The notes under the pieces: generated by a model | Database searches by the model: none | Told to the model about the DNA's origin: nothing | The model's input: the letters and a program-made list of their open reading frames with translations, nothing else | Origin: Candidatus Dojkabacteria bacterium | GTDB lineage: Bacteria > Patescibacteriota > Dojkabacteria > B142 > OLB20 | Length of the DNA stretch: 64,000 bases | Direction of reading: 5' to 3' | Assembly (NCBI GenBank): GCA_035444565.1 | Contig: DAOMOX010000002.1 | Coordinates: 211,207-275,206 of the forward strand | Translations under genes and position numbers: made by a program | In this document: positions 1-64,000 of the stretch, one piece after another | How positions within the stretch are numbered: position 1 is the stretch's first letter | How the letters are laid out: each line of letters opens with the position of its first letter

Positions 1-1265
1 TCGTAAATTTTTGAAAGACAGTGATCTACAGACTCTGCCGAGACTACAGCTGCATGATAGTTCCCAGTATGTCCTACCATATCAGGACTACTTAAGTTTG
101 CAACGATAAAATCGAATGAATCGTGAATTATTGCGTTGGTAACCTCTTGAGCAATTTTATAGTTTCTCATAGTTGGTTCTAATGCATATTTTGGTTTTAC
201 ATAGCGATTAGATTCAAACATTTTCCATGTTTCTTTCGGTAGCTCAGTCTCTCTTTGTCCATTTAAGAAATATGTTAGATGAGGAAATTTTTCGGTTTCT
301 GTTACATGTAATTGTTTTAGACCATTTTCCGAAATTACTTCAGCTAAAGTTCCACTCACATCATCTCTGGGGAATGCTATATTCAGTGTGTCAAATTCTT
401 CACTTGCTTTAACAAATGAAGTAATTTCAAAATTTCGGATATCTTCTTGAAGAATTCTTTTGATAATTTGATACTGCCTGTCAGTCCGAAAGTGAGTCAT
501 AATCAACCCGTCATTCTCAGACAACAAATACTTTTTATCTAGTACGTATTGTTCGAAATACTCATCAGTTTGGTTTCGGTTGTATTCCAAATTAATAACT
601 GACTCCCAATTCTCAATTTCATTACCTTTTCCTTTATAAATCAATTGGAATGCTTTGTCAGTTTTATCCCAATCTCTATCTCTGTCTAAAAATACTCTGC
701 CTTGTAAGGTACTTATAGTAATTTTTAATTTCTTCCTTTTCGCTATCTCCTTTTCTAACATCGTCATGTATTTACTTATCGATTTTGGAGCTACGTCTCT
801 ACCATCTGAAAAAATGTGCAAACTAATTGGATAATCAAAACTAAGTTTTTCCAACATTTCTAATATCGCAAAGAGATGACGAATATGGCTGTGAACTCCA
901 CCATCACTTAAAATTCCCATCAAATGCAGAGTTGATTTGTTTTTTACGACGTAGTTAATCGTTTGTAATAATTCAGTGTTTGTGAAAAATTCTCCAGTTT
1001 CGATGTCTTTATCAATCTTTGGAAGTTCTTGCCAAATTACGCGACCAGAGCCAATCGTAAGATGATTAATCTCTGATGTACCAAATTGTCCTTCAGAAAG
1101 TCCAACAGATTCACCGTCAGTTTTAAGTGAAGTGTTGGGATATTCTCTAATCAATTTGTCGAAATTTGGAGTTTTTGCGTTATCGATTGCATTGAACTTG
1201 TCAGGAGGAGCAATTCCCCATCCATCCATAATTACCAATACAACTTTTTTTCTCTTCTTAGTCAT
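1..1265 (-). CDS. gpmI: 2,3-bisphosphoglycerate-independent phosphoglycerate mutase, N-terminal about 421 aa (runs off window start)
   Basis: Reverse-strand ATG at 1263-1265 gives MTKKRKKVVLVIMDGWGIAPPDKFNAIDNAKTPNFD, the iPGM N-terminus. A GHTGNYHAAVVSAE motif lies in frame near the window start. The gene is not in the ORF track because it runs off the edge. Confidence 0.85.
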   Translation of the reverse strand, partial: MTKKRKKVVLVIMDGWGIAPPDKFNAIDNAKTPNFDKLIREYPNTSLKTDGESVGLSEGQFGTSEINHLTIGSGRVIWQELPKIDKDIETGEFFTNTELLQTINYVVKNKSTLHLMGILSDGGVHSHIRHLFAILEMLEKLSFDYPISLHIFSDGRDVAPKSISKYMTMLEKEIAKRKKLKITISTLQGRVFLDRDRDWDKTDKAFQLIYKGKGNEIENWESVINLEYNRNQTDEYFEQYVLDKKYLLSENDGLIMTHFRTDRQYQIIKRILQEDIRNFEITSFVKASEEFDTLNIAFPRDDVSGTLAEVISENGLKQLHVTETEKFPHLTYFLNGQRETELPKETWKMFESNRYVKPKYALEPTMRNYKIAQEVTNAIIHDSFDFIVANLSSPDMVGHTGNYHAAVVSAESVDHCLSKIY

Positions 1266-1266
1266 T

Positions 1267-2532
1267 TTATTTCTTTGATAAATTCCTCTCAATTTCCATC
1301 AATCTATTGTATTTCGAAACTCTCTCACCTCGAGTAGGTCCGACTTTTATAAATTGACTTCCTACAGCGACTGCTAAATCAACCATAGCCGAATCATTGG
1401 TCTCACCACCACCTCGATGTGATGTAGTGGTCATCAGTCCATGTTTATTGGCTAACATACAAGTATCTACAGTTTCGGTTAGAGATCCTGCCTGGTTCAA
1501 CTTGATAAGAATTGCTGAAATTGCCTTCATGTCGATTGCTTTCTGAAGTCTTTCAAGGTTTGTAACGGTAAGGTCGTCGCCAATATGTACAATATTATGT
1601 TTATCCGTTATTGGTAACATCTTCACCCAGTTCTCCCAATCATCTTCATGTAACATATCTTCATAAGTGACGATTGGATATTTTTCTAGCCAGCTTTCAT
1701 AATAAGCAATCAGCTCATCTGCTGTTAAGGTACGATTTTCTACTTTTAGATGATATTTTCCGTCCTCGTAAAACTCGCTTGCTGCGGCATCAATTGAAAT
1801 ACCAACATCTTTACCAGCTTCGTATCCTGCTTTTTCAATTGCTTGTGTAATGTATTTGAATGGTGCCTCATTATCTGGAATTCCATTTGGAGCGAATGCT
1901 CCTTCATTCCCAACATTTGTAGAAAGTTTGTTTTCTTTAAGTACCTTTTTTAATTGATGGTAAATTTCAATAACAATACGTACTTTTTCAGCAGCACTTT
2001 GATTTCCGATTGCAGAAACACAGAATTCTTGTAAATCAGTTGTATCATCTGCATGCTTTCCCCCTTCAATCATCACTATCATAGGTGCGGGAAGTTTAGA
2101 AAGATCCACACCTGTTTTGTATTTATCAATAATGTATTGATAAAGTTCTTTACCCTCTAAACTTGCTGTTGCTCTAGCGACTGCCAACGAAACTGCAAGA
2201 ATTGTATTTCCACCGAGATTGGCTTTGTTTGGTGTCCCATCAAGCTCAATCATCTTCTCGTCTATTAGTCTCTGGTCCCCGGATTCCATCCCAATTAACA
2301 TTGGAGCAATCTTCTCATGAACATTTGAAATAGCATTTAAAACACCTTTTCCATCATAACGTTTTTTATCCTCGTCATTCAAAACAACTGCTTCGTGTGA
2401 GCCTGCTGAAGCCCCATAGGGTACGGAAGCGGCACCTTTATGACCTGAATCAAGAGTCACTTCGACTTCGAGAGTGGGATAACCACCTGATGCGAGGATT
2501 TCATACGCGTCTATCTGGGAAATTTTTGCCAT
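1267..2532 (-). CDS. eno: enolase
   Basis: 421-aa ORF with enolase N-terminal signature (ASVPYGASAGSHEAVVL...KKRYDGKGVLNAI) and full length. It lies 1 nt upstream of gpmI. Confidence 0.95.
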   Translation of the reverse strand: MAKISQIDAYEILASGGYPTLEVEVTLDSGHKGAASVPYGASAGSHEAVVLNDEDKKRYDGKGVLNAISNVHEKIAPMLIGMESGDQRLIDEKMIELDGTPNKANLGGNTILAVSLAVARATASLEGKELYQYIIDKYKTGVDLSKLPAPMIVMIEGGKHADDTTDLQEFCVSAIGNQSAAEKVRIVIEIYHQLKKVLKENKLSTNVGNEGAFAPNGIPDNEAPFKYITQAIEKAGYEAGKDVGISIDAAASEFYEDGKYHLKVENRTLTADELIAYYESWLEKYPIVTYEDMLHEDDWENWVKMLPITDKHNIVHIGDDLTVTNLERLQKAIDMKAISAILIKLNQAGSLTETVDTCMLANKHGLMTTTSHRGGGETNDSAMVDLAVAVGSQFIKVGPTRGERVSKYNRLMEIERNLSKK

Positions 2533-2680
2533 TTATATAACTATAAAATATAAAACCGTTGAATATTATATGCTTAATTAATTAGTAAAGTAAAACTGCG
2601 TACAAAGCTCGATAATTTAATATTTAATTATTTTTTTTGGATAATTCTATGTTAATATTATTCATATTATTCTTATACCA

Positions 2681-3622
2681 ATGTTTACCGCTCTATTTAC
2701 CAGTTTCTTCGTAGTTGTTCCAGTTGTACTTTTCTTTCTGCTTATACTTTCAGTATTTACAGTTGAGCAGCAAACTGTCGCAATAGTCGAACGTTTTGGT
2801 AAATTTGTGCGTATGGCAAAACCTGGATTAAATGTTAGAATCCCTTTTATTGACAGAGTTGCAGGTCGAGTGACATTGAGAATTCAACAATTAGACGTAA
2901 AAGCTGAAACAAAAACAAAAGACAATGTTTTTGTTACAGTCATTGTCTCAGTTCAGTATTACATTTTGCCTGAAAAAGTCTACGAAGCTTTTTATAAATT
3001 GAATAATCCAGCATTACAAATAAACTCTTATGTCTTTGATACTATCAGGGCGAGAGTACCAAAGATAACATTAGACGAGCTGTTTGAAAGAAAAGAAGAA
3101 ATTGCTCAAGCAGTAAAGGAAGAGTTAAATGAAACCATGGTCAACTTCGGTTTCGAAATTTTAAACTCATTAGTAACTGACATCGAACCTGACATGAAAG
3201 TAAAAGAAGCTATGAATGAAATCAATGCAGCGCAAAGATTGAGAGTAGCCGCAAGCGAGAAAGGAGAAGCAGAGAAAATCATCAAAGTTAAAGCTGCGGA
3301 AGCGGACGCTGAATCAAAAGCATTACAAGGTAAAGGTATCGCTGATCAAAGACGCGCAATCATTGAAGGTCTTAAGGAATCTGTAGATAACTTCCAGAAA
3401 AGTATTCCTGATTCAAGTGCTCAAGATGTTATGAATCTCGTACTAATGACTCAATATTTCGACACTTTGAAGGAAATCGGAGCGGATTCAAAAACTAATA
3501 CATTGCTTATCCCTCATGGTCCTGGTGCTATGCATAATCTCTCAGACCAGCTCAGAGAGGCGATGATTACATCAAACGTTGTGAACAACAGTTCTAAACA
3601 TCCGAATGGGTATCCTTCATAA
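2681..3622 (+). CDS. SPFH/band-7 (stomatin/prohibitin-like) membrane protein
   Basis: N-terminal TM helix, then an SPFH core (VAIVERFGKFVRMAKPGLNVRIPFIDRV...) and a C-terminal coiled-coil (AEKIIKVKAAEADAESKALQ). Confidence 0.85.
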   Translation: MFTALFTSFFVVVPVVLFFLLILSVFTVEQQTVAIVERFGKFVRMAKPGLNVRIPFIDRVAGRVTLRIQQLDVKAETKTKDNVFVTVIVSVQYYILPEKVYEAFYKLNNPALQINSYVFDTIRARVPKITLDELFERKEEIAQAVKEELNETMVNFGFEILNSLVTDIEPDMKVKEAMNEINAAQRLRVAASEKGEAEKIIKVKAAEADAESKALQGKGIADQRRAIIEGLKESVDNFQKSIPDSSAQDVMNLVLMTQYFDTLKEIGADSKTNTLLIPHGPGAMHNLSDQLREAMITSNVVNNSSKHPNGYPS

Positions 3623-4019
3623 ATTTGAATGATTTAGAGACCATTCCTCGGAGTACGGACATTTCAATTTCCGATAGTCTTTTTACATAAAGACAACCAA
3701 CACTGACTTTGTGTTTACCCAATTTCTCAAGGTCAGTTTTATGTTTATCAAAACCATCCATGAAATACAGCGTGAGTTGTTGTTTGCGGGGAGAAAATCC
3801 GATGAGGGGCCAGTCACCTTCCTGTTTACTTCTTTCTGATTTGTAGTGATAAGTTCCGAACCCTATTATGCTATCCCCCCACATTACTGCTTTTTCACCA
3901 GTAACATCTTCGTATAATTTCAGCAAAACCAAACTATCTTCTCGCTTTTCATCACTCTCCACAGTGTTAATAAAATCCATCACACTAGAATCATTTTTTT
4001 TAGTCTTTAATTCTGCCAT
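3594..4019 (-). CDS. DUF1801/YdhG-like domain protein
   Basis: 141 aa containing GDSIIGFGTYHYKSERSKQEGDWPLIGFSPRKQQLTLY, typical of DUF1801. Its 3' end overlaps the slipin gene convergently by 29 bp. Confidence 0.55.
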   Translation of the reverse strand: MAELKTKKNDSSVMDFINTVESDEKREDSLVLLKLYEDVTGEKAVMWGDSIIGFGTYHYKSERSKQEGDWPLIGFSPRKQQLTLYFMDGFDKHKTDLEKLGKHKVSVGCLYVKRLSEIEMSVLRGMVSKSFKFMKDTHSDV

Positions 4020-4686
4020 TTTTATTTGTTAATAATTTATTTCTAAAAGCTTCAATGAAAAATACAGTACCTATCATTTCAAGTCCTTCTTCAATTCCAA
4101 CAAAAAGTACATAAATTGTGGAACCGTAAGTCTGTCCGCCTATGACTTCCACTCCAATTACAGTAATATAGGTAATAATTCCTAAAAGTTGTAATAATTT
4201 AACACTTTTATCTCTTTCCTTTATTACTTCCCTGATAATAAACAGCGAAATTAAAAGAAATATTATTCCCAGTGTAAAGACCCATGATAAAGAAGCGAGT
4301 TCGTTCAGTAAATTATTTCCAGAAAAGTTCTTTTTAAATAAATCATTCAAATATTCGTGTATTGAGAAATATTCATCAATTGCTAAACCCCAGAATATTA
4401 ATATCCACAAGAAATCGTGTAACTTTTTGCTTTTTAAGAAATATTCAAGAGCAAGAATTCCACAGTAAAACGCAAAACTTACTGTCAAAATACTCGCAAG
4501 AGTGAGTTCTTCATCCATATAGAACATGCTAGTACTCATATTTAGGACCTTTAACGGATGCAGTAAAAAGTGGAACAAGACAGTTAAAAATGAGGCAAGG
4601 AAGAATACTCTTGAAACAGTGCTAAATTTTATTTCTTTCAATGTCTTCACCTGGTAATCGTAATTAACAATTAATAATTTTATCAT
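4000..4686 (-). CDS. polytopic membrane protein, unknown function
   Basis: 228 aa with about 6 hydrophobic helices and no recognisable motif. Confidence 0.5.
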   Translation of the reverse strand: MIKLLIVNYDYQVKTLKEIKFSTVSRVFFLASFLTVLFHFLLHPLKVLNMSTSMFYMDEELTLASILTVSFAFYCGILALEYFLKSKKLHDFLWILIFWGLAIDEYFSIHEYLNDLFKKNFSGNNLLNELASLSWVFTLGIIFLLISLFIIREVIKERDKSVKLLQLLGIITYITVIGVEVIGGQTYGSTIYVLFVGIEEGLEMIGTVFFIEAFRNKLLTNKNGRIKD

Positions 4687-4792
4687 TTATAGAAATAAAA
4701 GCCGATAGAAAGATGTTTACTAGCAGATTAACCCAACTTTGTGTTACGGAATTTTATCTGTTATAAGTATTTAGTTAATTAAAAATTTATTA

Positions 4793-5092
4793 ATGGATGA
4801 TTTTCAAAAATTATTTGAGATAAATAAATACCTAAGCAATAAATTCGGCAACGATGATCCCTTCCAAATTGTCACTAGACTTGCAGAAGAGACTGGGGAA
4901 ATCGCTGAACAGATTAATCACTTTGAAGGAATTGGAATAAAAAAAGATAAACATGGTGAACCGGATAAATACGACTTAGCAAGCGAAGTGAGAGATGTGA
5001 TTATTGTTGCTCTACAAGTCGCAATGCGTTATGGAGTTGAGGATGAGTTAAAGAAATCGATTAACGACTTCTACAAAAAGACGATATCTTGA
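4793..5092 (+). CDS. MazG-like nucleotide pyrophosphohydrolase (all-alpha NTP-PPase)
   Basis: 99 aa with an EETGEIAEQ (EExxE) metal-binding motif and the small all-alpha fold size typical of MazG/HisE-like proteins. Confidence 0.7.
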   Translation: MDDFQKLFEINKYLSNKFGNDDPFQIVTRLAEETGEIAEQINHFEGIGIKKDKHGEPDKYDLASEVRDVIIVALQVAMRYGVEDELKKSINDFYKKTIS

Positions 5093-5111
5093 TAAGTTTT
5101 ATTCCTCGAGA

Positions 5112-5840
5112 TTATTCGACTATAAAATCCAAAGTATACTCATAAAGTTTTTCAAGAACACCTTCCTCATAGAAAGTGTGGGTCGCACCTTCGACAATTT
5201 TATAAGGAAATTTTCCTTCAATTTGTTTTAACCATTCGTCTTTGATGTTATATGCACCAGCGAAAATGAAATAACTATTTCGTTGGATTTCTTTGAAGTA
5301 ATCACTTATTTTTAATGCAGATTTCCAATCTTCAACCATTTCCTTAGAAATTATTATCACTAACCCCCAATTCAAAATATATTTATCAAGACTTTCATCA
5401 TATTTTGCATTTTTTTCTTCCAAAGAATTCATGCCCTTTGTTGGATCCCAATAGATGAATTTATTAATCCCTTCTAAACCAGCCTTCATAACAACATAAC
5501 ATCCCATACTATGACTTATTATATTTATTTCAGAGTAACTATCCTGAAAATATTCCACTACCTGTCTTAAGTCGTCTACGTGATTCTTAATTGAGACCTC
5601 AGAAATTTGTCTCGCATTTTTCCGGGGGCTGTATAAATCGAAGCGAAATGTATCATAACCTTTATCATTGAAATACTTTGGAGCATTGTTGTAGTGATGT
5701 TCGGTTTGATTTCCTGATAACCCGTGGACGAAAATAAGCAACTTATTTGTTTTCTTAGAGGAGTTGAGATGCCCGTAAACCGTAAATCCGTCTTTGGTTT
5801 TTAGGTGGATTTGTTTTTCCATTATTTCCCAGAAATCCAT
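5112..5840 (-). CDS. alpha/beta-hydrolase (esterase/lipase-like)
   Basis: An HG oxyanion motif (LIFVHGLSGN) and a nucleophile elbow (SHSMG). Confidence 0.75.
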   Translation of the reverse strand: MDFWEIMEKQIHLKTKDGFTVYGHLNSSKKTNKLLIFVHGLSGNQTEHHYNNAPKYFNDKGYDTFRFDLYSPRKNARQISEVSIKNHVDDLRQVVEYFQDSYSEINIISHSMGCYVVMKAGLEGINKFIYWDPTKGMNSLEEKNAKYDESLDKYILNWGLVIIISKEMVEDWKSALKISDYFKEIQRNSYFIFAGAYNIKDEWLKQIEGKFPYKIVEGATHTFYEEGVLEKLYEYTLDFIVE

Positions 5841-6205
5841 TTTAAAGCAACATCGAAGTCATCAAAGTATTTAGTCTCGAAGGTATTCACATCATTAACC
5901 CCTTGATCTGTGTAATTTGATACATCATTAACCACAAAAGCAAATCGCTTAAGTCTTATTTGATTATAAATAGTAACAATGTTTTGATCTCTCCAACTAC
6001 TTATTTCTGGTGTCAATTTAAAGCTAAAATTTCTCATATCAACTAATATCCCTTCAGGTTTATATTCTTCAACATAGGAGCGAAAATCTAAAGCTTCTCT
6101 CTGAAAGTCGTTGTCTTTCATGTTTTTAGTTTCACTTTTCCAAATCAACTGTAGCGTTTTATCTTCTAAGATTACATCTTTGAATTTATTACTAAATTTT
6201 TTCAT
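5822..6205 (-). CDS. hypothetical protein
   Basis: 127-aa ORF that overlaps the downstream hydrolase gene by 19 nt, suggesting translational coupling. No motif recognised. Confidence 0.4.
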   Translation of the reverse strand: MKKFSNKFKDVILEDKTLQLIWKSETKNMKDNDFQREALDFRSYVEEYKPEGILVDMRNFSFKLTPEISSWRDQNIVTIYNQIRLKRFAFVVNDVSNYTDQGVNDVNTFETKYFDDFDVALKWISGK

Positions 6206-6229
6206 AACTGTCTCTCAAAATATAAAATA

Positions 6230-6685
6230 TTATCTATTTAGTTTAACTAATACTCTTTTATCTTCATCACTATCGGGGTCGAGTATATAAAACTTCTCAG
6301 GAATTAATTTACATAAACGGTATTTAAATGGTTCCGTTAAAGTCTCTCTATTCAAATCGATAAAACTCGTTTGATAAGTTTTAAGTCCTTCATCAATTTT
6401 TTCATCTTTCAGTATTTCAACTCTTCCACTCCCTTGAATTCCATTACCTTCACCTTCTCTCTGATGTGAATCAAAAATTGTAAAAGCGACTTTCGGGTTG
6501 ATTAATATGTTTTCAACATGCAAAGTATCAATTTGCGAGATGAAGTAAATATTGAAATGTTTATCTATACAATAATACAATGTACAGACCCAGGGCTCCT
6601 CGCCATTTATTGTAGCTAGTGACAAATAATTATTTGAATTAATTATCTCTTTAAATCGATTTTTAATTTTTTCCGCTTTATTCAA
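6230..6685 (-). CDS. pyridoxamine 5'-phosphate oxidase-like FMN-binding split-barrel protein
   Basis: 151 aa with an N-terminal NYLSLATINGEEPWVCTLYY stretch typical of the PNPOx-like family. Confidence 0.6.
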   Translation of the reverse strand: MNKAEKIKNRFKEIINSNNYLSLATINGEEPWVCTLYYCIDKHFNIYFISQIDTLHVENILINPKVAFTIFDSHQREGEGNGIQGSGRVEILKDEKIDEGLKTYQTSFIDLNRETLTEPFKYRLCKLIPEKFYILDPDSDEDKRVLVKLNR

Positions 6686-6703
6686 AATAAATCAAGAAGT
6701 CAA

Positions 6704-7024
6704 TTACACGAAAATATCATTATCTTTATTAAATTCAGGGCTTGAAATCAAAAAGTATTTCATCTCCCCTTCCATTTCATATTCAGTCATCTTTGGGATA
6801 AAAACTAAGTCCTCACTTTTTACTGAATGTACTTGATCACCCACAGTGAATTTACCCTTCCCTGAGATAATGAAGTAAATTCTATCTTCCATTCTGTTTT
6901 TTATTCTGGGATGTTTGCCGTTTAAAGTTATTAGTGATCCACTAAAGTCCTTATTAATCTTATACTCAGCGATGTGCATATTCTCTCGAACTTTTTTGTT
7001 GGTTTTTTCGGAGTTTATAAACAT
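6704..7024 (-). CDS. cupin domain protein
   Basis: 106-aa small beta-barrel pattern (GKGKFTVGDQVHSVKSEDLVFIPKMTEYEMEGE). Confidence 0.55.
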   Translation of the reverse strand: MFINSEKTNKKVRENMHIAEYKINKDFSGSLITLNGKHPRIKNRMEDRIYFIISGKGKFTVGDQVHSVKSEDLVFIPKMTEYEMEGEMKYFLISSPEFNKDNDIFV

Positions 7025-7173
7025 TTTAGTAATGTGAAAAGCGGTTACTATTTATATATCACAAATTATTTCAAAATGTTACTGATATTTTACAAACTGT
7101 TTAAACAAAAACAATGTACATAGAAGTATAATATATTTCATTAATTAATATTTCCCATTATTAACTAACCAGC

Positions 7174-8007
7174 ATGGCAAGATGGAGCAAAATTTCTAGT
7201 AGAGGCAACGTTGAAGACAGAAGGTCCCTCGGACCTGTTGCTATAGGAGGAATCAGTTTGACCTCAATAGCACTAGTATTTTTCATGAATTATTTAAATG
7301 GTGGTGGTGTTGAAGGCGGGTTAAATGAAGTATTAAACACAGTACTACAGCAACAAACTCAAACACAGCAAGTTTCTGATGATACATCGGAATTTGCAGG
7401 TCAAGATCCATACGAAGAATTTGCTTCAACTGTGTTGGGGTCAAACAACGAGGCTTGGATGAACGAGTTCGAAGAGATAGATGAATTTTATGAAGAACCG
7501 AGACTTGTTCTGTTCCGACAAGCAACACAGTCTGCCTGTGGTGTAGCGACTTCACAAGTAGGGCCTCATTATTGTCCAGCTGATAAGACTATTTATCTGG
7601 ATGAGACTTTCTTTGATGAATTAACAAGTAGATTTGGAGCACAAGGAGGTGATGTTGCACAGGCATATGTGATTTCTCATGAGATTGGACACCATGTTCA
7701 AAATTTATTAGGTGATTTAGGCAAACTTTCTCGGGGAGATAACGAAACCTCTGTCGCGGTTGAACTTCAGGCGGATTGTTACGCTGGTGTTTGGGCAAAT
7801 TCATTGATTGATGATGATGTTTTCGAACCAGGAGAAATCAGAGAAGCAATGGACGCCGCTGCTGCAGTCGGAGACGATAGGATTCAGGAGAAAATACAGG
7901 GTTACTCGAATCCAGAAACATTCACTCATGGTTCCTCCGAGGAACGCGAAGCGTGGTTCACAAAGGGTTACGATACAGGAGATGCCGAGGTTTGTGATAC
8001 GATTTAA
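7174..8007 (+). CDS. ypfJ: YpfJ-family neutral zinc metallopeptidase
   Basis: 277 aa with an N-terminal TM helix, an HEIGHHVQ (HExxH) motif and a conserved ELQADCYAGVW segment. Its local GC content looks higher than the flanking genes. Confidence 0.8.
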   Translation: MARWSKISSRGNVEDRRSLGPVAIGGISLTSIALVFFMNYLNGGGVEGGLNEVLNTVLQQQTQTQQVSDDTSEFAGQDPYEEFASTVLGSNNEAWMNEFEEIDEFYEEPRLVLFRQATQSACGVATSQVGPHYCPADKTIYLDETFFDELTSRFGAQGGDVAQAYVISHEIGHHVQNLLGDLGKLSRGDNETSVAVELQADCYAGVWANSLIDDDVFEPGEIREAMDAAAAVGDDRIQEKIQGYSNPETFTHGSSEEREAWFTKGYDTGDAEVCDTI

Positions 8008-8942
8008 GTGACGGAAACTTCTTCATCAAAATAGGCCTTAAGCAATGGAGTAATTTCCTTACGCATGATAATCCCATCTCTTTCGGCGATTTCTGTTTCA
8101 AATTTAATATTCAATATCTTTTCTAAAACGTTCCCGGTCAATTCATCAATAGCCAGGAAATAGTTTCTTCCAATCTCAATATCGATACATGTTAAAAATA
8201 CGTAATCTAAATCTCTAGCTATCTTCAAGTTGTTCAGAATATTTGTAATTTCTACGAGATTCTCTTCAACGAACTGTTTAGCATTTATAATCTCAAGCTG
8301 TGCAATTCCAACTTTGATGCCTTCAAATTCTGGGGTGGAAAAGTCTCCTTCAATTATTTCTGAGAGTGGTTGTGTGAATTTTGATTTGAATTTGAACATT
8401 TCATGAATATAGTTATCTGGCTGTTCGAATTGACTTAATAACCATTCTGCCATTTTATGATCTCTTTCAGTCGTGACGTTCGCTTTGAAATTGATAGTAT
8501 TTGATACAATCGCACTATATAACAATACTGCTGATTCTTTGGATATTGAAGTTCTAGATTCATAAAACTTCTCTGCGATAAGTGTCGCAGCAGAGCCAAC
8601 TAATTCAATTTGCACTTTCGCATTTGAGAAATTATCAGCCTCATTTACCTTTCTATGATCGATTATTTCTATTACCTTTTCTGGATTAATTTTATCGGAC
8701 AATCCCCTGATATCACTTGCGTCAACGATTATTATTGAATCGATTTCCTGATTGAGTTTATTAGCATCATTTATTGGCTCGATACTGAATTTATCAAACA
8801 CATATTGCGCTTCTCTATGTGGTTTTCCAAAAACTCCCGCAACTACATTTCTCCCATTCTTGTTTAAGAATTCTGCGTATGCATAAGCACAAGCTGTGCC
8901 ATCTAAATCTGGATTTTCGTAAGCGGTGATGAGAGTTTTCAT
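8004..8942 (-). CDS. DHH/DHHA2 phosphoesterase, family-II inorganic pyrophosphatase (PpaC)-like
   Basis: 312 aa that is colinear with PpaC as I remember it (ENPDLDGTACAYAYAEF; IIVDASD; EIIDHRKV; SAIVSNTINFKANVTTERD). The canonical DHN and DHH motifs read DAS and DHR. Confidence 0.65.
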   Translation of the reverse strand: MKTLITAYENPDLDGTACAYAYAEFLNKNGRNVVAGVFGKPHREAQYVFDKFSIEPINDANKLNQEIDSIIIVDASDIRGLSDKINPEKVIEIIDHRKVNEADNFSNAKVQIELVGSAATLIAEKFYESRTSISKESAVLLYSAIVSNTINFKANVTTERDHKMAEWLLSQFEQPDNYIHEMFKFKSKFTQPLSEIIEGDFSTPEFEGIKVGIAQLEIINAKQFVEENLVEITNILNNLKIARDLDYVFLTCIDIEIGRNYFLAIDELTGNVLEKILNIKFETEIAERDGIIMRKEITPLLKAYFDEEVSVT

Positions 8943-8966
8943 AAATTGATAACTATAGATATGTAA

Positions 8967-9284
8967 CTATTTAATCATTATTAACACCATTTTAAATCTC
9001 TCAATCGCTTTTAATGCGTGAGGTTCATCTGCTTTCATCATTATTGTTTCCCCAGCTTTTACTTTGTGTTTCTTACCCGAAATTGTAACTTCAGCTAATC
9101 CGTCAGTTACAATCACCAACGCATCATATGGAGATTTGTGTTCGCTGAGTCCTTGACCGATATCAAATGCAAACAAAGTTACGTTTCCAGATGGTTTTTT
9201 AACAATTTCTCGACTAACTACTGAACCTTCTTGGTAATTTATTAGTTCGTTAAGATTTTTGGCTGTGTCCATTATATTTATCAA
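8967..9284 (-). CDS. cupin-2 domain protein
   Basis: 105-aa cupin barrel (GLSEHKSPYDALVIVTDGLAEVTISGKKHKVKAGETIMM). Confidence 0.65.
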   Translation of the reverse strand: MINIMDTAKNLNELINYQEGSVVSREIVKKPSGNVTLFAFDIGQGLSEHKSPYDALVIVTDGLAEVTISGKKHKVKAGETIMMKADEPHALKAIERFKMVLIMIK

Positions 9285-9325
9285 TAAAATAAGTGGTTAG
9301 ATATTGAACAGTTTTTGAAGTGGCG

Positions 9326-9575
9326 GAGCAACGCCAGGTTGCTCCCGACAACAGTAAAGCTTGACTATACCTCGTTTGACTTTACTATTCGGAGCAACGC
9401 CAGGTTGTTCCCGTCAACTGTATGGTTCATCTTCACTTCGTTTGATTCACCAACAGTTACGTAACCAAAACGAAGATTTTGTAAAACAAAATCTATTCTT
9501 TTTGCACTCACGCCAGTGTATTTGCTCGCAAACTCGCTTTTGAATGCGGAGCAACACCAGGTTGCTCCCGATAGT
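9326..9575. repeat. three copies of a palindromic GC-rich hairpin unit (GGAGCAAC-NCCAG-GTTGCTCC), two of them inside an approximately 70-bp repeated tRNA-trailer-like unit
   Basis: Copies start near 9326, 9391 and 9548. Each is an 8-bp perfect inverted repeat with a 5-nt loop. The flanking 40 nt (GGTTCA.CTTCACTT.GTTT.ATTCACCAACA) is also repeated, and the last copy is the immediate 3' trailer of tRNA-Ser. Confidence 0.6.
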
Positions 9576-9616
9576 TGTAAGGTTCAACGTCACTTTGTTC
9601 GTTTCACCAACAACTT

Positions 9617-9701
9617 CGGAGAGAGCGAGATTCGAACTCGCGGTACCTTGCGGTACACAGTCTTTCCAGGACTGCCAATTAAACCACTCTTGCATCTCTC
9701 C
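9617..9701 (-). tRNA. tRNA-Ser (anticodon GGA), class II with long variable arm
   Basis: Reverse complement folds as a cloverleaf: acceptor GGAGAGA/TCTCTCC, 3-bp D-stem, anticodon stem CAGTC/GACTG with loop CTGGAAA, variable stem-loop GTACC-GCAA-GGTAC, T-arm GCGAG-TTCGAAT-CTCGC and discriminator G. Confidence 0.9.
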
Positions 9702-9914
9702 TTATTAAGTTTTTATTGTCTTTCTCCCGTGCGTTTCATTTACGGGACTAATTCGATCTAAGCTTCGCTTTGCTCAACTTGATCTCATGAGCACGACTGC
9801 CAATCAAAACATAAAAATATTCTAGTTAGAGAAAACTCTTGTTATATCCTTGGTAGCATTAATGCGAAGAAGGACATCTCTCCTTATTTAGTTTTTATTG
9901 TCTTTCTCCCGTGC
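9693..9914. repeat. 40-bp direct repeat (39/40 identical) flanking a degraded duplicate of tRNA-Ser
   Basis: Copies at 9693-9732 and 9875-9914. The first copy holds the first 9 nt of tRNA-Ser plus its upstream region. The 142 bp between them keeps tRNA-Ser fragments (TTGGCAGTC D/anticodon segment, TCGAAT T-loop) on the minus strand. Confidence 0.55.
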
Positions 9915-9919
9915 TCTAG

Positions 9920-9957
9920 TTAATCCAGCCCTTTTATTGAGGGCTGGATTAATTTTA
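9920..9957 (+). terminator. strong hairpin (12-bp stem, TTAATCCAGCCC/GGGCTGGATTAA) followed by TTTT on the plus strand
   Basis: Perfect inverted repeat at 9920-9931 and 9941-9952 with a 9-nt loop and a T-run at 9953-9956. No plus-strand gene is evident upstream, so it may insulate the tRNA-Ser promoter region. Confidence 0.4.
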
Positions 9958-10290
9958 CCACCTCCCACGTACTTTCTCGAGAATCTTTTGATAATTTGTC
10001 AAAATAATATTTTACTACGTTGTTATATATAACATTACTTTATATATATCCCCAGGATGAATATGTCCCAGTGGCAGAGCGCTATGACGATTGATTTGTA
10101 TAAATCATGTTGTAGTGAATGGCATAATTATTCATACACAAACTCCGGGAACGAAGCCGACAACAGTATTGCTACTATAGTCGTAGACGAAAAAGGAGTT
10201 TATAGTCAACTTTAAGTAATACGAGTTGATTTTGCCTGAAAAGATTTATTCTTCCAGAAAATTTCCATGTTTAATTGCTAATATTCATTT

Positions 10291-10554
10291 ATGAAAGAAC
10301 GAATATTTAGTAAAAAAACGATATTTAGATTCATTATAGCCACCTACATCTTTTCAAGTTTTTTAGCGTTGGGAGTTATTGGGGAGAGAAATTACAGGTC
10401 GAATTTAATCAAGTATGGATATGAATTAGGAAGTGAAAAGACAATAGAAAATATTGTGGGGCAGATTGAGAGTGACCCGTGTGGCGAGATTTTAATATTT
10501 CAGAGAGATAAAAATTTCTCCCTCACTCCAAGCCAATGTTTAAAATCAAAATAA
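10291..10554 (+). CDS. small hypothetical protein with N-terminal hydrophobic segment
   Basis: 87-aa ORF with a signal/TM-like stretch (FRFIIATYIFSSFLALGVIG) and two Cys, convergent with the 1211-aa gene. A real product is uncertain. Confidence 0.3.
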   Translation: MKERIFSKKTIFRFIIATYIFSSFLALGVIGERNYRSNLIKYGYELGSEKTIENIVGQIESDPCGEILIFQRDKNFSLTPSQCLKSK

Positions 10555-10559
10555 TCAAA

Positions 10560-13500
10560 TTACTCTGTAGAAGCTTTCTTATATACCATACCTGTTCTCA
10601 ATGCCAAAATTGGTAATATAATTCTCCACAACCAGTATTTTGACATCTTAAATGATTCTATGAAGTCCACCGGTGTCTGTGTAGTATTTAATCCTCCAGA
10701 AGGTGTTAGTAATACCTTAGGTTTCAAAACAACTTGCTTGTCTTTTATGCTAGCTGCATTTTCTTGATACCAATTTTGGGCTGCTTCTTTAGTCATTCCT
10801 AATTTTTTCAATTTCTCTAGAGCCGATTCTACTGTATCAGAATCATCTAGCGTAAACTCCTTGATTAAATTATCATTTTCGTAATCTCCTGATAATTCCT
10901 TCATTCCAATTTCAATCTGTGGATGCTGGTTAAGCAAGGAGAAATTAGGACCATTACCTGACTTAAATAGTGACCCAGCCATAATAGCTGTCCACAAGGA
11001 GAGCATAAATCCTTCAAGTTTTAATTCTTTCGCTTGTTTCTCACCACCTGGTAAACCCCCTACTGACTCGATATAATCCTCCACAATCTTATCGTTTGTC
11101 GCAATGCCAAACAGAAATGCAGCAACATTATCGGCAAACATACTAACTCCTCCAGACAAAACAGTACTTAGATTAAGCTTAAGCATAAGCTTAGCCTTTG
11201 GCTCCAAATCACCCATGGCTTCGTCCACGCTACCAAATACTGATTTTGCAGACTCTATCATCGCACCAACATGCGATAATTGAGTTAACAATGCATAGAG
11301 CACTTCCTTCGCAGAATGTGATAGACCTTCTGCAATTTCTGATTCTTCGACATTAAATCCACCCATTTTAACAATTGCATCTCTTAAAGCCTGCCTATCT
11401 ACCACGTTGAGGTCATCATAAGAAAGACCCAACACTTTTGTAAGTTCAGGGTTAGCAACTCCTTCATCTAACATTTTTAATAGGGTGTCGACTAATTCAG
11501 GTTTAATGGTTGAATAGTCTATAGGTTCTTTTCCAGATCCATTTGAGAATTTTGCAATCAGCACTTCTTTGTAATCCTCAAAGAATTTATTTACCTTGCT
11601 CAATACCTTTAACATACCCTTTTCATTTCTATGTTCACCTAAACTGACTATAAATTCACTCATATATTTACTAATAGTTGTCATTTCTGCACCAGAAGGA
11701 ACATCTTCGTTTGTTCCGGTCATTACCGTAAAGGACATAATAGACTGTATGATATCAGTATTACCTGAAGCTAAATTAAATCCTTGTAAAAATTGAATGA
11801 ATTCCTCGTATGATATTTCTTGTCCTTCCACCAATCTGTCGAAAATGGTAAGCCCTGCTTCGTGATGTTCATCAGTTTCTAAAAATACAGCTTTATCCAC
11901 TAGTTCTCTTGGATCCTTCACAGCGCCCTTTACTGTCGAAAATACATTTACTACGCCATCTTGAAGTGTATGGCCAAGTGCCTTTAAACTATTAGTCACC
12001 ACATACCCGGGCATAACGAAAGATCGAGAATCTGTAATTTTAACTTTTGCAAAAAATTCTCTAACTAATGCATCTGACCTAGATTCGTCTGGGGACAATT
12101 CTAGTACTTCTCTTATAAATTGACCTAAATCAAATTCTAATTCGGGGTTCTCATCTCTATATAATTTAGCCTTCTCTATAAGATCATCATATGAACTTAT
12201 ACTTGAAGGGTCAGTTGATTCGAGGAAAGTAAGAAATTCATATTCAGTAACAACTCCTTTTAATTTAGTTATATCTACAGCAGTGGATTCTTTCAGGTTA
12301 TACGAAAGTTGCTCAATTTCCGCCCTTATCGATGCTTTCTCTTCTGACGGCATGACTTCTTTACTCAAGTGTTTTAATAAAGTATCAAGAGATATTACAG
12401 ATCCATCTCCTTTATAAAGTGAACGAAATGCATCATGATGTTCAATATCCGAGAACTTCACAACTCTGAAGTCTTCAATGTCCACGACTGTAGTTCCTCT
12501 CATAATCTCTTTTATTGTGGTCAATGGGTTTATCAGACCTTCCCCAACCTTACCAAGACCTATACCTATACCTTTTCCAAATTCAGATACAAATCTTGGA
12601 TTAGTAAGTGGATTTATTCCAAAAGATTCCTTCAGTGACCAACCAGAAGCGGTTAATCCTGATGCAAACGTAGCAATAATACCTTCCCCTTGACTTTTCT
12701 TAATATACTCAGGGAGGAAATCTCTTTCTAATGCTTCAGTTATTGCAAAAATGTTAGGAGGATCGCCTATCCCTATTAAGCCTGATGCATTTGCTGCATA
12801 GAACATTATTGCACCTCTTAAGCCACCTAGTTTGTTCATATTGATTGAAGTTTCAACCGCACTTGTGGCCTCTATAATCTCCATAGCGGTCTCTAAGTCT
12901 TTCGATACATTTAAACCATTTAGGTTTTCTAACATATTCTCAATCATTTTCTTTTTTGTTGCTATGTCTAGCAATTCATTTCCTAATTGGTTACCTAAGT
13001 CAGCCCCTAGATATGTTGTGAAAATGGGTGATAGTGCACCAATCATTCCCATTCCTCTAGAAGTAGTTGAAACTAACATGTCTTTGTAAAATCTATTCAA
13101 TCTTTCTAAATCTTCTCTCAATTCTTCTTGTTGATGAACTCTTTCTTCCTCATCTTCTACATTAAATTTTTGAATCTTTTCTGTTACAACTTTTCTTAAA
13201 TCTGCGGAAGAATAATCAATAGTCGAGCGATCATCATCTTCAGTACTAACAGACTCGAAGAAATTAAATTGCTTTTCACCTTCATCTACTAATTCTTGTT
13301 CTCTTTCTCTTCCCAGTAGGCTTTTGGTCCTTTCTATAAATCCTCTTTTTGGTTTGTCCGTTCCAATTCTTTCCTCATCTAAGTTTAATTGTTCGATGAT
13401 TTTATTTTCCATCAAAGCAGTTATGTTTGTTAAGACAGACAGTGCACCTGTTAAGATCAGATTAATAGGTGGAGTACCTCCCGTAAGTTCATGGATTATC

Positions 13501-14195
13501 TCATGTCCAAAATGCTTGTCAGCTTCATTACCATATTTTTGGAGAATAAAATCACAGGTATAAGCTAATCCTATGGATCTAGCTGCACTAAATTCGTTAA
13601 ATGTTTTCTCACCTTTACTTTTCGCGATTTGACCTACTGTGGTTGCAAAATGAACAAGCATCACACCCATTACTCCTTTACCAAGATAGGAAAGCTTTTC
13701 TTCTGAGTGTGAGTCTTCCTCTACAATTTCATCACCACTGTCATTTCTTCCTGCAGCCTCCAGTTCATCTTTAATATTCTGCAGCTTCTTTTCAAATTCC
13801 TCGTCTGTCAGATTATCTGCGGGATTGGCAGAATCTAAATTATTACCCCTATTACCTTTACCTTTGGCACTTTTTCCGTCAACCACTGAACCAGTAATTC
13901 CATTTGAATTGGCATCACCTGTATCTGGTTTGGGAATTATTCTTCTTAGAAACGGATTAGTTATAACAGGAGTAATAGCAGCCATGGCAAGAGTTTTTCC
14001 CAAGAAATCTCTTCTACCTTCATCAACAACTTTATTCTTTCCACCGCCGAATATCCTATCGCAAACATTCAAATATAATCCTACTAATGTTGGATCTGGT
14101 TCAGAGTATTCCGGCCTAGTTCCACCTTCAGGAAACATATCTCCCATCCTGCCTACAGGACCTTTCATATGTTGTTCTATTAATTCGTCAACCAT
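10560..14195 (-). CDS. giant (about 1200 aa) protein of unknown function with twin-arginine-like motif, HExxH motif and C-terminal hydrophobic segment
   Basis: RRDFLGK followed by the hydrophobic TLAMAAITPVI sits about 60 aa into the annotated ORF. An in-frame TTG 19 codons upstream of RR could be the true start. An internal HEIIH motif is present, and a C-terminal hydrophobic stretch (YWLWRIILPILAL) is followed by KK. Otherwise there are no recognisable domains. Confidence 0.6.
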   Translation of the reverse strand: MVDELIEQHMKGPVGRMGDMFPEGGTRPEYSEPDPTLVGLYLNVCDRIFGGGKNKVVDEGRRDFLGKTLAMAAITPVITNPFLRRIIPKPDTGDANSNGITGSVVDGKSAKGKGNRGNNLDSANPADNLTDEEFEKKLQNIKDELEAAGRNDSGDEIVEEDSHSEEKLSYLGKGVMGVMLVHFATTVGQIAKSKGEKTFNEFSAARSIGLAYTCDFILQKYGNEADKHFGHEIIHELTGGTPPINLILTGALSVLTNITALMENKIIEQLNLDEERIGTDKPKRGFIERTKSLLGREREQELVDEGEKQFNFFESVSTEDDDRSTIDYSSADLRKVVTEKIQKFNVEDEEERVHQQEELREDLERLNRFYKDMLVSTTSRGMGMIGALSPIFTTYLGADLGNQLGNELLDIATKKKMIENMLENLNGLNVSKDLETAMEIIEATSAVETSINMNKLGGLRGAIMFYAANASGLIGIGDPPNIFAITEALERDFLPEYIKKSQGEGIIATFASGLTASGWSLKESFGINPLTNPRFVSEFGKGIGIGLGKVGEGLINPLTTIKEIMRGTTVVDIEDFRVVKFSDIEHHDAFRSLYKGDGSVISLDTLLKHLSKEVMPSEEKASIRAEIEQLSYNLKESTAVDITKLKGVVTEYEFLTFLESTDPSSISSYDDLIEKAKLYRDENPELEFDLGQFIREVLELSPDESRSDALVREFFAKVKITDSRSFVMPGYVVTNSLKALGHTLQDGVVNVFSTVKGAVKDPRELVDKAVFLETDEHHEAGLTIFDRLVEGQEISYEEFIQFLQGFNLASGNTDIIQSIMSFTVMTGTNEDVPSGAEMTTISKYMSEFIVSLGEHRNEKGMLKVLSKVNKFFEDYKEVLIAKFSNGSGKEPIDYSTIKPELVDTLLKMLDEGVANPELTKVLGLSYDDLNVVDRQALRDAIVKMGGFNVEESEIAEGLSHSAKEVLYALLTQLSHVGAMIESAKSVFGSVDEAMGDLEPKAKLMLKLNLSTVLSGGVSMFADNVAAFLFGIATNDKIVEDYIESVGGLPGGEKQAKELKLEGFMLSLWTAIMAGSLFKSGNGPNFSLLNQHPQIEIGMKELSGDYENDNLIKEFTLDDSDTVESALEKLKKLGMTKEAAQNWYQENAASIKDKQVVLKPKVLLTPSGGLNTTQTPVDFIESFKMSKYWLWRIILPILALRTGMVYKKASTE

Positions 14196-14346
14196 TTTTC
14201 ACAATAAAAAAAGACTCGAAAGTCAAAAACAAAACTCAATTTTATTACTCATCTGTCAACTAGTCAATACCGAATTGGTAATTGTCTATTTTATATTTGA
14301 CACCAAAATAGCTGAGATATATAATCAAATCAGTTATATTACACAA

Positions 14347-15384
14347 ATGGAAATCAAGTATTCAGTAACAGAACAATTACTTAACATTATAAGTAAATTT
14401 CAAGAACTTCATGGTCGTGTTTATGGTGCCTACCATTTTCTAGATCATGAGACACAACGAAAAATCTTTCTCGAAGCCGAAGAAATCGCTGCTTTCTCTG
14501 CCGTCATAAATGATATTGGTGCTATGGAGGAGCTTAGTAAAGACTGGGATACTAGTCTTATTAATAAATTACTAAGTGCAGAAGATAAAATCTATTATCA
14601 CAATTACCTTTCAATTCTTAGAGAATTTCCTAAATTAATTCCCATTAAAGGAAATCTTATTACTTCCGAGATGTTAAAAACCATTCACAAAAATCTTCTA
14701 TCTCAAGAATCATCTTATTTTAGAACAGATACTAAGGAGATTTCATCAATAACAATCGAAGATGGAATTAAATACGAATACCAATCAACTGTGCGAACAC
14801 ATCCGAATGCAATCGTACCGAAATTGAATGAGTTCTCTAAGTGGCTGGAAAGCAATCAAGGTTTAAACCCTGTGATTTTGGCAGCGATAACGTACTTTAA
14901 AATTGCTGAAATCCATCCGTTCCATGAAGCAAATGGAAGATCCTCAAAAATATTATCTCGTGCTAAATTATACAAACATGGAATTGACACACACTTATTA
15001 CTAACTATTGATGATTATCTATTAACTAACCAACATTATTACTTCGATATCATTGAACAAACAATAAATAGCCAAGACTTAACAAAATGGATTGAGTTTT
15101 ACGCTAAAAGTTTATTACATGGAGTTACCCAAACTGCTAGATTAATCTACAACCATACAGCAGGGACTATCGATATTATGGAAAATAAGTTCACAATCCT
15201 AAAGCCCAGAGAAAAAGAAGTGATGCAAATCATAATGGATACACAAAATTCTAGCGGAGCAGAAATTGGAAGAGAGCTCAACATGACAAGACAAAACGTC
15301 AATGTCATAATTAAAGGTCTCCTGAAGAAAGGTTTAATAAAGAAAATAGGGAAGAACACAGGAGTAAGATATATCCCTTCCTAA
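14347..15384 (+). CDS. Fic-family protein (AMPylase-type) with C-terminal winged-HTH
   Basis: The Fic motif HPFHEANGRSSK matches HxFx(D/E)(A/G)N(G/K)R. The C-terminal helix-turn-helix reads TRQNVNVIIKGLLKKGLIKKIG. The true start is Met175 of the 519-aa track ORF, because the upstream part overlaps the 1211-aa gene on the other strand. Confidence 0.85.
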   Translation: MEIKYSVTEQLLNIISKFQELHGRVYGAYHFLDHETQRKIFLEAEEIAAFSAVINDIGAMEELSKDWDTSLINKLLSAEDKIYYHNYLSILREFPKLIPIKGNLITSEMLKTIHKNLLSQESSYFRTDTKEISSITIEDGIKYEYQSTVRTHPNAIVPKLNEFSKWLESNQGLNPVILAAITYFKIAEIHPFHEANGRSSKILSRAKLYKHGIDTHLLLTIDDYLLTNQHYYFDIIEQTINSQDLTKWIEFYAKSLLHGVTQTARLIYNHTAGTIDIMENKFTILKPREKEVMQIIMDTQNSSGAEIGRELNMTRQNVNVIIKGLLKKGLIKKIGKNTGVRYIPS

Positions 15385-15385
15385 T

Positions 15386-16037
15386 TTATTTCTCTGAACT
15401 TTTCAACCATTTAATTCCTAAGTACACAAATGGTGTTTCGATAATTGACATGAAGCATTTCAGAAGCCAATAAGGAATAATTAAACTTATAAGGAAGATT
15501 GCGTTTTCACTTACTCCCGAACTTAATGAATAAAATGCAAGAATCATAAACACAGAAGTATCAACAAATTGCGCGATAAAATTTGAGATATTATTTCTTA
15601 ACCACAGTTTAGATTTTCCCATTCTTTCACGGATTTTACTGAATATCTAAAATTTCTGCAAATGCGAAAGCAGTTAAACTAGCAGCAGAAATCCTTGCCG
15701 ATTTAAAGAATATAGTATCGTAAGCTGATTCGATTGCTTCAGAACGAGGAGAGGGAGTTAACCAAGTGGCAAAAAGTGAGAACATCATTATGAAAAAGAT
15801 TGTTAACAAACCGGACCTGACAATACTCCGTGCCCTTTCTTTTCCATACACTTCGATTACAACATCATTGATTGTGAAAAGTATAGGAATTAAAAAAATT
15901 GCTACACTTGCGTTTAATTGATAACCCAGAATATTGACCAAAGGAAATGTTTTGACACCACTTACCTCAGCCAGTACAAGACATGCTATATAAAAAGCAA
16001 CAAGCAAATCCATTTTATTAATTTTTTTGAAAAACAT
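15386..16037 (-). pseudogene. yhhQ: queuosine-precursor transporter (YhhQ/DUF165, VUT family) split by a frameshift
   Basis: Two adjacent ORFs (133 aa and 78 aa) sit in different frames. Together they align to YhhQ across the break (…AFAEILDIQ* / IFSKIRERMGKSKLWLRNNISNFIAQFVDT…). This implies a 3n+2 deletion near 15638-15646. Confidence 0.65.
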
Positions 16038-16146
16038 AATCCTAAGTAAAAAGTAATGGCTGATTATAATATTTTGGAAATCATTATGGAAATCTGAGGA
16101 ATTAAAGTTTGATTTTAATCATCGCGGCTTGTAAAATCACAATACT

Positions 16147-17259
16147 ATGTCAAAACGCGCAGAAAAACTCGCAGGAATTATCCTGAATCATTCATTAAAT
16201 GTTCAGAAAGGTGAGAGACTCACTATTTCAGCCTCTGATTTTTCAAGTATAGAACTACTAGAACCACTTTATGAACAAGCAATCCTAAAAGGTGCACTTG
16301 TAAATCTCGATATCTTCACAGGGAACTTCAGTGTTGGGAGAGCGGACTTTGGGAATTTTGCAAAAACTTTCTACAAAAATGCTTCTAAAGCACAACTAGA
16401 AGATGTTTCATTATATTCGTTGCAAACAGATTGGGCTGACAAAGTTGTAAAAATTGTTTCAATTCACGATAAAAACTTTTTGAGTAAAATCAATAGTTCG
16501 AAGATCTCATTAAGACAATCAGCTTTGAGGCCTGTTTCAGACAAGATGTTACAAAAACCATGGTGTTTGACATATTATCCCACGAAAGCATTGGCAGAAA
16601 ACTCGGGAATGACATTAGATGAGTTCACCGACTTTTACTACGATGCTTGCAATGTCGACTATGCAGACATGGATGCTGAAATCCTTCCCTTACAAGAATT
16701 ATTAGATAAGGGTGAACGAGTTGAGATAAAAGGTGATGGGATAGAACTATCATATAACATTAAAAATCGCCTCTCACTAGGTGTAGATAATGGCAAACAT
16801 AATATTCCTGATGGTGAGTGTTTCATTGCTCCAATGGAAAATTCCACTGAAGGATTTATAGAATTTGAATTACCTCAGATTTACAATGGGAATGAAGTTG
16901 AAGGTATAAAATTAGAATTTCAAAAAGGAAAAATTGTAAAATATTCATCAAAGTCTAACTCCAAATTCCTAAAAAGTATTTTCGAAAGCCACGACGGCAA
17001 TAAACGAATTGGTGAATTTGGAATAGGTATGAATAAAAAGATCACAAACTACATAAAAGATATTTTATTTGATGAAAAAATTTACGGGACAGTTCATTTC
17101 GCTCTTGGAATGTCATACCCCTACAAACGAGGTGGTGGTAAAAATCAAGCACCAATACACTGGGATATGATTAAGGATCTGAGGCATAAGGGAAGTATTA
17201 TTTCAGTCGATGGAACAATTATTTTCAAAGACGGAAAGCTGCAGAAATTAAAAAATTAA
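16147..17259 (+). CDS. aminopeptidase, M29 (AmpS/aminopeptidase T) family
   Basis: 370 aa with conserved C-terminal blocks (NIPDGECFIAP…GTVHFALGMSY…PIHWDMI). Confidence 0.6.
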   Translation: MSKRAEKLAGIILNHSLNVQKGERLTISASDFSSIELLEPLYEQAILKGALVNLDIFTGNFSVGRADFGNFAKTFYKNASKAQLEDVSLYSLQTDWADKVVKIVSIHDKNFLSKINSSKISLRQSALRPVSDKMLQKPWCLTYYPTKALAENSGMTLDEFTDFYYDACNVDYADMDAEILPLQELLDKGERVEIKGDGIELSYNIKNRLSLGVDNGKHNIPDGECFIAPMENSTEGFIEFELPQIYNGNEVEGIKLEFQKGKIVKYSSKSNSKFLKSIFESHDGNKRIGEFGIGMNKKITNYIKDILFDEKIYGTVHFALGMSYPYKRGGGKNQAPIHWDMIKDLRHKGSIISVDGTIIFKDGKLQKLKN

Positions 17260-17295
17260 AAAATTAAGAAATTCAAGGATGAATAAATTCCAGGT

Positions 17296-17922
17296 TTAAT
17301 TTACTACAATATCCTCAATCACCACATCCTCAACTGGCTTATCATTTGCACCAGTTTCTGTTTTTCCAATAGCTTCAACAACCTCAATACCACTGATTAC
17401 TTTTCCAAATACTGGGTGTTTATCGTCTAGGAAATTATTATCAACTAGATTGATAAAAAACTGACTACCACCTGTGTTTGGACCAGAATTTGCCATCGAC
17501 AGAGTGCCTTTGTTATTTTTATTGTCATCAGTGAACTCGTCCGGAATTGTATATCCTGGTCCTCCCGAACCTATACCATCAGGATCACCACCCTGAATCA
17601 TAAAACCATCAATTACTCTGTGGAAAATTACACTATCATAGAAGTCTTCTTGGGCGAGTTTAAGAAAATTATTTGCCGTTATCGGCATTGTCTCATTAAA
17701 CAACTCTATAGTTATATCTCCTTTGTTTGTTTTCATAACTACTGTTTTATTTGGTTGTGGAGTCTCGTTAATCATTTCTGAATTTAAATTAGTTAAAGTA
17801 TTATCAGCTGCAGCCTCTTCAGTCACAGTTACTTCGTCTGTATTACGCACGCAGCCAGTGATAAATAGAATGCTAACAAGAATTGTGACAAGGAAGAAAG
17901 ATTTTTTCATAATTTTATGCAA
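17296..17922 (-). CDS. ppiB: cyclophilin-type peptidyl-prolyl cis-trans isomerase, lipoprotein
   Basis: Lipobox LFITGC, then cyclophilin motifs ([36 protein letters not shown]). Confidence 0.9.
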
Positions 17923-17984
17923 AATAACCTAAACAGATTAGCATAAAATTTATCCCGCCCTCAACCCCCTGTAAAAAACAGGGG

Positions 17985-18425
17985 GAAGTTGGGATTAACT
18001 GTTTCGTAAGCCGGATTCTGTATCCTCGCGCTATGCGCAATTGAGATAGTCATTTGTCTATGCCCCCTATTACGAGGTTGCTCCGAGCAGGGGTTACCAT
18101 GCACTTATTTGTTGCCAAATAAGCCGGTGGTCTCTTACACGCCCTTTGATGTACTAATTATCAAAAGACACTGGCTTGGCCAGCCACCTTTTCAAGTTCA
18201 CTTATAGATATTCGTCTTCATTACGATCTTTTTCAGGCGGGCTGACAACCCATTCCTTCTATAAGTACTTTGCTCTCTGTTGCCCTTTTATCCGTAAGTT
18301 CACACCTACCCAGCCACTTCGTCTTCACTTATGTGAGGATCTGTGAATGGTACCCATCCCGTTTTAAAACGAGACAGAAATGGAGTCCGGACTTTCCTCC
18401 CCTCTTTCTAATTCCCAAAGGACCA
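17985..18425 (-). ncRNA. rnpB: RNase P RNA, bacterial type A
   Basis: Reverse complement carries the universal blocks GGAGGAAAGTCCGGACTCC (P4 5' strand), GGGCAACAGAGAGCAAA, GTGTAAGAGACCACC, GGAGCAA…AATAGGGG, AAATGACTATC and ACAGAATCCGGCTTA (P4 3' strand) in the canonical order. An AT-rich insertion sits in the middle, and the ends are approximate (about 15 nt either way). The track ORFs 18270-18455(+), 18380-18562(+) and 18460-18681(-) fall in the GC-rich rnpB zone (the last also lies inside the 185-aa gene) and are treated as spurious. Confidence 0.8.
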
Positions 18426-18472
18426 AGAAGGAGGAGCGACCATCAAAAACAGTGATTAATTATATCACGGAA

Positions 18473-19030
18473 CTAATATGTGATACGATCTTCGAAGGTA
18501 TAGGATTTTTCTCTGTAAACAAGTGTGATTTCGATCTTATAAGAATCTTTTGGTATCGATAAATCAAAATTACTTGGATTTGAGGCACTTCTTGAAAGTT
18601 CGTATTTAGTAAAAGATTCTTTTCCTTGTATATCCCAGTAAATATCAAACGTGTCTCCACTAGTACCCCATGGTTTACCACTCACATAAGGGACAAATCC
18701 AAGATTTACGTTCACTAGTGCCATTGTTTGACTATTAACATTTGCACTAATTTCTCCATCGATTGTAACATCTGCCTGTGTATCTGAAGGAGTTGGGGCT
18801 ACAGATCCGTACATCGCAAAAAGTATAATGCTACCAAGGGTAATAAAACCAATAAGTGGATAAATATTTTTACCTAGGAAACCATAACGAGGATTTTCAA
18901 AATTATTAAGCCTACTTTTAAGATGGAATATGTATAAAACAAGTGTGACAATTACAGAGATAATTACCAGACCAATTAACAACCCTGTCAGAGAGTAACC
19001 TTGATCGTAAATTCCAAAAATATTATCCAT
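18473..19030 (-). CDS. bitopic membrane protein (2 N-terminal TM helices plus a beta-rich C-terminal domain), last gene of the VirB4-like cluster
   Basis: 185 aa with hydrophobic helices LTGLLIGLVIISVIVTLVLYIF and IYPLIGFITLGSIILFAMYG. Function unknown. Confidence 0.5.
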   Translation of the reverse strand: MDNIFGIYDQGYSLTGLLIGLVIISVIVTLVLYIFHLKSRLNNFENPRYGFLGKNIYPLIGFITLGSIILFAMYGSVAPTPSDTQADVTIDGEISANVNSQTMALVNVNLGFVPYVSGKPWGTSGDTFDIYWDIQGKESFTKYELSRSASNPSNFDLSIPKDSYKIEITLVYREKSYTFEDRITY

Positions 19031-19077
19031 AATATTTAATAATATAATATTTCTAGAAATAATAGTAATTAGTTAAT

Positions 19078-21354
19078 TTAACCTTGTGTAACATTTGGTC
19101 CAATATTCTGATTATTATTAGTTGTGTTAGCTTGAGGATAATTTACACCAAGTTGATTAATGTTTGAATATTGATTCGTTGGAGGCTGATTTGGCGTATT
19201 ATAGCCAATATTAGGTTGCATTTGTTGATTAACTCCGCCTGCATTCATTGGGGCAGGATTTTGCGGATACATTGGTTGTATATTCTGAGGAGTGGAGTTC
19301 GGGGTAGTCGTGATATTACCTCCAACATTCTGAGCATTTTGACTCATACCAGATTGACCTTGGTTTAGATAACTAGCTCCTGGGGTATTAGTTGCAGGTG
19401 TATTTTGAACAACATTAGTAATATTAGGATCTTTGGCAGTTTGAGGATTAGCCATCTCTTCGGAAATTGGAATTTGTAATTTCTCCAACCTTTGTTTCTC
19501 AGCCTTTTGAAGATTTGCATCTTCCATAGCTCTCATCTCTCTCGGATTAGTTGTTATAAGATTATGTTCATTTTCACTCGCAATAACTTGAATACCTACA
19601 TGATTATTTCCCGCAAAGAAGATACCTTCGCCGATTCCAGCAGTGAGTAGATATTGCTTTTCTCCCATTGATAGGTAGAAGACTTTTTGAAGTTTATCTG
19701 CTGCCGCTGTACTTTGTTTCAATAACACTTGAATTGATGAGTTGGTTACCACAGCTCTTCCATAATCCGTTCCAAGGAAGTCCTCTACGTCTTGGGTAAT
19801 TGTAGTCAAACCAAGTGCGTATTTTCTAGCTCTTTTTGCGATAGAGTGTAAGAACCTAGCACCCTCTTCGAATTGCATCATCCACCAAGCTTCGTCAATG
19901 ATTAATAAGCGCTCTCTTCTGTCTTTTTTAACTCTAGTCCAGATGTAATCCAACATCAGGTACATAGCAATTGGCCTCAGATCTTCAGCTAAATCTCTAA
20001 TACTAAAGACTGTGAATGAGTTTTTGATTTCGATGTTTGTTTTTTGGTCAAAAATACCTGCCGAACTACCTTTGATATATTTTTCAATCTTTTGTGCTAG
20101 CACATGTGCTTCATTTTCAGCCATTGCCATCAAAACTTTGTACAAGTCCTCTAGCAGTGGAGGTTCTCTTCTTTGGGTTGCAGGGTCAGGGGTTATGCCT
20201 TTTTCTTTATAAGTTAGTATTAATGCCCTATCAAGTATGGAACTCTCCATAGAAGTCAATGTTCCACCAACCATAAGCCTGATTAAACCATTTAATAGCA
20301 GAATTTTAAATCTCAATTCGTCTTCGTCTTTATCATAAATACCCGAAAGTTCGAATGGATTAAGTTTCTGACCTCCATCTTGAGAGAATGAGATATAATC
20401 ACCACCAGCAGTTAAACAAAGTTTTTCATATTCCTTCTCAGGGTCAATGATGATTATCTGTGTTCCCATCATTAAACTTCTGATGGCTTCAAGTTTGACC
20501 ATATAACTTTTTCCAGCTCCAGATGTAGCGAAAACTACCATGTTTGCATTTGGCATTTGGAACCTATCGAATATAATCAGACTTTTATTATGTTTATTAA
20601 TTCCGTAGAGGATTCCATCATCCATGGTAAGCTCGGATGAGACAAATGGAAAGGTAGTTGCAAGAGAAGTGGTATCCATATTTCTTGTAAGGTATATTTT
20701 GTCCATTCCCAGTGGCATACTAGTCACAAAGCCTTGCTCTTGTTGAAGTGATGCGATTTTAGTAATTACACCAAGAGCTGATAATGTTGATTCAACGTTT
20801 CTTGAGATTTTCTCTAATTCTTGTAGATTCGTTGATCTTATAGTTATATAGAGTGCAAAATGGAAAAACTTTTCATTACCACTAGCAATTGCTTGTTGTA
20901 ACTCTTCTGCATCTTTGAGGGTGATTTTGATATTTGGATCAGGGATTTTACCAGCTTCAACGTCGATATTTAAAGATGCTTGTAACTCAGCAATTTTTCT
21001 TTTCAATCTAGATAAAATCAGTGCTGAATCAACAGGATAATAAAAAGAGCTGATAGTAAGGGGTCTTTCAAAATTGATAAGTGGTGACAACCAGTTTGCA
21101 CTTACCCATCTTGGGAATCCCGTTGCAAAAAAAGTACGGAAGTACTTGCCCCCGATAAGCATATGATTGAAGTCGATTTCAATCGCCGGTGGAGCAATAA
21201 TGTCTTTGACATCCACTACTGCCTTTGAAAAATCGTCAACTGCAGCCTGTTCAAGTTGATTTTGATCAGGAGCTCCCACCATTTGAACTTGTGGAGAGTT
21301 GCTTTTCTGACCTTTTTTTAATTTATCAAATATTTTAAGTTTTGGTATTTTCAT
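19078..21354 (-). CDS. VirB4/TrbE/TraC-family type-IV-secretion ATPase with Asn/Gln/Pro-rich C-terminal tail
   Basis: N-terminal CagE/TrbE/VirB4 region (GGKYFRTFFATGFPRWVSANWLSPL), Walker A VVFATSGAGKSY and Walker B LLIIDEAWWM (the DEAW signature). The last 123 aa are low-complexity N/Q/P/T-rich. Confidence 0.8.
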   Translation of the reverse strand: MKIPKLKIFDKLKKGQKSNSPQVQMVGAPDQNQLEQAAVDDFSKAVVDVKDIIAPPAIEIDFNHMLIGGKYFRTFFATGFPRWVSANWLSPLINFERPLTISSFYYPVDSALILSRLKRKIAELQASLNIDVEAGKIPDPNIKITLKDAEELQQAIASGNEKFFHFALYITIRSTNLQELEKISRNVESTLSALGVITKIASLQQEQGFVTSMPLGMDKIYLTRNMDTTSLATTFPFVSSELTMDDGILYGINKHNKSLIIFDRFQMPNANMVVFATSGAGKSYMVKLEAIRSLMMGTQIIIIDPEKEYEKLCLTAGGDYISFSQDGGQKLNPFELSGIYDKDEDELRFKILLLNGLIRLMVGGTLTSMESSILDRALILTYKEKGITPDPATQRREPPLLEDLYKVLMAMAENEAHVLAQKIEKYIKGSSAGIFDQKTNIEIKNSFTVFSIRDLAEDLRPIAMYLMLDYIWTRVKKDRRERLLIIDEAWWMMQFEEGARFLHSIAKRARKYALGLTTITQDVEDFLGTDYGRAVVTNSSIQVLLKQSTAAADKLQKVFYLSMGEKQYLLTAGIGEGIFFAGNNHVGIQVIASENEHNLITTNPREMRAMEDANLQKAEKQRLEKLQIPISEEMANPQTAKDPNITNVVQNTPATNTPGASYLNQGQSGMSQNAQNVGGNITTTPNSTPQNIQPMYPQNPAPMNAGGVNQQMQPNIGYNTPNQPPTNQYSNINQLGVNYPQANTTNNNQNIGPNVTQG

Positions 21355-22018
21355 CCGCTTTAAATGAAGTATATTTAGTTGTAGCCAACTCCAAATTCTT
21401 CGCTCCGATTTTGTCAGGATCGTACATAGAATAATAAAGTCTTACTAGTTGTTCGTTATTTAACTGCCAAGTCTCAATTCCCATTTTCTTAAATTGTTTA
21501 AATACATGATCACGCTTAGGATACAAATTAATTTTAGCTTTATCGAAAATTGCTTTACGATTCGTAATTTGAATTCTTTTTCCAAATATTTGCTTAACTA
21601 TTCCCGTCCTTTGAACCTCTGCAGAAATCTCCGGAATTACTATGAAAAATCTTTTATCCAAGACTTCTCTATTGTATGTTAGATTTTTTATGAATTGTAA
21701 GTAGATTTCAATTTGTCGAATTAATGCCTTTGATGCTTGTTGTTGTTTAAAAGATACTAATTTTTCAACATATGCTGTTAAATCAGAGCGTTCTGTTAAA
21801 ATTACTACCTGCATTTGGAAATTAAGAGAATTTAACATTCCTGCGAACATCTTTATTTTTGCATCTTGTTCCTCCTCGGATAAAAGATCAAAGTTTACAG
21901 CACCAGTTTCAATAACCAATGATACTCTTCCATCTTTTAATAAAACCAAGTCATCTCTAATGTCTTCGATTTCAAGATGATCTTGAGTACTTATTTTTGA
22001 ATTTGAAACTATTCCCAT
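21335..22018 (-). CDS. hypothetical protein resembling the detached extreme N-terminal segment of VirB4
   Basis: 227-aa soluble ORF carrying LLKDGRVSLVIETGAVNFDLLSEEEQDAKIKMFAGMLNSL, the pattern of the VirB4 N-terminus. It overlaps the VirB4-like gene start by 20 nt. Confidence 0.4.
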   Translation of the reverse strand: MGIVSNSKISTQDHLEIEDIRDDLVLLKDGRVSLVIETGAVNFDLLSEEEQDAKIKMFAGMLNSLNFQMQVVILTERSDLTAYVEKLVSFKQQQASKALIRQIEIYLQFIKNLTYNREVLDKRFFIVIPEISAEVQRTGIVKQIFGKRIQITNRKAIFDKAKINLYPKRDHVFKQFKKMGIETWQLNNEQLVRLYYSMYDPDKIGAKNLELATTKYTSFKADENTKT

Positions 22019-22815
22019 TATTTAGCTTTAAACTTATAAAGAATGTCTTGGTTATCTTTTACATTTATTCTGTAATACTCAAAGACTAATTTAGGTGCCG
22101 CAATGCTTACAAAATAAACACCTGGACTAAGAGCCGTATCTAAATTAAACTGTCCTTTATCATCTGTAGTTACTTCGTTGATAAATTCACCGCTCTCAGA
22201 GTTTACACTAACTAACGCACCTTGTACTGGATTATCTTTATTATCTACTACAAATCCTTTAATCATTATTGTTTTAGATGAGCTGCCTTGTTCAGAAGTA
22301 ATTGTAGATGTATTTAGAGAAGTATCTGATGATTGTGTCCCGAACATTTCTTGTTCAATTTGTTTTAATCTTAGCTCCTCCTCTCTATCAGCAACAGTAA
22401 ACTCTTTCTGTACTTCAAATTTAGTCAGCGGAGCTACGGATGCTCGAATACGGCCTTCTTTTTTAACTTTCTCTAATGTTTCTTCTTTTGTTCTTTTCAC
22501 TTCTTCATGAAAAACATCTGGAACAACCCCAGTTTTTTTCCAAACTCGCTCTTGGGAAGTAAACATTGCAACAATGAAATTAGTCAACCACACAGAAGAA
22601 TATTGACCATTAATTTTTATCAGAGAAAGAAAAATCCCTAATATTACTGCGATTATAATTAATACAACTCTCAGAATCCCAGGTAAAGGTGTGAAATATA
22701 TTCCCAATGCTATCATCAGTAAGGTCGCAAGATAGGCAAATTGTTTTACAGAGAGAGCACCAAAGAGTTTGAACTCTACTTCCATTATGTTTTGTGGGAC
22801 TGCGTGTCTCTCCAT
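22018..22815 (-). CDS. 2-TM membrane protein (VirB3-like topology) fused to a carboxypeptidase-regulatory-like beta-sandwich domain
   Basis: N-terminal hairpin of two TM helices (LATLLMIALGIYFTPLPGILRVVLIIIAVILGIFL). The C-terminus (GFVVDNKDNPVQGALVSVNSESGEFINEVTTDDKGQFNLD) resembles a CarboxypepD_reg domain. It overlaps the next gene by 1 nt. Confidence 0.45.
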   Translation of the reverse strand: MERHAVPQNIMEVEFKLFGALSVKQFAYLATLLMIALGIYFTPLPGILRVVLIIIAVILGIFLSLIKINGQYSSVWLTNFIVAMFTSQERVWKKTGVVPDVFHEEVKRTKEETLEKVKKEGRIRASVAPLTKFEVQKEFTVADREEELRLKQIEQEMFGTQSSDTSLNTSTITSEQGSSSKTIMIKGFVVDNKDNPVQGALVSVNSESGEFINEVTTDDKGQFNLDTALSPGVYFVSIAAPKLVFEYYRINVKDNQDILYKFKAK

Positions 22816-23283
22816 TTATTTGATACTTTTTATAACAAAATCAACCGAGCCACCTGGTGTTGGAACGGTTACTTTATCACCTTTCTTTTTGCCTGAGAGT
22901 GATTTCCCCAGAGGTGAATCCATGGAAATTTTTCTTTCCGTAGGATCAGCTTCGTTATGTCCGACGATGATGTATTCCACATCTGCTCCTCCATCAGACT
23001 TTTGAATAGTAACTCTCCTTCCCAAATCAACAACTCCAGAATTTGATTTAGTTGAAATTTCTGCATTTGATAATAATTCTTTTAGTTGATTTATTCGATT
23101 TTCGTTAAATTCCTTTGATTCAATAGCCGATTTATAGGCAGCATTTTCCGATAAATCACCTTGTTGTCTAGCTTTCTCGATTTCGTCTGCAATTTTAGTT
23201 CGAACTATTGTCTCCCTTTCTTCTATTTCAGAAACAATTTTATCGTAACCTTCTTGTGTAAAAATTTGTTTTGGATTATTCAT
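22816..23283 (-). CDS. greA: transcription elongation factor GreA
   Basis: 155 aa with a GDLSENAAYKSA motif and a C-terminal FKBP-like domain. It is embedded between the 1036-aa gene and the VirB3-like gene with 0-1 nt spacers. Confidence 0.9.
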   Translation of the reverse strand: MNNPKQIFTQEGYDKIVSEIEERETIVRTKIADEIEKARQQGDLSENAAYKSAIESKEFNENRINQLKELLSNAEISTKSNSGVVDLGRRVTIQKSDGGADVEYIIVGHNEADPTERKISMDSPLGKSLSGKKKGDKVTVPTPGGSVDFVIKSIK

Positions 23284-23284
23284 A

Positions 23285-26200
23285 TTATTTTTTTAATTCA
23301 AACTTAAAAATCTTATCTCCTGTCAGAACACCAGAATATATGTATTTATTATTATCTTTAATAAAATCAGTGCCTTCCGGAGTTACATCGAATTCTGGGT
23401 CAAATGCAATCTCTAAATCATAGTTGCTCTCTATTCCAGGATTCTTGTTTAATCTTAACATAAAAATCGTTTGTTTTGTTTCCGGATTTGCGAATTGACT
23501 AGATGTAAAGCTCATTCCATAAGATAAATCATCATCTTCTAAATAGATATTACAAGTCTTATCTGTTGAATAAGTTGTTGATACTAACTCTGGGGCTACA
23601 TCAATATTTTCAATATTTTGAGCACCACCATTTACACACAAATATCCATTTTGTAAATTATCAACATTATTCAACCTCAAATTGAGCGTAGACTTTGCAA
23701 TATAGTCAGCATCGATATTGATAGCACCAGATATTGTCGAAATCGGGTACTTAATCAGATCGCTTTTTGCATCTGGATTGTGATTCATTCCAAAGAATAT
23801 TTCTGCATTAGGCGAATAGCCAACACCTGTAATTGACCTGAGAAATGATTCAAACTCTGGGTTATTTGAATAGTAGAGCATATCTTTCGTATTATGTGAA
23901 TATACCAATGTATTCACTATGTCGTTTATATTGTTATTAAGATTATTAAACGCATCAGCTATATTTTTTGCATATAAATTCATAATAATCTCATTCCTGG
24001 CAATTAAGTCATTTGAATTGTTTAAAAGACTAATGTTATTCAGCAAATTATCATCATTAAAATTAAGTTGTCGGAAATTAATATCACCTTGGTTTTGCAT
24101 AGCATTACTCAAAGTACCGACATTTGTGGAGATAACTAAGTCAATATTAGATTTCGTGTTTAGTTCGAAATTTCTTTCAATTACTCTTAAGAAAAGATTC
24201 GGTTCGGAAATATTGTATAAATCCTGAAAGACGATATTCTCTGCGCTAACTTCCTTACTGGAAACTAAATTTATAGAAGAAACCACATCACTTGAAACCA
24301 CATCCTTGTTTAATACAGGCGTTTTGAGGATTTCTGTATTCAATGTCTTTAATGTACCTTGGTCTATGGTGAAATTGATATAACCAACAATAGCACCGCC
24401 AGAGCTACTATACCTCGTATTGTCTTGAACAACTACCAAGTAATTTATTGGCTTTTCTCGCCCCATCAGTAATGGAAGATTATTATACTGATTTGCAATG
24501 AATTGCGAGGCTTTAAATTTCTCATCTAAATCAAGCATTTTTTCTGATGTATTTTGTATTAATTCTGCAGGAAGTCTTTGAGAGTATACGTATGCTTCTT
24601 CTTTTGATGAGGAAATCCGCCCTAAACTATCTTCAATGATTCCTCTTTGAGCATACATAGTATCCAACTCTTCTTTGAAGTTTTCACTGTCATTAGTGCT
24701 TAGCAATCTGTCCTCACCAAATCTGTATACAATACTCGGATTCGAATTATTAATAAATGTTTGCATAGGAATATATGCGTTCAATAAATCGGTATACCCT
24801 TCTGAGTAATCAATTGAACTCGCAAGATATTTCTGAGTAGAACTATATAAATCTTCTTTATTTAACAAAGAAAACAAATACTGTAAATCTTCAACTCTTG
24901 CCTGCGCTGACTCTAAGTTATCTTTAAGTTTAAGGTTATTGTCACTTGCTTCTACGAAGTTTAAGCTAGATACGTTTTCGATTACCCGATCATAATAAAC
25001 CCTCGTGAAAAATATATTTCTACTTAAACTAAACAGCGGAGAAATCAGCATGAAATAAATTACAGCAAATCCCGTGATTAGAAACAATGTTACAACGAAA
25101 TCGGTAACTGTGACGTTTTTTAGGAAAAATATTCTTCTACTAAATCCAAATAAAATATCATGAAGTGAAGTGTCAATTTTTTGTAGTATTGATTGTTTTT
25201 CCTTAGGTTTCTTGGATGATTTGTTGTTTACGTTCGCCTGTATCATGTTTCCTGTTCTGGCCATATCAAGCTTCTTCCTTTCTGCAATTAATTTAGAAAT
25301 CGCGTCACCATCACCACCTTCATTCTCAGCAACGAAAAAGAAATCACGAATTTTTTCAGACATGTTCTTAGTATTTGATACTTTCAATGAAGCATCCTCT
25401 TTAAGTGCTTTCTCAATTATTAATAGTTCTTGAATATACTCAATGGTTTGAATTAATGATCTATCAAACTCAATACGAGGTCTCCAGCCAATAGTTACTA
25501 AACTCTCTGCAGGTTTATACAATATTAATGAAGGATATTGGTCGTCTTCACTATCAAATCGTATCTCTCTTGCTGTAGGCAATAATTCTAAGAGTTTATA
25601 TGCAATTGAAAGTATTGTGACTTCTTCTGGATTAGCTAATGTGAATATTTTTCCTTTTGTACTCGCGGAGAATTGCGCTTTCAACACTCCATAAGCTGCA
25701 TCAAGATAATGAATGTAGTAATTAGCTTCTAATCCATCACCAGGTACTTTCAAGTCTTTTCCTTCAAGCCCATACCTAATAAGTTTAATGAGACTAGAAT
25801 TTTGATCAAATTCTGTACCTCGGCCAATTATTTCACCTAGTCTTAATATTCTGGCATTTATCCCCACTCTCTGAATGTACTCTTGAACCAAACTTTCAGA
25901 GTATCTTTGTATCTCAAGCTCCATATATTGTGAATGGTTCGAAGTACTATTCAGCCCGTAATTGTAATCGAGATGAGCATTTGAAATATTTAATTGATGT
26001 GCTTTTATTGAAGTTGTTAGAAGGAATTTGGAGTCAAATTTTGAACATAAATCCAAGATTGAATCTAAATAGTTAGAATTTTGCAGGTACTTTTGAGTAG
26101 AGATTTTTTCTTTAAGGTGTGTTGATTTATGTTCGAAATAAAACACATAATCAAGCCTGCGTAAATCAAGACCTAAGGTATTAATCGCAGAGAAATTTAG

Positions 26201-26395
26201 AACTGTAAGATTTTTGTACTTAACTAGTGGATCAAGAAGCTTACGAGATGCGTTGCTTTCACTGTCAATGATAATCACGTAACCACCCTGTTCCAGCAAG
26301 GATCGTGCGATCTCGACACCAAGTACATTCGCACCTTTAACGATAATAGAGGTAGGAAACCTCACTGAACCATGTAATTTTTTAACTACATTCAT
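23285..26395 (-). CDS. giant membrane protein: cytoplasmic SDR/epimerase-like N-domain, single TM helix and large extracytoplasmic C-domain
   Basis: The N-terminus is Rossmann-like (IIVKGANVLGVEIARSLLEQGGYVIIID) with a YxxxK motif (AAYGVLK). A TM helix sits near residue 440 (VTDFVVTLFLITGFAVIYFMLISPLF). An approximately 580-aa N/S/L-rich C-terminal region has no recognised motif. Confidence 0.55.
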   Translation of the reverse strand: MNVVKKLHGSVRFPTSIIVKGANVLGVEIARSLLEQGGYVIIIDSESNASRKLLDPLVKYKNLTVLNFSAINTLGLDLRRLDYVFYFEHKSTHLKEKISTQKYLQNSNYLDSILDLCSKFDSKFLLTTSIKAHQLNISNAHLDYNYGLNSTSNHSQYMELEIQRYSESLVQEYIQRVGINARILRLGEIIGRGTEFDQNSSLIKLIRYGLEGKDLKVPGDGLEANYYIHYLDAAYGVLKAQFSASTKGKIFTLANPEEVTILSIAYKLLELLPTAREIRFDSEDDQYPSLILYKPAESLVTIGWRPRIEFDRSLIQTIEYIQELLIIEKALKEDASLKVSNTKNMSEKIRDFFFVAENEGGDGDAISKLIAERKKLDMARTGNMIQANVNNKSSKKPKEKQSILQKIDTSLHDILFGFSRRIFFLKNVTVTDFVVTLFLITGFAVIYFMLISPLFSLSRNIFFTRVYYDRVIENVSSLNFVEASDNNLKLKDNLESAQARVEDLQYLFSLLNKEDLYSSTQKYLASSIDYSEGYTDLLNAYIPMQTFINNSNPSIVYRFGEDRLLSTNDSENFKEELDTMYAQRGIIEDSLGRISSSKEEAYVYSQRLPAELIQNTSEKMLDLDEKFKASQFIANQYNNLPLLMGREKPINYLVVVQDNTRYSSSGGAIVGYINFTIDQGTLKTLNTEILKTPVLNKDVVSSDVVSSINLVSSKEVSAENIVFQDLYNISEPNLFLRVIERNFELNTKSNIDLVISTNVGTLSNAMQNQGDINFRQLNFNDDNLLNNISLLNNSNDLIARNEIIMNLYAKNIADAFNNLNNNINDIVNTLVYSHNTKDMLYYSNNPEFESFLRSITGVGYSPNAEIFFGMNHNPDAKSDLIKYPISTISGAINIDADYIAKSTLNLRLNNVDNLQNGYLCVNGGAQNIENIDVAPELVSTTYSTDKTCNIYLEDDDLSYGMSFTSSQFANPETKQTIFMLRLNKNPGIESNYDLEIAFDPEFDVTPEGTDFIKDNNKYIYSGVLTGDKIFKFELKK

Positions 26396-27105
26396 TGTTG
26401 GGCAGTTAATTCAACTGGTTTTGCAAATAAATTAACCTCTAAACTCAATTCGACATCTTTTAGTTTGTCTCTTTCAGACTGTTCTGTAGGTAATATTTCA
26501 ATCTCGAGTGTATCAAAACCTTTTTTACTAAATGTTAAGATATGTGTACTGTCAATGCCTATGGGAATTGACCTTAAAGGTGTTTTACCTATATCTCTTC
26601 CGTCTAGTTTAACATCTACATCATCCACTGTCGAAAGTATATCTAGGGTTGGTTCAACACCTTTTGTGAAGCTCTTTTTAGCTGTTAATATGTGACCTTC
26701 TGAAAATAATAATGATGGACCTAAATCATATCCGATAACAACGTCAACGTCATTTTCAAAATTTATATTTCTTTCGAACTCAGAATAAAACCCATCATTA
26801 CCAGGTCTCACAATCTTAATATTATGCTCTCCTGCTTCAATTGGATAAACCTCAAGAAATGACTCTTGATCAGACGTTACACCTGCAGAATTACCATCAA
26901 CGAACACTTCCAATTCTCCCGAGAAAGCCTTAACTTTCAAGCCACTATAACTATCTCTTGAATCAATACCAAATATATTAATCCACTCGAAGTTCCATGA
27001 CTGCCATGGTGACCAAAAAGCTAATAAAATTAGAGATAATATTAACAGTGAAATTCTAGTAACTTTGCGCATTTTCAATAAAAAACTAATAGGAAATCCT
27101 ATCAA
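26392..27105 (-). CDS. signal-anchored protein with two PEGA-like domains
   Basis: N-terminal hydrophobic anchor (ISLLILSLILLAFW). Two segments match the PEGA pattern (…VDG…G.TP……G.H.I…KKGF…). It overlaps the downstream 1036-aa gene by 4 nt. Confidence 0.5.
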   Translation of the reverse strand: MIGFPISFLLKMRKVTRISLLILSLILLAFWSPWQSWNFEWINIFGIDSRDSYSGLKVKAFSGELEVFVDGNSAGVTSDQESFLEVYPIEAGEHNIKIVRPGNDGFYSEFERNINFENDVDVVIGYDLGPSLLFSEGHILTAKKSFTKGVEPTLDILSTVDDVDVKLDGRDIGKTPLRSIPIGIDSTHILTFSKKGFDTLEIEILPTEQSERDKLKDVELSLEVNLFAKPVELTAQQ

Positions 27106-27192
27106 TGAAAATTATAGCAAGAGTAAATGATGATGGGAACTAAAGAATTTAAAATGCTAGTTATAATTTTCGATAATGATAAATTATTAGAA

Positions 27193-27462
27193 TCACACTT
27201 CTACCATAATTGCTCCTCGTAGTAAGGCATGATCATTATCTGGGGTAATTACAATTTTGTAAGGTTCTCTTTTTATAACATGAGAGCCAACCACCTCAAT
27301 CGGGTCACCTTGGGACAAATCAACAAATTCACCTTCAACTATTTGACCATCTGCCCATCTTGGAGCGCGAACATCTACAGTCATGAGTCCTTTCTCACCA
27401 ACTCCGAATATTCCTAATTGTACATACTTAAAATATGGAGAAGTAGACGTTTCAGTTGACAT
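27193..27462 (-). CDS. hypothetical small protein
   Basis: 89-aa ORF between rpsI and the PEGA gene with no motif recognised. Confidence 0.4.
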   Translation of the reverse strand: MSTETSTSPYFKYVQLGIFGVGEKGLMTVDVRAPRWADGQIVEGEFVDLSQGDPIEVVGSHVIKREPYKIVITPDNDHALLRGAIMVEV

Positions 27463-27498
27463 GAGTATTCCGTAACAGGTGAAATACGATTATGAAGT

Positions 27499-27957
27499 TT
27501 AACGTTTCGAGAATTGGTGAGATTTTCTAGCCTTGACTCTGCCAGTTTTCTTTCTCTCAACCATTCTATCATCTCGAGTCATGAAAGAAGCCTTTCGAAG
27601 TGTAGCTTTCAGAGTTTCGTCTGATTTGACGAATGCTCTGGCAATTCCCAAACTGATTGCTTCTCTTTGAGCTTTTTTTCCACCACCTTTAACTTTAGAT
27701 GTGAAATAGAAGTCACTTAATTTTTCGAGAAGAATTAGTGGTCCGTTTACAACTTTTTGGTCTGATTTAAGTGGGAAATATTGTTTCAGCTCCATACCAT
27801 TTATAGTGCTCGTACCTTTTGATTCGAACAATCTCACTGTAGCTACAGCTGTTTTTCTTCTTCCTAGAGCGTAGTAATATTTCTCTATTTTAGCTTTTGG
27901 TTCAGCTTTCACTTCTTTTGTGGCTTTTGGTTTTGTATCTTTTTTGGTCTCTGTCAT
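27499..27957 (-). CDS. rpsI: 30S ribosomal protein S9 (with N-terminal lysine-rich extension)
   Basis: A GRRKTAVATVRL motif and the C-terminal …KARKSHQFSKR. Confidence 0.9.
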   Translation of the reverse strand: MTETKKDTKPKATKEVKAEPKAKIEKYYYALGRRKTAVATVRLFESKGTSTINGMELKQYFPLKSDQKVVNGPLILLEKLSDFYFTSKVKGGGKKAQREAISLGIARAFVKSDETLKATLRKASFMTRDDRMVERKKTGRVKARKSHQFSKR

Positions 27958-28394
27958 TTGGTTTTAATTTCAAGTTTAACTGGTTTTTGTGATTCATGTT
28001 TATGTTTTTCATCAGCATAAACATAAAGGTTGTTTAAAAATTCGTCTCTTAATTTAGTTTTAGGTAACATTCCTGAGATTGCTTTTTCAATAACTCTCTC
28101 TGGGAACTTCTCTAGCATTTCTTCGAGAGGGACTTCTTTGAATCCACCTCTATATGTAGAGTGGGTATAATACATTTTCTTTTTTAATTTATCTTTGTAT
28201 ACATCAACTTGTTTAGCGTTGATAATGACTAATGCATCACCTCCAACCATGTTTGTTGTTTTTGTTGTTTTATTCTTACCAATCAAAATACTAGCGCAAT
28301 AGGTTGCCAATCTTCCTAGTCGGACACCTTTTGCATCAACTAAGTACCATTGTTTATTCAAGTCCTGTTTTTTAATTACTGTAGTGTTTTTCAT
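27954..28394 (-). CDS. rplM: 50S ribosomal protein L13
   Basis: Conserved L13 N-terminus (WYLVDAKGVRLGRLAT). Confidence 0.9.
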   Translation of the reverse strand: MKNTTVIKKQDLNKQWYLVDAKGVRLGRLATYCASILIGKNKTTKTTNMVGGDALVIINAKQVDVYKDKLKKKMYYTHSTYRGGFKEVPLEEMLEKFPERVIEKAISGMLPKTKLRDEFLNNLYVYADEKHKHESQKPVKLEIKTK

Positions 28395-28399
28395 TATTA

Positions 28400-28930
28400 T
28401 TATATTCCTGATCTAGATTTAGCTTTACCTTGTGCACCTTTTTCCATGTTTTGGCTTTTGGCTTGTGACATGTCTTTTATTTCGTTTACTTCATACTTCT
28501 TTGATTCAGACGATGTGGTTTCTTTTTTCTTTGATTTTTTAGTTGTTTTTTTCGCACCAATTTCTTTGTATACATAACCTTTTACAATCATTTTTATCAT
28601 GGGAGAATTGTCTCCTTTTCTTAGACCTGTTTTGTACAAATTAAGGTAGCCACCATCAGAATCATCCAATCTTTTTGCAAGAATGTTTATTGCTTTGTCG
28701 GTAGCTAATTTATTAAATAAAATTTTATTTAATTTCATTTCTGCATGTCTTTTGTTCTTTTCTTTTGCAATATTAATCATCTTGTCGAACAAGGGAACTA
28801 TCGCTTTCGCCTTGCTAGCCGTTGTTTCTAAATACTCGTAAGTAACTAAATCAGTTAGTAGACTCCTTTTTAATGATTCCGAGTGAGCTTTGTTACTTGC
28901 TAGTTTTGTTATTTTCGGTCTATTGTTCAT
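28400..28930 (-). CDS. rplQ: 50S ribosomal protein L17 (C-terminal K/E-rich extension)
   Basis: L17 core (…TTASKAKAIVPLFDKMI…GDNSPM) plus an approximately 45-aa basic tail. Confidence 0.85.
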   Translation of the reverse strand: MNNRPKITKLASNKAHSESLKRSLLTDLVTYEYLETTASKAKAIVPLFDKMINIAKEKNKRHAEMKLNKILFNKLATDKAINILAKRLDDSDGGYLNLYKTGLRKGDNSPMIKMIVKGYVYKEIGAKKTTKKSKKKETTSSESKKYEVNEIKDMSQAKSQNMEKGAQGKAKSRSGI

Positions 28931-28933
28931 CTA

Positions 28934-29881
28934 TTAATTGATTTCAAATGTTAATCCTTTATCAGACATGATATCTTCTAACTCGGTCATTGATTTCTTT
29001 CCCATACCTTTGAAGTTTGCAACTTCTTCTCTTGGAAGTCCTGCCAAACCTCTCAAATCACTGATACCTGAATTTAGTAAAGCGTTGGTTAATCTAGTTG
29101 AGAGATTAAGCTGGCTTACTAAAATCTTATCTTCTGTTAATTCATGATCAGCTTCTTCCTTGATTATATTCTCCTCAGCTAATATTGGGTCACCACCAAA
29201 TTGAGCTAGTAGTCTATTTGCCATCTCATCGTAGATTTCACCAGCTTTCAACAATGCTTCGGAAGCTGTAACTGTAGCATTTGTATAAATATCCAAATCT
29301 ATTTGATCAAGATCAGTGTATTCACCCAACCTAGCTTTTGTAATATTTACATCTACTCTATTTACAGGACTGAAGTTTGAATCGACTGGAATTACTCCAA
29401 TTTCTTTTCGTCTTTCTTCGTCTGCATATGAATATCCAACACCATTCTCTACTACAACTTCAAGTTTCAATGAAGTATCGCCTGTAAGAGTTGTGATTTC
29501 CAAATCTTGGTTTATGATTTCTACATCACTTGGAACATCAAAATCATTAGCTGTAACGATAGTAACTTTATCTTTATTACCCTTAACATTTAATGTAAGA
29601 GTTGTAGGATCATCACTATATTTCTTAATAGCTAAGTTTTTGAGCTTCAAAATAACGAAAATCACATCTTCTTGAACATTGTCCATACTTGTGTATTCAT
29701 GTTTTACTCCATCAATCTTTACTGAAGTTACAGCTGCTCCAGGAACGGAAGAAAGAAGAATTCTTCTCAATGTATTACCCAGTGTATGACCATATCCGCT
29801 TGGGAGTGGACCGATTTGAATCTGTCCAAGTCCTGGATCGTCTTTTACAACTTTAACTTTAAATTTATCAAGTGAAATCAT
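28934..29881 (-). CDS. rpoA: DNA-directed RNA polymerase subunit alpha
   Basis: 315 aa with N-terminal-domain and C-terminal-domain motifs (GHTLGNTLRRILLSS; C-terminal LSTRLTNALLNSGI). Confidence 0.95.
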   Translation of the reverse strand: MISLDKFKVKVVKDDPGLGQIQIGPLPSGYGHTLGNTLRRILLSSVPGAAVTSVKIDGVKHEYTSMDNVQEDVIFVILKLKNLAIKKYSDDPTTLTLNVKGNKDKVTIVTANDFDVPSDVEIINQDLEITTLTGDTSLKLEVVVENGVGYSYADEERRKEIGVIPVDSNFSPVNRVDVNITKARLGEYTDLDQIDLDIYTNATVTASEALLKAGEIYDEMANRLLAQFGGDPILAEENIIKEEADHELTEDKILVSQLNLSTRLTNALLNSGISDLRGLAGLPREEVANFKGMGKKSMTELEDIMSDKGLTFEIN

Positions 29882-29908
29882 GTTATTAAATCTAATTTAA
29901 AATAATTA

Positions 29909-30493
29909 TCATCGTGAATAGAACTCAATAATTTGCTGTTCTTCAATTCCTTGATCAAGCATGTCTCTTGTTGGCAATGTCTTAACTTGACCTTCTTTTA
30001 GCCATTCTGGAACTTTTACATTTTTAAGTTCAGCTTGCATCACCTTGATATGATCTTCTTTTTGGAATTTTGCCTCCAAAGCAACTTGATCTCCAACTTT
30101 CAATGTGTATGATGGAATAGTTACTTTTTCTCCATTAACTGTTACGTGTCCATGAGTGACAAATTGTCTTGCTTGGTTTCGGGTTTTTGCAAGTTTGAGT
30201 CTATAAACAACATTATCTAATCTAAGTTCCAATAACTGCAACATTCTAGTTCCAGTATTACCTGTGGCTTTACTAGCATCTTGATAGATTTTTTTGAATT
30301 GTTTCTCCATCAAACCGTAAATTCTCTTCACTTTTTGCTTTTCTCTAAACTGAACTGCATAGTTTGAAGGTCTAGATTTTGAAGTAGTGTGTACTCCTGG
30401 TGGATTTGGTCTCTTTCTCCATGATTCATTACCGAAGATATCGTAATTTTCTCTTCTACTAATTTTCCATTTTGGTCCTGTATATCTTGCCAT
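29909..30493 (-). CDS. rpsD: 30S ribosomal protein S4
   Basis: MARYTGPKWKISRRE… with an S4 domain. Confidence 0.95.
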   Translation of the reverse strand: MARYTGPKWKISRRENYDIFGNESWRKRPNPPGVHTTSKSRPSNYAVQFREKQKVKRIYGLMEKQFKKIYQDASKATGNTGTRMLQLLELRLDNVVYRLKLAKTRNQARQFVTHGHVTVNGEKVTIPSYTLKVGDQVALEAKFQKEDHIKVMQAELKNVKVPEWLKEGQVKTLPTRDMLDQGIEEQQIIEFYSR

Positions 30494-30517
30494 TATTAAT
30501 TATCTACTTATAAAGAA

Positions 30518-30964
30518 TTAACTACCTCTTGGTTTTTTTCTAGGTGTTGTACCACCATGAGGGATAGATGTGTGATCTGATAGTGATGTCAATCTAAGTC
30601 CTCCTGTCCTCAAACCCTTTACAGCTGCTTGACGTCCCATTCCTGTACCTTTTACAATCACAGTGCCTGTTGTAACTCCAAATTTCTGAGCTTTTGCTAC
30701 AGCATCCTCTGCTGCTTTTGTTGCGGCAAATGCAGTACTTTTCTTTGAACCTTTGAAACCAACTGCTCCTGGACTACTCCAAGATAAAACATTACCATCG
30801 TAATCTGTGATGGTCACCATAGTATTGTTATAACTTGAAGAAATGAAAACTTTTACTTTTTGAACACTAAGTTTCTTTTTCTTTTTGTTTTTGAACTTTT
30901 TGCTTCCAGTATTTGCTCCGGTTGCTTTTGTTTCTTTTTTGTCTTTTTTACCTGCTTTAGCCAC
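30518..30964 (-). CDS. rpsK: 30S ribosomal protein S11 (N-terminal basic extension)
   Basis: S11 core (…TITDYDGNVLSWSSPG…). Confidence 0.9.
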   Translation of the reverse strand: MAKAGKKDKKETKATGANTGSKKFKNKKKKKLSVQKVKVFISSSYNNTMVTITDYDGNVLSWSSPGAVGFKGSKKSTAFAATKAAEDAVAKAQKFGVTTGTVIVKGTGMGRQAAVKGLRTGGLRLTSLSDHTSIPHGGTTPRKKPRGS

Positions 30965-30992
30965 TTTTAAGTAGTTTATAATAAAAATAGAT

Positions 30993-31373
30993 TTAAGTTT
31001 TTTCTAGTTTTCTCTTCAATCCTCCGACTGCGATATTTCTTCCTTTTCTAGTTACAGCGTTTGTTCTTGTTTGTTGACCTCGAACTGGAAGTCCTAATTT
31101 ATGTCTAATTCCTCTGTAGCTTTTGATGTCTTTAAGTCTTTTAACATTTCTAAATACTGTTTGTCTAAGATCTCCTTCTAGTGTTTTCTCTGCGAGTGCA
31201 TTTGAAATTCTTTTGATTTCTTGATCAGATAAATCCTTTACTCTTTTGTTTGGATCTACGTTTGTCTGTTCTAAAATCTTCTTTGAAGTTGTATGACCAA
31301 CTCCGTATATATAGGGTAATGCATATTCAATTTTTTTCTCTAAAGGCAAACTAATGCCAGCAATTCTTGCCAT
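30993..31373 (-). CDS. rpsM: 30S ribosomal protein S13
   Basis: MARIAGISLP… with an S13 signature. Confidence 0.95.
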   Translation of the reverse strand: MARIAGISLPLEKKIEYALPYIYGVGHTTSKKILEQTNVDPNKRVKDLSDQEIKRISNALAEKTLEGDLRQTVFRNVKRLKDIKSYRGIRHKLGLPVRGQQTRTNAVTRKGRNIAVGGLKRKLEKT

Positions 31374-31382
31374 ATTTAATAA

Positions 31383-31514
31383 TTAACCTTGTTTCTGCTT
31401 GTGACGTGGGTCACGTTTGCAGTATATATAAACTATTTTATTACCGTTTGCTTTTGAACGTTTAACAATGTAACAGTGTTCACAGCGTTTTTTAACAGAT
31501 GCTTTTACTTTCAT
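31383..31514 (-). CDS. rpmJ: 50S ribosomal protein L36
   Basis: Not in the ORF track because it is shorter than 60 aa. Reverse translation gives [43 protein letters not shown], a zinc-ribbon L36. Its start overlaps the infA stop (TAATG). Confidence 0.85.
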
Positions 31515-31744
31515 TAGAATCTATATGTAATTCTTCCTTTAGTTAAATCATAAGGTGTCATTTCGAGTTCTACTTCGTCACCTTTTTGTAATTTAATATA
31601 ATGCATTCGCATTCGACCTGATATGTGTCCCATTACTACATGCTTGTCACCCTTTAGGTCAATTTCAATCTTAAATTTTGTTCCTGGGAGAGTTTCAATA
31701 ATTGTCCCTCGAACTTTAAAAATTTTATCCTTATCAGATACCAT
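31514..31744 (-). CDS. infA: translation initiation factor IF-1
   Basis: 76-aa S1-like OB fold (…[20 protein letters not shown]…). Confidence 0.9.
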
Positions 31745-31897
31745 TAACTAACAATATTTCTAAATAAAAAATTGCGGCAATAAAGCCACATCACAGTAAA
31801 TGCGAATCTCGCAGTTACTCAATCGCTATATTATTTATCAAAACCTGAAAGCCATAAGCGATATAGGATTATAGCAGATAGAGTTTTTATAGACAAC

Positions 31898-32647
31898 CTA
31901 TCTTGTTAATATTTTTGCTTTGGTTTTGCCTACTGCGATTGTGTGTTCAAAGATAGCTGATCTTTTTCCATCAACTGTTAAGGTTGTCCAGCCATCATCC
32001 AATATCTCAATTTCAGAGAGTCCTTCATTTATCATAGGTTCGATTGCAATAGTCATACCTTCTTTCAATACTGGTCCATCTCCTTGCTCTCCAAAACATG
32101 GTATGTATGGCTCTTCATGGAGTTTTCTACCAATTCCGTGTCCTGTCATTTGAGTTATTACATTGAAACCAGCCAACTCAGCAATTGTTTGAATTGCATA
32201 TCCTATATCTCCAACAGTGTTTCCTTCTACAGAAAGCTCAATGCTTTTTGATAGAGCAAGCTTTGTAGTCTCTAAAAGTCTGACTGCATTATCATCAACT
32301 TTTCCAACCGGAACCGTTAATGCTGAATCCAGATAGAAATCTTGATAGATAATTCCCATATCGATGCTTATAATTTGACCTTCAACTGTGTATTCTTCAG
32401 GACTTGGGATTCCATGAACAGCAACATCATCTATGCCAGTACAGATGTTGGCTTCATACCCTTGATAACCTTTGAACGCAGGTAATACATTAAATTTTTT
32501 GCAAAGATCTCCCGCTTTATCGTCTAATTCCTTGGTAGTGATACCAGGTTTTACCGTCTCAGCGAGTGTGTTTAATATTTCAGCTAGAATACTGCCACCT
32601 GATTTCATGATGGCAATTTCTTTTTTTGTTTTAATTTTGATTGCCAC
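31898..32647 (-). CDS. map: methionine aminopeptidase type I
   Basis: 249 aa with MetAP metal-binding blocks. It overlaps the secY stop, and no adk lies between secY and map. Confidence 0.9.
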   Translation of the reverse strand: MAIKIKTKKEIAIMKSGGSILAEILNTLAETVKPGITTKELDDKAGDLCKKFNVLPAFKGYQGYEANICTGIDDVAVHGIPSPEEYTVEGQIISIDMGIIYQDFYLDSALTVPVGKVDDNAVRLLETTKLALSKSIELSVEGNTVGDIGYAIQTIAELAGFNVITQMTGHGIGRKLHEEPYIPCFGEQGDGPVLKEGMTIAIEPMINEGLSEIEILDDGWTTLTVDGKRSAIFEHTIAVGKTKAKILTR

Positions 32648-34141
32648 TTATTTGTATTGCTCGTAACTTCTAGTGACAGTAAGTGATTTCATCTGTCTAA
32701 TAGTATCCAAAACCACACCTACCACAATCAATATACTTGTCCCTCCAATACCTGATAAAATCGCTAGGTTTGCACCCTGGGGTGTAAGTCTAGCCAAGTT
32801 AGGAATTATAGCAATTGTTGCTAAGAAAAGACTTCCTACTACTGTCAATTTTATAAGTACATTTGTAATATATTTCTGAGTGACTTTACCCGGTCTCAAC
32901 CCTGGAATAAAACCACCACTTTTCTTAAGATTGTCGGCTGTGTCAGCTGGTTTGTAGGTGACAAATGTATAGAAGAATGAGAAGATTACAATCATTAAAA
33001 AGAAAGTCACAAGATACAAAACACTATCTCTCAAGAAATCTCCACTATTAAGAAAAGCTGAATTATTACCTAAAAACGATTCGTTGATTTTAGTTCCTAT
33101 ACTATATAGCCTAGACTCAGAATCAGCCGTGCCAATTAACAATTGTGCAATAATCTGAGGAAATGATAATAATGCCGAAGCAAAAATAACGGGCATAACC
33201 CCAGCCTGATTCAATTTTAATGGTAGGTAAGTTGCTTGAACTCCTGCTGCTCTAAATCTTCTCGCGTATTGTATAGTCACTTTTCGAACTGCTTCGTTGA
33301 TATACACAATACTCATAATCAGCAAGTAAAAACCCGCTATGAAGAAATATATCAATTTGAAGTTATCATTGATTAATACATTAAAATTTCCATTTTTGAG
33401 TAGTTCAATATCATTTGATAAAAATACAAAATCTCTAGCAACTAGATTAGGAACAACAGTAAGGATACTAATAGTGATGATTATCGAGATTCCATTTCCA
33501 ATTCCATGAGCAGTTATGAGCTCTCCAAGCCACATCAAAACCATACTTCCTGCAGTAAGTGAGACAACCATCGTAACAATATCGAAATTTGTTACATTAT
33601 CAAGTAGACCTGCTAATTGAGGTACTGTCGCAGTGACACTTTTTAATACTGAATAAATCACTACGGCCTGAACCACAGTTAATGGAACGGCTAATATCCT
33701 AGTGTATTGGTTAATAACGGTTCTTCCTCTTTCACCTTCTTTGGATAATTCTTCTAATTTAGGGATAATTGATGTGAGTAATTGCAATACAATTGAAGCA
33801 TTAATGTATGCTCCCAAACCTATCGCAACTACTGAAGGATTATCTAATCGTCCTCCAGTAACTATTGAGAAGAAATTTGTTAGTGGATTGTTACCGAATG
33901 CTTCAGCAAATAATTGAGTATCAATACCTGGAAGAGGTACAGCTGCTAATATTCTATAAACAACAACCAAACCGACAGTAATCAAGATTTTCTTTCTAAT
34001 CTCTGGAGATCTCAATGATTCACTTAAAGAGATTTGATCTTTATCGGTTGTACTTGAAAATTTTGGCTTAGGTGTGATTCTATTTTTGAATCTGCTGACA
34101 TTCAATTTGGGGAGTTTAAGTCGTGATTTTGAAAGTTTCAT
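32648..34141 (-). CDS. secY: preprotein translocase subunit SecY
   Basis: 497 aa with 10 TM helices and the operon position that identifies SecY. Confidence 0.9.
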   Translation of the reverse strand: MKLSKSRLKLPKLNVSRFKNRITPKPKFSSTTDKDQISLSESLRSPEIRKKILITVGLVVVYRILAAVPLPGIDTQLFAEAFGNNPLTNFFSIVTGGRLDNPSVVAIGLGAYINASIVLQLLTSIIPKLEELSKEGERGRTVINQYTRILAVPLTVVQAVVIYSVLKSVTATVPQLAGLLDNVTNFDIVTMVVSLTAGSMVLMWLGELITAHGIGNGISIIITISILTVVPNLVARDFVFLSNDIELLKNGNFNVLINDNFKLIYFFIAGFYLLIMSIVYINEAVRKVTIQYARRFRAAGVQATYLPLKLNQAGVMPVIFASALLSFPQIIAQLLIGTADSESRLYSIGTKINESFLGNNSAFLNSGDFLRDSVLYLVTFFLMIVIFSFFYTFVTYKPADTADNLKKSGGFIPGLRPGKVTQKYITNVLIKLTVVGSLFLATIAIIPNLARLTPQGANLAILSGIGGTSILIVVGVVLDTIRQMKSLTVTRSYEQYK

Positions 34142-34162
34142 TTAGTTTATGTTAAACGTTAC

Positions 34163-34612
34163 TTAGAGAACTTTGCCACCTGCTTTTTCGATTTGTGCTT
34201 GTACAGATTTGGATACGGCAATATTTTCAACTGTGATTTTCTTTTTTAATTCGCCATTATTCAGAATCTTCACTTTTACATTTTTTCCTTTCTCACTAAT
34301 CAACCCTGCTTCTCTTAATTTTTCGACATTGATTGTATCGCCATCTTTGAAATCGTTTAATTTTTCAATTTTTACAATTTCAACTTTATTTTTAAGTTGG
34401 AAATATGCTCGTGAAAAACCTTTTAATTTAGGGATTCTGCGAGACAGAGGCATCTGACCTCCTTCGAATCCTTTTCTAGCAAGTTTATAGCCTGTTCGAG
34501 ATTTTGCTCCTTTTGATCCACGACCAACGGTATGACCTCCTTTTCCTGAGCCATATCCTCTTCCAATTCTTTTTTTGTTTTTAGTTGTCTTTAGTAAATA
34601 GTTATGTATCAT
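34163..34612 (-). CDS. rplO: 50S ribosomal protein L15
   Basis: Glycine-rich N-terminus (RIGRGYGSGKGGHTVGRGSKG). It lies directly after rpsE with no L30 gene. Confidence 0.9.
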   Translation of the reverse strand: MIHNYLLKTTKNKKRIGRGYGSGKGGHTVGRGSKGAKSRTGYKLARKGFEGGQMPLSRRIPKLKGFSRAYFQLKNKVEIVKIEKLNDFKDGDTINVEKLREAGLISEKGKNVKVKILNNGELKKKITVENIAVSKSVQAQIEKAGGKVL

Positions 34613-35187
34613 GATTTCATTGATTGTAATGCTTCAATTGTTGCGTAAACATTAGTAATAGGGTTTGAAGCACCGATAATTTTAGTTAGGATGTCTTTTA
34701 CACCGACAAGTTCGAGAACAGATCTCATAGATGCACCTGCAATTACTCCAGTTCCAGGAGCTGCTGGTTTCATAAAGATTTTCACAGCACCTTTCTTGTG
34801 TAAAATTTCGTGTGGAATTGTTGTATTGTGTAAAGTTACCGTTACCATATTTTTCTTTGCTTTGTTGTATGCTTTTGTTTCAGCGCTTTTTACATCTGCT
34901 CCTTTTCCAACTGCTGCACCAACTTTTCCTTTTCTATCGCCAACAACGACTAAAACACTCAAACTCATTCTTTTTCCACCTTTGTAAGTATGTGATACTC
35001 GTCTAATTGATACGATTCTCTTCTCAACATCATCCGGATTTTGTCGTCTTTGGTTTTTATTATTGTTTCGTTGATTATTTCTGGATTTATTTCTGTCAAA
35101 AGTCGTAGTTCTGCCACCAGCTCTGCTAGGTTCTTTTTTAACTTCATTTGTATCAACTTTTTTTGTTTCTTGCACTTCTGTCGCCAT
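34609..35187 (-). CDS. rpsE: 30S ribosomal protein S5 (N-terminal basic extension)
   Basis: S5 core (…IRRVSHTYKGGKRMSLSVLVVVGD…). Confidence 0.9.
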   Translation of the reverse strand: MATEVQETKKVDTNEVKKEPSRAGGRTTTFDRNKSRNNQRNNNKNQRRQNPDDVEKRIVSIRRVSHTYKGGKRMSLSVLVVVGDRKGKVGAAVGKGADVKSAETKAYNKAKKNMVTVTLHNTTIPHEILHKKGAVKIFMKPAAPGTGVIAGASMRSVLELVGVKDILTKIIGASNPITNVYATIEALQSMKS

Positions 35188-35201
35188 TAATATTTGTCTA
35201 A

Positions 35202-35543
35202 TTAAAATATAAGTCCACCATCTTTTGCCCCTTGGGCAAGTTCTTTGATTCTACCATGGAATTTAAATCCATTTCTGTCAAACACGACTTTCGTTATCTT
35301 TTTTGCCTGAGCTAATTTTGCTAAACTCTCTCCTACCAATTTTGCTTTTTCAGACTTTGTACCCTTTTCAAGTTTTACATCGCTAGTTGCCATCAATGTT
35401 TGACTATTTGAATCATCAACTAGTTGTGCATAGATGTGTTGGTTAGTTTTATAAACAGACAATCTTGGTCTTTCCATAGTTCCAATCACTCTATTTCTGA
35501 TTTTTAATTTTCTTCTATTTCGTCTATCTGTTTTTGTAATCAT
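35202..35543 (-). CDS. rplR: 50S ribosomal protein L18
   Basis: 113-aa L18 fold in the operon position. Confidence 0.9.
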   Translation of the reverse strand: MITKTDRRNRRKLKIRNRVIGTMERPRLSVYKTNQHIYAQLVDDSNSQTLMATSDVKLEKGTKSEKAKLVGESLAKLAQAKKITKVVFDRNGFKFHGRIKELAQGAKDGGLIF

Positions 35544-35560
35544 TGTTTCAATTTAATACT

Positions 35561-36127
35561 TTATGATGTAGCTCCAGATTTTCCGGACTTACGTTTAACT
35601 TGCTCATCAGCATATCTGATACCTTTACCTTTGTAGGGTTCAGGTTTTCGCAGTTCACGAATCTCAGCTGCTGTTTGACCTACTAATTGTTTATCTGTTC
35701 CTTTTACTGTGATTTTCTCTTGGTCTTCCATAATTAATTCAACTCCTTCTCTTGCTTCGTAATGTACGATGTGAGAGAAACCGAGCTTTAACTCTAGTTT
35801 TCTATTTGATTTTAATTCACCGCGATAACCTGTTCCATGAATTTCTAATTTTCTTTCAAAACCTTCTGTAACACCTTGCACCATGTTGGCGATTAGTGAT
35901 CGGTATAAGCCATGATAGGACTTCCCAGTAACAGTGTTTGACTTTTTATCAACAATAACTTCATCATTCTCTATTTTGATAGTTACGCCTTTTCTAACCG
36001 ATAATGATTGGGTTCCTAATGGACCTTCAACAGTAACTAAAAGATAATGATAATCACCGCCATCCTCAATATTGACTTTGACTTTGGAACTATCGAATTT
36101 TATTGGCATTTGACCGATTTTTGACAT
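35561..36127 (-). CDS. rplF: 50S ribosomal protein L6
   Basis: 188-aa two-domain L6. Confidence 0.9.
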   Translation of the reverse strand: MSKIGQMPIKFDSSKVKVNIEDGGDYHYLLVTVEGPLGTQSLSVRKGVTIKIENDEVIVDKKSNTVTGKSYHGLYRSLIANMVQGVTEGFERKLEIHGTGYRGELKSNRKLELKLGFSHIVHYEAREGVELIMEDQEKITVKGTDKQLVGQTAAEIRELRKPEPYKGKGIRYADEQVKRKSGKSGATS

Positions 36128-36129
36128 TA

Positions 36130-36528
36130 TTACCAGATTTCACATAAATACTCACCACCGACTTTGCTTTTTTTAGCGTCATCTCCGCTTAAAACTCCTT
36201 GCGGTGTAGAAATAATAGCAATACCTTTACCACTTAAGACTTTAGGTATTTCTTTGTAATTAACATATTTCCTCAATCCAGGTTTTGAGATTCTTTTCAT
36301 ACTTCTCATAGCTGGCTCTGAACCGAAATATTTTAATTTAACATTCAAAGTTTGCTGAGGAAGATTTTCTTCATTAGACACTTCGTAATCCTCAATCATA
36401 TTCGATTTTTTCAATATTTCACTGATTGCAACAAGCATTTTTGTAGAAGGAATTGTCACAAACTCTTGTTTGCGCAATTGAGCATTTCTAACTCTTGTTA
36501 AATAATCAGCTATTGTATCGTTTACCAT
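36130..36528 (-). CDS. rpsH: 30S ribosomal protein S8
   Basis: 132 aa, MVNDTIADYLTRVRNA…. Confidence 0.9.
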   Translation of the reverse strand: MVNDTIADYLTRVRNAQLRKQEFVTIPSTKMLVAISEILKKSNMIEDYEVSNEENLPQQTLNVKLKYFGSEPAMRSMKRISKPGLRKYVNYKEIPKVLSGKGIAIISTPQGVLSGDDAKKSKVGGEYLCEIW

Positions 36529-36545
36529 AATTTGAATTTAAAAAC

Positions 36546-36740
36546 TTACCAAGAAGATTTTTTTAGCCCAGGTATATCACCTTTGTGGGCTAATCTTCTT
36601 AGACAAATCCTACATAATTTAAAGTATCTATGATAACTTCTTGATCTTCCACAGATTTCACAACGTGAAAATGCTTGAGTTTCATATTTTGCATGTTTAT
36701 TTAATTTTCTTGCTTTTGCTTCTTGAGCTGCTGTAGACAT
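36546..36740 (-). CDS. rpsZ: 30S ribosomal protein S14, zinc-binding type Z
   Basis: 64 aa with a CxxC…CxxC pattern ([22 protein letters not shown]). Confidence 0.9.
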
Positions 36741-36755
36741 ATTTATTTATTAAAT

Positions 36756-37310
36756 TTAAACTTTTTGAAAAGGCATGCCAAGTAATGAAAGTAAAGACTT
36801 CGCTTGATCATTATTGTCAGCACTGGTACAGATTATAACCTGTAACCCCCTTATTTTACTAACTTTTGTTGCATCAACTTCAGGAAAAATTGTATGTTCT
36901 TTCAATCCAAGGGCATAATTTCCTTGTCCATCGAATGCGTTTACAGGAACACCTCTAAAGTCTTTAACTCTAGGGAGTGCAACTGAAACCAATCTATCCA
37001 AGAAATACCACATCATATCTTTTCTCAAAGTAACCTTGACTCCAATATCCATGCCTTTTCGGATTTTGAAGTTTGAGATTGCTTTCTTGCTCTTTGTAAT
37101 CATAGGCTTCTGTCCAGAAATCAATGCGATATCTCGAACCATTTCTTCGATTGCTGTGTTATCAGTCTTAGCTTCACCCAATCCAGAATTAATAATAATT
37201 TTTGTAAGATTAGGAACTGCCATTTTGTTTTTTATTCCAAGGGTCTTCTGAAGCTCTGGTAAGACTTCTTTCTCATATTTAATTTTTAGTCTTGGTTTTT
37301 CGTTTGCCAT
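36756..37310 (-). CDS. rplE: 50S ribosomal protein L5
   Basis: 184 aa with the L5 signature. Confidence 0.9.
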   Translation of the reverse strand: MANEKPRLKIKYEKEVLPELQKTLGIKNKMAVPNLTKIIINSGLGEAKTDNTAIEEMVRDIALISGQKPMITKSKKAISNFKIRKGMDIGVKVTLRKDMMWYFLDRLVSVALPRVKDFRGVPVNAFDGQGNYALGLKEHTIFPEVDATKVSKIRGLQVIICTSADNNDQAKSLLSLLGMPFQKV

Positions 37311-37312
37311 AA

Positions 37313-37627
37313 TTAAGAAATTTCTTTATTTGTTTTTTTAGATATTCTAACTTTCTTACCTTTTTCAACCTTGTATCCTACTCTTGTAGTTTTTCCCGTT
37401 TTTGGGTCAATCAGCATTACTTTTGCTACAGGAATAGGTGCTTCAAATTCTTGAATTGTTCTTTTTTTCTGTTCTTGTGTAGTTTGTGATTTTTTGTGTC
37501 TTTTGACTATATTTACACCTTCCACAACAACTTTAGATACTTTTGGTAAAGTGAATTTCACAATTCCTTGTTTACCTCGATCTTTTCCTGATAATACTTT
37601 TACTGTATCGCCTTTTTTGATTTTCAT
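37313..37627 (-). CDS. rplX: 50S ribosomal protein L24
   Basis: [21 protein letters not shown], a KOW motif. Confidence 0.9.
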   Translation of the reverse strand: MKIKKGDTVKVLSGKDRGKQGIVKFTLPKVSKVVVEGVNIVKRHKKSQTTQEQKKRTIQEFEAPIPVAKVMLIDPKTGKTTRVGYKVEKGKKVRISKKTNKEIS

Positions 37628-38010
37628 TAGAGTACCTCCTGAGCTAAACTAACAATTTTTCCGTATCCTTTTTCTCTAAGCTCTCTAGCAACTGGACCGA
37701 AAATTCTAGTTGCTTTTGGTTCTTTTTTTGCTTTATCGATAATTACTGCTGCATTGTCATCAAATCGAATGTATGATCCATCTTTTCTCTTTACTTCTTT
37801 TGTTGTTCGGACAACTACTGCGTCAACCACATCTCCTTGTTGATAGTTACTATTCGGCAATGCTTTCTTGACTGATGCTTTTACCATTTCTCCTACTGAA
37901 GCAAATCTCTGGAAACTGTTTCCTTTGCCCCTTCCCATAACACGTATTACCATGATTGTCTTGGCTCCGCTGTTATCAGTTACAGTTAATCTCGATAAAT
38001 TCTGTACCAT
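37627..38010 (-). CDS. rplN: 50S ribosomal protein L14
   Basis: [17 protein letters not shown]…. Confidence 0.95.
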
Positions 38011-38285
38011 TATTTCACTTTTTCAACTAGATAAAATTTCTTAGTCTTACTAACAGGTTTACCTTCCAAAATCCAAACTATATCTCCTTTTACAAATTCA
38101 CCCTCGACCTTTTTGTGTACTAAATAGTTTTTGTGCTTTTTAATAATTTTCTTATACAAAGGATGTGAGTATTTGATCTCAACTCGAACCTTGATGGTTG
38201 AGTCGTCAATTACGTTTATAATCACACCTTGTAATTTCTTTGGTTGTGTTTTTGTTTCTGTTGTTTCTTTTGTTTTCTTAGTCAT
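38010..38285 (-). CDS. rpsQ: 30S ribosomal protein S17
   Basis: 91 aa with an OB fold and basic N-terminus. Confidence 0.9.
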
Positions 38286-38300
38286 TATTTATATTTGTAA

Positions 38301-38633
38301 TTATTTATCAGCTTTTTTCTTTGTTGTTTTCACTTTTACTTCCTCTTTATCTTTTTTAACCTCTGCTTCTTTTTTTGACTCTTTTTTTGTTTCTTTTTTA
38401 GTTTCTTTTTTCTCTGCTTCGACTTTTTTAACAGGTGCATGTAAACCTAATTCAATTTCTTTAATCAAAGTATTAATTGTAGCTACCTCTTTTCTCTTTT
38501 TGATTATTTGTGAATAATCTTTCTCCTGACCTATCCTCACATCATATCGAAGGTCTGCAAGTTCTTTAGAGACTTTCTCATGTCTTGTCTGCAATTCTTT
38601 TAATTCCATTGTTTTTAATTTTGATTTGTTCAT
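38301..38633 (-). CDS. rpmC: 50S ribosomal protein L29 with long K/E-rich C-terminal extension
   Basis: L29 helical core ([21 protein letters not shown]…) followed by an approximately 45-aa KKETKKE repeat tail. Confidence 0.85.
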
Positions 38634-39040
38634 CCTTGTCTCGATATGATTCTAGTTAATACAGGTAATTTTTGTGATGCTTTTCGAAGTGCTTCCACTG
38701 CGATTGCTTCATCAACTCCACCAATTTCGAACATTACACGACCTGGCTTTACTACAGCTACATAACCTTCAACACTACCTTTACCTTTACCCATCCTTAC
38801 CTCAGCTGGTTTTTTCGAGTATGGTTTGTGAGGGAATACTCTAATCCAAAGTTTTCCTTTTCTCTTCATCTCTCTAACCAAAGCTTTTCTAGCTGCTTCA
38901 ATCTGTCTACTGTTCACCCAGCTTCGTGTTACAGACTGTAGACCGAAGTCTCCGCTTGAAAGTTCATTACCAGTACTGGCTGTTCCTTTCATTCTGCCTC
39001 TAAATGCTTTTCTGTATTTTGTGTTTGATGGCTGTAACAT
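38630..39040 (-). CDS. rplP: 50S ribosomal protein L16
   Basis: [19 protein letters not shown]…. Confidence 0.95.
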
Positions 39041-39042
39041 TA

Positions 39043-39696
39043 TTAAAAATCGCTATCATCTAAATCTAATTTTTCTCCAGTATAAACCCAGACTTTAATT
39101 CCATGTTTACCTGCATTTGGTACTTGTGCATCTACGTAAGCGTAATCAATTTTTGCTCTAAGAGTTTGCATAGGTACTGATCCCCATTGGAATTTCTCTA
39201 CCCTAGCAATCTCTGCTCCTTTGATACGACCGCCAACCCATATTTTGATACCTTTAACATCTGGTGACTTCTTTGCATTTTCGATCTCTCGACTTGCTGC
39301 GAATTTAGGAACTATTCTTCTTACAAGTTGATTTTTAATATTCTCTGCAATCAATCTTGCCTGTATTTCAGGATTTTTAATTTCAAAAACTTTCAATTCA
39401 ACTTCTCCTTTGATCATTTTATTTAGTTCTTTTTTTAATTCCTCGATTCCTGCTCCTCCTCTACCAATAACAACACCAGGTCTAGCAACTCTTACCTCAA
39501 TTATCACTTTATTCATTGATCTTTTTATTTTTACTAAATTCACCCCTGAAGCTTCGATTTTGTTTCGAATGAATTTTTTAATTTTAAGATCATCATGTAA
39601 TAAATCAGCGAACTGCTCTTTCGGTGCATACCAGAAAGATCCCCAGCCTTTGTTGACTCCTATTCTAAAACCTGTTGCGTTTATTTTATTACCCAT
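39043..39696 (-). CDS. rpsC: 30S ribosomal protein S3
   Basis: 217 aa with a KH domain and S3 C-terminus. Confidence 0.95.
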
Positions 39697-39707
39697 TGTT
39701 TGTTTAA

Positions 39708-40061
39708 TTAATTTATTTGTTGAACTCCAATAGTTATATGACAGTTTCTTTTTAATATCTGATGATATCTGCCTCTTGCTACTGCCAATCCTCTTTTGAA
39801 GGTTGGCGCTTCATTAACAAATGCTTCGCTAATTACAAGTTTCTTTTTGTCCCAGCTATTGTTATGAACTGCATTACTAATTGCAGAATTAACAACTTTA
39901 AGAACATCCTCAGCAACTGCTTTGTTTGTAAATTTCAAAATATCTAACGCTTTTAAAGCTTCTTTACCTCTTACCAAATCCAAAACCAATCTAGTTTTTC
40001 TAGCTGATGATTTCACATATTTAGTTTTTGCGTATACTGTTTTTTCTGACATTTTAATCAT
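39708..40061 (-). CDS. rplV: 50S ribosomal protein L22
   Basis: 117 aa with the L22 signature. Confidence 0.9.
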
Positions 40062-40362
40062 TTAATACTCTACCAATAGAACCTGTTGCTTTACCAATCT
40101 TACCTTTCTTACTGTGTCCTTGGAATTTCCTGGTTTGTGAAAATTCTCCAAGTTTATGACCAACCATAGACTCAGTAACAAATACATTTATAAAATCTTT
40201 TCCATTATGAACTTCGAAAGTCACCCCAACCATCTCTGGTGAAATTGCACTATCTCTTGCCCATGTTCTGACACCACCTCTTTGACCAGATTGTTCATGT
40301 TTCTCAATTTTTTTTATTAATTTAGGATCAATATATGGTCCTTTTTTACTTGATCTAGACAT
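40054..40362 (-). CDS. rpsS: 30S ribosomal protein S19
   Basis: [15 protein letters not shown]…. Confidence 0.95.
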
Positions 40363-40367
40363 TTTTA

Positions 40368-41237
40368 TTAAACAATAGTTTTATATTTTTTACTTTGTCG
40401 ACCTTTTTTATTTGGTCTTCTTTTAATTATATATTTATTTGTAATTTTATTATTTCTTGTTTTCTTTCCGACTCGATTGCCCCATCGATCCTGTGCTGGA
40501 CCTCCTGGACCGTGTCTACCACTCTTACCTTGACCATCTCCATGTGGATGCTTACCTCCACTCATTGCAACACCTCGAACAGTTGGTCTGAAGCCCATTT
40601 TGCGCTTACGACCAGCTTTTCCTAGTTTTACATTTTTTACATCAATATTGCCAACAGTACCAACAGTAGCCATACACTCTGATCTTACCAATCGAATTTC
40701 TCCGCTAGGCATTTTGAGTTGTGCGTAATCTTGAGTAAATCCTTGGATTTGGATGGCCGAGCCAGCAGCTCTAGCAATTATACCACCATTTCCCCTTGTT
40801 GTCTCAATATTATGAACGAAGGTCGATGCTGGAATGTTCTTCAATGGCATCGCATTTCCAACTTTTGCAGATACTTTTTCACCTGCTATAACAGTATCAC
40901 CAACTTTCAACTTAACAGGAGCCAAAATGTACCTTCTCTCACCATCGATGTATTTTATCAATGCAATGTGAGAAGTTCTGTTTGGATCATATTCAATAGA
41001 TTCTACAGTACCAGGGACATCAAATTTGTCTCTTTTGAAATCAATAATTCTAAATCTTCTTTTTACTCTACCACCCTTGTGTCGAACAGTCTGTTTCCCT
41101 CTGAAGTTCTTACCTGCACTGTATTTAACGTTTTCAAGTAAAGCCTTGTGAGGTTTCTTTTTTGTGAGCCCAGAAAAATCCAATAACTCGGTATTTCTTC
41201 TTGTTGCTGTTGTAGGTTTGAATTGTCTTAAAGCCAT
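40368..41237 (-). CDS. rplB: 50S ribosomal protein L2
   Basis: 289 aa with a G/R/H-rich C-terminus. Confidence 0.95.
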
Positions 41238-41521
41238 TATTTTATATTAAAAACTTCTATCGAATCGCCTTCTTTCAATGTGACGATTGCTTTTTTATAT
41301 GTAGATCTTCTTCCTTTTTGTCTGGTTTTCCCAAACATAACTTTTTTTCCTAAAACATTTAATAATCTGACGTTTTCGACCTTCACACCGTATTTTTCTG
41401 CTATGGACTTTCCAATAGCAATTTTACCTGCCTTTGGATTCACGATGAATGTATATTGATTCAATTCATCTGCCAATCTCATTGTTTTTTCACTTATTAA
41501 AGGTTTTACTATATTTTCCAT
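41237..41521 (-). CDS. rplW: 50S ribosomal protein L23
   Basis: 94 aa in the operon position. Confidence 0.9.
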   Translation of the reverse strand: MENIVKPLISEKTMRLADELNQYTFIVNPKAGKIAIGKSIAEKYGVKVENVRLLNVLGKKVMFGKTRQKGRRSTYKKAIVTLKEGDSIEVFNIK

Positions 41522-41523
41522 TA

Positions 41524-42177
41524 TTATTCAGATTTTTTATCTTTTTTATCACTCCAGTATTCTTTGATTTTCTCTACTGTTTCTGGAGTTAAAACAATAT
41601 TTTTATATTTTAATACTTGATATGCGTTTAAACTGTTTACTACTTCTGTATCAACAACTTTCAGATTTGATGATGCTTTCATAAGATTTTCATCTTTTGC
41701 ATGTGTGACTATCAAAGTCTTTCCATCAATTTTTGCCTTTTTAAATATATCTGCCAATGTTTGTGTTAATTTTTCATCTTTTAGACCAAATCCTTCGAAA
41801 ATATGTACTACTTTGTCAGTTGCTTTTGTAGTCAATGCTGATCTCATAGCAACTGCTCGTTCTTTTCTGTTCATTGTTAATTTGTGGTTCGCCCAGTTCT
41901 TTGGACCAAATGCAACTCCTCCACCTCGAAAAATTGGGTTTCTGATGGAACCTGATCTTGCACGACCTGTTCCCTTTTGTTTCCATGGTTTTTTACCACC
42001 TCCGCTGACGTCGCCTCTTGTTTTTGAATGTGCATTGCTTTGTCTTTGGTTTGCTAGATATACTTTCAATGCTTTATCTAACAATACTTTGTTAACTTCA
42101 GATTCAAATATATCCTTAGGCAAAGTGATTGTCTTCTCTGATTTACCGCCTGTTTTTGTAAATAAAATCGCTTTCAT
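41524..42177 (-). CDS. rplD: 50S ribosomal protein L4
   Basis: 217 aa with the L4 fold. Confidence 0.9.
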   Translation of the reverse strand: MKAILFTKTGGKSEKTITLPKDIFESEVNKVLLDKALKVYLANQRQSNAHSKTRGDVSGGGKKPWKQKGTGRARSGSIRNPIFRGGGVAFGPKNWANHKLTMNRKERAVAMRSALTTKATDKVVHIFEGFGLKDEKLTQTLADIFKKAKIDGKTLIVTHAKDENLMKASSNLKVVDTEVVNSLNAYQVLKYKNIVLTPETVEKIKEYWSDKKDKKSE

Positions 42178-42178
42178 T

Positions 42179-42799
42179 TTAATCTCTTGATTTAATTAGT
42201 ATATATGCACCTTTGTTACCTGGAACTGCTCCTTTGATTCCTAACAATTCATTTTTCTCGTCAATAAAGACGACTTCTAAGTTCTTTACTGTAACTTGCT
42301 CTCCACCCATTCTACCTGCCATTTTTTTACCTTTGTAAACTCTACCTGGTGTAGTACCTGACCCAATAGAACCTGGTGCTCTCCATCTGTCTGATTGACC
42401 GTGAGTTTTAGGTCCTCCGTGGAAATTCCATCTCTTCACAACACCTTGGAAACCTTTACCTTTTGAGCTTCCCGTGACGGAAACTATTTCTCCATTTTTA
42501 AATTGAGAAACTGTTAGTTTGGAATTTTCATCAATTTCTAGAACTAATTCTCTTATTTCTTTGATGTAGTTAGGTACAAAACCTAGTTTTTTGTATTTAC
42601 CAACTTCAGGTTTATTTGCATTTTTCTTTTTGCCTTTACCTAGGATAGTAGCATTGTAACCATCTTTGTCACTATTTTTAATACCAATGACATAGACATC
42701 ACTGACATCAAGAATTGTGACAGGAATAACTGCCCCATCTTCGTCGTAGATTTGAGTCATCTCTCTTTTTTGTGCCAATAATGCTTTCATCTCTATCAT
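42179..42799 (-). CDS. rplC: 50S ribosomal protein L3
   Basis: 206 aa with the L3 signature. Confidence 0.95.
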   Translation of the reverse strand: MIEMKALLAQKREMTQIYDEDGAVIPVTILDVSDVYVIGIKNSDKDGYNATILGKGKKKNANKPEVGKYKKLGFVPNYIKEIRELVLEIDENSKLTVSQFKNGEIVSVTGSSKGKGFQGVVKRWNFHGGPKTHGQSDRWRAPGSIGSGTTPGRVYKGKKMAGRMGGEQVTVKNLEVVFIDEKNELLGIKGAVPGNKGAYILIKSRD

Positions 42800-42825
42800 T
42801 AATTTTTGTAAGTAAATTTTGTCTC

Positions 42826-42852
42826 TTTATAAAAAATTGAGCCCTAAGGGCT
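42826..42852 (-). terminator. short GC hairpin plus U6 between rpsJ and rplC (attenuator or terminator-like)
   Basis: Minus-strand RNA reads AGCCC-UUA-GGGCU followed by CAAUUUUUUAUAAAG. It sits inside the operon between the S10 and L3 genes. Confidence 0.35.
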
Positions 42853-42945
42853 ACAGTTTATTAGCTGTTTACCTTTTTTATATTTACTCTAGTTTGATTT
42901 CAGGTTTCTCCAATACTGGAAAATTAACCATAAAATATTTATAAA

Positions 42946-43245
42946 TTATTTAATTTCTATCCATACACCTGCAGCAAGCTGTAAGTGTGTGAGCGAATCA
43001 ACTGTTTTACTTGTTGGTTCTATTATATCAATAAGTCTCTTATGTGTGTTTAATTCGAAATGCTCTTTTGATCTACTATCAACATGTGGTGAACGTAATG
43101 TGACAAACTTCATCTTCTTTGTAGGAAGTGGGATAGGACCCAAAGTTTTTGCACCTGTTCGTACTGCAGTCTCGATAATCTGCTCAGCAGCCTTATCTAC
43201 AACTTTACTATCATAACCTTTTATTTTAATTCTAATTTTTTGCAT
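42946..43245 (-). CDS. rpsJ: 30S ribosomal protein S10
   Basis: 99 aa with the IRIKIKGYD…[10 protein letters not shown]10 signature. Confidence 0.95.
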
Positions 43246-43257
43246 TTATTTAAAAGA

Positions 43258-43296
43258 GCTTTTATCTAAAAGAAGGGATCCTCAATCAGAGGATCC
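43258..43296 (-). terminator. Rho-independent terminator downstream of tuf
   Basis: 9-bp GC stem GGGATCCTC/GAGGATCCC with a 5-nt loop, followed on the minus-strand RNA by UUCUUUUAGAUAA. Confidence 0.7.
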
Positions 43297-43309
43297 CATT
43301 TATTTCATA

Positions 43310-44506
43310 TTATTTAATAATTTTAGTAACAACACCTGCTCCTACTGTTCTTCCTCCCTCTCGAATAGCAAATCTCATTTTCTCTTCGATTGCTGCTGGA
43401 GTTGAAAGTTTTACAGAGAATTTAGCATTATCTCCAGGCATTACCATTTCTGTTCCACTTGGAAGTGTAACTTCTCCGGTTACATCAGTTGTTCGAATGT
43501 AGAACTGAGGTTTGTATCCTGTAAAGAATGCTGTGTGTCTTCCACCTTCGTCCTTGGTCAAGATGTATGCTTCAACTTCAAATTCTGTGTGTGGATTGAT
43601 TGAACCTTTTTGAGCAAGTACTTGACCTCTCTCAATATCTTCTCTTTTTAAGCCTCGGATAAGTACTCCAACATTATCACCAGCCATACCTTCTTCGAGT
43701 TGTTTGTTAAACATCTCTACTCCAGTTACTGTGATTTGTTTGATGGATTCACTTAGACCAACTTGATCGATAACATCACCAACTTTTACTTTACCTCTGT
43801 CAATTCTACCTGTTGCTACTGTACCACGACCCTCGATTGAGAATACGTCTTCTACAGCCATTAAGAATGGTTTGTCGATTTCTCTTTCTGGTTCTGGGAT
43901 AAATGTATCCAATGCATCCATAAGTTCTTGCATTGTTTTATCACCTTCGTCTCCACCTTCTAGACCTTTCTTTGCACTACCTTTGATAATAGGTGTTTCG
44001 TCACCAGGGTATTGGTATTTCTTAAGGATGTCTCGGATTTCTTCTTCTACAAGCATAAGCAATTCTTCGTCCATGTCATCATCAAAAACATTGATGAAAA
44101 CTACGATATGTTCTACACCAACCTGTCTAGCTAAGATGACATGTTCTTTTGTTTGAGGCATTGGACCATCAGCTGCAGATACGACCAAAATAGCACCGTC
44201 CATTTGTGCGGCACCAGTAATCATATTTTTGATGTAGTCTTTGTGACCTGGACAATCAATATGAGCATAATGTCTATTCTCTGATTCGTATTCAACGTGT
44301 GAAGATGCTACTGTAACAATCTTTGTTTTATCTCGAACTACTCCACCTTTTGCAATTTCTGCATATCCTTTTTCTGATGCTGTTCTTCCTTTTCTTTGAG
44401 CAAATGCAATCAATGCTGCTGTTAATGTAGTTTTACCATGATCGATATGACCTAGTGTACCGACATTAATGTGTGGTTTTGTTCTGTCGAATTTTTTGTC
44501 AGCCAT
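43310..44506 (-). CDS. tuf: elongation factor Tu
   Basis: 398 aa with [13 protein letters not shown] and DCPGH motifs. Confidence 0.97.
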
Positions 44507-44673
44507 TGTAAAAAACTTAAAATAATAAATAATTATAATTCCATCTTCTGATGGCAGTTTGAATTACATACAAACGAAAAGCTATAAAATAGCCAAAATA
44601 GCGAAACATTTATAACAAATTTAAACTGTTTTCGCAAGTATTTTGTGCTACTGTTTCAAACAAATTCGTTTTA

Positions 44674-46821
44674 TTACGACTTTACTCCCAAAGCTTCATT
44701 TACAAGTCCATCAGGTACTTTTTGGTAATGGCTAAATTCCATCACGGATGTAGCCTTACCTTTACTCATTGATCTAATATCATTAATCCATCCAAACATA
44801 TTACCTAGAGGCACTTCTGCAAATATTTCTTGCACCTTACCTTTTGGATTCATACTCTTTATAACACCTCTTTTTGATGAAAGAGCTCCTGTCACATCTC
44901 CTGCAAATTCGTCAGGTGCTACAACACTTACTTTCATAATTGGTTCCAGTAATATTGGCTTAGCTTTTCTCATAGCTTCTTTCAAACCTTTTGAACCTGC
45001 AATTCTAAATGTATCAGTATTTGAGTCAACATCATGATAAGAACCGTCAGTAAGCGTAACCATAACATCAACAACGGGAAAACCTCCAAGTACACCTGAT
45101 TTCATCGCATCAACCATACCTTTTTCGACGGATGGTACGTATTCAGTAGGAATTGCACCACCTTTGATTTTGTTTACAAACTTGAATCCTGCACCTTGCT
45201 CTTGAGGTTCTATAATAAAGGTGATGTCAGCAAATTGACCTGCACCTCCAGTTTGCTTCTTCAACAGTTCATGATGTTCAACGTTTCCTTCGATTGTTTC
45301 TCTGTATGCTACCTGTGGTTTACCAGCGGTAACATCAATTTTATATTCTCTTTTTAATATATCCATTTTGATTTCAAGATGAAGCTCTCCCATTCCTGAA
45401 ATAATTGTTTGTCCGGTTTCCTTGTTACTTTCTGCCTTAAAAGTAGGATCTTCTTGCATCAATCTTCTTAGAGTTTCACCGAGTTTTTCTTGATCGGATT
45501 TCGTCTTTGGCTCGATTGCCAAACTCACAACAGGCTCTGGGAACTCAATACTCTCAAGAGCAACCGGTCTATCTTCCATACATAGTGTATTACCAGTATA
45601 AGAATCTTTAATCCCAACAAGTCCGACAATGTCACCTGCACGAGCTTTTGAGATATCTTCCCTGTCATTTGCATGCATCAACAATACTCGACCAATTCTT
45701 TCTCGATTTCCTTTAGTACTATTATAAACAGTAGAACCGGCGTTTAGAGTACCACTATAAATCCTAGCGAATGTTAACTGACCAATATGTGGATCAACTG
45801 CAACCTTGAATACCAAAGCTACGAATTCTTCGTCTTCTTTGATTTCTAATTCAACTCGTTCTTTTGTCTCTGTATTAACTGCAACAACTTTTCCGAGTTT
45901 CTCTACAAGTTCTCCAGTCTCAGGATCATGTAATGTGTATACTTTTTGATATGGAGAAGGCAAGTATCGACAAATCGCGTCTAGCAATACCTTTGTATCC
46001 GCCATTCTAGAATCCCCTCCCATAACTGGGAAGATTTTTCTAGCCAATGTGTGCATTCTAAGTGCTGTATAAATTTCATCAACTTCTAATACTCCATCTT
46101 CTAAATATTTCTCCATCAATGTATCGTCTGCTTCCGCAACTTTCTCAACCAAAGTGTCATGGAGTTCTTCTACTCTTGCTTTTATATCAGCAGGAATTTC
46201 GATTTCGACAAATTCTTGTCTTTCTTCGTCAGCATATTGATAAGCTTTCATCGTGACCAAATCAACATATCCACTAATTTCATGCTCTTTTCCAATTGGA
46301 TATTGTATTGCTACAGCATCAGAGCTAAGTTCATCTTGGATTGACTTTAAAGACATCTCGAAGTCACCACCGATTAGATTTAATTTATTTACAAAAGCGA
46401 TTCTAGGAACATTATATTTGTCGGCTTGACCCCATACTTTTCCAGATTGTGGTTCTACTCCCATCTTTCCATCAAAAATCACTACAGCACCATCAAGTAC
46501 TCTAAGTGATCTTTCTACCTCTGCTGTGAAATCTACATGACCTGGTGTATCGATAATATTGATACGATGTATTACATCATTTAGAGTCCATAAACATGTA
46601 GTAGCAGCTGATTGAATTGTGATACCTCTTTCTTTCTCCTGATCCATAAAATCCATGTCTGCACCGCCATCATGAGTCTCCCCGATGTTGTGCTTCTTAC
46701 CAGTGTAAAAGAGAATTCTCTCTGTAGTTGTGGTTTTACCAGCATCAACATGAGCAATAATACCAATATTTCTATAGTTCTGAAGATCTTTAACTACTGA
46801 ATAATCAAATTTTGTAGCCAT
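44674..46821 (-). CDS. fusA: elongation factor G
   Basis: 715 aa with AHVDAGKTTTTE and DTPGHVDF motifs. No rpsL or rpsG lies upstream in the window. Confidence 0.97.
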   Translation of the reverse strand: MATKFDYSVVKDLQNYRNIGIIAHVDAGKTTTTERILFYTGKKHNIGETHDGGADMDFMDQEKERGITIQSAATTCLWTLNDVIHRINIIDTPGHVDFTAEVERSLRVLDGAVVIFDGKMGVEPQSGKVWGQADKYNVPRIAFVNKLNLIGGDFEMSLKSIQDELSSDAVAIQYPIGKEHEISGYVDLVTMKAYQYADEERQEFVEIEIPADIKARVEELHDTLVEKVAEADDTLMEKYLEDGVLEVDEIYTALRMHTLARKIFPVMGGDSRMADTKVLLDAICRYLPSPYQKVYTLHDPETGELVEKLGKVVAVNTETKERVELEIKEDEEFVALVFKVAVDPHIGQLTFARIYSGTLNAGSTVYNSTKGNRERIGRVLLMHANDREDISKARAGDIVGLVGIKDSYTGNTLCMEDRPVALESIEFPEPVVSLAIEPKTKSDQEKLGETLRRLMQEDPTFKAESNKETGQTIISGMGELHLEIKMDILKREYKIDVTAGKPQVAYRETIEGNVEHHELLKKQTGGAGQFADITFIIEPQEQGAGFKFVNKIKGGAIPTEYVPSVEKGMVDAMKSGVLGGFPVVDVMVTLTDGSYHDVDSNTDTFRIAGSKGLKEAMRKAKPILLEPIMKVSVVAPDEFAGDVTGALSSKRGVIKSMNPKGKVQEIFAEVPLGNMFGWINDIRSMSKGKATSVMEFSHYQKVPDGLVNEALGVKS

Positions 46822-46952
46822 CGCAAAAAAATATTAAAAAAATCAAATATGTCAGGGTAGTAATTTCCTGAAGCCAAAAAGATACAACAGAAATTGTTAT
46901 CTCTCAATAAGGATTTTATATGATTGGGGGGAAATTTGCAAAATTGGTGGGA

Positions 46953-47867
46953 TTATATTTTCATTTTTACCTGTGTAATCCCTGTCGCGAGAATTATAAA
47001 AGTTCCACCTAGTATTTGATGATAATTTAAGCTTTCTCCTAGTAATAATAAGGCAAGAATCACAACGAATATCGAAGTCATAGACGACATCATCGTCATA
47101 TAGCTCGCTGTGCCATATTTCAAACTTCTATTCAGAAATGTCCAAAGCATTGCAACGAAAAATCCATTAATTACCATGTAAACAAAATAAGTACTATTTA
47201 ACAAATCTAATTGAAGAACTCTGCCAATATTTTCCGGTAAAAAACCCGAAAAAAGGCTAAATAATATTATCACTGGAATCCCTGCTATTGGTCGTAAGAA
47301 CGCTACAAGTTCACCACTCACTTCTGTCCCGGCAGTTAATTTTCTAACCATGATATTACCAATTGAAAAAGCTACACAAGCTATTAATATAAATAAATCA
47401 CCCCAATGTGGAATTATTGACTTACCTTGAGTGGAGATTAAATAAGCACCAATAAGCATGATTAACGCTGCAAGGAGTTTAGCCCTTGTTAACCTTTCGT
47501 TTAAGAAATATGCTGCGAATAGAATTGTAGTAACCATTCCCAACTTAACTAAGAATCCCGCATTAACCGCTGATGTATTTGCAATACCGAAATTATTACT
47601 TAGACCTCCTATTCCAAAATGTATAGCATTTGCTAGTAAGATCCATTTTAGATATTTGTTATTAAATATATTTCTAAGTTCGTTCTTTTTAAATATTAGC
47701 AATTGTATAAATAGGAATATTGCTGCAAAAAATGCGGTCTGAACCGTAAAAGTTATCGCCTGAGCACCTTCGTTGTAAGCTAGTTTAGCAGTGAAGATTT
47801 GGAATGCCCAAAAGATTGATAAGAACAATACATTTATAAAAGGCTTACGTAATAACTGCTTATTCAT
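46953..47867 (-). CDS. DMT-superfamily (EamA-like) transporter
   Basis: 304 aa with 10 TM helices and the duplicated EamA-type architecture. Confidence 0.6.
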   Translation of the reverse strand: MNKQLLRKPFINVLFLSIFWAFQIFTAKLAYNEGAQAITFTVQTAFFAAIFLFIQLLIFKKNELRNIFNNKYLKWILLANAIHFGIGGLSNNFGIANTSAVNAGFLVKLGMVTTILFAAYFLNERLTRAKLLAALIMLIGAYLISTQGKSIIPHWGDLFILIACVAFSIGNIMVRKLTAGTEVSGELVAFLRPIAGIPVIILFSLFSGFLPENIGRVLQLDLLNSTYFVYMVINGFFVAMLWTFLNRSLKYGTASYMTMMSSMTSIFVVILALLLLGESLNYHQILGGTFIILATGITQVKMKI

Positions 47868-48628
47868 AATAAATAAATTTGAATAAACTCAATTAACCCA
47901 TCATCCTTAAAATCGCCGATCACTAAATCAGCCCGAGATTTCACTTCATCCTCAGCATTACCCATTGCTACCTTGACTCCACATTCATTTAACATCGGCA
48001 TATCACCGATACTATCTCCTACGCCAAGAGTCTCATCCGTTTTCAACTTTAATACATTTTTCACATATTTCACACCTTCACCTTTAGATACTTCTTTGTT
48101 TGTTATATGTATATGCGCACCATCGGGATAGAAAGAACTCACTAAGGTTGAAATATGGAAATTGTCCGCAATCGGCTCTATGATATCCAAGACTTCTCTA
48201 GTTTTTACCTTTGAATCTGTGTTGATTGACAAGATGGTAATGTCCTCTTCACCTACGTCTTTAATATCATCAATCCAATTTCCATTAACACAAACCCCAT
48301 AGAAACAGTCCATTGGATTGGTCAGATCAATTAATTTGTTGATTTCATCTTTTGATAATGATTTTTCATACTCATATTTCATACTAGGGGCTAACACTTT
48401 ACTACCAGTTTCGAGGACATGATAAAATTCGTTTAAACCACCTTTTTTAATAATTCTACCAGCACTATTCACACTTCTACCAGTACACAACGAAACTTGG
48501 TATTTTTCAGCCAATTTTGATAAGGCGTTTAACATTTCATCCGAAACAGGAGTCATATAGTTTTTGGCAATAACACCATCAACGTCAAGAAATATTAATT
48601 TTACTTTGTCAAAATCTATTTTTTTCAT
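47864..48628 (-). CDS. HAD-superfamily hydrolase (Cof/IIB-like phosphatase)
   Basis: Motif I FLDVDGVI, plus C-terminal motifs GDSIGDMPML and KVAMGNA. Confidence 0.7.
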   Translation of the reverse strand: MKKIDFDKVKLIFLDVDGVIAKNYMTPVSDEMLNALSKLAEKYQVSLCTGRSVNSAGRIIKKGGLNEFYHVLETGSKVLAPSMKYEYEKSLSKDEINKLIDLTNPMDCFYGVCVNGNWIDDIKDVGEEDITILSINTDSKVKTREVLDIIEPIADNFHISTLVSSFYPDGAHIHITNKEVSKGEGVKYVKNVLKLKTDETLGVGDSIGDMPMLNECGVKVAMGNAEDEVKSRADLVIGDFKDDGLIEFIQIYLL

Positions 48629-48630
48629 AT

Positions 48631-49155
48631 TTAAAATTTATCTCTATAACCCAGACTATGCATAAATTTAGGATACTCTCCTTTCTTTTGAAGATAGCTT
48701 GGTAAAACTTCATAAATATATAATTCTTCTAGCAATCTGAAGATCACAATAAAAACGGTGAGAGCAATTGGATGATATTTCAGAACAACAATCCATAAAT
48801 ACACTATCTCAAATAAATTGGGGAAAACGATGAAATATCTTGGGTTTTTGGTTTTTATGTAGAAGTATTGACCAACAAGTCTGAAAATGAAGAATGTTAT
48901 CAGAAGGAGTGAAAATTCAATTCTTAAGCCTATTATCAACATGACCACATAGTCGAACCAGTCTAATGGTTTATCAATACGATGGTATTGTTCAGGGCTA
49001 AATCCACATCTATGTTTGAGTATGTACCCATCAATGAAATCCATTATCAATACACACACAAAACCTAATACTGGCCAAACAAACATTGATAGTGCTGCAG
49101 ATATTCTTAAGAAGATGATTGTTGCTATGATGTTTTTATTGGAATTCTTCATCAA
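48631..49155 (-). CDS. small polytopic membrane protein, weak CDP-alcohol-phosphatidyltransferase-like motif
   Basis: 174 aa with a DFIDGYILKHRCG…D…D pattern that loosely resembles the CDP-OH phosphatidyltransferase motif. The resemblance is weak. Confidence 0.35.
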   Translation of the reverse strand: MMKNSNKNIIATIIFLRISAALSMFVWPVLGFVCVLIMDFIDGYILKHRCGFSPEQYHRIDKPLDWFDYVVMLIIGLRIEFSLLLITFFIFRLVGQYFYIKTKNPRYFIVFPNLFEIVYLWIVVLKYHPIALTVFIVIFRLLEELYIYEVLPSYLQKKGEYPKFMHSLGYRDKF

Positions 49156-49204
49156 TATTTGAAGTTCATGAGATAATAAGTCAATATTAGCAATTATATA
49201 TCAA

Positions 49205-50083
49205 ATGATTAAAGTAGACACTCAAGTACCTGATTTTCCTATCCTTCTTAGAGTGTTTGGAAATTATCCAGTAAGTAATTTAGATTTAATTCCACAGGTC
49301 TTTCTGAAACATATGTATATTCTTACGACATCTGATTATGGAGAGCTAGACGACCTCACTGAAAGATTCGGTAGACAGGTAATAAATACAGAAATTGACA
49401 GAGAAATGGCTATCAGAAATTCGGGTGCATTTTTAAATTCTGGGATAGAGCGAATCAGAGAAAACGGGTATGATCAGGTTTTATTAATGGCATCTGGTTA
49501 TGAAACTTCATTTGGGAGGGTTATTGGTTTATTAAATAGAGCAATAAATCAGTTCATTAGACAAGACATAATATATTTTATACTACCAAGTATACATTAC
49601 GATGGCAGATTGCCTGAAAAAGAACTTGATGTCATTTCCGATATAGGTTTAGTTTTCCCGAGCGAGAGTATGGCATGGTTAGACTTAATTTCATTTAAGA
49701 GTTTTGAACCAGAATTAAGTATGAAAGGTACGCTAGGCTCTACAGATAGAGGAATCCCACTGGGTGGAATAGAGCTAATGATTACAATTATGAAGGACTA
49801 TGCTCAGAATGGAACAATACCTACAATGACCGGGATAAATTCTCCTCATATTATACGAAGTGAAGGGTCACCTTATCTGGACGAATTCGGTGGGACAAGG
49901 CATGATAAGCCGGTATCTGTAGAGGCAACACCAAACGATATTAAACGGGAAAGAAGATTATTAACAATTGAATCTGCATGCAGGAAATTAGGTTTAGAAC
50001 TAGAAGGACTCTCAGATCTTTTTCAGAATACCTGCATAATAGGAGAATACGAACTATCAGAGGTAAACTCAAATTATCAATAA
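49205..50083 (+). CDS. hypothetical protein (292 aa)
   Basis: Good ORF with no motif recognised. It overlaps the downstream minus-strand gene by 15 nt. Confidence 0.5.
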   Translation: MIKVDTQVPDFPILLRVFGNYPVSNLDLIPQVFLKHMYILTTSDYGELDDLTERFGRQVINTEIDREMAIRNSGAFLNSGIERIRENGYDQVLLMASGYETSFGRVIGLLNRAINQFIRQDIIYFILPSIHYDGRLPEKELDVISDIGLVFPSESMAWLDLISFKSFEPELSMKGTLGSTDRGIPLGGIELMITIMKDYAQNGTIPTMTGINSPHIIRSEGSPYLDEFGGTRHDKPVSVEATPNDIKRERRLLTIESACRKLGLELEGLSDLFQNTCIIGEYELSEVNSNYQ

Positions 50084-50947
50084 CACAATTCCAGCTGTAA
50101 CACCAAGCACTCCTATCAACTTATTCATCCCAAGTTTCTCTCGGAATAGTATTGCAGAGAGCACTGTGATGGCTCCTATTGAAGCAGTATTGATAATGTT
50201 TACATAACCGACATTTGGAGTGTATTCGTAGGCGTATTGCATTGTAAGATTGAAAAACCCTGTTGTGATTCCCATCAGTATAAACCAGAAGTAATTGCTC
50301 TTGTTTTTCACATATTTTAATAATGTTTTATCGACTCTAACTTTGCGGAATAAATCAAAAGAGAATAACAGCCAGAGGAAAATTAATACATAATAACCTC
50401 TGATAAAAGGATCTACACCCTGATCGAGAAGCCACTTTGCTGCGAGGGCATTGGTTCCAAAAAGGAAAAATGAAATGAATGAGTCTCGAATCCAACCGTT
50501 TGATTCTTTTTTCTTTGACTCTGCCTTGTCTGATTTGATGATTAAAGCCAAAAACATAATCACGATGAATATCGCAATCACATTTTTTAATGTTAGTTCG
50601 GAATTAAATAAGAAAACTGAAGCAACTGCGGTATAGATAGCATAAGATTTTTGAATCATTAAACTATAGCCTGGGTTTGAAGCTTTTCGAATCCCTTCAA
50701 GCGAAAATATCTGCCCAAGATAACTCAAGAAAAAAGCCGTTGCCAAGAGAAACAAGATGTATTCAAATTGAAGTTCAGTGTTTCTTCTCTGGAAAACTGC
50801 TATAGCAATGAAGGTGAAAGCTGAGAAAGCCCACATATAAAAGTTATTCACACTTGATGGGACACCTTTCTTTTGAAGTACTCGTAGTGCTAGGTAAGTG
50901 ACTACCGAAAAAGCATACATAAGAAGTGAGTAGGTTATCCAGGACAT
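50069..50947 (-). CDS. polytopic membrane protein, probably DMT/EamA-like
   Basis: 292 aa with about 10 TM helices. Confidence 0.5.
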   Translation of the reverse strand: MSWITYSLLMYAFSVVTYLALRVLQKKGVPSSVNNFYMWAFSAFTFIAIAVFQRRNTELQFEYILFLLATAFFLSYLGQIFSLEGIRKASNPGYSLMIQKSYAIYTAVASVFLFNSELTLKNVIAIFIVIMFLALIIKSDKAESKKKESNGWIRDSFISFFLFGTNALAAKWLLDQGVDPFIRGYYVLIFLWLLFSFDLFRKVRVDKTLLKYVKNKSNYFWFILMGITTGFFNLTMQYAYEYTPNVGYVNIINTASIGAITVLSAILFREKLGMNKLIGVLGVTAGIVLLII

Positions 50948-50996
50948 GTTCAGTTAGTAATTTAGACGATTATAGCAGGGTTAAAACGATAACTAA

Positions 50997-51014
50997 AGGC
51001 GCCCTGTCGGGCGC
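50997..51014 (-). terminator. GC hairpin GGCGCCC-TGTC-GGGCGCC with U-rich 3' flank on the minus strand
   Basis: 7-bp GC stem. On the minus-strand RNA it is followed by UUUAGUUAUCGUUUU. It lies about 220 nt downstream of the plsC-like gene stop, so it may end that transcript or an unannotated short RNA in 51015-51232. Confidence 0.4.
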
Positions 51015-51232
51015 CTTAAAAGCGTAGAAGAATGACCCTACCGGGAATTGTCTCCCAGAAGGAGATCTCCCTTTGGTAGAAAACCTGGTTATGACCTCCC
51101 GCGGAACAATGTCGAACTCTTTGACACTTATATTCAATAAATTGAAGCGACTTCTCGGACTTCTTGATTTTCAAGTCATGTATGGACACCAGATCATAAT
51201 TGGTCACGAAAATAAATCAATTACAGCTTACT

Positions 51233-52003
51233 TTAAAGCCCACCAAAATGCTGTACGTAATACGATTTTAGTTGTTGACTAATCTCTTTCCCAGAATATG
51301 TTTTTAGATTTCTTAATTCATTATTACTTAGTTTATTGTATTTAATTGCAAGTGTTTTATTTCCTAACATCTTATTTAGTCCGGGAATATCAAGAAAGCG
51401 CACAAATTCCATAATACCTGAGTTTTCAATATTTACAAGGAATACTTGTAAATCGGGGTTAGTTATTTGTTTAAATAGAAAGCCTACCCCATCTTTCCAG
51501 TTTGTCCTATTGATTGTTTCGCCACCAGTCGGGAATATCAAAACACTACCGCCATTATTGATAATCTCTGCTGCCTTTGAAATCATTTGTCTATTCTTCG
51601 TTTTTGCTTGTTCGCGACTAATTTTCCCCTCAAATCTGGAGTAGTAATAACGGTATTTCCAGCGTTCAAACCAATGCGAGTGTTCTTTATTTGATAAGTA
51701 TGCGGTCAACAATCTACCTTTACAAACATCACCTAGATTTTCCCAAAATTTTATCCCAACCCAATGCAACCCTTTTTCTGGGATTAATGATAGTAAAGAA
51801 ACAGAATCAATAGAACCATGGTGATTTGAAATTATAAGTTTAGGACCATTTGTAAAAGTAGCTTGGTCCTCTACCTTAGTTTCGATTTTTACATTTAACT
51901 TAGCCAGTAATGATTTAAACCCATTGTTCAAGCCAATCTCTAACACTTCAGAATTTAATTCTTTTATCAGTCTGGGATTAATCGGATTGTCAATATTTAA
52001 CAT
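51233..52003 (-). CDS. lysophospholipid (1-acyl-sn-glycerol-3-phosphate) acyltransferase family protein
   Basis: Acyltransferase motif I NHHGSID (NHxxxxD) and motif III FPTGGET. Confidence 0.7.
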   Translation of the reverse strand: MLNIDNPINPRLIKELNSEVLEIGLNNGFKSLLAKLNVKIETKVEDQATFTNGPKLIISNHHGSIDSVSLLSLIPEKGLHWVGIKFWENLGDVCKGRLLTAYLSNKEHSHWFERWKYRYYYSRFEGKISREQAKTKNRQMISKAAEIINNGGSVLIFPTGGETINRTNWKDGVGFLFKQITNPDLQVFLVNIENSGIMEFVRFLDIPGLNKMLGNKTLAIKYNKLSNNELRNLKTYSGKEISQQLKSYYVQHFGGL

Positions 52004-52194
52004 CGTATTTTATTTAAATAACTTTAACAATATTAAAATATAATACCCTATTCATGCCTTGATACTAGCTCAACAGAAGTGATTTTGCAATGAAGGGAAG
52101 ACTATCCGTGAAGAGAAACATAATTATACAAGTAGAGAGTCCCACACCTAAGCAGAAATAATTATCTATAACAATGGATTGGCCTGAAGGGTGT

Positions 52195-52335
52195 GACTTA
52201 AGAGGATGGTGACCCTACCTACCTGCCGGCAGGCAGGCCGGGAATGGCCACAGGCCACAACTCAGGTTAAGTTCAAACTTCCTTCTGATTAAATCAGAAG
52301 TCGTTTTCACTAACACCTGGTATGTTGAACTCCTC
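52195..52335. ncRNA. GC-rich structured element immediately 3' of tRNA-Glu; candidate small RNA (SRP-RNA-like segments), strand unresolved
   Basis: A 140-bp island of roughly 55-60% GC in an AT-rich genome. It contains CAGGCAGGCCGGGAAUGGCCACAGGCC, reminiscent of the SRP RNA helix-8 region (AGGUCCGGAAGGAAGCAGCC), and a GNRA-like GGAA loop on the plus strand. There is no ORF. Confidence 0.25.
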
Positions 52336-52340
52336 CATTA

Positions 52341-52412
52341 TGACCCCTACGGGACTCGAACCCGTGTTACTACCTTGAGAAGGTAACGTCCTAACCACTA
52401 GACGAAGGGGCC
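52341..52412 (-). tRNA. tRNA-Glu (anticodon CUC)
   Basis: Reverse complement GGCCCCTTCGTCTAGTGGTTAGGACGTTACCTTCTCAAGGTAGTAACACGGGTTCGAGTCCCGTAGGGGTCA folds as a cloverleaf. The anticodon loop is TTCTCAA and the T-loop is TTCGAGT. Confidence 0.9.
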
Positions 52413-52435
52413 TCATTTCTTAATCTCTTAATTCC

Positions 52436-52810
52436 TCAATTTTTCAATCTCTCAACCTCTTCCTTCTTCACTCTAATCGTAACAGGTTTATCTTTCGGTC
52501 TAAACTTTTTTTCATCAATTGCTTGTTCGAAATCAATTCTCAGCTGATCAATTTCTTCTTTAGAGAGTGCTCTTTCTAATTTCAATGCCCTAGAAATAGC
52601 ACGCTTTTTTATCGCGAGATCAAATGCTTCCATAGTCATCGAAATATTTGCTCCCCTGCCTTCAAGTTTAGATCTTGGATCTACCTTAACAGCATTGTCT
52701 GAAGTTCTTACAAGTCTCAATAATTGATTTTTCGGAAGCTTGATACCAGTAGCAATACATGTCCTCATCGGAACGTGTTTTTCTTTTGCAATTTTTGTCT
52801 TTTTGGTCAT
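52436..52810 (-). CDS. ylxR: YlxR/DUF448 family RNA-binding protein
   Basis: 124 aa with HVPMRTCIATG and lying downstream of nusA, the usual arrangement. Confidence 0.8.
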   Translation of the reverse strand: MTKKTKIAKEKHVPMRTCIATGIKLPKNQLLRLVRTSDNAVKVDPRSKLEGRGANISMTMEAFDLAIKKRAISRALKLERALSKEEIDQLRIDFEQAIDEKKFRPKDKPVTIRVKKEEVERLKN

Positions 52811-52842
52811 TTTTTGATTTTAATTACTCTAAATAGAATAAT

Positions 52843-54195
52843 TTAATCTTTTACTTCCTTCTTTGTCTTTTTTGCTTTTACTGGCTTTTCCTCTGCTTCC
52901 TCTTCTTTTGATTCCTCCATTTCTCCATTCTCCTCTGTTTCTTCATTTTTTAATTCCTTAATTTCTACATTTTCTTCCGTTTCTTCATTTTTTAATTCCT
53001 TAATTTCTACATTTTCCTCAGTTTCTTCATCTTTTAATTCCTTAACATCCTCATTTTCCGCAGCTGGTTCCATCTTTGCTCTTCGAGCATCAGCTAACTT
53101 TTGTCTTTGTTCTTCGTCAAGTTGATTGTCATTTACTTTAACTGTCTCTCCTTGAATATCAATATTCCAGCTTGTAAGTTTTGCAGCTAGACGGACATTC
53201 TGACCATCTCGACCGATTGCAAGAGAAAGTTGTTCATCTGGAACTATGACCAAAGCATCTTTCTTTTTATCATCTTTTATTGTGACTCTTATAACCTGTG
53301 CGGGACTTAGTGAGTTTGCAATAAACTCGCTAGTATCTTCTGCATAAGCAATAATATCAATTTTCTCTTCATGATTACCGAACTTCAATTCGTTCATAAT
53401 CGCATTGATTCTGACACCTTTTTGACCGACACATGAGCCTATTGGGTCGACTCCTTCTACATTTGAGCTGACTGCAACTTTCGATCTAGATCCAGCTTCT
53501 CTTGCAATGGATTTGATTTCCACTGAACCTGAGACAATTTCTGGAACCTCAAGTTTGAATAAAGCTTCTAAAAACATAGGATCCGCTCTTGAGACTATTA
53601 ACTGCTTTCCTCTTGAGGTCTCTCTAATATCTTTTAACAATACTTTTAATCTGCTTCCACTTTTGTAAAACTCTGAAGGTATTCTATCCTCTTGTGGCAT
53701 AATCGCTGTCGCTCGTCTGATTTCGAAGATTACGTTATCTCCATCCATTCTTTGTACTACAGCGTATTCTATCTCACCGATATGGCCAGTGAATTCAGCC
53801 ATAACAGCATTTTTCTCAGATTCTCGAATTTTCTGTAAAATAACTTGCTTTGCTGCCTGAGCTGCTACTCTTCCAAAATCACCACTTGGAGTGATGTCTA
53901 CCTGAATATGGTCTCCGACTTTTAGCTTTGGTTCAATCTTAACAGCATCTTCAAGAGAGATCTGTGAATCAGTATTTGTAACCATATCAACGACTTTCTT
54001 ATCCGCAAATACAGAGATCATTCCGTTACTTTTATCAATATCAACAATAACAGACTCAACTTCCTCTTCAGGATAGTCTCTTCGAAAACCGGTCTGAATA
54101 GCTAGTTTGATTGCTTCTAGAACATCATCTGGATCGATATTTCTCTCTGCAGCTATTTGGTTGACTGCTACCATAAAATCAGTTTGTAATCCCAT
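52843..54195 (-). CDS. nusA: transcription termination/antitermination factor NusA with repetitive acidic C-terminal tail
   Basis: 450 aa with the NusA N-terminal domain, S1 and KH domains. The C-terminus carries 3 tandem 15-aa acidic repeats (EENVEIKELKNEETE). Confidence 0.95.
   Translation of the reverse strand: MGLQTDFMVAVNQIAAERNIDPDDVLEAIKLAIQTGFRRDYPEEEVESVIVDIDKSNGMISVFADKKVVDMVTNTDSQISLEDAVKIEPKLKVGDHIQVDITPSGDFGRVAAQAAKQVILQKIRESEKNAVMAEFTGHIGEIEYAVVQRMDGDNVIFEIRRATAIMPQEDRIPSEFYKSGSRLKVLLKDIRETSRGKQLIVSRADPMFLEALFKLEVPEIVSGSVEIKSIAREAGSRSKVAVSSNVEGVDPIGSCVGQKGVRINAIMNELKFGNHEEKIDIIAYAEDTSEFIANSLSPAQVIRVTIKDDKKKDALVIVPDEQLSLAIGRDGQNVRLAAKLTSWNIDIQGETVKVNDNQLDEEQRQKLADARRAKMEPAAENEDVKELKDEETEENVEIKELKNEETEENVEIKELKNEETEENGEMEESKEEEAEEKPVKAKKTKKEVKD
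52937..53068. repeat. three tandem 45-bp repeats inside the nusA 3' coding region
   Basis: tttcttcattttttaattccttaatttctacattttc(t/c)tc… occurs three times and encodes the acidic NusA tail repeats. Confidence 0.8.
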
Positions 54196-54390
54196 TTAAT
54201 TCATTTAAAAGTTAATATCGTAATGTAAATTTGTTAAAACAAAAGTGAGCTATTTAGCCCACCCCTTTAGTACAAATCTCTTTATTGATGATATCAAAAA
54301 ATAGGGAAATTTTAAAGCAAAAGGAAAGGATTAATATGAAAAGATTTAGAGATGTATAAATTAAGAATTATTCTTTTTTTATTTCCCCTT

Positions 54391-54471
54391 GATCCCGCCT
54401 TCAACATAAGGGCGGGAGGGATCTCTCAAAAAATAAATTCTGCTTTCATAGAGATCCCCACTTTCGTGGGG
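54391..54471. promoter_or_regulatory. two GC hairpins in the nusA upstream/leader region (also 3' of the SprT-like gene)
   Basis: Hairpins CCCGCC-N11-GGCGGG (54394-54416) and CCCCAC-TTTC-GTGGGG (54456-54471). On the minus-strand RNA the first hairpin read (CCCCAC/GTGGGG) is followed, about 15 nt later, by UUUAUUUUUU. No rimP ORF is present. Confidence 0.4.
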
Positions 54472-54490
54472 AAATTGAAATTCTTATTTT

Positions 54491-54949
54491 CTACATCGCT
54501 TCCCTCAAGTATTCCCTCCATTCTTTTTTTAACCACCGTTTGGAAAATTGATAAATCTCACCCAAATCTCTCTTGTACATATCCTTCCTAATAATCCCAC
54601 CTTTATGCGGATGATTGTAGATTTGATTTAGTGGTGAATGAAATCCATGTGAGTAATGAATCATTTCGTGTGAAATGGTCCCCAAAACAACTGTTTCAGG
54701 AATTCTTTCGTCTTTGAAATAACTAGTAATAGTTATTAAGCTTATACGATCATCGTCATACTTCTCATCTAAGTCTTTTAACAATTTTCCAATTCCTCGA
54801 GTTTTACGATTTGCCCAACTGATACTTCCAAGTTGTCGATATGACTTTTTACCAAATTTAATTAGCACAGGATTTTTTCGAGGAACGTCCACAAAATGGT
54901 TTTCCCACAAATCGAACATTTTCTCTGCAAGCCATGCATTGTCTCTCAT
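54491..54949 (-). CDS. SprT-like/YgjP-like zinc metalloprotease-domain protein
   Basis: 152 aa with an HEMIHYSH (HExxH) motif and a small-protein size typical of SprT/DUF45-like proteins. Confidence 0.55.
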   Translation of the reverse strand: MRDNAWLAEKMFDLWENHFVDVPRKNPVLIKFGKKSYRQLGSISWANRKTRGIGKLLKDLDEKYDDDRISLITITSYFKDERIPETVVLGTISHEMIHYSHGFHSPLNQIYNHPHKGGIIRKDMYKRDLGEIYQFSKRWLKKEWREYLREAM

Positions 54950-55057
54950 ATTATTTTTACTACTTTATTTATTATACATTTTTAGTAAATATACCATCAT
55001 TTAATCAATTCCCCTCAAGTATAAAACTGTTATACTAGAATGAATTAGTGAATCTAA

Positions 55058-55756
55058 ATGTTTCGAAAATTAAGGAGTATCAATTTAATATACAAAATAA
55101 AAAGAACACTTAGACCTAGCAAGAGATTACTAATTTCTATCTTTTTATTCCTATTCGGATTAATAGTGATACCTTTGTTTGTAGTTAATTTCTATGTGAG
55201 GAAAGAATTTCGAGAATTTATTTATACTGAAACCGAATTCCAAAATATTAGTGACACAAGAGTGGGGATAGTTTTTGGAGCAGGTTTGGATAAAAAAGCA
55301 GAAAACCCAAGCATCATTCTCCGGGACAGACTTGATACGGCTGTAATTCTTTACAATTCAGGCAAAGTCCAAAAACTAATTGTTTCAGGTGATAATCGTT
55401 TCGTAAACTATGATGAACCAACTGTAATGTATGAGTATTTGATTAAAGAAGGTGTTAGCGAATTCGATATCGAAAGAGATTACGCAGGGAGAAACACCTA
55501 CGATACTTGTTTTAGGGCGAAAGAAATATTTGGTGTTTCAGAAGCAGTATTAATTTCACAAGAGTTTCATTTACCCAGAGCCTTGTTTACTTGTCAAAAC
55601 CTCGGGTTTCAAGTCCAAGGAGCTTCTGCGGATAGAAATATCTATATTAAACGCTATTACAATAATTTCCGAGAGACGTTTGCGATGATTGATACATTTA
55701 TTAAAGTGTATATTTCTCCACCTGAGGTTGTCTTAGGGGAGAAAATTGTTATTTGA
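55058..55756 (+). CDS. SanA/YdcF (DUF218) family envelope protein
   Basis: N-terminal TM helix, then GIVFGAGLD…LIVSGDNRFVNYDEPTVM…. Confidence 0.75.
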   Translation: MFRKLRSINLIYKIKRTLRPSKRLLISIFLFLFGLIVIPLFVVNFYVRKEFREFIYTETEFQNISDTRVGIVFGAGLDKKAENPSIILRDRLDTAVILYNSGKVQKLIVSGDNRFVNYDEPTVMYEYLIKEGVSEFDIERDYAGRNTYDTCFRAKEIFGVSEAVLISQEFHLPRALFTCQNLGFQVQGASADRNIYIKRYYNNFRETFAMIDTFIKVYISPPEVVLGEKIVI

Positions 55757-55901
55757 GAGATGATTGTTGAAGTATTTCCTGCAGTTATTTCTCCAAACAG
55801 GCTTTTCGCCCTTACATTTCTAAACGACATATGAGTCATGCCTTCATTACATTTCGGCAGACTTTATTTTGCAACTTTTCGCTAAGCTCAAAGGCAAAAT
55901 A

Positions 55902-55973
55902 TGAGCTGGGCGGGGCTCGAACCCGCAACAAACGGCTTAAGAGGCCGCTGCTCTACCATTGAGCTACCAGCCC
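55902..55973 (-). tRNA. tRNA-Lys (anticodon CUU)
   Basis: Reverse complement GGGCTGGTAGCTCAATGGTAGAGCAGCGGCCTCTTAAGCCGTTTGTTGCGGGTTCGAGCCCCGCCCAGCTCA. The anticodon loop is CTCTTAA. Confidence 0.9.
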
Positions 55974-55989
55974 ATTAGATATAAATTAC

Positions 55990-56063
55990 TGCACCCGGAG
56001 GGACTCGAACCCCCACAAACCTAGTTCCGAAGACTAGTGCTCTATCCATTGAGCTACGGGTGC
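55990..56063 (-). tRNA. tRNA-Arg (anticodon UCG)
   Basis: Reverse complement GCACCCGTAGCTCAATGGATAGAGCACTAGTCTTCGGAACTAGGTTTGTGGGGGTTCGAGTCCCTCCGGGTGCA. The anticodon loop is CTTCGGA. Confidence 0.9.
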
Positions 56064-56099
56064 ATATCAAAATTTAGACTCAATATTTTCTTTATTAAA

Positions 56100-56540
56100 T
56101 TATACATACCTAAGTTTCCAACTTTTATTCTCAATTGCCGTTTTCCTTCTATGACAATTTGCACATCTTACATCGCATTTAGATATTTCAACTATCAACC
56201 TAGATATTGAACCCGTACTGTTAATTATACGACTTACTTCACTAACTTTGCTAGTCCTATCTTTGTGATCGAATTCAAGTACTAAAATATCAAATTCGCC
56301 ACAGTCTACACAGGGATGTTCAAATAAATATGTTGATATGTATTCATATGCTTGTTCTCTGACAAGTTTCTTCCTTCGAATAGATTTGTTCAGATAATAA
56401 TCTCTATTCTCCAAGTAGTGTTGTCGTATATATTTTCTAGAACATTCTCTACAATAGGAAGACAATTTTATATTTTTAAATTTCCAATTGAAGTTGTTTT
56501 TATTTAGGAGTAATTTGCACGATGCGCATCTTTTCATCAA
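56100..56540 (-). CDS. HNH endonuclease
   Basis: 146 aa with CxxC…CxxC zinc-finger pairs and an HNH core (VLEFDHKD…CANCHRRKT). It lies directly upstream of the tRNA-Arg/tRNA-Lys pair. Confidence 0.7.
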   Translation of the reverse strand: MMKRCASCKLLLNKNNFNWKFKNIKLSSYCRECSRKYIRQHYLENRDYYLNKSIRRKKLVREQAYEYISTYLFEHPCVDCGEFDILVLEFDHKDRTSKVSEVSRIINSTGSISRLIVEISKCDVRCANCHRRKTAIENKSWKLRYV

Positions 56541-56623
56541 AAAAGAAAATATATATCTTTATTATCTTCTAGTGGTTAAATGTTAAACATGCGTCAGGAT
56601 ACATATAAAAATCTATTGTTCTA

Positions 56624-56905
56624 TTATTCATCTGAGAAGTAATCCATCGATTCCGTTATTTTAGCTTCTCTTCTCATCCTCCATGCTGTAGGAAATGTGG
56701 CCACACCTAAAGCCAAAGTAGGGAACCCAAAAAATACACCAGTAAGAGGTGGGATTAATGAATCTAATTTACATCCCAGATATAAACCAGATGCTAATAT
56801 AGTACTACCCACTAGAGACATCACAACACTTGAAGTAAATCCGCGCGTAGATTCTATCTTCTTTGTACCCACTAAGTCTTGATGTCTTTTATCAGGAATC
56901 CCCAT
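56624..56905 (-). CDS. small membrane protein (93 aa)
   Basis: Two hydrophobic helices and no motif. Confidence 0.4.
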   Translation of the reverse strand: MGIPDKRHQDLVGTKKIESTRGFTSSVVMSLVGSTILASGLYLGCKLDSLIPPLTGVFFGFPTLALGVATFPTAWRMRREAKITESMDYFSDE

Positions 56906-56985
56906 TATTAATCAATAATTTTTTGAGAATATAAGCTGTTATTATATACTATGTTTTGAATCTTAGTTTTCAATGAATAATTCCT

Positions 56986-57915
56986 ATGTCAAATAAAACT
57001 CACGAACTCATAATTATCGGCTCAGGCCCAGCAGGACTTACCGCAGCCATTTATGCCTCCAGAGCAAATCTCAAACCTTTAGTAATTGGCGGATTGAAGT
57101 TTGGTGGTCAATTAATGGATACAACTGAAGTAGAGAACTTTCCAGGATTTCCAGAGGGAATCATGGGACCAGAGCTAATGCAGAAATTCATCGAACAGGC
57201 AAAAAGATTCGGGGCAGAAATAATTTTCAAAGATGTTTCTAAAGTAGATATACAAAGTGATATCAAGAAAGTATGGGTTGGAGAAGAAATGTATCAATCA
57301 AAAGCTATTATTCTTGCGACCGGTGCGCAACCAAAGAAATTGGGACTAGATAGCGAAGATAAATATTGGGGGAAAGGAGTTTCGAGTTGTGCCACATGTG
57401 ACGGAGCATTTTTCCGAGGTGTGGAGATTGCAGTGGTCGGTGGTGGAGATAGCGCAGTGGAAGAAGCTACATTCTTAACTCGCTTCGCAAGCAAAGTTCA
57501 TCTAATTGTACGAAAAGATTCTCTTAGAGCTTCCAAAATCATGCAAGACAGAGCAACAAATCACGAAAAGATCGAAATTCACTGGAATACTGAAGTCCAA
57601 GAAGTTTTAGGGGATGGGAATAAAGTTACTGGATTAAAAATATTAAATAATAAAACTAACAAAACTAGTGAATTACCACTAGCTGGGATGTTCTTAGCTA
57701 TCGGGCATATCCCAAATGTAAAATTAGTCGAAGGAGTTATTAATCAAGATGATCTCGGCTATTTAGAAACAGATTCTGGAAGCACATACACAAATATCGA
57801 CGGTGTATTTGTCGCTGGAGATGTTAAAGATCATAAATACAGGCAAGCAATCACTGCTGCAGGTATGGGCTGTATGGCAGCAATCGATGCAGAACGTTGG
57901 TTAGAAACTGCTTAG
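56986..57915 (+). CDS. trxB: thioredoxin-disulfide reductase
   Basis: FAD motif IIGSGPAGLTAA, redox-active CATC, and an NAD(P)H motif VVGGGDSA. Confidence 0.95.
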   Translation: MSNKTHELIIIGSGPAGLTAAIYASRANLKPLVIGGLKFGGQLMDTTEVENFPGFPEGIMGPELMQKFIEQAKRFGAEIIFKDVSKVDIQSDIKKVWVGEEMYQSKAIILATGAQPKKLGLDSEDKYWGKGVSSCATCDGAFFRGVEIAVVGGGDSAVEEATFLTRFASKVHLIVRKDSLRASKIMQDRATNHEKIEIHWNTEVQEVLGDGNKVTGLKILNNKTNKTSELPLAGMFLAIGHIPNVKLVEGVINQDDLGYLETDSGSTYTNIDGVFVAGDVKDHKYRQAITAAGMGCMAAIDAERWLETA

Positions 57916-57922
57916 AAGTTTG

Positions 57923-58984
57923 CTATCTCAGTCTAACTTGGATATTTAATAAAGAAGTTTTGGTGGTATCAGTGATATCATAAAATTCTACAATTCCTGT
58001 TTCGGCAGTACCACTCAGAGTTCCAATTTCAACAGTCTGATCAAATTTTACATAATCTTGAGAAGTATTATCAGATAACCCTTGAAGTTGTGATTCAATT
58101 ATTACCTTTCCCTCTGTATCAACTAGACGGACTCCAATTTTGTTGTTTTTGAAACCTTTCAACTCTCCAACAAAATCCAAATCAGTGGTGTTAACCAATT
58201 GATTTTTTACAGGCCCAATTACGTTAATCTTCTCTGCCACAGTACTTCTAGAGAATTTGAGTGAAACTGTTTTAGAGATTGGAGAATTTATGTCATCATC
58301 AGCTGGATATATAACCAAATATCCTACAGATACTGTCGGTGATTTTGTAATATCTATAACTTCATTAACAAGAGCTTTATTATTTACAAGAGCGATATCA
58401 TTTTTGATAAATCCACCAAGCTCTACTCCATTATCGTCAAATATTTTTACTGCAATTCTGCTTATCGATTCAACTTCAACACTTAAATCCACATCCCCAG
58501 AAACTTCCTGAAATTCTTCCGGTTTAATTGTCTTCATAGATTGAGTAATTGAAGGGGTAATTGTCCCATCACCTGGAATTGGCACTACGGTAACTGCTAA
58601 ATTTGTTTTTAACTCATCAATTTGTCTCTGTAGACTGAGTTGTCTGATGAAAAGTAAACCTACAATTATTATGACAAAAACAATTAAGTAATATAGATAT
58701 TGACTTTGACTTGTTTTTGATTTTACTTTTTCTTCTTCGAAGGACTGTTTAAAGACTTCTGCAAGAACCTTAGGGTCTGGTTTCTTTGTCTTTTCACTTG
58801 GTAAAATTTTTTCAAACTTAGTCCCAGGAGTATTTAGGTTCATGACATTCGCGTCATCAAAATGACTATCTGGTGACTGATCCCCTGTCACCTCTGGAGC
58901 CTGTTTAACTACAGGTTCGGCAACTGGTTCTGGAATCGAATCGTTACTAGTATTTTCGTTATCGAAAGTAGAATCCATACTCAT
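57923..58984 (-). CDS. bitopic membrane protein, unknown function
   Basis: 353 aa with an acidic N-terminal cytoplasmic region, one TM helix (YLYYLIVFVIIIVGLLFI) and a beta-rich exterior. Confidence 0.5.
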   Translation of the reverse strand: MSMDSTFDNENTSNDSIPEPVAEPVVKQAPEVTGDQSPDSHFDDANVMNLNTPGTKFEKILPSEKTKKPDPKVLAEVFKQSFEEEKVKSKTSQSQYLYYLIVFVIIIVGLLFIRQLSLQRQIDELKTNLAVTVVPIPGDGTITPSITQSMKTIKPEEFQEVSGDVDLSVEVESISRIAVKIFDDNGVELGGFIKNDIALVNNKALVNEVIDITKSPTVSVGYLVIYPADDDINSPISKTVSLKFSRSTVAEKINVIGPVKNQLVNTTDLDFVGELKGFKNNKIGVRLVDTEGKVIIESQLQGLSDNTSQDYVKFDQTVEIGTLSGTAETGIVEFYDITDTTKTSLLNIQVRLR

Positions 58985-59032
58985 GAATAATATATATTTA
59001 AAAGTTTAGCACAAAGAAATCAGGAGAGAAAT

Positions 59033-60256
59033 CTAAATAGTGTCACTATTTTGAGTCAATAATTTTTCTTCAAAATCTTTTATGTCTCTATGTTGAACCT
59101 CAACTTCACCCTCATTGTCTTCTTCTTCATATTCATCCCCCTCTTCATCGTCATATTCCTCATCTTCTTCATTTTTTATTAGTCTTGCGAATTTGAAAAT
59201 GAAATATAGCACTATTACTAAGATTATCAATATAATTCCGATTATCATAAATTCTACGAGAATTTTATCTAATATTGCTCCTGTAAGATCTTTAACGTAA
59301 TCCATTATTAACTTAACATTTGCTTCGTTATAAATTTTTGATGATAAGTTAATGTTTCTCCATAGAAGAAAGTCTGCAACAAGTCTCAAGGCAACCTTGG
59401 ATATCAAACTGAGTAAAACTATCAAGACTGCAACATTTCCAATTATTTTTAAAAAAGCTAATGCGGGTTTTTCTGAAAACCTAATAGCGAGGAATCCACT
59501 CACGAATGCAGTTAGAAATCCGAAAATTGAATACAATTTAATATTTTCTAATACAGTTGGAATTTTTGAAAACTCTGAATTATTAAACCTCTGTAGATTT
59601 TCGTCTTTCAAGGTGTACTCTTCGTCTATCTCACCTAACACTTCCCCCAAGAATCCTTCTAGAAAAGTTTGTCCATTCACATTTCCCAATCTAGCGACAA
59701 AATCTTTTTCAATAAATTCTTTCAAAAATGGACCTCCACATTCAATTTCTCCGATAAGGTAAGTAGCGTCAGTGATATCCGACAAGGAACTACATTGGGG
59801 CAAATCTGAGTATCCAGATATGGTTATTAAATCATTCACAAAATTTTCATCACTTCCTGCTTTTTCGTAATTCTCAATAATTAGCTCTTTGGGGAAATAT
59901 AGCATAAACTCTGAGTCTCCTTTCAGCCAATTCGTCACATATTCAACGTTTTTGCCCCATGCATTCGTCAAAACACTTTCGAAATTAATATTTTCTAAAA
60001 TCGTTCGGATTATCCGTGCAGTTAATTTTGGGGGGAAACTGTTCTCATCATCGACTTCAAGCTCATTTTTTAGGTAATTATCTAAGTTTTCGTCAATAAT
60101 TTCCGAAACCCTTTCTGTTGATTCTACTTGTTCAAAAGCATTTATATGAACTTGGGGATCTAATAATCGAAATCTGAAGTAAACCGAGACAAAACTCACT
60201 AAAATGAGAATAGTTGTTATTAATGAAAAGTTGAAACTGATAAAACGTTTTATCAT
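59033..60256 (-). CDS. membrane protein with acidic C-terminal tail, unknown function
   Basis: 407 aa with N-terminal and C-terminal TM segments and a terminal DEEYDDEEGDEYEEED tail. Confidence 0.5.
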   Translation of the reverse strand: MIKRFISFNFSLITTILILVSFVSVYFRFRLLDPQVHINAFEQVESTERVSEIIDENLDNYLKNELEVDDENSFPPKLTARIIRTILENINFESVLTNAWGKNVEYVTNWLKGDSEFMLYFPKELIIENYEKAGSDENFVNDLITISGYSDLPQCSSLSDITDATYLIGEIECGGPFLKEFIEKDFVARLGNVNGQTFLEGFLGEVLGEIDEEYTLKDENLQRFNNSEFSKIPTVLENIKLYSIFGFLTAFVSGFLAIRFSEKPALAFLKIIGNVAVLIVLLSLISKVALRLVADFLLWRNINLSSKIYNEANVKLIMDYVKDLTGAILDKILVEFMIIGIILIILVIVLYFIFKFARLIKNEEDEEYDDEEGDEYEEEDNEGEVEVQHRDIKDFEEKLLTQNSDTI

Positions 60257-60385
60257 GATTTCTTTAATCTACCCAATATTACATTTTCTGGCAAGTATTA
60301 GAAGATATTTTAATCAGCTAAATTACCTTTTCATTTACTACTTATATCACTACTGATAAAATACGAATATTCTTATTGAAACCAC

Positions 60386-60862
60386 TTGTATATAAATTTA
60401 GGTAAAACAAAAAAAAGAAAACCTGAGCAAATCTCCCTTGATTTAAAGAAAGACAAACTCGAGGGATATTATACGATAAAAAGAAAATTAGCCTATATGG
60501 AGGCCACAGTTGAAGCTTTACCATATTGGAAGAATTTCCTCAGTGTATTGTCATTTTTACTTTTTGTTCTATTGGTAATTTTCAATATCTACATTGTAAT
60601 AACCAAATACCAAGAATTACCCAAAGAATTGCCACTTATTTACTCACAATCAAACAATACTTGGAATTTGATTGATAAGGAATTCTATTTATTAATACCG
60701 TTCGTACTCTTAATTGTGTTATTTATTTTAATAAGATTAAATACCCTGACTTTTAAGTTCGACAGAAGATTGGCTACTATGATAAATTTGACACTTATTC
60801 TTACATCGTTACTAGGATTCATTGCCTATGTTCAATTATTTTCATTTGTATTAATTTACTAA
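60386..60862 (+). CDS. small polytopic membrane protein
   Basis: 158 aa with about 4 TM helices. It lies 1 nt upstream of the MraY/WecA-like gene. Confidence 0.45.
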   Translation: MYINLGKTKKRKPEQISLDLKKDKLEGYYTIKRKLAYMEATVEALPYWKNFLSVLSFLLFVLLVIFNIYIVITKYQELPKELPLIYSQSNNTWNLIDKEFYLLIPFVLLIVLFILIRLNTLTFKFDRRLATMINLTLILTSLLGFIAYVQLFSFVLIY

Positions 60863-60863
60863 G

Positions 60864-62069
60864 TTGTTTGATTTAGAATTTATAAAACCCTACCTAGAAT
60901 TCAGTCCTCAACTTTTTGTGGCATTCACTATCAGCTTGTTGCTCACTCCTTTTGTGGGTTACATTGCAAGAAGATATGGATTTATCGACTTACCTCTTTC
61001 ACAAAGACCTCGCGCAGAGAAAACATTGGAGCAGAAAATTCATAATCGAACACTTCCTCGTCTGGGTGGACTTGCGGTATTAGTGCCGTTTCTGTTGATT
61101 TTTATGACTTCGGTTGAGTTGACAACTCAGATGTGGGGAATAATCTTTGGAGTCTTGGTACTGATGATTTCGGGTGCAGTTGATGACAAATTCGACCTTT
61201 CAAGTAAACAACAGTTCTTTTTTCAAATTTTAGCATCCATAATCACTGTAATTGCTGGTACTAGCATCACTTTTATACAAGTTATGGGTGTTGAAATTGA
61301 CCTAAATCTATTTTCAAAAGAATTTTTCATAGGTGACTTGATTTACAATTTCGTTTTCCCTGCTGATCTTTTCACAGTATTCTGGATTGTAACCATAATC
61401 AATGCCTTGAACTGGGTGTTTGGAATAGATGCTCTTGGCGAAGGAATTACCATCATCACGTCAATCACAATTATGTTCATCGCCGTTAAAACCGGTAGAC
61501 CAGAACTCGCGATTTTACCTGCAGCATTAGGTGCTTCACTATTAGGCTACTTCCCATATAATTATCCACCGTCTAAAATCATCAGTGGAACAATCGGAAC
61601 GAGTTCTTACGGATATCTAGTAGCTGTATTGGCTACGATATCAGGAGCGAAAATCTCCACTGCTATATTGTTGTTAACGCTACCACTTTTCGACATGTTC
61701 TGGGTGATAATTTATCGTCTCACTCACTTTAAAAACGTTCCTCTGTTGAAAAGACCATTTCAGAGTGGTCGTGTCCACCTCCATCACAGATTAATGAATG
61801 CTGGATATACCATGAAAGAAACGGTTGTAATAGAAACAGCAGTAATGGCCGTAATTGCAGTTCTGGCATATTATCTAGCAGGATTTGGAGCAAAATTACT
61901 TTCAATATCAATCTTTATGGCAATTATCGCTTTAATTGCATCAATCACAGTATTATCTTCACGAAAGAAAAGAGCCCAAGAAAGATTAAAACGTATGAAA
62001 GCGAGAGATGACGTTCCACCACCAACTATTGAGAAGGATATCCCCCCTGAGGAAAGATACGCTTACTGA
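60864..62069 (+). CDS. MraY/WecA-family polyprenyl-phosphate N-acetylhexosamine-1-phosphate transferase
   Basis: Mg-binding ISGAVDDKFDL and a second conserved block NALNWVFGIDALGEG, with about 10 TM helices and a basic C-terminal tail. Confidence 0.8.
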   Translation: MFDLEFIKPYLEFSPQLFVAFTISLLLTPFVGYIARRYGFIDLPLSQRPRAEKTLEQKIHNRTLPRLGGLAVLVPFLLIFMTSVELTTQMWGIIFGVLVLMISGAVDDKFDLSSKQQFFFQILASIITVIAGTSITFIQVMGVEIDLNLFSKEFFIGDLIYNFVFPADLFTVFWIVTIINALNWVFGIDALGEGITIITSITIMFIAVKTGRPELAILPAALGASLLGYFPYNYPPSKIISGTIGTSSYGYLVAVLATISGAKISTAILLLTLPLFDMFWVIIYRLTHFKNVPLLKRPFQSGRVHLHHRLMNAGYTMKETVVIETAVMAVIAVLAYYLAGFGAKLLSISIFMAIIALIASITVLSSRKKRAQERLKRMKARDDVPPPTIEKDIPPEERYAY

Positions 62070-62198
62070 GTTGTCGTTCCTGCGAAAGCAGGAATCTCTA
62101 TGGAGTAATACATTTTCCCTAATTTAGACTCCTGACTACGCAGGAGTGACAATGAGAAAATGTTTCTGCTATACTTTTAATCAATTTTTTTAATACTT

Positions 62199-62480
62199 AT
62201 GTCAGCACTAGTTACAAAAATCACAGAAGATCGCCATGAGGGCAAAAACCCAAAAAGGAAATATCAAATTGAAATACTAAGAGATGTTTGCATCGGGGCT
62301 GCGAGTTGCGTGGCTATTGCTCCTGAAACTTTCGGTCTTGATGACGAAAACAAAGTAGTTATCGTGGAGAGTGACTGGGATGAAGATGAAATTGTGCTAG
62401 CTGCTGCCCAGTCATGTCCTGTTTTCGCGATTATCGTGAAAGACGCACAGACTGGACAACAGATTTTCCCAGTCGTTTAA
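62199..62480 (+). CDS. ferredoxin-like [4Fe-4S] protein
   Basis: Cys pattern CIGAASC…C…CP that fits a single-cluster ferredoxin. Confidence 0.55.
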   Translation: MSALVTKITEDRHEGKNPKRKYQIEILRDVCIGAASCVAIAPETFGLDDENKVVIVESDWDEDEIVLAAAQSCPVFAIIVKDAQTGQQIFPVV

Positions 62481-62759
62481 TTATTGTCCTAAGCCAAAAC
62501 TTTGTATTAGTTCAGGAAGATTTTCTCCAGTGAACGGAGAATTAGGTGAGACCAATTGTACTGCACCAGATAAACAATTTTCAACAGCACATGCATCTAG
62601 ACGATCCGCCCCTATAGCCCATGCTATTCCTCCCAATACAGCACCTGCAGCAACACCTCCTAAAATCCATGCTAATTTACTTCGATTTGAGGTAGGTTGA
62701 GTCTCTGATTGCATGTCCAAATCAGCTAAGTCTTGATAGTGATCAACTCCATAAGCCAT
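62481..62759 (-). CDS. small membrane protein (92 aa)
   Basis: One glycine-rich TM helix (LAWILGGVAAGAVLGGIAWAIGA) and a noticeably GC-richer gene. Confidence 0.4.
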   Translation of the reverse strand: MAYGVDHYQDLADLDMQSETQPTSNRSKLAWILGGVAAGAVLGGIAWAIGADRLDACAVENCLSGAVQLVSPNSPFTGENLPELIQSFGLGQ

Positions 62760-62911
62760 ATTTTTTAGTTAATAATTTAGTTGAATAAATTATATCATAC
62801 CTTTACGTTTTGCATATATATCCATTCGCCATATATAATATTGGTCAAATTTAAAAAATATAACTTCGCTATGTCCTTTCTGTTAAAATAACATTTCCTT
62901 AATTATACAAA

Positions 62912-63658
62912 ATGTTAGAAATAAAAAATTTATATTGTCAGTCTGCTGATGGAAAAGGAATCTTGAAAGGAGTGAACTTGGATATAAAACCAGGAGAGCT
63001 TCATGTTTTGATGGGCCCGAACGGCTCTGGTAAATCCACACTATCGAAGACATTGATGGGACATCCGAGTTTCGAAATCACCAACGGCTCTATAGAGCTT
63101 GATGGTGAGAATATTACTGAGGAAGAAGCGAACGAAAGAGCTCATAGTGGTCTTTTTGTTGCTTATCAATATCCTGTTGAGGTGCCAGGTGTGAATTTCT
63201 CAAATTTCTTAAGATTAGCTTATAACTCAAGCAAATCTGACAAAGAAAAACTCCCAGTATTCAAATTTCGAAAACTTCTCAAAGAGAAGGCACAAGAGTT
63301 AGATTTCTCTGAAAGTCTTCTGGATAGGAACTTAAATGAGGATTTATCTGGAGGAGAAAAGAAAAAAGCTGAGATTTTACAACTAGCAGTGTTAAAACCT
63401 AAATATGCAATTCTCGATGAAACCGACTCTGGACTTGACCTTGATGCATTGAAATCTGTTTTTCAAGCTGTGAACAATATTATTGCTTCCGAGAAAAAAC
63501 TAGGAGTGTTGATTATTACTCACTATCAACGTATTTTCGATTATATTACTCCTGATTATGTACATGTATTAAGTGATGGAAAAATTGTAGAAAGCGGAGA
63601 TAGGGAACTGATAGATAAAATTGAAAAAGACGGATATAAACAATTCAAAAATGTCTGA
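62912..63658 (+). CDS. sufC: Fe-S cluster assembly ATPase SufC
   Basis: Walker A GPNGSGKST and an ABC signature LSGGEKKKAEI. It ends in a TGA stop, consistent with the standard code. Confidence 0.95.
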   Translation: MLEIKNLYCQSADGKGILKGVNLDIKPGELHVLMGPNGSGKSTLSKTLMGHPSFEITNGSIELDGENITEEEANERAHSGLFVAYQYPVEVPGVNFSNFLRLAYNSSKSDKEKLPVFKFRKLLKEKAQELDFSESLLDRNLNEDLSGGEKKKAEILQLAVLKPKYAILDETDSGLDLDALKSVFQAVNNIIASEKKLGVLIITHYQRIFDYITPDYVHVLSDGKIVESGDRELIDKIEKDGYKQFKNV

Positions 63659-64000
63659 TAAATCCCTCCAACGACAAAAAACAAACGCAGGCAATCTACT
63701 TGAAGAAGAGACGCAAATCGCACGTCAAATTAACACGGATTATGACGAAAAATATGGATTCAGTGACTCTCATATTTCGAAAACAGATATCGGAGCTGGA
63801 ATAAGCGAAGAAATTATAAGAAAGATTTCAAAATTAAAAAATGAAGATGAATGGATGCTCGATTTAAGATTGAAAGCTTATGAATATTTCATCTCAAAAG
63901 AAATGCCAACCTGGGGAGCAGATCTTTCTGAAATAGATTTTGACAAAATCCACTACTTCGTCAGAGCCACAGAGAAGCAAGGACGAAACTGGTCTGAAGT
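63651..64000 (+). CDS. sufB: Fe-S cluster assembly protein SufB, N-terminal part (runs off window end)
   Basis: The ATG at 63651 overlaps the sufC end by 8 nt. The N-terminus reads …YGFSDSHISKTDIGAGISEEIIRKIS…WMLDLRLKAY, as in SufB. Confidence 0.8.
   Translation, partial: MSDKSLQRQKTNAGNLLEEETQIARQINTDYDEKYGFSDSHISKTDIGAGISEEIIRKISKLKNEDEWMLDLRLKAYEYFISKEMPTWGADLSEIDFDKIHYFVRATEKQGRNWSE

Follow-up and report, generated by a model that had tools for sequence, protein, structure and literature searches.

Hairpin repeats and a broken tRNA copy next to the only tRNA-Ser(GGA) gene in a Candidatus Dojkabacteria genome are, with about an even chance, leftovers of repeated duplication, deletion and allele swapping, and represent neither a mobile repeat family nor a known RNA. 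The locus as a whole is read, with medium confidence, as a decayed, recombining leader/tRNA/trailer array around this gene and as a strain-variable hotspot. The window analysed is a 64 kb stretch of a Candidatus Dojkabacteria MAG, and the locus in it was compared with loci of related strains, labelled L003 to L048. One of these, L022 (ENA ERZ773355), matches the window fully across the locus (1 mismatch in 5159 bp, at position 8214), and L048 (Logan SRR1763385) is 100% identical to it across 8980–13054. An assembly artefact as the source of the arrangement is ruled out, since the three assemblies are concordant. Hairpins and tRNA relic alike are genuine, and all elements named in the initial annotation are present, with the corrections given below.

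A streamlined CPR genome of approximately 0.6 Mb still keeps a non-coding hotspot of about 650 bp at tRNA-Ser(GGA), where the tRNA allele, leader and trailer pieces and adjacent genes appear to be swapped between co-occurring strains. The locus is a natural marker of recombination in Dojkabacteria and of use for strain-resolved metagenomics, because assemblies break there; in annotation, the relic and the hairpins should not become genes or a mobile family. Taken alone, the locus reveals no new mechanism.

Organization of the tRNA-Ser(GGA) locus

The tRNA gene is located on the minus strand, and the "trailers" therefore sit at lower coordinates. Three units of 66–70 nt are found there, each consisting of a variable hairpin (H1) and an 8-bp GC hairpin (H2, GGAGCAAC/GTTGCTCC-G). 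The features are listed in the order of the minus strand, with the unit boundaries used here.

9952–9980, minus strand: promoter-like site, TCGAGA-17 nt-TAAAAT with an upstream TG (extended -10), from a consensus scan
9920–9952, no strand assigned: palindromic hairpin with 13-bp arms, TTAATCCAGCCCT / AGGGCTGGATTAA
9875–9914, minus strand: distal 40-nt direct repeat, comprising the last 31 nt of the leader and tRNA nt 1–9 (39/40 against 9693–9732)
9792–9883, minus strand: relic 5' half of tRNA-Ser, from sequence comparison with the tRNA and relatives
9702–9791, minus strand: leader "module R" between relic and intact tRNA, from the alignment of relatives
9693–9732, minus strand: proximal 40-nt direct repeat (39/40 against 9875–9914)
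9617–9701, minus strand: intact tRNA-Ser(GGA), 85 nt, CCA not encoded (ARAGORN; Rfam tRNA, 51.3 bits)
9547–9616, minus strand: unit A, H1 and H2 (GGAGCAAC-CTGGT-GTTGCTCC-G, 9547–9568), from repeat comparison and fold (CM 88.5 bits)
9460–9546, minus strand: putative terminator module, AT-rich hairpin AGATTTTG/CAAAATCT followed by TTCGTTTTGG (fold z -1.2; orthologs)
9390–9459, minus strand: unit B, H1 (beginning AACTGTTGGTG) and H2 with one A-C mismatch (GGAACAAC/GTTGCTCC, 9390–9411), from repeat comparison and fold
9324–9389, minus strand: unit C, H1 (AGTAAAG/CTTTACT) and a perfect H2 (9324–9345), from repeat comparison and fold
9270–9323, minus strand: CCA and flank, CTTCAAAAAC...ATG of the cupin gene, from comparison with other strains

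Besides 9617–9701, no tRNA was found at the locus with ARAGORN and the Rfam tRNA model, and the tRNA was the sole Rfam match there when the whole window was searched with cmscan at the gathering threshold and 9200–10100 at E ≤ 10. Small ORFs across the region (e.g. 9447–9695, minus strand) start within the tRNA and are uncalled in relatives; they were dismissed by inspection.

The GGAG...CTCC-G of H2 copies the first four acceptor pairs and the discriminator base of the tRNA (G1-C72, G2-C71, A3-U70, G4-C69 and G73), which are the same in every tRNA-Ser allele, and each unit, like the tRNA, terminates in CTCCG. The pattern GGAGCAACNCCAGGTTGCTCC has three matches in the 64 kb (9325–9345, 9391–9411 and 9548–9568), where none is expected (100 shuffles). 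The initial annotation counted three perfect 8-bp palindromes; three copies are indeed present, but only two are perfect, the middle one containing a mismatch (GTTGTTCC). Their embedding in a repeated trailer-like unit was borne out by a three-copy family of approximately 76 nt with 66–79% identity. Spacing of the units is irregular (66 and 157 nt), and the H2 copies are followed by CATTCAAA, AATAGTAA or CCACTTCA.

The units fold with z-scores of -3.2 to -3.7. Substitutions in the hairpins mostly preserve pairing (92.9% of cells paired), and four hairpin pairs show double changes, a level reached by 9 of 500 shuffles; this hints at a constraint unexpected for pure scars. The tRNA-sense strand of the hairpins folds better than the antisense strand (-11.8 versus -3.8 kcal/mol for H1 of L036_B). 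Shuffle-tested local alignments of the units to the tRNA alleles returned the terminal CTCCG and one 10-nt match (p ~0.015, uncorrected). The units were accordingly rejected as displaced tRNA 3' halves, the alignments being non-significant except for ACTGTTGGTG. Since the similarity to the tRNA is weak, a pseudo-tRNA origin of the GC hairpin is only a possibility.

Unit A is inserted directly after G73, with a degenerate CCA (CAT) on its other side. In L025, the same tRNA is followed directly by CCA and the terminator module, without unit A, and orthologous modules are located directly after tRNA-CCA in L006, L021/L025, L035 and L036 as well. In relatives, the start of the module resembles the 5' end of a tRNA-Ser (ATACT|GGAGTGAGTGCA), and its last bases are GCCTCCG. 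It probably acts as a terminator, judging from its sequence: among the hairpins assessed as terminators, only its AT-rich one has a U-rich tail. No intrinsic terminator (GC-rich hairpin and U tract) was found by a strict scan of 9200–10120, which the module fails because its stem is AT-rich. The CCA and flank of the cupin gene directly follow G73 of the tRNA in L004, L018 and L013–L019, reading ...CTCCTCCG|CCACTTCAAGAA...; the window reads ...GTTGCTCCG|CCACTTCAAAAAC, and the CCA follows the last unit (C). A cassette model, with Inositol_P and other genes inserted at G73|CCA, was rejected because L012 is without a CCGCCA/CTTCAA junction before the cupin gene.

On the upstream side, the promoter-like site, which from its sequence may serve as a promoter, appears to head the entire tRNA-Ser locus. 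The block GGTGGTAAAATTA at this site is found in L003/L004, L012, L018, L020, L022, L023, L025–L033, L035 and L036 and, by reading, also in L006 and L021. The adjoining palindrome, annotated before as a strong 12-bp hairpin, is present with arms of 13 bp. It occurs in the window, L012, L020, L022, L023 and L048 and is missing at the same spot in L004, L006, L025, L035 and L036, an indel polymorphism. Because a T-rich tail follows on the plus strand, it looks like a terminator for antisense transcripts.

The 40-bp direct repeat was described correctly as tRNA nt 1–9 with 31 nt of upstream sequence (39/40, 9693–9732 and 9875–9914). L020 has the distal copy unchanged, L010 and L012 have it nearly unchanged, and the two copies of the window resemble each other more than their orthologs do. 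In L023, the proximal 40-mer is joined directly to the sequence past the distal copy, which corresponds to a 182-bp deletion with the relic lost exactly between the 40-mers; the deletion presumably arose through recombination between the repeats.

The relic holds nt 1–9 and approximately 22–34 of tRNA-Ser in direct orientation relative to the intact gene. Nucleotides 1–9 correspond to 9875–9883, a 71-nt filler (9804–9874) replaces the D loop, and TTGGCAGTCGTG (9792–9803) comprises the 3' side of the D-stem, the 5' strand of the anticodon stem and the first three loop bases. The relic in L035 is the uninterrupted nt 1–34 of the window's tRNA (36/36 identical including two upstream bases), so what the window retains is the 5' half of a tRNA, with the break lying in the anticodon loop. 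Since the Rfam tRNA model gives no score for it at E ≤ 10, it is a fragment and no full pseudogene. The break follows CAGTC(C/G)TG, position 34/35, in all variants; L036 has a type-2 5' half, and the relic of L025 is, by reading, of the L036 type but has lost the sequence between two AGTCG repeats. Of the D-arm and T-loop pieces of a second tRNA-Ser claimed for the relic, nt 1–9 and the D-stem/anticodon part were recovered, but the T-loop fragment (GATCGAAT) is not conserved in relatives and lacks support.

Module R is found in every relative, in two alignable forms. Its 3' hairpin region in relatives contains the core motif AAACGAAGTG or AACAAAGTGRAG, which is common to the units as well; the copy in module R of the window reads AAATGAAACG. 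In L036, the units and module R contain the same AAACGGAGTG variant of the motif, which indicates paralogy or gene conversion. With RNAalifold (nine variants), a CCC..GGG hairpin alone was consistently predicted. SRP RNA, 6S RNA or another structured RNA was rejected as an identity of the relic's leader, given the lack of an Rfam match and this one short hairpin.

Strain variation and distribution of the units

Every module is polymorphic among the strains, as a check for presence/absence polymorphism proposed with the initial annotation revealed. Three units are present in the window, two in L036, one in L020 and a decayed one in L035, and none in L004/L018, L012, L006 and L025. All are located at one orthologous site, exactly between the discriminator G73 and CCA. 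Unit B has an ortholog in L036 with 65/70 identical positions and the same mismatch kept, and the decayed copy in L035, likewise an ortholog of B and outside the model, is recognized by the unit CM with 55 bits. H2 of the unit C ortholog reads GGAGCGGC/GCTGCTCC in L036, an A-U to G-C double change, and GGAGTAAC/GCTGCTTC in L020. Orthologous units diverge about like their flanks (approximately 93% identity for B and 79% for C, counted by eye, compared to 89.6% for the whole collinear block).

Only the three copies were found by the unit CM in the 64 kb with filters off (next match 10 bits, E ~1), and a pattern search of the window allowing three mismatches returned nothing outside the locus. 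Other tRNA loci are without repeats. Unit copies at other sites were absent from 92 kb of relatives. The exact H2 pattern was scanned for in 185,579 GTDB species genomes, in JGI metagenomes and in IMG/VR, and all matches were chance ones in GC-rich coding sequence of unrelated organisms; these scans are weak negatives, because exact matching is blind to diverged copies such as the unit of L020. The small mobile repeat family suggested at first finds no support in these distributions. Uniqueness to the locus together with identical conservation had been named as marks of structural processing signals; the repeats are locus-unique in the window and the relatives examined, but they are non-identical in relatives and thus no fixed tRNA-processing signals either.

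The tRNA itself varies. At least five tRNA-Ser alleles occur among the related strains, with 5' halves of types 1, 1' and 2 joined to 3' halves of types a, a', b and c, and the shuffled halves centre on an invariant GCAGTCCTGGAAAGACTGT. The flanks of L004 are approximately 98% identical to the window, yet its tRNA-Ser allele differs; identity to L004 changes from 97.9% to 76% at the locus and is 85.7% beyond it. The 85-nt tRNA of the window is also present in L021/L025, where the flanking 1211-aa protein is just 50% identical. The downstream gene content varies in nearly every strain. The module polymorphism, the relic loss in L023, the shuffled tRNA alleles and the differing downstream genes support repeated duplication, deletion and replacement at the tRNA gene, and to this extent the earlier proposal of repeated events there.

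Origin of the hairpins and the broken tRNA copy

Read as a decayed array, the locus runs on the minus strand from a conserved promoter-like site and an optional palindrome to a 31-nt leader end with a dead tRNA-Ser 5' half; approximately 90 nt of leader separate this half from the live tRNA, which is followed by unit A, the terminator module, units B and C, and CCA with the flank. The terminator module itself would resemble a gutted tRNA-Ser, and the CCA and flank after units B and C would formerly have adjoined the tRNA directly. The blocks have several short repeats in common, namely the 40-mer, the core motif, the CTCCG ends and an invariant anticodon arm of 19 nt. Unequal crossing-over, slippage and gene conversion could act on these, as could exchange with co-occurring strains, and such recombination would add, delete and swap modules and tRNA halves. 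The pieces would be dispensable, with a function required of the intact tRNA and the terminator module only, and the hairpins might persist because they are palindromic and possibly also harmless as 3' trailer structures. These recombination mechanisms are inferred, and so is a descent of the units from trailer or pseudo-tRNA blocks. Against the array stand the weak similarity of the units to any tRNA allele, the pairing-preserving substitutions together with the better folding of the tRNA-sense strand, and the 5' half cut precisely in the anticodon loop.

Such a cut is a classic signature of tyrosine-integrase crossover. Williams is said to have described in 2002 sublocation classes for tDNA fragments at integrase-mediated islands. 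Integrative elements might have inserted repeatedly into tRNA-Ser(GGA) through tyrosine-recombinase crossover, both in the anticodon loop, where the 5' half would have been displaced, and at the 3' end; the CTCCG-ending units would then be attL/attR remnants, and the cargo including the integrase would later have been deleted. This is possible, if on the unlikely side. Apart from the relic ending at anticodon-loop position 34, the shuffling of tRNA halves at the anticodon arm and the variable gene content beside the tRNA fit such scars, as does the geometry of the GC hairpin, which is like that of a core site (7–8-bp inverted arms around 5–7 nt). tRNA-Ser(GGA) is an integrase target elsewhere: in the IMG/VR contig L039, a textbook example of an island at this tRNA, a tyrosine integrase is located beside an anticodon-to-3'-end tRNA-Ser fragment. 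Anticodon-centred sites (2083) and 5' tDNA fragments (159 islands among 3919) are on record in Islander (PMC4383910). The islands described there share with the locus an intact tRNA gene, a displaced fragment in direct orientation, a crossover at the anticodon loop or T-stem region (the relic breaks at 34/35) and strain-variable neighbours (PMC4383910). In those islands, however, an integrase and a kb-scale island lie between tDNA and fragment, where only about 90 nt are found here; the fragment is of the rarer 5' type, and the downstream "fragments" are no tRNA 3' portions, the units being unlike the 3' portion of the tRNA. No integrase was found in the window at 1–17 kb or in the fetched flanks (approximately 2.5–6 kb) of about ten locus variants. 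The interval between 5' fragment and regenerated tRNA is 84–96 nt in all variants, without an ORF, which counts against integrase scars because independent cargo losses would not leave an identical remnant. Gene-content boundaries are unmarked by tDNA fragments, as in L012 without CCGCCA before the cupin gene, and neither the Dojkabacteria anticodon-arm 21-mer nor the unit hairpin occurs as an exact match in any IMG/VR contig. A phage attP for this tRNA was rejected on the absence of the 21-mer, the 23-nt 3' end being common to unrelated elements of approximately 50% GC.

A function of the units as structured RNA is rather improbable. They would be transcribed with or after tRNA-Ser and act as RNA, either as mimics of its acceptor and variable arm or as 3'-processing signals, in which RNase P, RNase Z or a CCA-adding enzyme would recognize an acceptor-like microhelix and G(CCA). 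The acceptor likeness of H2, the CCA after the last unit, the fold z-scores, the better folding of H1 on the tRNA-sense strand and the pairing-preserving changes, including the double change in L036 and G-U wobbles, speak for this, and unit A, preceding the terminator, would be co-transcribed. On the other hand, most close relatives have no units, among them strains whose downstream genes are identical, and units B and C lie beyond the terminator module. The register of H1 differs between copies, the A-C mismatch retained in unit B is on the sense strand and would be a G-U pair in an antisense transcript, the copies in L020 and L035 are decaying, the units diverge about as much as the flanks, and none matches Rfam at E ≤ 10 (9200–10100). 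Very unlikely is a new class of tRNA-end-linked hairpin element. As transcribed mimics, GGAG...CTCC-G(CCA) microhelix and long hairpin would be cut out by RNase P/RNase Z and serve as processing signals or decoys; as hairpin recombination sites, they would enable CPR bacteria to exchange tRNA alleles and adjacent genes at G73|CCA without a nearby integrase.

That the palindromes are protein-binding sites, also raised initially, is extremely unlikely. As operators, the near-perfect 8+5+8 palindromes, 21 bp in three copies and the nearest approximately 50 bp upstream of the cupin start codon, would be bound by a dimeric regulator of the tRNA or of the cupin/DHH genes downstream. No palindrome is present, however, in strains whose cupin protein is 100% identical. 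The half-sites, moreover, change symmetrically through compensatory and wobble substitutions, as base pairing would allow and a fixed recognition sequence would not. The sole nearby DNA-binding domain is the winged-helix/MarR-like C-terminus of a Fic protein approximately 4.5 kb away, and palindrome-less relatives carry the Fic gene too. Hardly conceivable is a dispersed miniature mobile repeat (REP/BIME- or MITE-like) clustered here by chance: the sequence is palindromic and multi-copy, and the CTCCG flanking each unit is readable as a target duplication, but the copies are confined to one locus of the 64 kb (CM with filters off) and to the orthologous site in relatives, and exact hairpin matches in genome, metagenome and viral collections do not exceed chance. 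The unit ends (AAGTTGTTGG... and ...CCTGGTGTTG) are no inverted repeats by reading, and the CTCC belongs to the hairpin stem and is no duplication.

Comparison with known systems

REP/BIME and MITE families comprise tens to hundreds of scattered copies. Their short GC-rich palindromes in intergenic DNA, sometimes clustered, resemble those of the locus, which in contrast has three copies at one site in 64 kb and none elsewhere in 92 kb of relatives; by reading, the terminal inverted repeats and target-site duplication of MITEs are absent from the units. With integron attC sites, the units share hairpin repeats with structure kept over sequence, one-orientation arrays by variable genes and AAC/GTT at the stem ends, and the R''/R' consensus is partly matched by reading. 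No IntI and no cassettes between units are found (B and C are adjacent), and each unit has two short separate hairpins instead of one long imperfect hairpin. RNA repeats of a type III toxin-antitoxin system and a CRISPR array were rejected because of the irregular spacing and the neighbouring genes; such repeats are regular and stand next to a toxin endoRNase or cas genes. The neighbours of the locus are genes for a cupin, a DHH phosphoesterase and a protein without Pfam match.

The trailer units of the E. coli tyrT operon, the source of rtT/rttR RNA, presumably originate from duplication or unequal crossing-over. Egan and Landy are said to have reported in 1978 a tyrT trailer repeat of 178 bp in 3.14 copies, with 19 nt of the tRNA. 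As at the locus described here, where unit A abuts G73, the tandem units are located directly downstream of the tRNA. The tyrT units carry the 3'-terminal 19 nt of the tRNA, whereas the units here have CTCCG (5 nt) and the GGAG/CTCC-G acceptor look-alike, with non-significant alignment save one 10-nt match. No Rfam RtT match was obtained (cmscan of 9200–10100, E ≤ 10). According to a passage in PMC3318445 (citing Bosl & Kersten 1991), an RNA freed from the tRNA transcript corresponds to one of the tyrT units. The units here are shorter (66–70 nt versus 178 bp), are interrupted by the terminator module and, different from tyrT, vary in copy number from 0 to 3 among close strains.

Architecture of the tRNA-Ser(GGA) locus

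The tRNA-Ser(GGA) gene, which escaped the default Rfam filters and was recovered in E-value mode, is located on the minus strand; therefore, the trailers noted in the initial annotation lie at lower and the "upstream" relic at higher coordinates, and both are present.

Features of the tRNA-Ser(GGA) locus, in 5' to 3' order of the minus strand
9980-9952, minus: promoter-like site TCGAGA-17-TAAAAT with TG
9952-9920: palindrome with 13-bp arms
9914-9875, minus: distal 40-mer (31 nt of leader plus tRNA nt 1-9)
9874-9804, minus: filler, 71 nt
9803-9792, minus: TTGGCAGTCGTG (3' side of the D stem, 5' strand of the anticodon stem and first loop bases)
9791-9702, minus: module R, leader of approx. 90 nt
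9732-9693, minus: proximal 40-mer (last 31 nt of module R plus tRNA nt 1-9), 39/40 identical to the distal copy
9617-9701, minus: tRNA-Ser(GGA) without encoded CCA (ARAGORN; Rfam tRNA, 51.3 bits in E-value mode)
9616-9547, minus: hairpin unit A
9546-9460, minus: putative terminator ("terminator module"), 87 nt (AT-rich hairpin and U-rich tail)
9459-9390, minus: hairpin unit B
9389-9324, minus: hairpin unit C
directly after unit C, minus: CCA and flank of the cupin gene (start codon at 9272)

This arrangement is reproduced base for base in two further assemblies, L022 (ENA ERZ773355; 5159 bp with a single mismatch, at 8214) and L048 (Logan SRR1763385; 100% identity over 8980-13054). The initial observation is thus real and mainly correct in description, including the 40-bp direct repeat (39/40) that combines the first nine tRNA nucleotides with upstream sequence, while the hairpin reported beyond this repeat has arms of 13 rather than 12 bp.

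Each unit consists of a hairpin of 43-47 nt (H1), a linker of 3-4 nt, an 8-bp GC hairpin (H2, GGAGCAAC-CTGGY-GTTGCTCC) and a final G. In 64 kb, three matches to the palindrome pattern were found, with zero expected; of these copies, all described as perfect before, those in units A and C have a perfect stem, while unit B carries one A-C mismatch. By reading, GGAG...CTCC of H2 plus the G matches, in every tRNA-Ser allele seen, acceptor pairs one to four and the discriminator base. Hairpins resembling an acceptor stem, inserted exactly between G73 and CCA, are a curious feature.

Mosaic structure in related strains

Relatives were collected via the genes neighbouring the locus. All have the promoter-like block and the flanking genes for proteins of 52, 87 and 1211 aa in common, while the tRNA locus itself is a mosaic.

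Locus structure behind the promoter-like block in contigs of relatives
L004/L018 and L013-L019: relic, leader and another tRNA-Ser allele whose encoded CCA abuts the cupin flank (...CTCCTCCG joined to CCACTTCAAGAA); no units
L012/L010: palindrome, 40-mer, relic and third tRNA allele; inositol-phosphatase gene ahead of the cupin gene
L006: allele 2, CCA and terminator module, then a RibD_C/APH/peptidase S51/glyoxalase block
L020: hybrid tRNA and one unit, then CCACTTCAAAAC
L021/L025-L031: 1211-aa protein just 50% identical; tRNA identical to the 85 nt of the window, CCA and terminator module
L035: relic of uninterrupted nt 1-34 identical to the tRNA of the window, then leader; one decayed unit B downstream
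L036: relic of type-2 5' half; tRNA with CCA, terminator module and a second, partial one; then orthologs of units B and C, CCACTTCAAAAAC and the cupin gene
L023: as in the window, minus the 182 bp between the two 40-mers

As this comparison shows, every module is polymorphic among relatives, the relic is the 5' half of a tRNA cut at position 34/35, and the units are always positioned between G73 and CCA. The cupin protein encoded in L018 and L013-L019, whose loci are devoid of units, is identical to that of the window. Identity between the window and L004 amounts to 97.9% upstream, 76% within and 85.7% downstream of the locus. Comparison of the alleles (window 9617-9701, L004:5533-5622, L012:1979-2063, L020:6864-6950, L021:6931-7018 and L035/L036) revealed at least five tRNA-Ser(GGA) alleles, combining three 5'-half with four 3'-half types; tRNA halves are thus recombined on either side of the invariant anticodon arm (19 nt). 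The allele of the window is identical in a relative whose flanking 1211-aa protein is only 50% identical, but not in a strain whose flanks are 98% identical; the gene itself is swapped between close strains.

Seven short-read contigs from different runs (L013-L019; first 25-35 nt of each) all start within the invariant anticodon arm, which is taken as a sign of co-occurring alleles breaking the assembly graph in one sample. The trailer region varies among strains beyond the units: the terminator module is duplicated in L036, and in L035 additional structured sequence of approx. 140 nt (GGATGCCCGTCCTCCAGAGGAGGAT...) follows it. The D loop is replaced by the filler (9804-9874, minus) in the relics of the window, L004, L012 and L020; those of L035 and L036 lack this filler, which contains a nested palindrome (TCCTTC..GCATTAATGC..GAAGGA) that is imperfect in the window.

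Recombination at the tRNA and the integrase alternative

The locus is a recombination hotspot at a tRNA, in line with the repeated insertion, excision or duplication proposed initially. In L023, the stretch between the 40-mers is deleted, and the L025 relic shows a deletion between AGTCG repeats. Hybrid tRNAs, variation in unit number at a fixed junction and co-variation of motifs within a locus were all observed. Short repeats would be acted on by unequal crossing-over, slippage and gene conversion, and homologous or illegitimate recombination between strains may act on the same repeats.

The units and the 3' hairpin of the upstream leader have a core motif in common. One of its two allelic forms, AAACGAAGTG, belongs to B-type units and to the L025 and L035 leaders; the other, AACAAAGTGRAG, belongs to unit A, C-type units and the L012 and L020 leaders. 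In L036, a single variant (AAACGGAGTG) is present in both leader and unit B. By reading, the terminator module of the relatives starts with ATATACT followed by GGAGTGAGTGCA, close to ATACT followed by GGAGGAGTCGCA in allele 2, and ends with GCCTCCG. Because of these shared core motifs and the tRNA-like start and end of the terminator module, the locus looks like a series of leader/tRNA/trailer blocks in varied decay, occasionally homogenised by gene conversion. The two 40-mers of the window resemble each other more than either resembles its orthologs. The units are not demonstrably of tRNA origin: beyond the terminal CTCCG, similarity is limited to ACTGTTGGTG, found in unit B and allele 2b (nt 40-49; p ~0.015 before correction).

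An integrase crossover at the anticodon loop as the source of the relic has to be taken seriously, since a 5' half cut in this loop is what an anticodon-centred crossover leaves; Islander lists 2083 anticodon-centred sites and 159 5'-fragment islands among 3919 (PMC4383910). The tRNA-Ser(GGA) gene is also truly targeted elsewhere, as a tyrosine integrase (domains Arm-DNA-bind_5, SAM-like and catalytic) is encoded in the IMG/VR contig L039 directly beside an anticodon-to-3' tRNA-Ser fragment. Against this explanation, no integrase was found in the fetched flanks of any variant (about 2.5-6 kb) or in window 1-17 kb, the interval from fragment to tRNA is constant everywhere (84-96 nt), and the units are not 3' portions of a tRNA. 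Fragments of tRNA-Ser(GGA) reaching from the anticodon arm to the 3' end are present in unrelated viral or integrative IMG/VR contigs (L039:4400-5940, L044, L045/L038 and L046; GC 0.50-0.60); their last 23 nt equal those of the window, repeated short motifs follow, and they are textbook anticodon-centred attP sites.

Nature of the units and genomic surroundings

The suggestion of a small mobile repeat family was not borne out; the units are not a family. A covariance model built from six units, run on the window with filters off, gave 78-93 bits for the three units, and no other hit exceeded 10 bits. Applied to 92 kb of relatives, the model retrieved orthologous copies only, among them the decayed L035 unit (55 bits), although this was absent from the training set. 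H2-like sequences (≤5/22 substitutions) were confined to the locus in all fetched DNA. Exact H2 scans of 185,579 species genomes, JGI metagenomes and IMG/VR yielded only chance matches in GC-rich coding sequence, weak negatives since diverged copies would escape. The other tRNA loci of the window are free of such repeats; neither repeated trailers nor relics accompany its Lys, Arg and Glu tRNA genes. Several tRNA-Ser alleles of relatives encode CCA after G73, in contrast to the Lys and Arg genes of the window (52341-52412 and 55901-56064, minus; by reading). Membership in REP/MITE elements was rejected, likewise in attC sites, intrinsic terminators, CRISPR and type III antitoxin repeats.

That the units act at the RNA level is possible but unproven. 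Their folds surpass those of shuffles (z -3.2 to -3.7), standard pairs occupy 92.9% of pair cells in six units (shuffles: 87.8%, with 3/500 as high), both-side changes occur at four pairs (9/500 shuffles), including A-U to G-C in H2 of L036 unit C, and for H1 the tRNA-sense strand gives a better fold than its complement. These statistics are, however, drawn from six related paralogs and orthologs, H1 registers differ between B-type and C-type units, unit B retains its sense-strand mismatch, and the copies in L020 and L035 are decaying. Divergence is about flank-like (~93% and ~79% identity of orthologous units, by eye, versus 89.6% in the collinear block). Templated correction within palindromes also yields symmetric changes and could account for those in the units. 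A functional tRNA-end hairpin element, the sole reading that would make the locus exciting, is considered very improbable.

The closest analogue in form is the trailer of E. coli tyrT, where repeats of 178 bp follow the tRNA gene, each with the 3' end of the tRNA. One of them gives rise to rtT RNA (PMC3318445, citing Bosl & Kersten 1991). With respect to process, the best match is the tDNA-fragment signature that marks islands. The locus was assigned to neither group, showing no RtT homology and containing neither integrase nor island. It is a fresh example of an already known phenomenon, in an unusual host whose CPR genome is very small, and its overall significance is modest.

Another strain-specific indel in the neighbourhood is a HaeIII-type restriction-modification pair (RE_HaeIII and DNA_methylase; L003/L004:7003-8972, L012:4333-6302), absent from the window; in some strains, this insertion lies behind the DHH gene, and in L003/L004 it precedes the Zn-peptidase gene. 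Two small ORFs divergent from the tRNA (52 and 87 aa; 10057-10215 and 10291-10554, plus) are kept in all relatives; the former has just three homologous clusters in the database, and a domain search with the latter gave no match. For the 1211-aa protein (10560-14195, minus), Pfam gave no domain, and a collection of 5.8 billion proteins contains just five homologous clusters, all adjoining this locus in Dojkabacteria-like contigs. The window (35% GC) also holds a putative ribosomal-protein operon, assigned by ORF sizes and order only, and a bacterial class A RNase P RNA (Rfam; 17992-18455, minus; 110 bits, only just above the gathering score of 100). With 464 nt, this RNA exceeds the 367 positions of the model and is presumably a CPR variant that has diverged and carries insertions.

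Follow-up and report, generated by a model that had tools for sequence, protein, structure and literature searches.

A Dojkabacteria version of the Patescibacteria type IV secretion core beside a probably separable PEGA-SDR/DUF4012-GreA trio in a housekeeping gene block

The stretch of DNA considered here (the window) covers 64 kb of a Candidatus Dojkabacteria (WS6, Patescibacteria) chromosome and contains seven consecutive ORFs on the minus strand at positions 18473-27105. They form a block with the order rpsI, PEGA, SDR/DUF4012, greA, prgI, trsD, virB4, p185, rnpB, in which rpsI is the upstream flank and rnpB, the gene for RNase P RNA, the downstream one. The first-pass annotation had described seven close-set minus-strand genes at these coordinates within the core chromosome, and both points hold. 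The junctions measure +47, -20, -1, 0, +1 and -4 nt, read from p185 towards the PEGA gene. All seven ORFs have homologues of equal length in related genomes and are therefore genes rather than chance ORFs. An 89-aa ORF between rpsI and PEGA has no counterpart in related loci and is not counted as part of the system. The features are listed from the upstream to the downstream end:

27111..27139, minus strand: promoter-like site, TTCCCA and a TG-extended TATAAT with a 17-nt spacer, in the 393-nt gap between rpsI and PEGA
26392..27072, minus strand: Module A gene 1, signal-anchored PEGA protein with two PEGA-like β-sandwich stretches (Pfam PEGA, E 2.5e-9)
23285..26395, minus strand: Module A gene 2, SDR-TM-DUF4012 protein of 1036 aa (Epimerase/SDR, E 9e-12; DUF4012, E 2.7e-5)
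22816..23283, minus strand: Module A gene 3, the housekeeping transcript-cleavage factor GreA (TIGR01462, 154.9 bits, cutoff 139; PF03449 and PF01272)
22018..22815, minus strand: Module B gene 1, VirB3/PrgI homologue of 265 aa (Pfam PrgI, 34.4 bits, cutoff 27; CarboxypepD_reg, 40.6 bits, cutoff 32.3)
21335..22018, minus strand: Module B gene 2, TrsD-like protein of 227 aa (NCBIfam VirB4_plasma, positions 100-280, E 1.4e-9; TrsD, E 1.8e-6)
19078..21354, minus strand: Module B gene 3, VirB4 ATPase of the CD1110 family (NF045971, 395.7 bits, cutoff 325)
18473..19030, minus strand: Module B gene 4, p185, 185 aa, two TM helices and an Ig-like sandwich (AlphaFold model)
17992..18455, minus strand: rnpB, RNase P RNA gene and boundary marker (Rfam RF00010, 110.3 bits)

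The tight junctions are real, but the compactness put forward when the genes were first called an operon is the norm for this Dojkabacteria genome and does not set the block apart: of the remaining same-strand gene pairs in the window, 67% are likewise spaced by 50 nt or less. The G+C content is even across the 64 kb (0.33-0.38). The promoter-like site matches the consensus at 10 of 12 positions and has TG before its -10 element; promoter-consensus matches are not enriched overall in the region, and the site, a consensus match only, may be where the transcription unit begins. No convincing intergenic terminator is found within the block, the hits of the terminator scan being intra-CDS and at background frequency. 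All seven genes are probably carried on one transcript from the promoter upstream of PEGA, and such a transcript would reflect genome compaction and not an obligatory functional unit. At the downstream end, 17 nt separate the 185-aa gene from rnpB, which has the same orientation and occupies this position also in four related loci (L001, L002, L003 and L007).

VirB4 is the ATPase of Module B. Besides passing the cutoff of the CD1110 model, it matches Pfam P-loop_TraG (80.2 bits) and AAA_10 (44.8 bits) as well as the solved VirB4 C-terminal domain (PDB 4AG5, E 6e-46), and the earlier assignment to the VirB4 family is thereby sustained. The Walker A (S278-G-A-G-K-S283) and Walker B (D487-E-A-W490) motifs are invariant in a 12-sequence alignment with relatives at 62-89% identity. 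The protein ends in a 158-aa tail rich in N, Q, P and T that is found only in the closest relatives. Its relatives, among the 120 matches listed and in 80 genome loci, are all Patescibacteria or pipeline-mislabelled MAGs and share 45-91% identity. The assignment of the chromosome to Dojkabacteria agrees with the names borne by the nearest homologues of VirB4 and DUF4012. VirB4 aligns to the model from position 174 onwards, and the canonical N-terminal stretch of about 170 residues is absent from the same polypeptide.

The detached ORF that had been read as resembling a VirB4 N-terminus is the 227-aa product of trsD and belongs to a known family, TrsD, homologues of which carry precomputed PF26593 TraC-like matches. 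The ORF overlaps virB4 by 20 nt. It precedes virB4 as an ORF of its own in essentially all of the 85 loci compared, and because it is conserved as a separate gene a VirB4 split by a frameshift or decayed to a pseudogene is ruled out.

PrgI is predicted to comprise a two-TM hairpin, a low-complexity linker and a C-terminal β-sandwich of the CarboxypepD_reg type. Both parts score above their cutoffs, in agreement with the initial description of a VirB3-like two-TM protein fused to a β-sandwich. The fusion recurs in loci L002, L004, L007, L011 and L034, where linkers bring the protein to 263-587 aa.

p185 had been taken for a bitopic membrane protein, a description that fails, as the protein has two predicted TM helices and not one. 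A basic loop carrying an invariant GFLGK motif connects the helices, and the C-terminal part is a 7-strand Ig-like β-sandwich that is predicted to be extracellular. The AlphaFold model has a pLDDT of 79.7 overall and above 90 in the sandwich, and a Foldseek search of PDB structures with it returned generic Ig-like matches only (E 4e-3 or weaker). The family has 15 homologues, and the gene follows virB4 only in Dojkabacteria loci. Comparison with the post-VirB4 proteins of about 200 aa in other classes (ABY1-type loci) gave no profile similarity (hhalign probability 11%), and when the 15 family members were all scanned against Pfam the matches stayed sub-threshold, for example WxLIP_HBD in 4 of 15 (best E 5.9e-4). 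Two identities were rejected. A VirB8/PrgL-like bitopic NTF2-like subunit does not agree with the modelled two TM helices and β-sandwich, the exclusively Ig-like PDB matches and the negative hhalign result. A type IV (pseudo)pilin does not agree with the N_methyl score (15.3 bits against a cutoff of 21.2, in one of 15 family members), the lack of Glu at +5 and the second TM helix.

Pfam scans detected no VirD4, VirB6, relaxase or integrase in the 64-kb window, as had been noted from the sequence at the outset, and VirB8, VirB1 and pilin genes were likewise not detected. The scans covered 52 of the 67 window ORFs of at least 100 aa; the other 15, at 29909-42799, are by position ribosomal-protein and secY-operon genes. 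Across 17.9-27.5 kb there is neither free space nor a small two-TM ORF for a VirB2-like pilin. No CedA-like channel is present in the locus, and genes for secreted effectors are not evident next to it. An origin as a mobile element (ICE or plasmid) is rejected by the flat G+C content, the same chromosomal site across species and the lack of relaxase, T4CP and integrase in the 64 kb. Formally, the envelope-crossing part of the T4SS is unaccounted for near virB4, since no VirB6-, VirB8-, VirB1- or VirB2-like gene lies there, and the lineage-specific envelope proteins would be candidates for the role.

The domains first assigned to the three genes of Module A (PEGA, an SDR-like domain with one TM helix and a large C-terminal domain, and GreA) are all borne out. 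The PEGA protein has a hydrophobic N-terminal segment. The most likely start codon of its gene is the ATG at 27072, giving 226 aa, and not the TTG at 27105 that opens the longest ORF, because the homologues measure 225-231 aa. In all related loci with upstream sequence it directly precedes the SDR/DUF4012 gene.

The SDR-TM-DUF4012 protein consists of a cytoplasmic SDR domain, a single TM helix (at about residues 422-440), an extracytoplasmic helical stalk, a DUF4012 α/β domain and a C-terminal β-sandwich with two invariant cysteines. DUF4012 (PF13196) scores 25.1 bits, under the 28-bit gathering cutoff, and many homologues carry a precomputed PF13196 hit. The family of about 1040 aa comprises 86 cluster representatives and is apparently confined to Dojkabacteria. 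The SDR domain has the extended SDR (Rossmann) fold and resembles UDP-glucuronate decarboxylase. In contrast to extended-SDR nucleotide-sugar enzymes such as UXS1 (PDB 2B69/4GLL), it has Gln163, invariant in 53 sequences, at the position of the catalytic Lys, with Tyr157 retained; the glycine-rich motif is degenerate (VKGANVLG in place of TGGAGFVG), and a fusion joins the domain to a TM helix and a DUF4012 ectodomain of 600 aa. Given the loss of the Lys, the degenerate motif and the fusion, the domain is probably an inactive pseudoenzyme resembling UDP-sugar enzymes that would serve in binding or sensing.

The third gene, greA, follows the SDR/DUF4012 gene in nearly all related loci with downstream sequence, T4SS-less neighbourhoods included; it was not detected in L106 and L108, both of which have little downstream sequence.

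The 85 loci examined span Dojkabacteria, Microgenomatia, ABY1, Berkelbacteria and Saccharimonadales-labelled MAGs, and PrgI, TrsD and VirB4 are collinear in about 78 of them. The PEGA-SDR/DUF4012-GreA trio does not stand beside virB4 in any non-Dojkabacteria locus examined. Within related loci the two groups of genes also part: three unrelated genes, of which two run in the opposite direction, separate greA from prgI in L004, two genes do so in L085, and in L086, L093, L100, L101 and L104 the trio is kept with no T4SS found within 3.9-9.5 kb downstream. Partnership with the T4SS is accordingly not upheld for GreA, the PEGA protein or the SDR/DUF4012 giant. Of the unusual layout that had been proposed, what stands is that PEGA and SDR/DUF4012 are lineage-specific; the PrgI-TrsD-VirB4 core was already published.

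The seven genes are therefore likely to represent two adjacent, separable modules, a T4SS core and an envelope/GreA trio, within a housekeeping syntenic block. As Module B is the published Patescibacteria T4SS core and Module A is separable from it, the locus is a lineage-specific version of a known Patescibacteria T4SS and not a new type of machine.

Module B (18473-22815) would form the inner-membrane and ATPase core of a chromosomal Patescibacteria T4SS that is kin to the monoderm MPF-FATA machinery. By analogy with solved T4SSs, VirB4 hexamers would energise assembly and substrate passage, the two-TM VirB3/PrgI and TrsD would anchor VirB4 to the membrane, and TrsD would substitute for the missing VirB4 N-terminal domain. 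The Dojkabacteria additions would be the C-terminal β-sandwich of PrgI and the small two-TM protein, predicted to display its Ig-like domain extracellularly. Since neither a relaxase nor a coupling protein lies nearby, the system is most likely not conjugative. A role in episymbiosis, in which proteins or other macromolecules would be transferred to or from the host cell, is more likely, and matches the essential T4SS of Southlakia epibionticum, a saccharibacterium that needs this system for epibiotic growth (PMC10633639, Wang et al. 2023, Cell). The proposal of a non-conjugative host-interaction system agrees with the Patescibacteria T4SS literature (PMC10633639; PMC12102498).

Module A (22816-27072) would consist of an envelope pair specific to Dojkabacteria, made up of the PEGA surface protein and the SDR-TM-DUF4012 protein, followed by the housekeeping greA. 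Its role is most likely in cell-surface glycan or envelope biogenesis rather than in secretion, and it perhaps senses nucleotide sugars.

A doubtful alternative to the two-module reading is that all seven genes build one machine, in which PEGA and SDR-TM-DUF4012 would be envelope-spanning or wall-remodelling T4SS parts replacing VirB6, VirB8 and VirB1, and GreA would aid processive transcription of the long operon. The order rpsI-PEGA-SDR/DUF4012-GreA-PrgI-TrsD-VirB4-p185 is kept in about 15 metagenomic and 8 genome loci despite a Module A identity of 26-40%, and the full eight-gene order is still found in L111, L116, L117 and L126 at 26-30% identity of the SDR/DUF4012 protein. Such persistence is compatible with selection linking both modules and counts against the two-module reading. 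The four lineage-specific proteins are moreover all membrane or surface proteins with β-sandwich domains, the junctions are of 0-1 nt or overlapping, and the subunits that would be replaced are, with the pilins, those not detected in the window. However, in five of the loci named above Module A has no adjacent T4SS, in L004 and L085 opposite-strand genes divide the two, GreA remains with Module A when the modules part, and the T4SS triad is found without Module A in all other Patescibacteria classes examined. DUF4012 is elsewhere tied to polysaccharide loci, and rnpB and the ribosomal genes are linked just as tightly though functionally unrelated. An extension of the same idea, in which the PEGA protein, the pseudo-UXS/DUF4012 giant, the β-sandwich-tipped VirB3 and the two-TM Ig-like protein replace VirB6, VirB8, VirB1 and the pilins in a structurally new minimal T4SS, its assembly coupled to envelope nucleotide-sugar sensing, is quite unlikely.

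It is improbable that the locus encodes an importer, a Ced-like or pilus-like device that takes host nucleic acids or other macromolecules into a nucleotide-auxotrophic episymbiont. VirB4 shows weak similarity (E 2.4e-17) to CedB, the ATPase of archaeal DNA import, but its 62.8 bits fall far short of that model's 700-bit cutoff, while the cutoff of the conjugative CD1110 model is passed. Host-RNA feeding has been proposed for a cultivated member of the phylum in a 2026 preprint, with tubular structures at the host interface that may be T4SS pili (10.64898/2026.06.21.733656), and the lack of evident effector genes beside the locus would fit import; the CedA-like channel and pilins are nevertheless absent from the locus, and the direction of transport is not readable from sequence.

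That the VirB4 cluster is the decayed, non-functional remnant of a Gram-positive-type integrated conjugative element that lost its relaxase, coupling protein and integrase is highly improbable, for although the best curated model is a conjugative-transposon VirB4 (CD1110), only three or four T4SS genes are left with no further MPF genes in 64 kb, and an ancient transfer from monoderms has been inferred (PMC12102498), the genes are intact with Walker motifs invariant among relatives, the rpsI-rnpB position recurs across many species, no compositional anomaly, integrase, tRNA-flanked boundary or repeats were noted, and the triad is conserved phylum-wide with an essential homologue in Southlakia.

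The two-module reading leaves the picture of T4SS biology unchanged; it refines the catalogue and offers candidates for the missing parts. The Patescibacteria T4SS is among the few machines experimentally tied to the episymbiotic lifestyle, and the locus shows its Dojkabacteria form, a stripped-down PrgI-TrsD-VirB4 core with a sandwich-fused VirB3, a class-specific two-TM/Ig-like partner and neither pilins nor VirB6 or VirB8 in its surroundings. The locus further brings out an envelope pair exclusive to Dojkabacteria, PEGA and the probable pseudo-enzyme SDR-DUF4012, which is a reasonable target for work on the CPR cell surface.

A Bifidobacterium CPS/EPS locus contains DUF4012, a domain with enrichment among Gram-positives and CPR (PMC5412050; PMC6744442). 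Like the proteins of such Gram-positive loci (Bifidobacterium longum BL105A_0406), the Dojkabacteria protein is membrane-anchored with an extracytoplasmic DUF4012 domain, but it adds the cytoplasmic SDR-like domain and a disulfide-bearing C-terminal sandwich, and no glycosyltransferase or Wzz genes are adjacent to it.

The components encountered most often in Patescibacteria T4SSs are TrsD, PrgI/VirB3 and VirB4; relaxases are seldom present, and the genes are chromosomal (PMC12102498, Quinonero-Coronel et al. 2025, Microb Genom); the Southlakia system has no recognisable coupling and relaxase proteins (PMC10633639). Dojkabacteria genomes appear as VirB4-positive in the supplementary tables of PMC12102498; the available text gives no gene-by-gene neighbourhood data on GreA, PEGA or DUF4012, and the paper does not mention the PEGA-SDR/DUF4012-GreA neighbours of the Dojkabacteria locus. 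The locus resembles these systems in its separate TrsD and PrgI/VirB3 directly 5' of virB4, its chromosomal position in housekeeping surroundings with no relaxase or coupling protein nearby, and its monoderm-type composition (PMC12102498; PMC10633639). It differs from them in lacking, near virB4 in this window, both a VirB2-like pilin array and VirB6-, VirB8- or VirB1-like genes, in the CarboxypepD_reg sandwich borne by PrgI, and in the Dojkabacteria-specific two-TM/Ig-like protein that follows virB4. Its position also differs, after rplM-rpsI, with the S10-spc-alpha cluster just upstream, and before rnpB, whereas in most classes the genes lie near dnaA (PMC12102498).

With the MPF-FATA T4SSs of Gram-positive plasmids and ICEs (CTn2 CD1110; pCF10 PrgI-PrgJ) the locus shares a CD1110-family VirB4 and a PrgI-type VirB3, and with the pGO1 subclass (pGO1/pSK41 TrsC-TrsD-TrsE) a separate TrsD-type N-terminal-like protein. 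Unlike the MPF-FATA systems it has no relaxase, VirD4/TcpA, PrgH/VirB6, PrgL/VirB8, PrgK/TrsG hydrolase or adhesin, and it is conserved in the core chromosome and not carried on a mobile element.

All seven consecutive minus-strand ORFs reported by the first-pass annotation were recovered. The overlaps and short spacers described between them measure -20 to +47 nt (in coordinate order from the p185 gene at 18473 to the PEGA gene at 27072: +47, -20, -1, 0, +1 and -4 nt), and the domain calls (PEGA, SDR-like, GreA, VirB3-like with a beta-sandwich, VirB4 N-terminal-like and VirB4) were borne out in profile searches.

26392-27105, minus strand: PEGA gene (longest ORF; likely true start ATG at 27072, giving 226 aa)
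23285-26395, minus strand: giant-protein gene, SDR-TM-DUF4012, 1036 aa
22816-23283, minus strand: greA, 155 aa
22018-22815, minus strand: prgI, 265 aa
21335-22018, minus strand: trsD, 227 aa
19078-21354, minus strand: virB4, 758 aa
18473-19030, minus strand: p185 gene, 185 aa

The first product matches PEGA (E 2.5e-9), the giant protein has an Epimerase/SDR match (E 9e-12) and a sub-threshold DUF4012 match (25.1 bits vs a 28-bit cutoff), and the 155-aa protein is GreA (TIGR01462, 154.9 bits vs a cutoff of 139). The 265-aa protein combines PrgI, the Gram-positive VirB3 (34.4 bits), with CarboxypepD_reg (40.6 bits), and the 227-aa ORF is VirB4-N-terminal-like and also matches the TrsD family. 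The 758-aa protein matches the solved structure 4AG5 of a VirB4 C-terminal domain (E 6e-46) and passes the curated CD1110-family VirB4 model (395.7 bits vs 325). The original reading as a type IV secretion system (T4SS) was right.

For comparison, 80 VirB4 loci were taken from species-representative genomes, four further loci from exact-protein look-ups and 45 metagenome loci were seeded with the giant protein; ORFs were called in the fetched loci and searched with HMMs that had been built iteratively from the window proteins. About 78 of 85 sources, from many Patescibacteria classes, have PrgI-TrsD-VirB4 in collinear order. PEGA, SDR/DUF4012, GreA and p185 stand beside VirB4 only in Dojkabacteria loci (the window, L001-L007 and L010), and the HMM search found none of them at L008, L009 and L011-L013 (VirB4 identity 51-65%). 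Among the giant-protein loci, the PEGA gene is always upstream of the giant-protein gene and greA is downstream in almost all loci whose sequence continues past that gene; it was not detected in L106 and L108, which have little sequence there. The T4SS comes immediately afterwards in about 15 loci. Three unrelated genes, two on the opposite strand, intervene in L004 and two genes in L085, and in L086, L093, L100, L101 and L104 the T4SS is missing from the available 3.9-9.5 kb downstream. Seen from both the VirB4 and the giant-protein side, the region therefore consists of two modules, A (PEGA, SDR/DUF4012, GreA) and B (PrgI, TrsD, VirB4, p185). The "unusual partners" of the operon are a neighbouring separable module and housekeeping genes. 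In L085, a divergent Dojkabacteria contig, a DUF3800 gene and a DUF3800-IX RNA motif (RF02968, 60.5 bits) lie between greA and prgI (14821-15500).

On its 5' side the block follows, on the same strand, the end of the ribosomal alpha operon (rpoA, rplQ, rplM and rpsI, the last at 27499-27957), and the RNase P RNA gene (rnpB) begins 17 nt downstream of the p185 gene. rnpB also follows the p185 gene in four related loci, with a spacing of 10-35 nt across the five genomes.

17992-18455, minus strand: rnpB, window
12951-13423: rnpB, L001
12557-12918: rnpB, L002
12535-12888: rnpB, L003
12446-12776: rnpB, L007

The T4SS genes therefore sit inside a long housekeeping syntenic block, and G+C is flat over the whole window. 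Close packing is not distinctive here, as the window's other same-strand gene pairs are at most 50 nt apart in two thirds of cases (median 21 nt), and being closely linked with greA, rnpB and ribosomal genes is plainly no sign of common function. In the window's strain all seven genes would be co-transcribed from a promoter-like site at 27111-27139. The rnpB copies of the window and L001 exceed the other three in length by about 100 nt (464-473 nt vs 331-362 nt) and score lower (110-117 bits vs 144-166 bits), which suggests an insertion in that sublineage. An 89-aa ORF (27193-27462, minus strand) occupies an unusually long 393-nt rpsI-PEGA gap; related loci have no counterpart and a gap of about 60-210 nt.

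Pfam scans covered 52 of the 67 window ORFs of at least 100 aa, the other 15 (29909-42799) all lying within the ribosomal-protein cluster. The scans turned up housekeeping and transport genes, and no VirD4/T4CP, VirB6, VirB8, VirB1-type hydrolase, relaxase or integrase. DNA-processing genes are absent from the window, the initial judgement that this is not an obvious conjugative element was right, and there are no small two-TM pilin-like ORFs near the locus.

Elsewhere in the window, a 1211-aa ORF (10560-14195, minus strand) has no Pfam match and is conserved in L001 (1212 aa); it carries a twin-arginine-signal-like RRDFLGK (residues 61-67) followed by a hydrophobic stretch, and an additional hydrophobic segment at 244-262. 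In its 3' part the 1211-aa ORF overlaps the long version of an opposite-strand ORF (about 14347-15384, plus strand) that joins a Fic/DOC and a MarR-type winged-helix domain (345 aa in L001). A Vut_1 (queuosine-precursor/vitamin uptake) transporter gene (15386-16037, minus strand) is seemingly split into a 133-aa ORF matching model positions 2-84 of 152 and, 13 nt downstream, a 78-aa two-TM ORF, and may be a frameshift or pseudogene. About 38 kb from virB4 lie two adjacent genes without confident family (59033-60256 and 57923-58984, minus strand), one encoding 407 aa with about five TM segments and weak hints of SpoIIIAH-like and DUF3169 similarity, the other 353 aa.

The VirB4 Walker A (SGAGKS, 278-283) and Walker B (DEAW, 487-490) motifs were correctly called and are invariant among relatives, and the predicted N/Q-rich tail is present, the last 158 residues of the protein being rich in N, Q, P and T. 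This tail (residues 601-758; 19078-19551, minus strand) occurs only in the closest relatives, such as the 773-aa P0001; other Patescibacteria VirB4 proteins are mostly 574-710 aa, a few about 800-900 aa. On model NF045975, TrsD covers positions 100-280 and VirB4 positions 292-893, and alignment of VirB4 to the CD1110 model starts at position 174; a canonical VirB4 is covered by the two jointly. A frameshift as the cause was rejected because all loci conserve the split. PrgI forms the expected two-TM hairpin, then a low-complexity linker of variable length and the C-terminal CarboxypepD_reg sandwich. The fusion (263-587 aa) recurs in other Dojkabacteria and some more distant loci (L011, L034), and ABY1-type loci have a short PrgI (136-167 aa). 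The VirB3 C-terminus contacts VirB4 in the cytoplasm; by this analogy and the positive-inside rule, the sandwich may be cytoplasmic.

p185, first described as bitopic, has two TM helices in both its model (pLDDT 79.7) and TM prediction, with a basic loop between them bearing an invariant GFLGK motif and a 7-strand Ig-like sandwich after them (pLDDT >90). Its charge distribution predicts both termini to be extracellular. It matches no Pfam family, has 15 detectable homologues and no more, and returned generic Ig-like neighbours only in the structure search; on the tests run it is neither a VirB8-like protein nor a pilin. Profile comparison revealed no similarity between it and the approximately 200-aa bitopic post-VirB4 proteins of other classes. 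In Microgenomatia-type loci (L016-L044) the gene after virB4 encodes a large protein of 423-1210 aa whose one TM helix is central, and in ABY1-type loci an N-terminally anchored protein of about 200 aa, and because these products differ the post-VirB4 partner varies with class.

In the giant protein, the SDR glycine motif reads VKGANVLG in place of the expected TGGAGFVG, and the catalytic Lys position is Gln163 throughout the 53 family members; Tyr157 and the acidic residue Asp44 are kept. The domain is probably a non-catalytic binder of nucleotide or nucleotide-sugar. Past its single TM helix the model has a helical stalk, then the DUF4012 alpha/beta domain, and at the end a sandwich in which two cysteines are invariant; this fits an extracytoplasmic location. 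Of 1.84 billion cluster representatives, the C-terminal 607 aa match just 86, and nearly all of these share the layout and are about 1000-1070 aa long. The fusion is therefore a narrow, fast-evolving Dojkabacteria family. In the literature, DUF4012 occurs in a Bifidobacterium CPS/EPS locus and is enriched in Gram-positives and CPR. Module A has a putative envelope or surface-glycan role.

VirB4 hexamers, anchored via PrgI and TrsD, would drive non-conjugative transfer at the host interface, with the Ig-like and sandwich domains as likely Dojkabacteria-specific additions and module A possibly working in envelope biogenesis; an import role has been speculated on for the phylum. That no channel, VirB8 or pilin gene is recognisable close by is mildly new and leaves a slim chance that the missing parts of the T4SS are the lineage-specific envelope proteins.

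The closest homologues of VirB4 and the giant protein are annotated as Candidatus Dojkabacteria / WS6, Patescibacteria. A 2025 survey described Patescibacteria T4SS as chromosomal, monophyletic and related to MPF-FATA, often with VirB2-like pilins and rarely with relaxases, and its dataset includes Dojkabacteria genomes as VirB4-positive (PMC12102498). Southlakia epibionticum requires the homologous cluster, in which no coupling or relaxase protein is recognisable, for its epibiotic growth (PMC10633639; review PMC12857230). The PrgI-TrsD-VirB4 core is therefore a system described before; mildly new are the pseudo-UXS/DUF4012 family and the Dojkabacteria-specific additions, the VirB3-sandwich fusion and the p185 partner.

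What the first reader, a model, noticed from the sequence alone, without database searches (positions are those of the whole stretch)
19078..19450. Prion-like Asn/Gln/Pro/Thr-rich 123-aa C-terminal tail on the VirB4-like ATPase
After the ATPase domain the protein ends in a low-complexity region (NPQTAKDPNITNVVQNTPATNTPG…NNNQNIGPNVTQG) with about 25% Asn and roughly 14% Gln. VirB4 proteins normally end with the ATPase domain, so a Q/N-rich disordered tail on a cytoplasmic secretion ATPase is atypical. It could mediate condensate or phase-separation assembly, or a protein-protein interaction.
Basis: seen in the sequence. Interest (0 to 1): 0.5.

Follow-up and report, generated by a model that had tools for sequence, protein, structure and literature searches.

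The report
Disordered polar tail on VirB4 ATPase
The secretion-system motor protein VirB4 of this small Dojkabacteria (candidate phyla radiation) bacterium does end in a 123-residue, almost uncharged, Asn/Gln/Pro/Thr-rich floppy tail. Relatives carry tails of very different length and make-up, so it is better read as a fast-evolving flexible appendage than as a conserved prion-like domain.

Summary
The 758-aa VirB4-like ATPase (window 19078-21354, minus strand) ends in a 123-aa tail (aa 636-758) with N 22%, Q 14.6%, P 13%, T 11%, and its last 116 residues are uncharged. No other ORF in the window resembles it. AlphaFold2 gives pLDDT of about 30 and no secondary structure for aa 633-758. It is not an assembly artefact: the identical protein is on three contigs and in two NCBI records, and relatives from many assemblies keep a tail in the same gene order.

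The tail evolves very differently from the core. Against a strain whose core is 99.5% identical, the tail is 64% identical and has in-frame indels. Synonymous divergence is the same (dS 0.56 against 0.48), but dN/dS is 0.38 in the tail and 0.008 in the core. This indicates relaxed, composition-level selection, not hypermutation and not pure drift.

Tail make-up follows locus GC: N/Q-rich at 35% GC and A/P-rich at 39-44% GC. Tail length after the core ranges from 2 to 175 aa across Dojkabacteria VirB4. Low charge, proline and disorder are what is conserved. Asn/Gln richness is not.

Most likely it is a selectively maintained flexible cytoplasmic tether carrying short conserved motifs. A prion or condensate role is not excluded and is not supported.

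The parts
19078..21354 (-). virB4-like gene, 758 codons plus stop. MPF-FATA / CD1110-type T4SS ATPase.
   Evidence: ORF. Pfam P-loop_TraG 1.6e-22, AAA_10 and DUF87. NCBIfam NF045971 scores 395.7 bits, above the 325 cut-off. PDB 4AG5 matches at 6e-46. P-loop ATSGAGKS at aa 276-283 and Walker B LLIIDEAW at aa 483-490 are present, with invariant columns there.
19537..21354 (-). Conserved VirB4 core, aa 1-606, ending ...EHNLITTNPRE.
   Evidence: Column conservation in 121 sequences drops after residue 606. dN/dS is 0.008 against L001.
19450..19536 (-). Conserved charged segment after the core, aa 607-635 (MRAMEDANLQKAEKQRLEKLQIPISEEMA). It is largely a confident helix.
   Evidence: AF2 predicts a helix at 604-626, with block pLDDT of 88 and 81. 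Conservation is z = 8-18 above composition in related tails. dN is 0.014 against L001.
19081..19449 (-). The reported tail, aa 636-758: an uncharged N/Q/P/T-rich intrinsically disordered region.
   Evidence: Composition. pLDDT is below 50 with no secondary structure for 633-758. dN is 0.215 and dS 0.56 against L001, with in-frame indels of 9 and 12 nt. It is unique in the window.
19351..19377 (-). Conserved island 1 inside the tail, ASYLNQGQS (aa 660-668).
   Evidence: Best-match score in 11 related tails is z of about 5 above composition-preserving shuffles. It is visible in the cluster alignment as (S/P)(Y/L)(L/I/N/M)NQGQ.
19132..19155 (-). Conserved island 2, QLGVNYPQ (aa 734-741).
   Evidence: z of about 6. 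The NYPQ column block is seen.
19081..19116 (-). Conserved extreme C-terminal motif NNQNIGPNVTQG (aa 747-758). G-P-N-[VI]-T is shared across cluster members whose tails are otherwise 25-40% identical.
   Evidence: z of about 4-5. Alignment. The last 24 nt are identical to L001, while the tail DNA overall is 77% identical.
19078..19080 (-). Stop codon TAA.
21335..22018 (-). TrsD-like 227-aa protein. It is related to the N-terminal part of long VirB4 proteins and overlaps the virB4 start by 20 nt.
   Evidence: NCBIfam TrsD 1.8e-6, and NF045975 positions 100-280 at 1.4e-9. Marked 'TraC-like' and syntenic in all loci. TrsD next to VirB4 is described for Patescibacteria in PMC12102498.
22018..22815 (-). 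PrgI (VirB3-like) membrane protein fused to a CarboxypepD_reg beta-sandwich domain.
   Evidence: Pfam PrgI 3.3e-8 at aa 6-91 and CarboxypepD_reg 3.3e-10 at aa 185-256. Syntenic in all loci.
18473..19030 (-). Conserved 185-aa protein of no known family, starting 48 nt downstream of virB4. Probably co-transcribed.
   Evidence: ORF. No Pfam or NCBIfam match. A 185-197 aa gene sits at this position in L001-L007. No terminator-like or minus-strand promoter-like site lies between the genes.

Best explanation
The tail is a genuine, lineage-specific intrinsically disordered region (IDR) on the C-terminus of the T4SS ATPase VirB4 of a Candidatus Dojkabacteria (WS6, Patescibacteria/CPR) bacterium. Selection keeps it for bulk properties (long, open, nearly uncharged, polar, interrupted by prolines) and not for its sequence.

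The Asn/Gln richness is how an AT-rich (35% GC) genome encodes such a region. Relatives with more GC encode the equivalent tail with Ala and Pro.

Inferred mechanism: VirB4 has no membrane segment, and its C-terminal ATPase domain forms the cytoplasm-facing ring of the T4SS. Each subunit would therefore project a flexible tether of about 120 residues into the cytoplasm. Three short islands conserved above composition (ASYLNQGQS, QLGVNYPQ and the terminal NNQN-GPN[VI]T) are candidate docking motifs. Presented in several copies per ring, they could capture a partner weakly but with avidity, whether a substrate, a regulator or another T4SS component. This is the way the flexible C-terminal tail of the related coupling ATPase TraD captures TraM.

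What is shown: the tail exists, is predicted disordered, is unique in the window, has a normal mutation rate, is under relaxed but non-neutral constraint, has a composition that tracks GC, and contains islands of conservation. What is inferred: its cytoplasmic location, the tether and docking function, and the existence and identity of any partner.
For: - Reality of the tail: the identical protein is in two NCBI records and on three contigs, including an independent Logan assembly.
- Disorder: AF2 pLDDT is about 29-36 with no secondary structure for 633-758, after a confident helix at 604-626.
- Normal mutation rate: against L001, dS is 0.562 in the tail and 0.484 in the core (Fisher p = 0.52).
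- Relaxed constraint: dN is 0.215 in the tail and 0.004 in the core (p = 4e-37).
- Not neutral: tail dN/dS of 0.38 is below 1 (binomial p = 8e-4).
- The frame is kept open: a tail of 82-176 codons persists in every member of clusters 1-3, although dS against L004 is saturated (above 2). Shuffled tail DNA carries 7.5 stops per 123 codons, and 29 tail codons are one substitution from a stop.
- Charge is kept out: 225 of 1107 single-nucleotide paths lead to a charged residue. Yet the fraction of charged residues is 0.016, against about 26% D+E+K+R in the window proteome. Orthologous tails at 39% and 44% GC carry 6% and 1% charged residues.
- Composition follows GC: N18 Q14 P11 A7 at 34.9% GC, N7 Q22 P11 A5 at 36.8%, N2 Q8 P15 A24 at 39.3%, and N0 Q6 P27 A24 at 43.5%.
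- Islands conserved above composition, z = 4-6.
- No membrane segment: the maximum Kyte-Doolittle 19-residue mean is 1.49.
- Precedent: the flexible C-terminal tail of TraD binds TraM weakly and relies on avidity (PMC3159463).
Against: - The tail is dispensable for core VirB4 function in the phylum. Many Dojkabacteria orthologues at 64-84% identity have only 2-20 residues after the core.
- The conserved islands are shared only within the closest clade (core at least 90% identical). Sister groups end in a different motif, QLYQ[GS]. Part of the island signal could therefore be residual common ancestry rather than constraint.
- The dN/dS estimate rests on one unsaturated pair. Alignment of low-complexity sequence tends to overstate identity.
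- The link between GC and composition rests on four independent lineages. A proxy test on 42 tails gave only weak correlations (rho 0.39 for N and -0.36 for A).
- No partner is known, and no interaction could be tested.
Confidence: 0.5

Rival explanations
1. Tolerated low-complexity growth with no function of its own. The C-terminus of VirB4 points into solvent, so replication slippage and loss or shift of the stop codon let polar low-complexity sequence accumulate. Selection removes only what is harmful (hydrophobic, aggregation-prone or charged residues). The length is a by-product.
For: - Tail length after the core ranges from 2 to 175 aa among close homologues, with a median of 29.
- Broad representatives show many unrelated extensions at the same spot, and some at the N-terminus.
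- Composition tracks genomic GC.
- In-frame indels separate near-identical strains.
- The tail alone finds no homologue.
Against: - Tail dN/dS of 0.38 is significantly below 1.
- An open frame of 80-176 codons persists through saturating synonymous divergence, although 29 codons are one step from a stop.
- Charged residues are almost absent, although 20% of single-step mutations would create one.
- Islands are conserved at z = 4-6 above composition.
- Tandem Repeats Finder found no tandem repeats that would indicate recent slippage.
Confidence: 0.27
2. One reading: a prion-like or condensate-forming Q/N-rich domain. It would drive self-association of VirB4 or T4SS complexes by phase separation or amyloid-like switching, as described for IDR insertions in the hexameric ATPase Rho.
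For: - The tail has 33 N+Q in its best 80-aa window. This exceeds the count criterion for Q/N-rich domains (30 per 80; Michelitsch and Weissman 2000, from my own knowledge).
- The fraction of charged residues is 0.016, there are 5 Tyr, and there is a 26-aa proline-free stretch, GASYLNQGQSGMSQNAQNVGGNITTT.
- Precedent: the N-rich insertion of C. botulinum Rho forms amyloid, and the B. thetaiotaomicron Rho IDR phase-separates (PMC11347177).
- The protein is multivalent, because VirB4 forms rings.
Against: - Q/N richness is not conserved. Orthologous tails are A/P-rich with 2-8% or 0-6% N and Q at higher GC.
- Only 14 of 143 Dojkabacteria-type VirB4 and 1 of 150 broad representatives reach the count criterion.
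- 16 prolines (13%) and 14 threonines are spread through the tail. From my own knowledge, proline is strongly disfavoured in prion-forming cores.
- The tail is missing in many orthologues.
- PLAAC, PAPA and FuzDrop could not be run.
Confidence: 0.12
3. Targeted hypervariation. The tail would be a diversified region, such as a DGR variable region or a region under diversifying selection, which would explain 64% tail identity beside 99.5% core identity.
For: - The contrast between core and tail divergence is large.
- The tail is rich in AAT/AAC codons (27 Asn), the codon type that DGRs diversify.
- From my own knowledge, DGRs are common in CPR bacteria.
Against: - Synonymous divergence in the tail equals that in the core (0.56 against 0.48, p = 0.52), so there is no local hypermutation.
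- dN/dS is 0.38, below 1.
- The 64-kb window holds no second copy of the tail DNA that could act as a template repeat; the best other blastn match is 23 nt.
- The variation includes indels, which DGRs do not make.
Confidence: 0.02
4. Artefact: a chimeric assembly, a frameshift or a misplaced stop codon joins unrelated sequence to virB4.
For: None found. Low-complexity DNA can in principle be misassembled.
Against: - The identical 758-aa protein is on three contigs (7.8 kb, 50-200 kb and 0.2-1 Mb) from different sources and in two NCBI records.
- 15 or more cluster members from NCBI, JGI, ENA and Logan assemblies have homologous tails.
- The downstream 185-aa gene follows at the same distance in all loci.
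- Codon usage and GC of the tail match the core: 37.7% against 37.1%.
Confidence: 0.01

Closest known systems
C-terminal extension of the F-plasmid coupling protein TraD (VirD4-type T4SS ATPase, same FtsK/HerA-related superfamily as VirB4)
   Same: It is a flexible C-terminal tail appended to a hexameric T4SS ATPase on the cytoplasmic side. Its extreme C-terminal residues dock a partner (TraM) weakly, and binding is strengthened by avidity over several tails (PMC3159463). The design is the same: ATPase core, then a variable flexible stretch, then a terminal motif.
   Different: The TraD tail is strongly acidic and charged, ending ...RERGEDVEPGDDF (F plasmid TraD translated). The Dojkabacteria tail has 2 charged residues in 123. 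TraD is the coupling protein and not VirB4. Its partner is known, whereas here none is. There is no sequence similarity.
Disordered or prion-like insertion regions of the transcription terminator Rho (C. botulinum, Bacteroides thetaiotaomicron)
   Same: Rho is a ring-forming RecA-type ATPase. It has lineage-variable, compositionally extreme, predicted-disordered additions, some of them N/Q-rich and scored prion-like. Phase separation or amyloid formation has been shown in two species (PMC11347177).
   Different: The Rho regions are N-terminal or internal and act in RNA binding. They are typically also rich in R, D and G, and are therefore charged. Nothing has been tested for the VirB4 tail, and its Q/N richness is not conserved in orthologues.
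AQGP-rich C-terminal extensions of VirB8 in Xanthomonadales bacteria-killing T4SSs
   Same: These are low-complexity, Gln/Pro-containing C-terminal extensions of about 100 aa on a T4SS subunit. They are lineage-specific, variable in length and of unknown function (PMC6536674). Their composition suits the host genome's GC: Ala/Gly/Pro in high-GC Xanthomonas and Asn/Gln/Thr here.
   Different: They sit on VirB8 in the periplasm, not on the cytoplasmic ATPase, and in a different T4SS class and phylum.
Disordered linker plus terminal peptide designs: FtsZ C-terminal linker with C-terminal peptide, the SSB disordered linker with acidic tip, and the FtsK Pro/Gln-rich linker (from my own knowledge, not tested here)
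   Same: Each has a linker of variable length and variable sequence, kept for its disorder and composition, that connects a conserved oligomeric core to a short conserved motif.
   Different: In those systems the terminal peptide is conserved across phyla and its partners are known. Here the terminal motif is conserved only within a genus-level clade.

Membership tests
VirB4 T4SS ATPase (MPF-FATA / CD1110 type, Patescibacteria clade) | Sequence match to curated VirB4 models above threshold | tested here: met
   NCBIfam NF045971 'VirB4-like conjugal transfer ATPase, CD1110 family' scores 395.7 bits against a cut-off of 325. Pfam P-loop_TraG scores 80.2 bits against a cut-off of 25.8. PDB 4AG5 VirB4 C-terminal domain matches at 6.3e-46.
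VirB4 T4SS ATPase (MPF-FATA / CD1110 type, Patescibacteria clade) | Intact nucleotide-binding motifs (P-loop [AG]xxxxGK[ST] and Walker B hhhhDE) | tested here: met
   ATSGAGKS at aa 276-283 and LLIIDEAW at aa 483-490. G279, G281, K282, S283, D487 and E488 are invariant in 75 sequences.
VirB4 T4SS ATPase (MPF-FATA / CD1110 type, Patescibacteria clade) | Encoded next to other T4SS components (VirB3/PrgI, TrsD) | tested here: met
   PrgI-like and TrsD-like genes lie immediately upstream. The arrangement is conserved in L001-L007. It matches the arrangement described in PMC12102498.
Intrinsically disordered low-complexity region | No predicted stable structure | tested here: met
   AF2 with a 75-sequence alignment gives pLDDT below 50 (block means 29-36) and no helix or strand for aa 633-758.
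Intrinsically disordered low-complexity region | Compositional bias with few order-promoting residues, fast sequence and length evolution, and retained composition | tested here: met
   Entropy is 3.34 against 4.09 bits, and C, F, W, H, E and R are absent. The tail is 16-64% identical where the core is 91-99.5% identical, and it has indels. dN/dS is 0.38 against 0.008.
Q/N-rich prion-like domain | At least 30 Q+N in 80 consecutive residues (count criterion recalled from Michelitsch and Weissman 2000) | tested here: met
   33 in the window starting at aa 671.
Q/N-rich prion-like domain | Positive score from a trained predictor (PLAAC, PAPA) | not testable with these tools
   Neither program nor its parameter tables were available, so I did not rely on values recalled from memory.
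Q/N-rich prion-like domain | Q/N-rich character conserved in orthologues, as expected if it were the selected property | tested here: not met
   Orthologous tails at 39% and 44% GC have N2 Q8 A24 P15 and N0 Q6 A24 P27. Only 14 of 143 Dojkabacteria-type VirB4 reach the count criterion.
Q/N-rich prion-like domain | Self-propagating aggregation or phase separation | not testable with these tools
   This needs experiments. Only Rho precedents are available.
Tethered C-terminal docking peptide (TraD-TraM type) | Variable flexible spacer between the ATPase core and the terminus | tested here: met
Tethered C-terminal docking peptide (TraD-TraM type) | Terminal motif conserved beyond what composition and ancestry explain | tested here: inconclusive
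   NNQN-GPN[VI]T scores z = 4-5 above shuffles and is kept in tails otherwise 25-40% identical. Sister clades end in QLYQ[GS], QDVDLNLP[ST] or ENMNYVQ. Phylogenetic inertia was not controlled for.
Tethered C-terminal docking peptide (TraD-TraM type) | An identified binding partner | not testable with these tools
DGR variable region | A template repeat nearly identical to the variable region, plus a reverse transcriptase nearby | tested here: not met
   No second copy of the tail DNA occurs in the 64-kb window. dS in the tail equals dS in the core. The rest of the genome was not searched.

The most novel reading that the evidence does not exclude
The uncharged Q/N/P/T tail is a functional assembly or recruitment module. 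Presented in several copies on the cytoplasmic face of the VirB4 ring, it would either drive condensate-like clustering of T4SS machines at the host-contact site of this probably epibiotic CPR cell, or act as a fly-casting tether that recruits substrates. The second role would partly replace the coupling protein and relaxase, which Patescibacteria T4SS loci generally lack next to virB4 (PMC12102498). The hypervariable middle of the tail would tune reach, and the three conserved islands would give specificity.
Probability: 0.1. Interest if true: 0.6.

Novelty: new variant of a known kind. Interest (0 to 1): 0.3.

Why it matters
The T4SS is widespread in Patescibacteria. Its genes (VirB4, PrgI, TrsD, VirB6) were reported as essential for epibiotic growth in a cultured Saccharibacterium (cited in PMC12102498), yet what it transports and how substrates are recruited are unknown.

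A selectively maintained flexible tail on the most conserved protein of the locus (core dN/dS 0.008) is a cheap experimental handle. Tail-deletion or motif-swap mutants, or pull-downs with the tail peptide, could reveal partners of an otherwise opaque machine.

More generally, the locus is a clean natural example of an IDR whose amino-acid make-up drifts with genome GC while low charge, proline and disorder are kept. This cautions against reading 'prion-like' from Q/N counts in AT-rich genomes.

Tried and rejected
- Tandem repeats in the tail DNA: none at score 30 or above. Recent slippage of a unit repeat does not explain the tail.
- DGR or template repeat: blastn of the tail against the window found only its own copy. 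Rejected.
- Tail-only protein search in the 5.8-billion-protein set: no hit at E <= 0.001, not even to its own cluster representative. The tail is not a recognisable or mobile domain.
- Core FYMINK/GARP ratio as a proxy for genomic GC across 42 tails: the core is too conserved for this to be informative (range 0.56-0.62), and the correlations were weak. I replaced it with direct GC of five loci.
- dN/dS against L004: synonymous sites are saturated (dS 2.4-3), so only the L001 pair was usable for rates.
- Promoter or terminator inside or after the tail, in case the DNA had a regulatory role: no minus-strand site.
- Complementary distribution of N-terminal and C-terminal low-complexity regions: 0 of 13 long-N-lead homologues have a C-terminal tail of 60 aa or more, against 20 of 107 others. 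This is suggestive but not significant, so I do not claim it.
- Literature search for disordered C-terminal extensions on VirB4: nothing about VirB4 itself.
- All were rerun successfully.
- F plasmid accession AP001918 was not in the collections, so I used NC_002483 instead.
Full report
**What is there.** The finding lies at the 3' end of a minus-strand ORF, window 19078..21354, encoding 758 aa. The protein is a VirB4-type T4SS ATPase.
- Pfam matches are P-loop_TraG (1.6e-22), AAA_10 and DUF87.
- NCBIfam 'VirB4-like conjugal transfer ATPase, CD1110 family' scores 395.7 bits against a cut-off of 325.
- The only solved relative by sequence is the VirB4 C-terminal domain of Thermoanaerobacter pseudethanolicus, 4AG5 (6e-46), which aligns to residues 266-600 and ends five residues later.
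- The P-loop (ATSGAGKS, aa 276-283) and Walker B (LLIIDEAW, aa 483-490) are intact and invariant in relatives.
- Source names of the homologues place the organism in Candidatus Dojkabacteria (WS6), a lineage of the candidate phyla radiation. Window GC is 34.9%.

**Checking the observation.**
- The quoted peptide is aa 636-758, 123 residues, encoded by nt 19081-19449 with the stop at 19078-19080.
- Composition is N 22.0%, Q 14.6%, P 13.0%, T 11.4% and G 8.9%. C, E, F, H, R and W are absent. The only charges are K641 and D642, so the last 116 residues are uncharged.
- Among 68 non-overlapping ORFs in the window, this is the only one with 30 or more N+Q in an 80-residue window. It has 33; the others range from 3 to 15, apart from one at 26. 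Its uncharged run of 116 aa compares with at most 33 aa elsewhere. The tail is therefore not a genome-wide habit.
- Only 0.07% of shuffles of the tail DNA are free of stop codons.

**Not an artefact.** The exact 758-aa sequence is in NCBI twice (HRN86273.1 and HRP51400.1). It is found on three contigs, including an independent Logan assembly of run SRR1763385 and a contig of 620,866 bp. Fifteen listed members of its 90% cluster, from NCBI, JGI, ENA and Logan, carry homologous tails. The gene order is the same in seven loci: epimerase/DUF4012 protein, GreA, PrgI-like, TrsD-like, VirB4, then a protein of about 185 aa. Tail GC (37.7%) matches core GC (37.1%).

**Anatomy.** In an alignment of 121 sequences, conservation is near-complete up to ...EHNLITTNPRE (residue 606) and then collapses. 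AlphaFold2 with a 75-sequence alignment predicts a confident helix at 604-626 (block pLDDT 88 and 81). After it, there is no secondary structure and pLDDT is about 30 for 633-758. The overall model is mediocre (pTM 0.48), so I use it only for the order/disorder boundary. The layout is therefore core (1-606), a conserved charged helix (607 to about 632), then a disordered polar tail (636-758). The protein has no membrane-spanning segment: the maximum 19-residue hydropathy is 1.49. By the established topology of VirB4, the tail should be cytoplasmic. This is an inference.

**How it evolves.** Within the 90% cluster, the core is 91-99.5% identical to the query, while the tail is 16-64% identical and has many gaps. 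I compared the query with L001, a strain whose protein is P0124, by Nei-Gojobori counts.

| Region | dS | dN | dN/dS |
|---|---|---|---|
| Core | 0.484 | 0.004 | 0.008 |
| Tail | 0.562 | 0.215 | 0.38 |

- Synonymous change per site does not differ between core and tail (Fisher p = 0.52). Nonsynonymous change differs about 65-fold (p = 4e-37). Tail dN/dS is below 1 (binomial p = 8e-4).
- The two indels between these strains are in frame, 9 and 12 nt.
- The tail therefore mutates at the normal rate and is under strongly relaxed constraint, but it is not drifting freely.
- Three further facts argue for maintenance. First, an open frame of 82-176 codons after the core persists in all members of the three closest clusters, even though synonymous sites against L004 are saturated. 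Second, 29 tail codons are one substitution from a stop. Third, 20% of single-nucleotide changes would create a charged residue, yet the charged fraction is 0.016.
- There is no tandem repeat and no second copy of the tail DNA in the window. With equal dS, this excludes a diversity-generating retroelement acting from within the window.

**What is conserved, and what is not.** Across the 120 best homologues (64-91% identical), the stretch after residue 606 is 2-175 aa long, with a median of 29. Twenty have at least 60 aa. The tail is therefore an accessory and not part of the basic machine. The table below covers the full stretch after core residue 606, in loci for which I fetched DNA.

| Locus | Locus GC | N | Q | P | A | Charged |
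|---|---|---|---|---|---|---|
| window | 34.9% | 18% | 14% | 11% | 7% | 9% |
| L007 | 36.8% | 7% | 22% | 11% | 5% | 13% |
| L005 | 39.3% | 2% | 8% | 15% | 24% | 6% |
| L006 | 43.5% | 0% | 6% | 27% | 24% | 1% |

- Low charge, proline and length persist, while Asn/Gln richness does not. Only 14 of 143 Dojkabacteria-type VirB4 and 1 of 150 broad representatives reach 30 N+Q per 80 residues.
- This is the main reason I do not read the tail as a conserved prion-like domain. Asn and Gln are how an AT-rich genome spells 'uncharged polar disorder'.
- The evidence is four lineages. An amino-acid proxy over 42 tails gave only weak support.

**The wider family.** A full HMMER scan of 1.84 billion representatives with the core found 10,437 relatives. 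Among 132 of the top 150 whose match reaches the end of the core, the median C-terminal overhang is 27.5 aa, 39 have at least 60 aa and 30 have at least 100 aa. About half of the long overhangs are low-complexity, either P/Q/A/T/S-rich or E/K-rich. The rest are a folded domain of about 180 aa with no Pfam match. Some Dojkabacteria VirB4 instead carry Q/N-rich stretches in an extended N-terminal lead. The statement that VirB4 ends with its ATPase domain holds for the solved example. It does not hold for this clade, where both termini readily acquire extensions. The recent survey of Patescibacteria T4SS (PMC12102498) describes the PrgI-TrsD-VirB4 arrangement seen here but does not mention tails. 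A text search for disordered C-terminal extensions of VirB4 found nothing on VirB4 itself.

**Motifs.** I scored each 8-residue window of the query tail by its best ungapped match in 11 related tails, against 500 composition-preserving shuffles.
- The helix stands out (z = 8-18).
- Most of the tail is at composition level (z between -1 and 2.5).
- Three islands rise above it: ASYLNQGQS at aa 660-668 (z about 5), QLGVNYPQ at aa 734-741 (z about 6), and the terminal NNQNIGPNVTQG at aa 747-758 (z = 4-5).
- The last 24 nt are identical between the query and L001, whereas the tail DNA as a whole is 77% identical.
- Sister groups end in other short motifs: QLYQ[GS], QDVDLNLP[ST] and ENMNYVQ.
- The pattern looks like short linear motifs set in a variable spacer. 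The sequences are related, however, and I could not correct for shared ancestry, so I rate this inconclusive.

**Most likely mechanism.** I commit, at about 0.5, to a selectively maintained, uncharged, proline-interrupted flexible tether projecting from the cytoplasmic face of the VirB4 ring. It carries short docking motifs that would act through avidity. The closest working analogue is the flexible C-terminal tail of the related coupling ATPase TraD. Its terminal residues bind TraM weakly and rely on several tails binding at once (PMC3159463). The TraD tail is acidic, ending ...EPGDDF, so the chemistry differs.

**Rivals.**
- A tolerated, functionless expansion (0.27). This fits the length variability and the GC tracking, but not dN/dS below 1, the persistent open frame or the exclusion of charge.
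- A prion or condensate module as in Rho (0.12; PMC11347177). This fits the Q/N count, but not the non-conservation of Q/N or the 13% proline.
- Targeted hypervariation (0.02) and artefact (0.01). Both are essentially excluded.

**Verdict.** This is a new variant of a known kind of feature, a low-complexity tail on a T4SS or ring ATPase. It is of moderate interest, mainly as an experimental handle on the poorly understood Patescibacteria T4SS.

Noticed in passing
P0209, P0210, P0228, P0231, P0237, P0254, P0256, P0257, P0261, P0266, P0281, P0284, P0288, P0293 (relatives), C-terminal ~170-240 aa: About 14 of the 150 best VirB4 representatives carry a folded-looking extra C-terminal domain, usually 170-210 aa. 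It has a shared motif HxFL ... PDI(I/V)F ... (A/V)xE(V/I)ETG, which resembles a PD-(D/E)xK nuclease signature. Pfam finds nothing there in the four I scanned. A nuclease-like domain fused to VirB4 would be worth a separate look.
   Followed up: partly
P0254 (aa 5-75) and P0284 (aa 300-927), relatives: P0254 has a PrgI (VirB3-like) match at its N-terminus (23.5 bits, below Pfam's 27-bit cut-off), so it may be a VirB3-VirB4 fusion. P0284 has an intein with a LAGLIDADG domain inserted in VirB4. The Patescibacteria survey reported no VirB3-VirB4 fusions in its dataset. The taxonomic origin of these two proteins is unknown.
   Followed up: no
window 19537-21354 (-): The VirB4 core has the strongest purifying selection of the six genes compared in this locus. 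dN/dS is 0.008 against L001, compared with 0.015 for GreA and 0.08-0.1 for PrgI-like, p185 and PPIase. The core is 64-91% identical across the 120 best hits. This fits an essential role.
   Followed up: partly
window 21335-22018 (-): This 227-aa ORF overlaps the virB4 start by 20 nt. It matches TrsD and positions 100-280 of the long mycoplasma-ICE VirB4 model. It looks like a split-off N-terminal VirB4 domain, as described for Patescibacteria TrsD.
   Followed up: partly
window 22018-22815 (-): The PrgI/VirB3-like membrane protein is fused to a C-terminal CarboxypepD_reg-type beta-sandwich at aa 185-256. This domain is presumably outside the cell. In L006 the orthologue is 398 aa instead of 265.
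   Followed up: no
window 18473-19030 (-): A 185-aa protein with an N-terminal hydrophobic segment and no family match lies 48 nt downstream of virB4. It is always present in relatives at 185-197 aa. It is a candidate uncharacterised T4SS component. It has the highest dS of the locus against L001 (0.86).
   Followed up: no
L004 7433-7711 (+): A close relative of the window carries a 92-aa Kunitz/BPTI-domain gene between the p185 gene and the PPIase gene. The window and L001 lack it. A Kunitz/BPTI domain is one I would not have expected in a CPR bacterium (my own impression, not checked).
   Followed up: no
window 23285-26395 (-), aa ~745-825: The 1036-aa epimerase/DUF4012 protein has the only other Asn-rich stretch in the window, with 26 N+Q per 80 aa (...NNLLNNISLLNNSNDLIARNEIIMNLYAKNIADAFNNLNNNINDIVN...). 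Unlike the VirB4 tail, it contains charged and hydrophobic residues.
   Followed up: no
window 17992-18455 (-): The bacterial RNase P RNA (class A) match spans 464 nt for a 367-position model and scores 110 bits, just above the gathering score of 100. This suggests lineage-specific insertions.
   Followed up: no
P0081 aa 10-89, P0113 aa 2-81, P0110 aa 27-106, P0159 aa 1-448 (relatives): Some VirB4 relatives have Q/N-rich low-complexity leads at the N-terminus and short C-terminal tails of 2-23 aa. The low-complexity region may sit at either end. The apparent either/or pattern is not statistically significant.
   Followed up: partly
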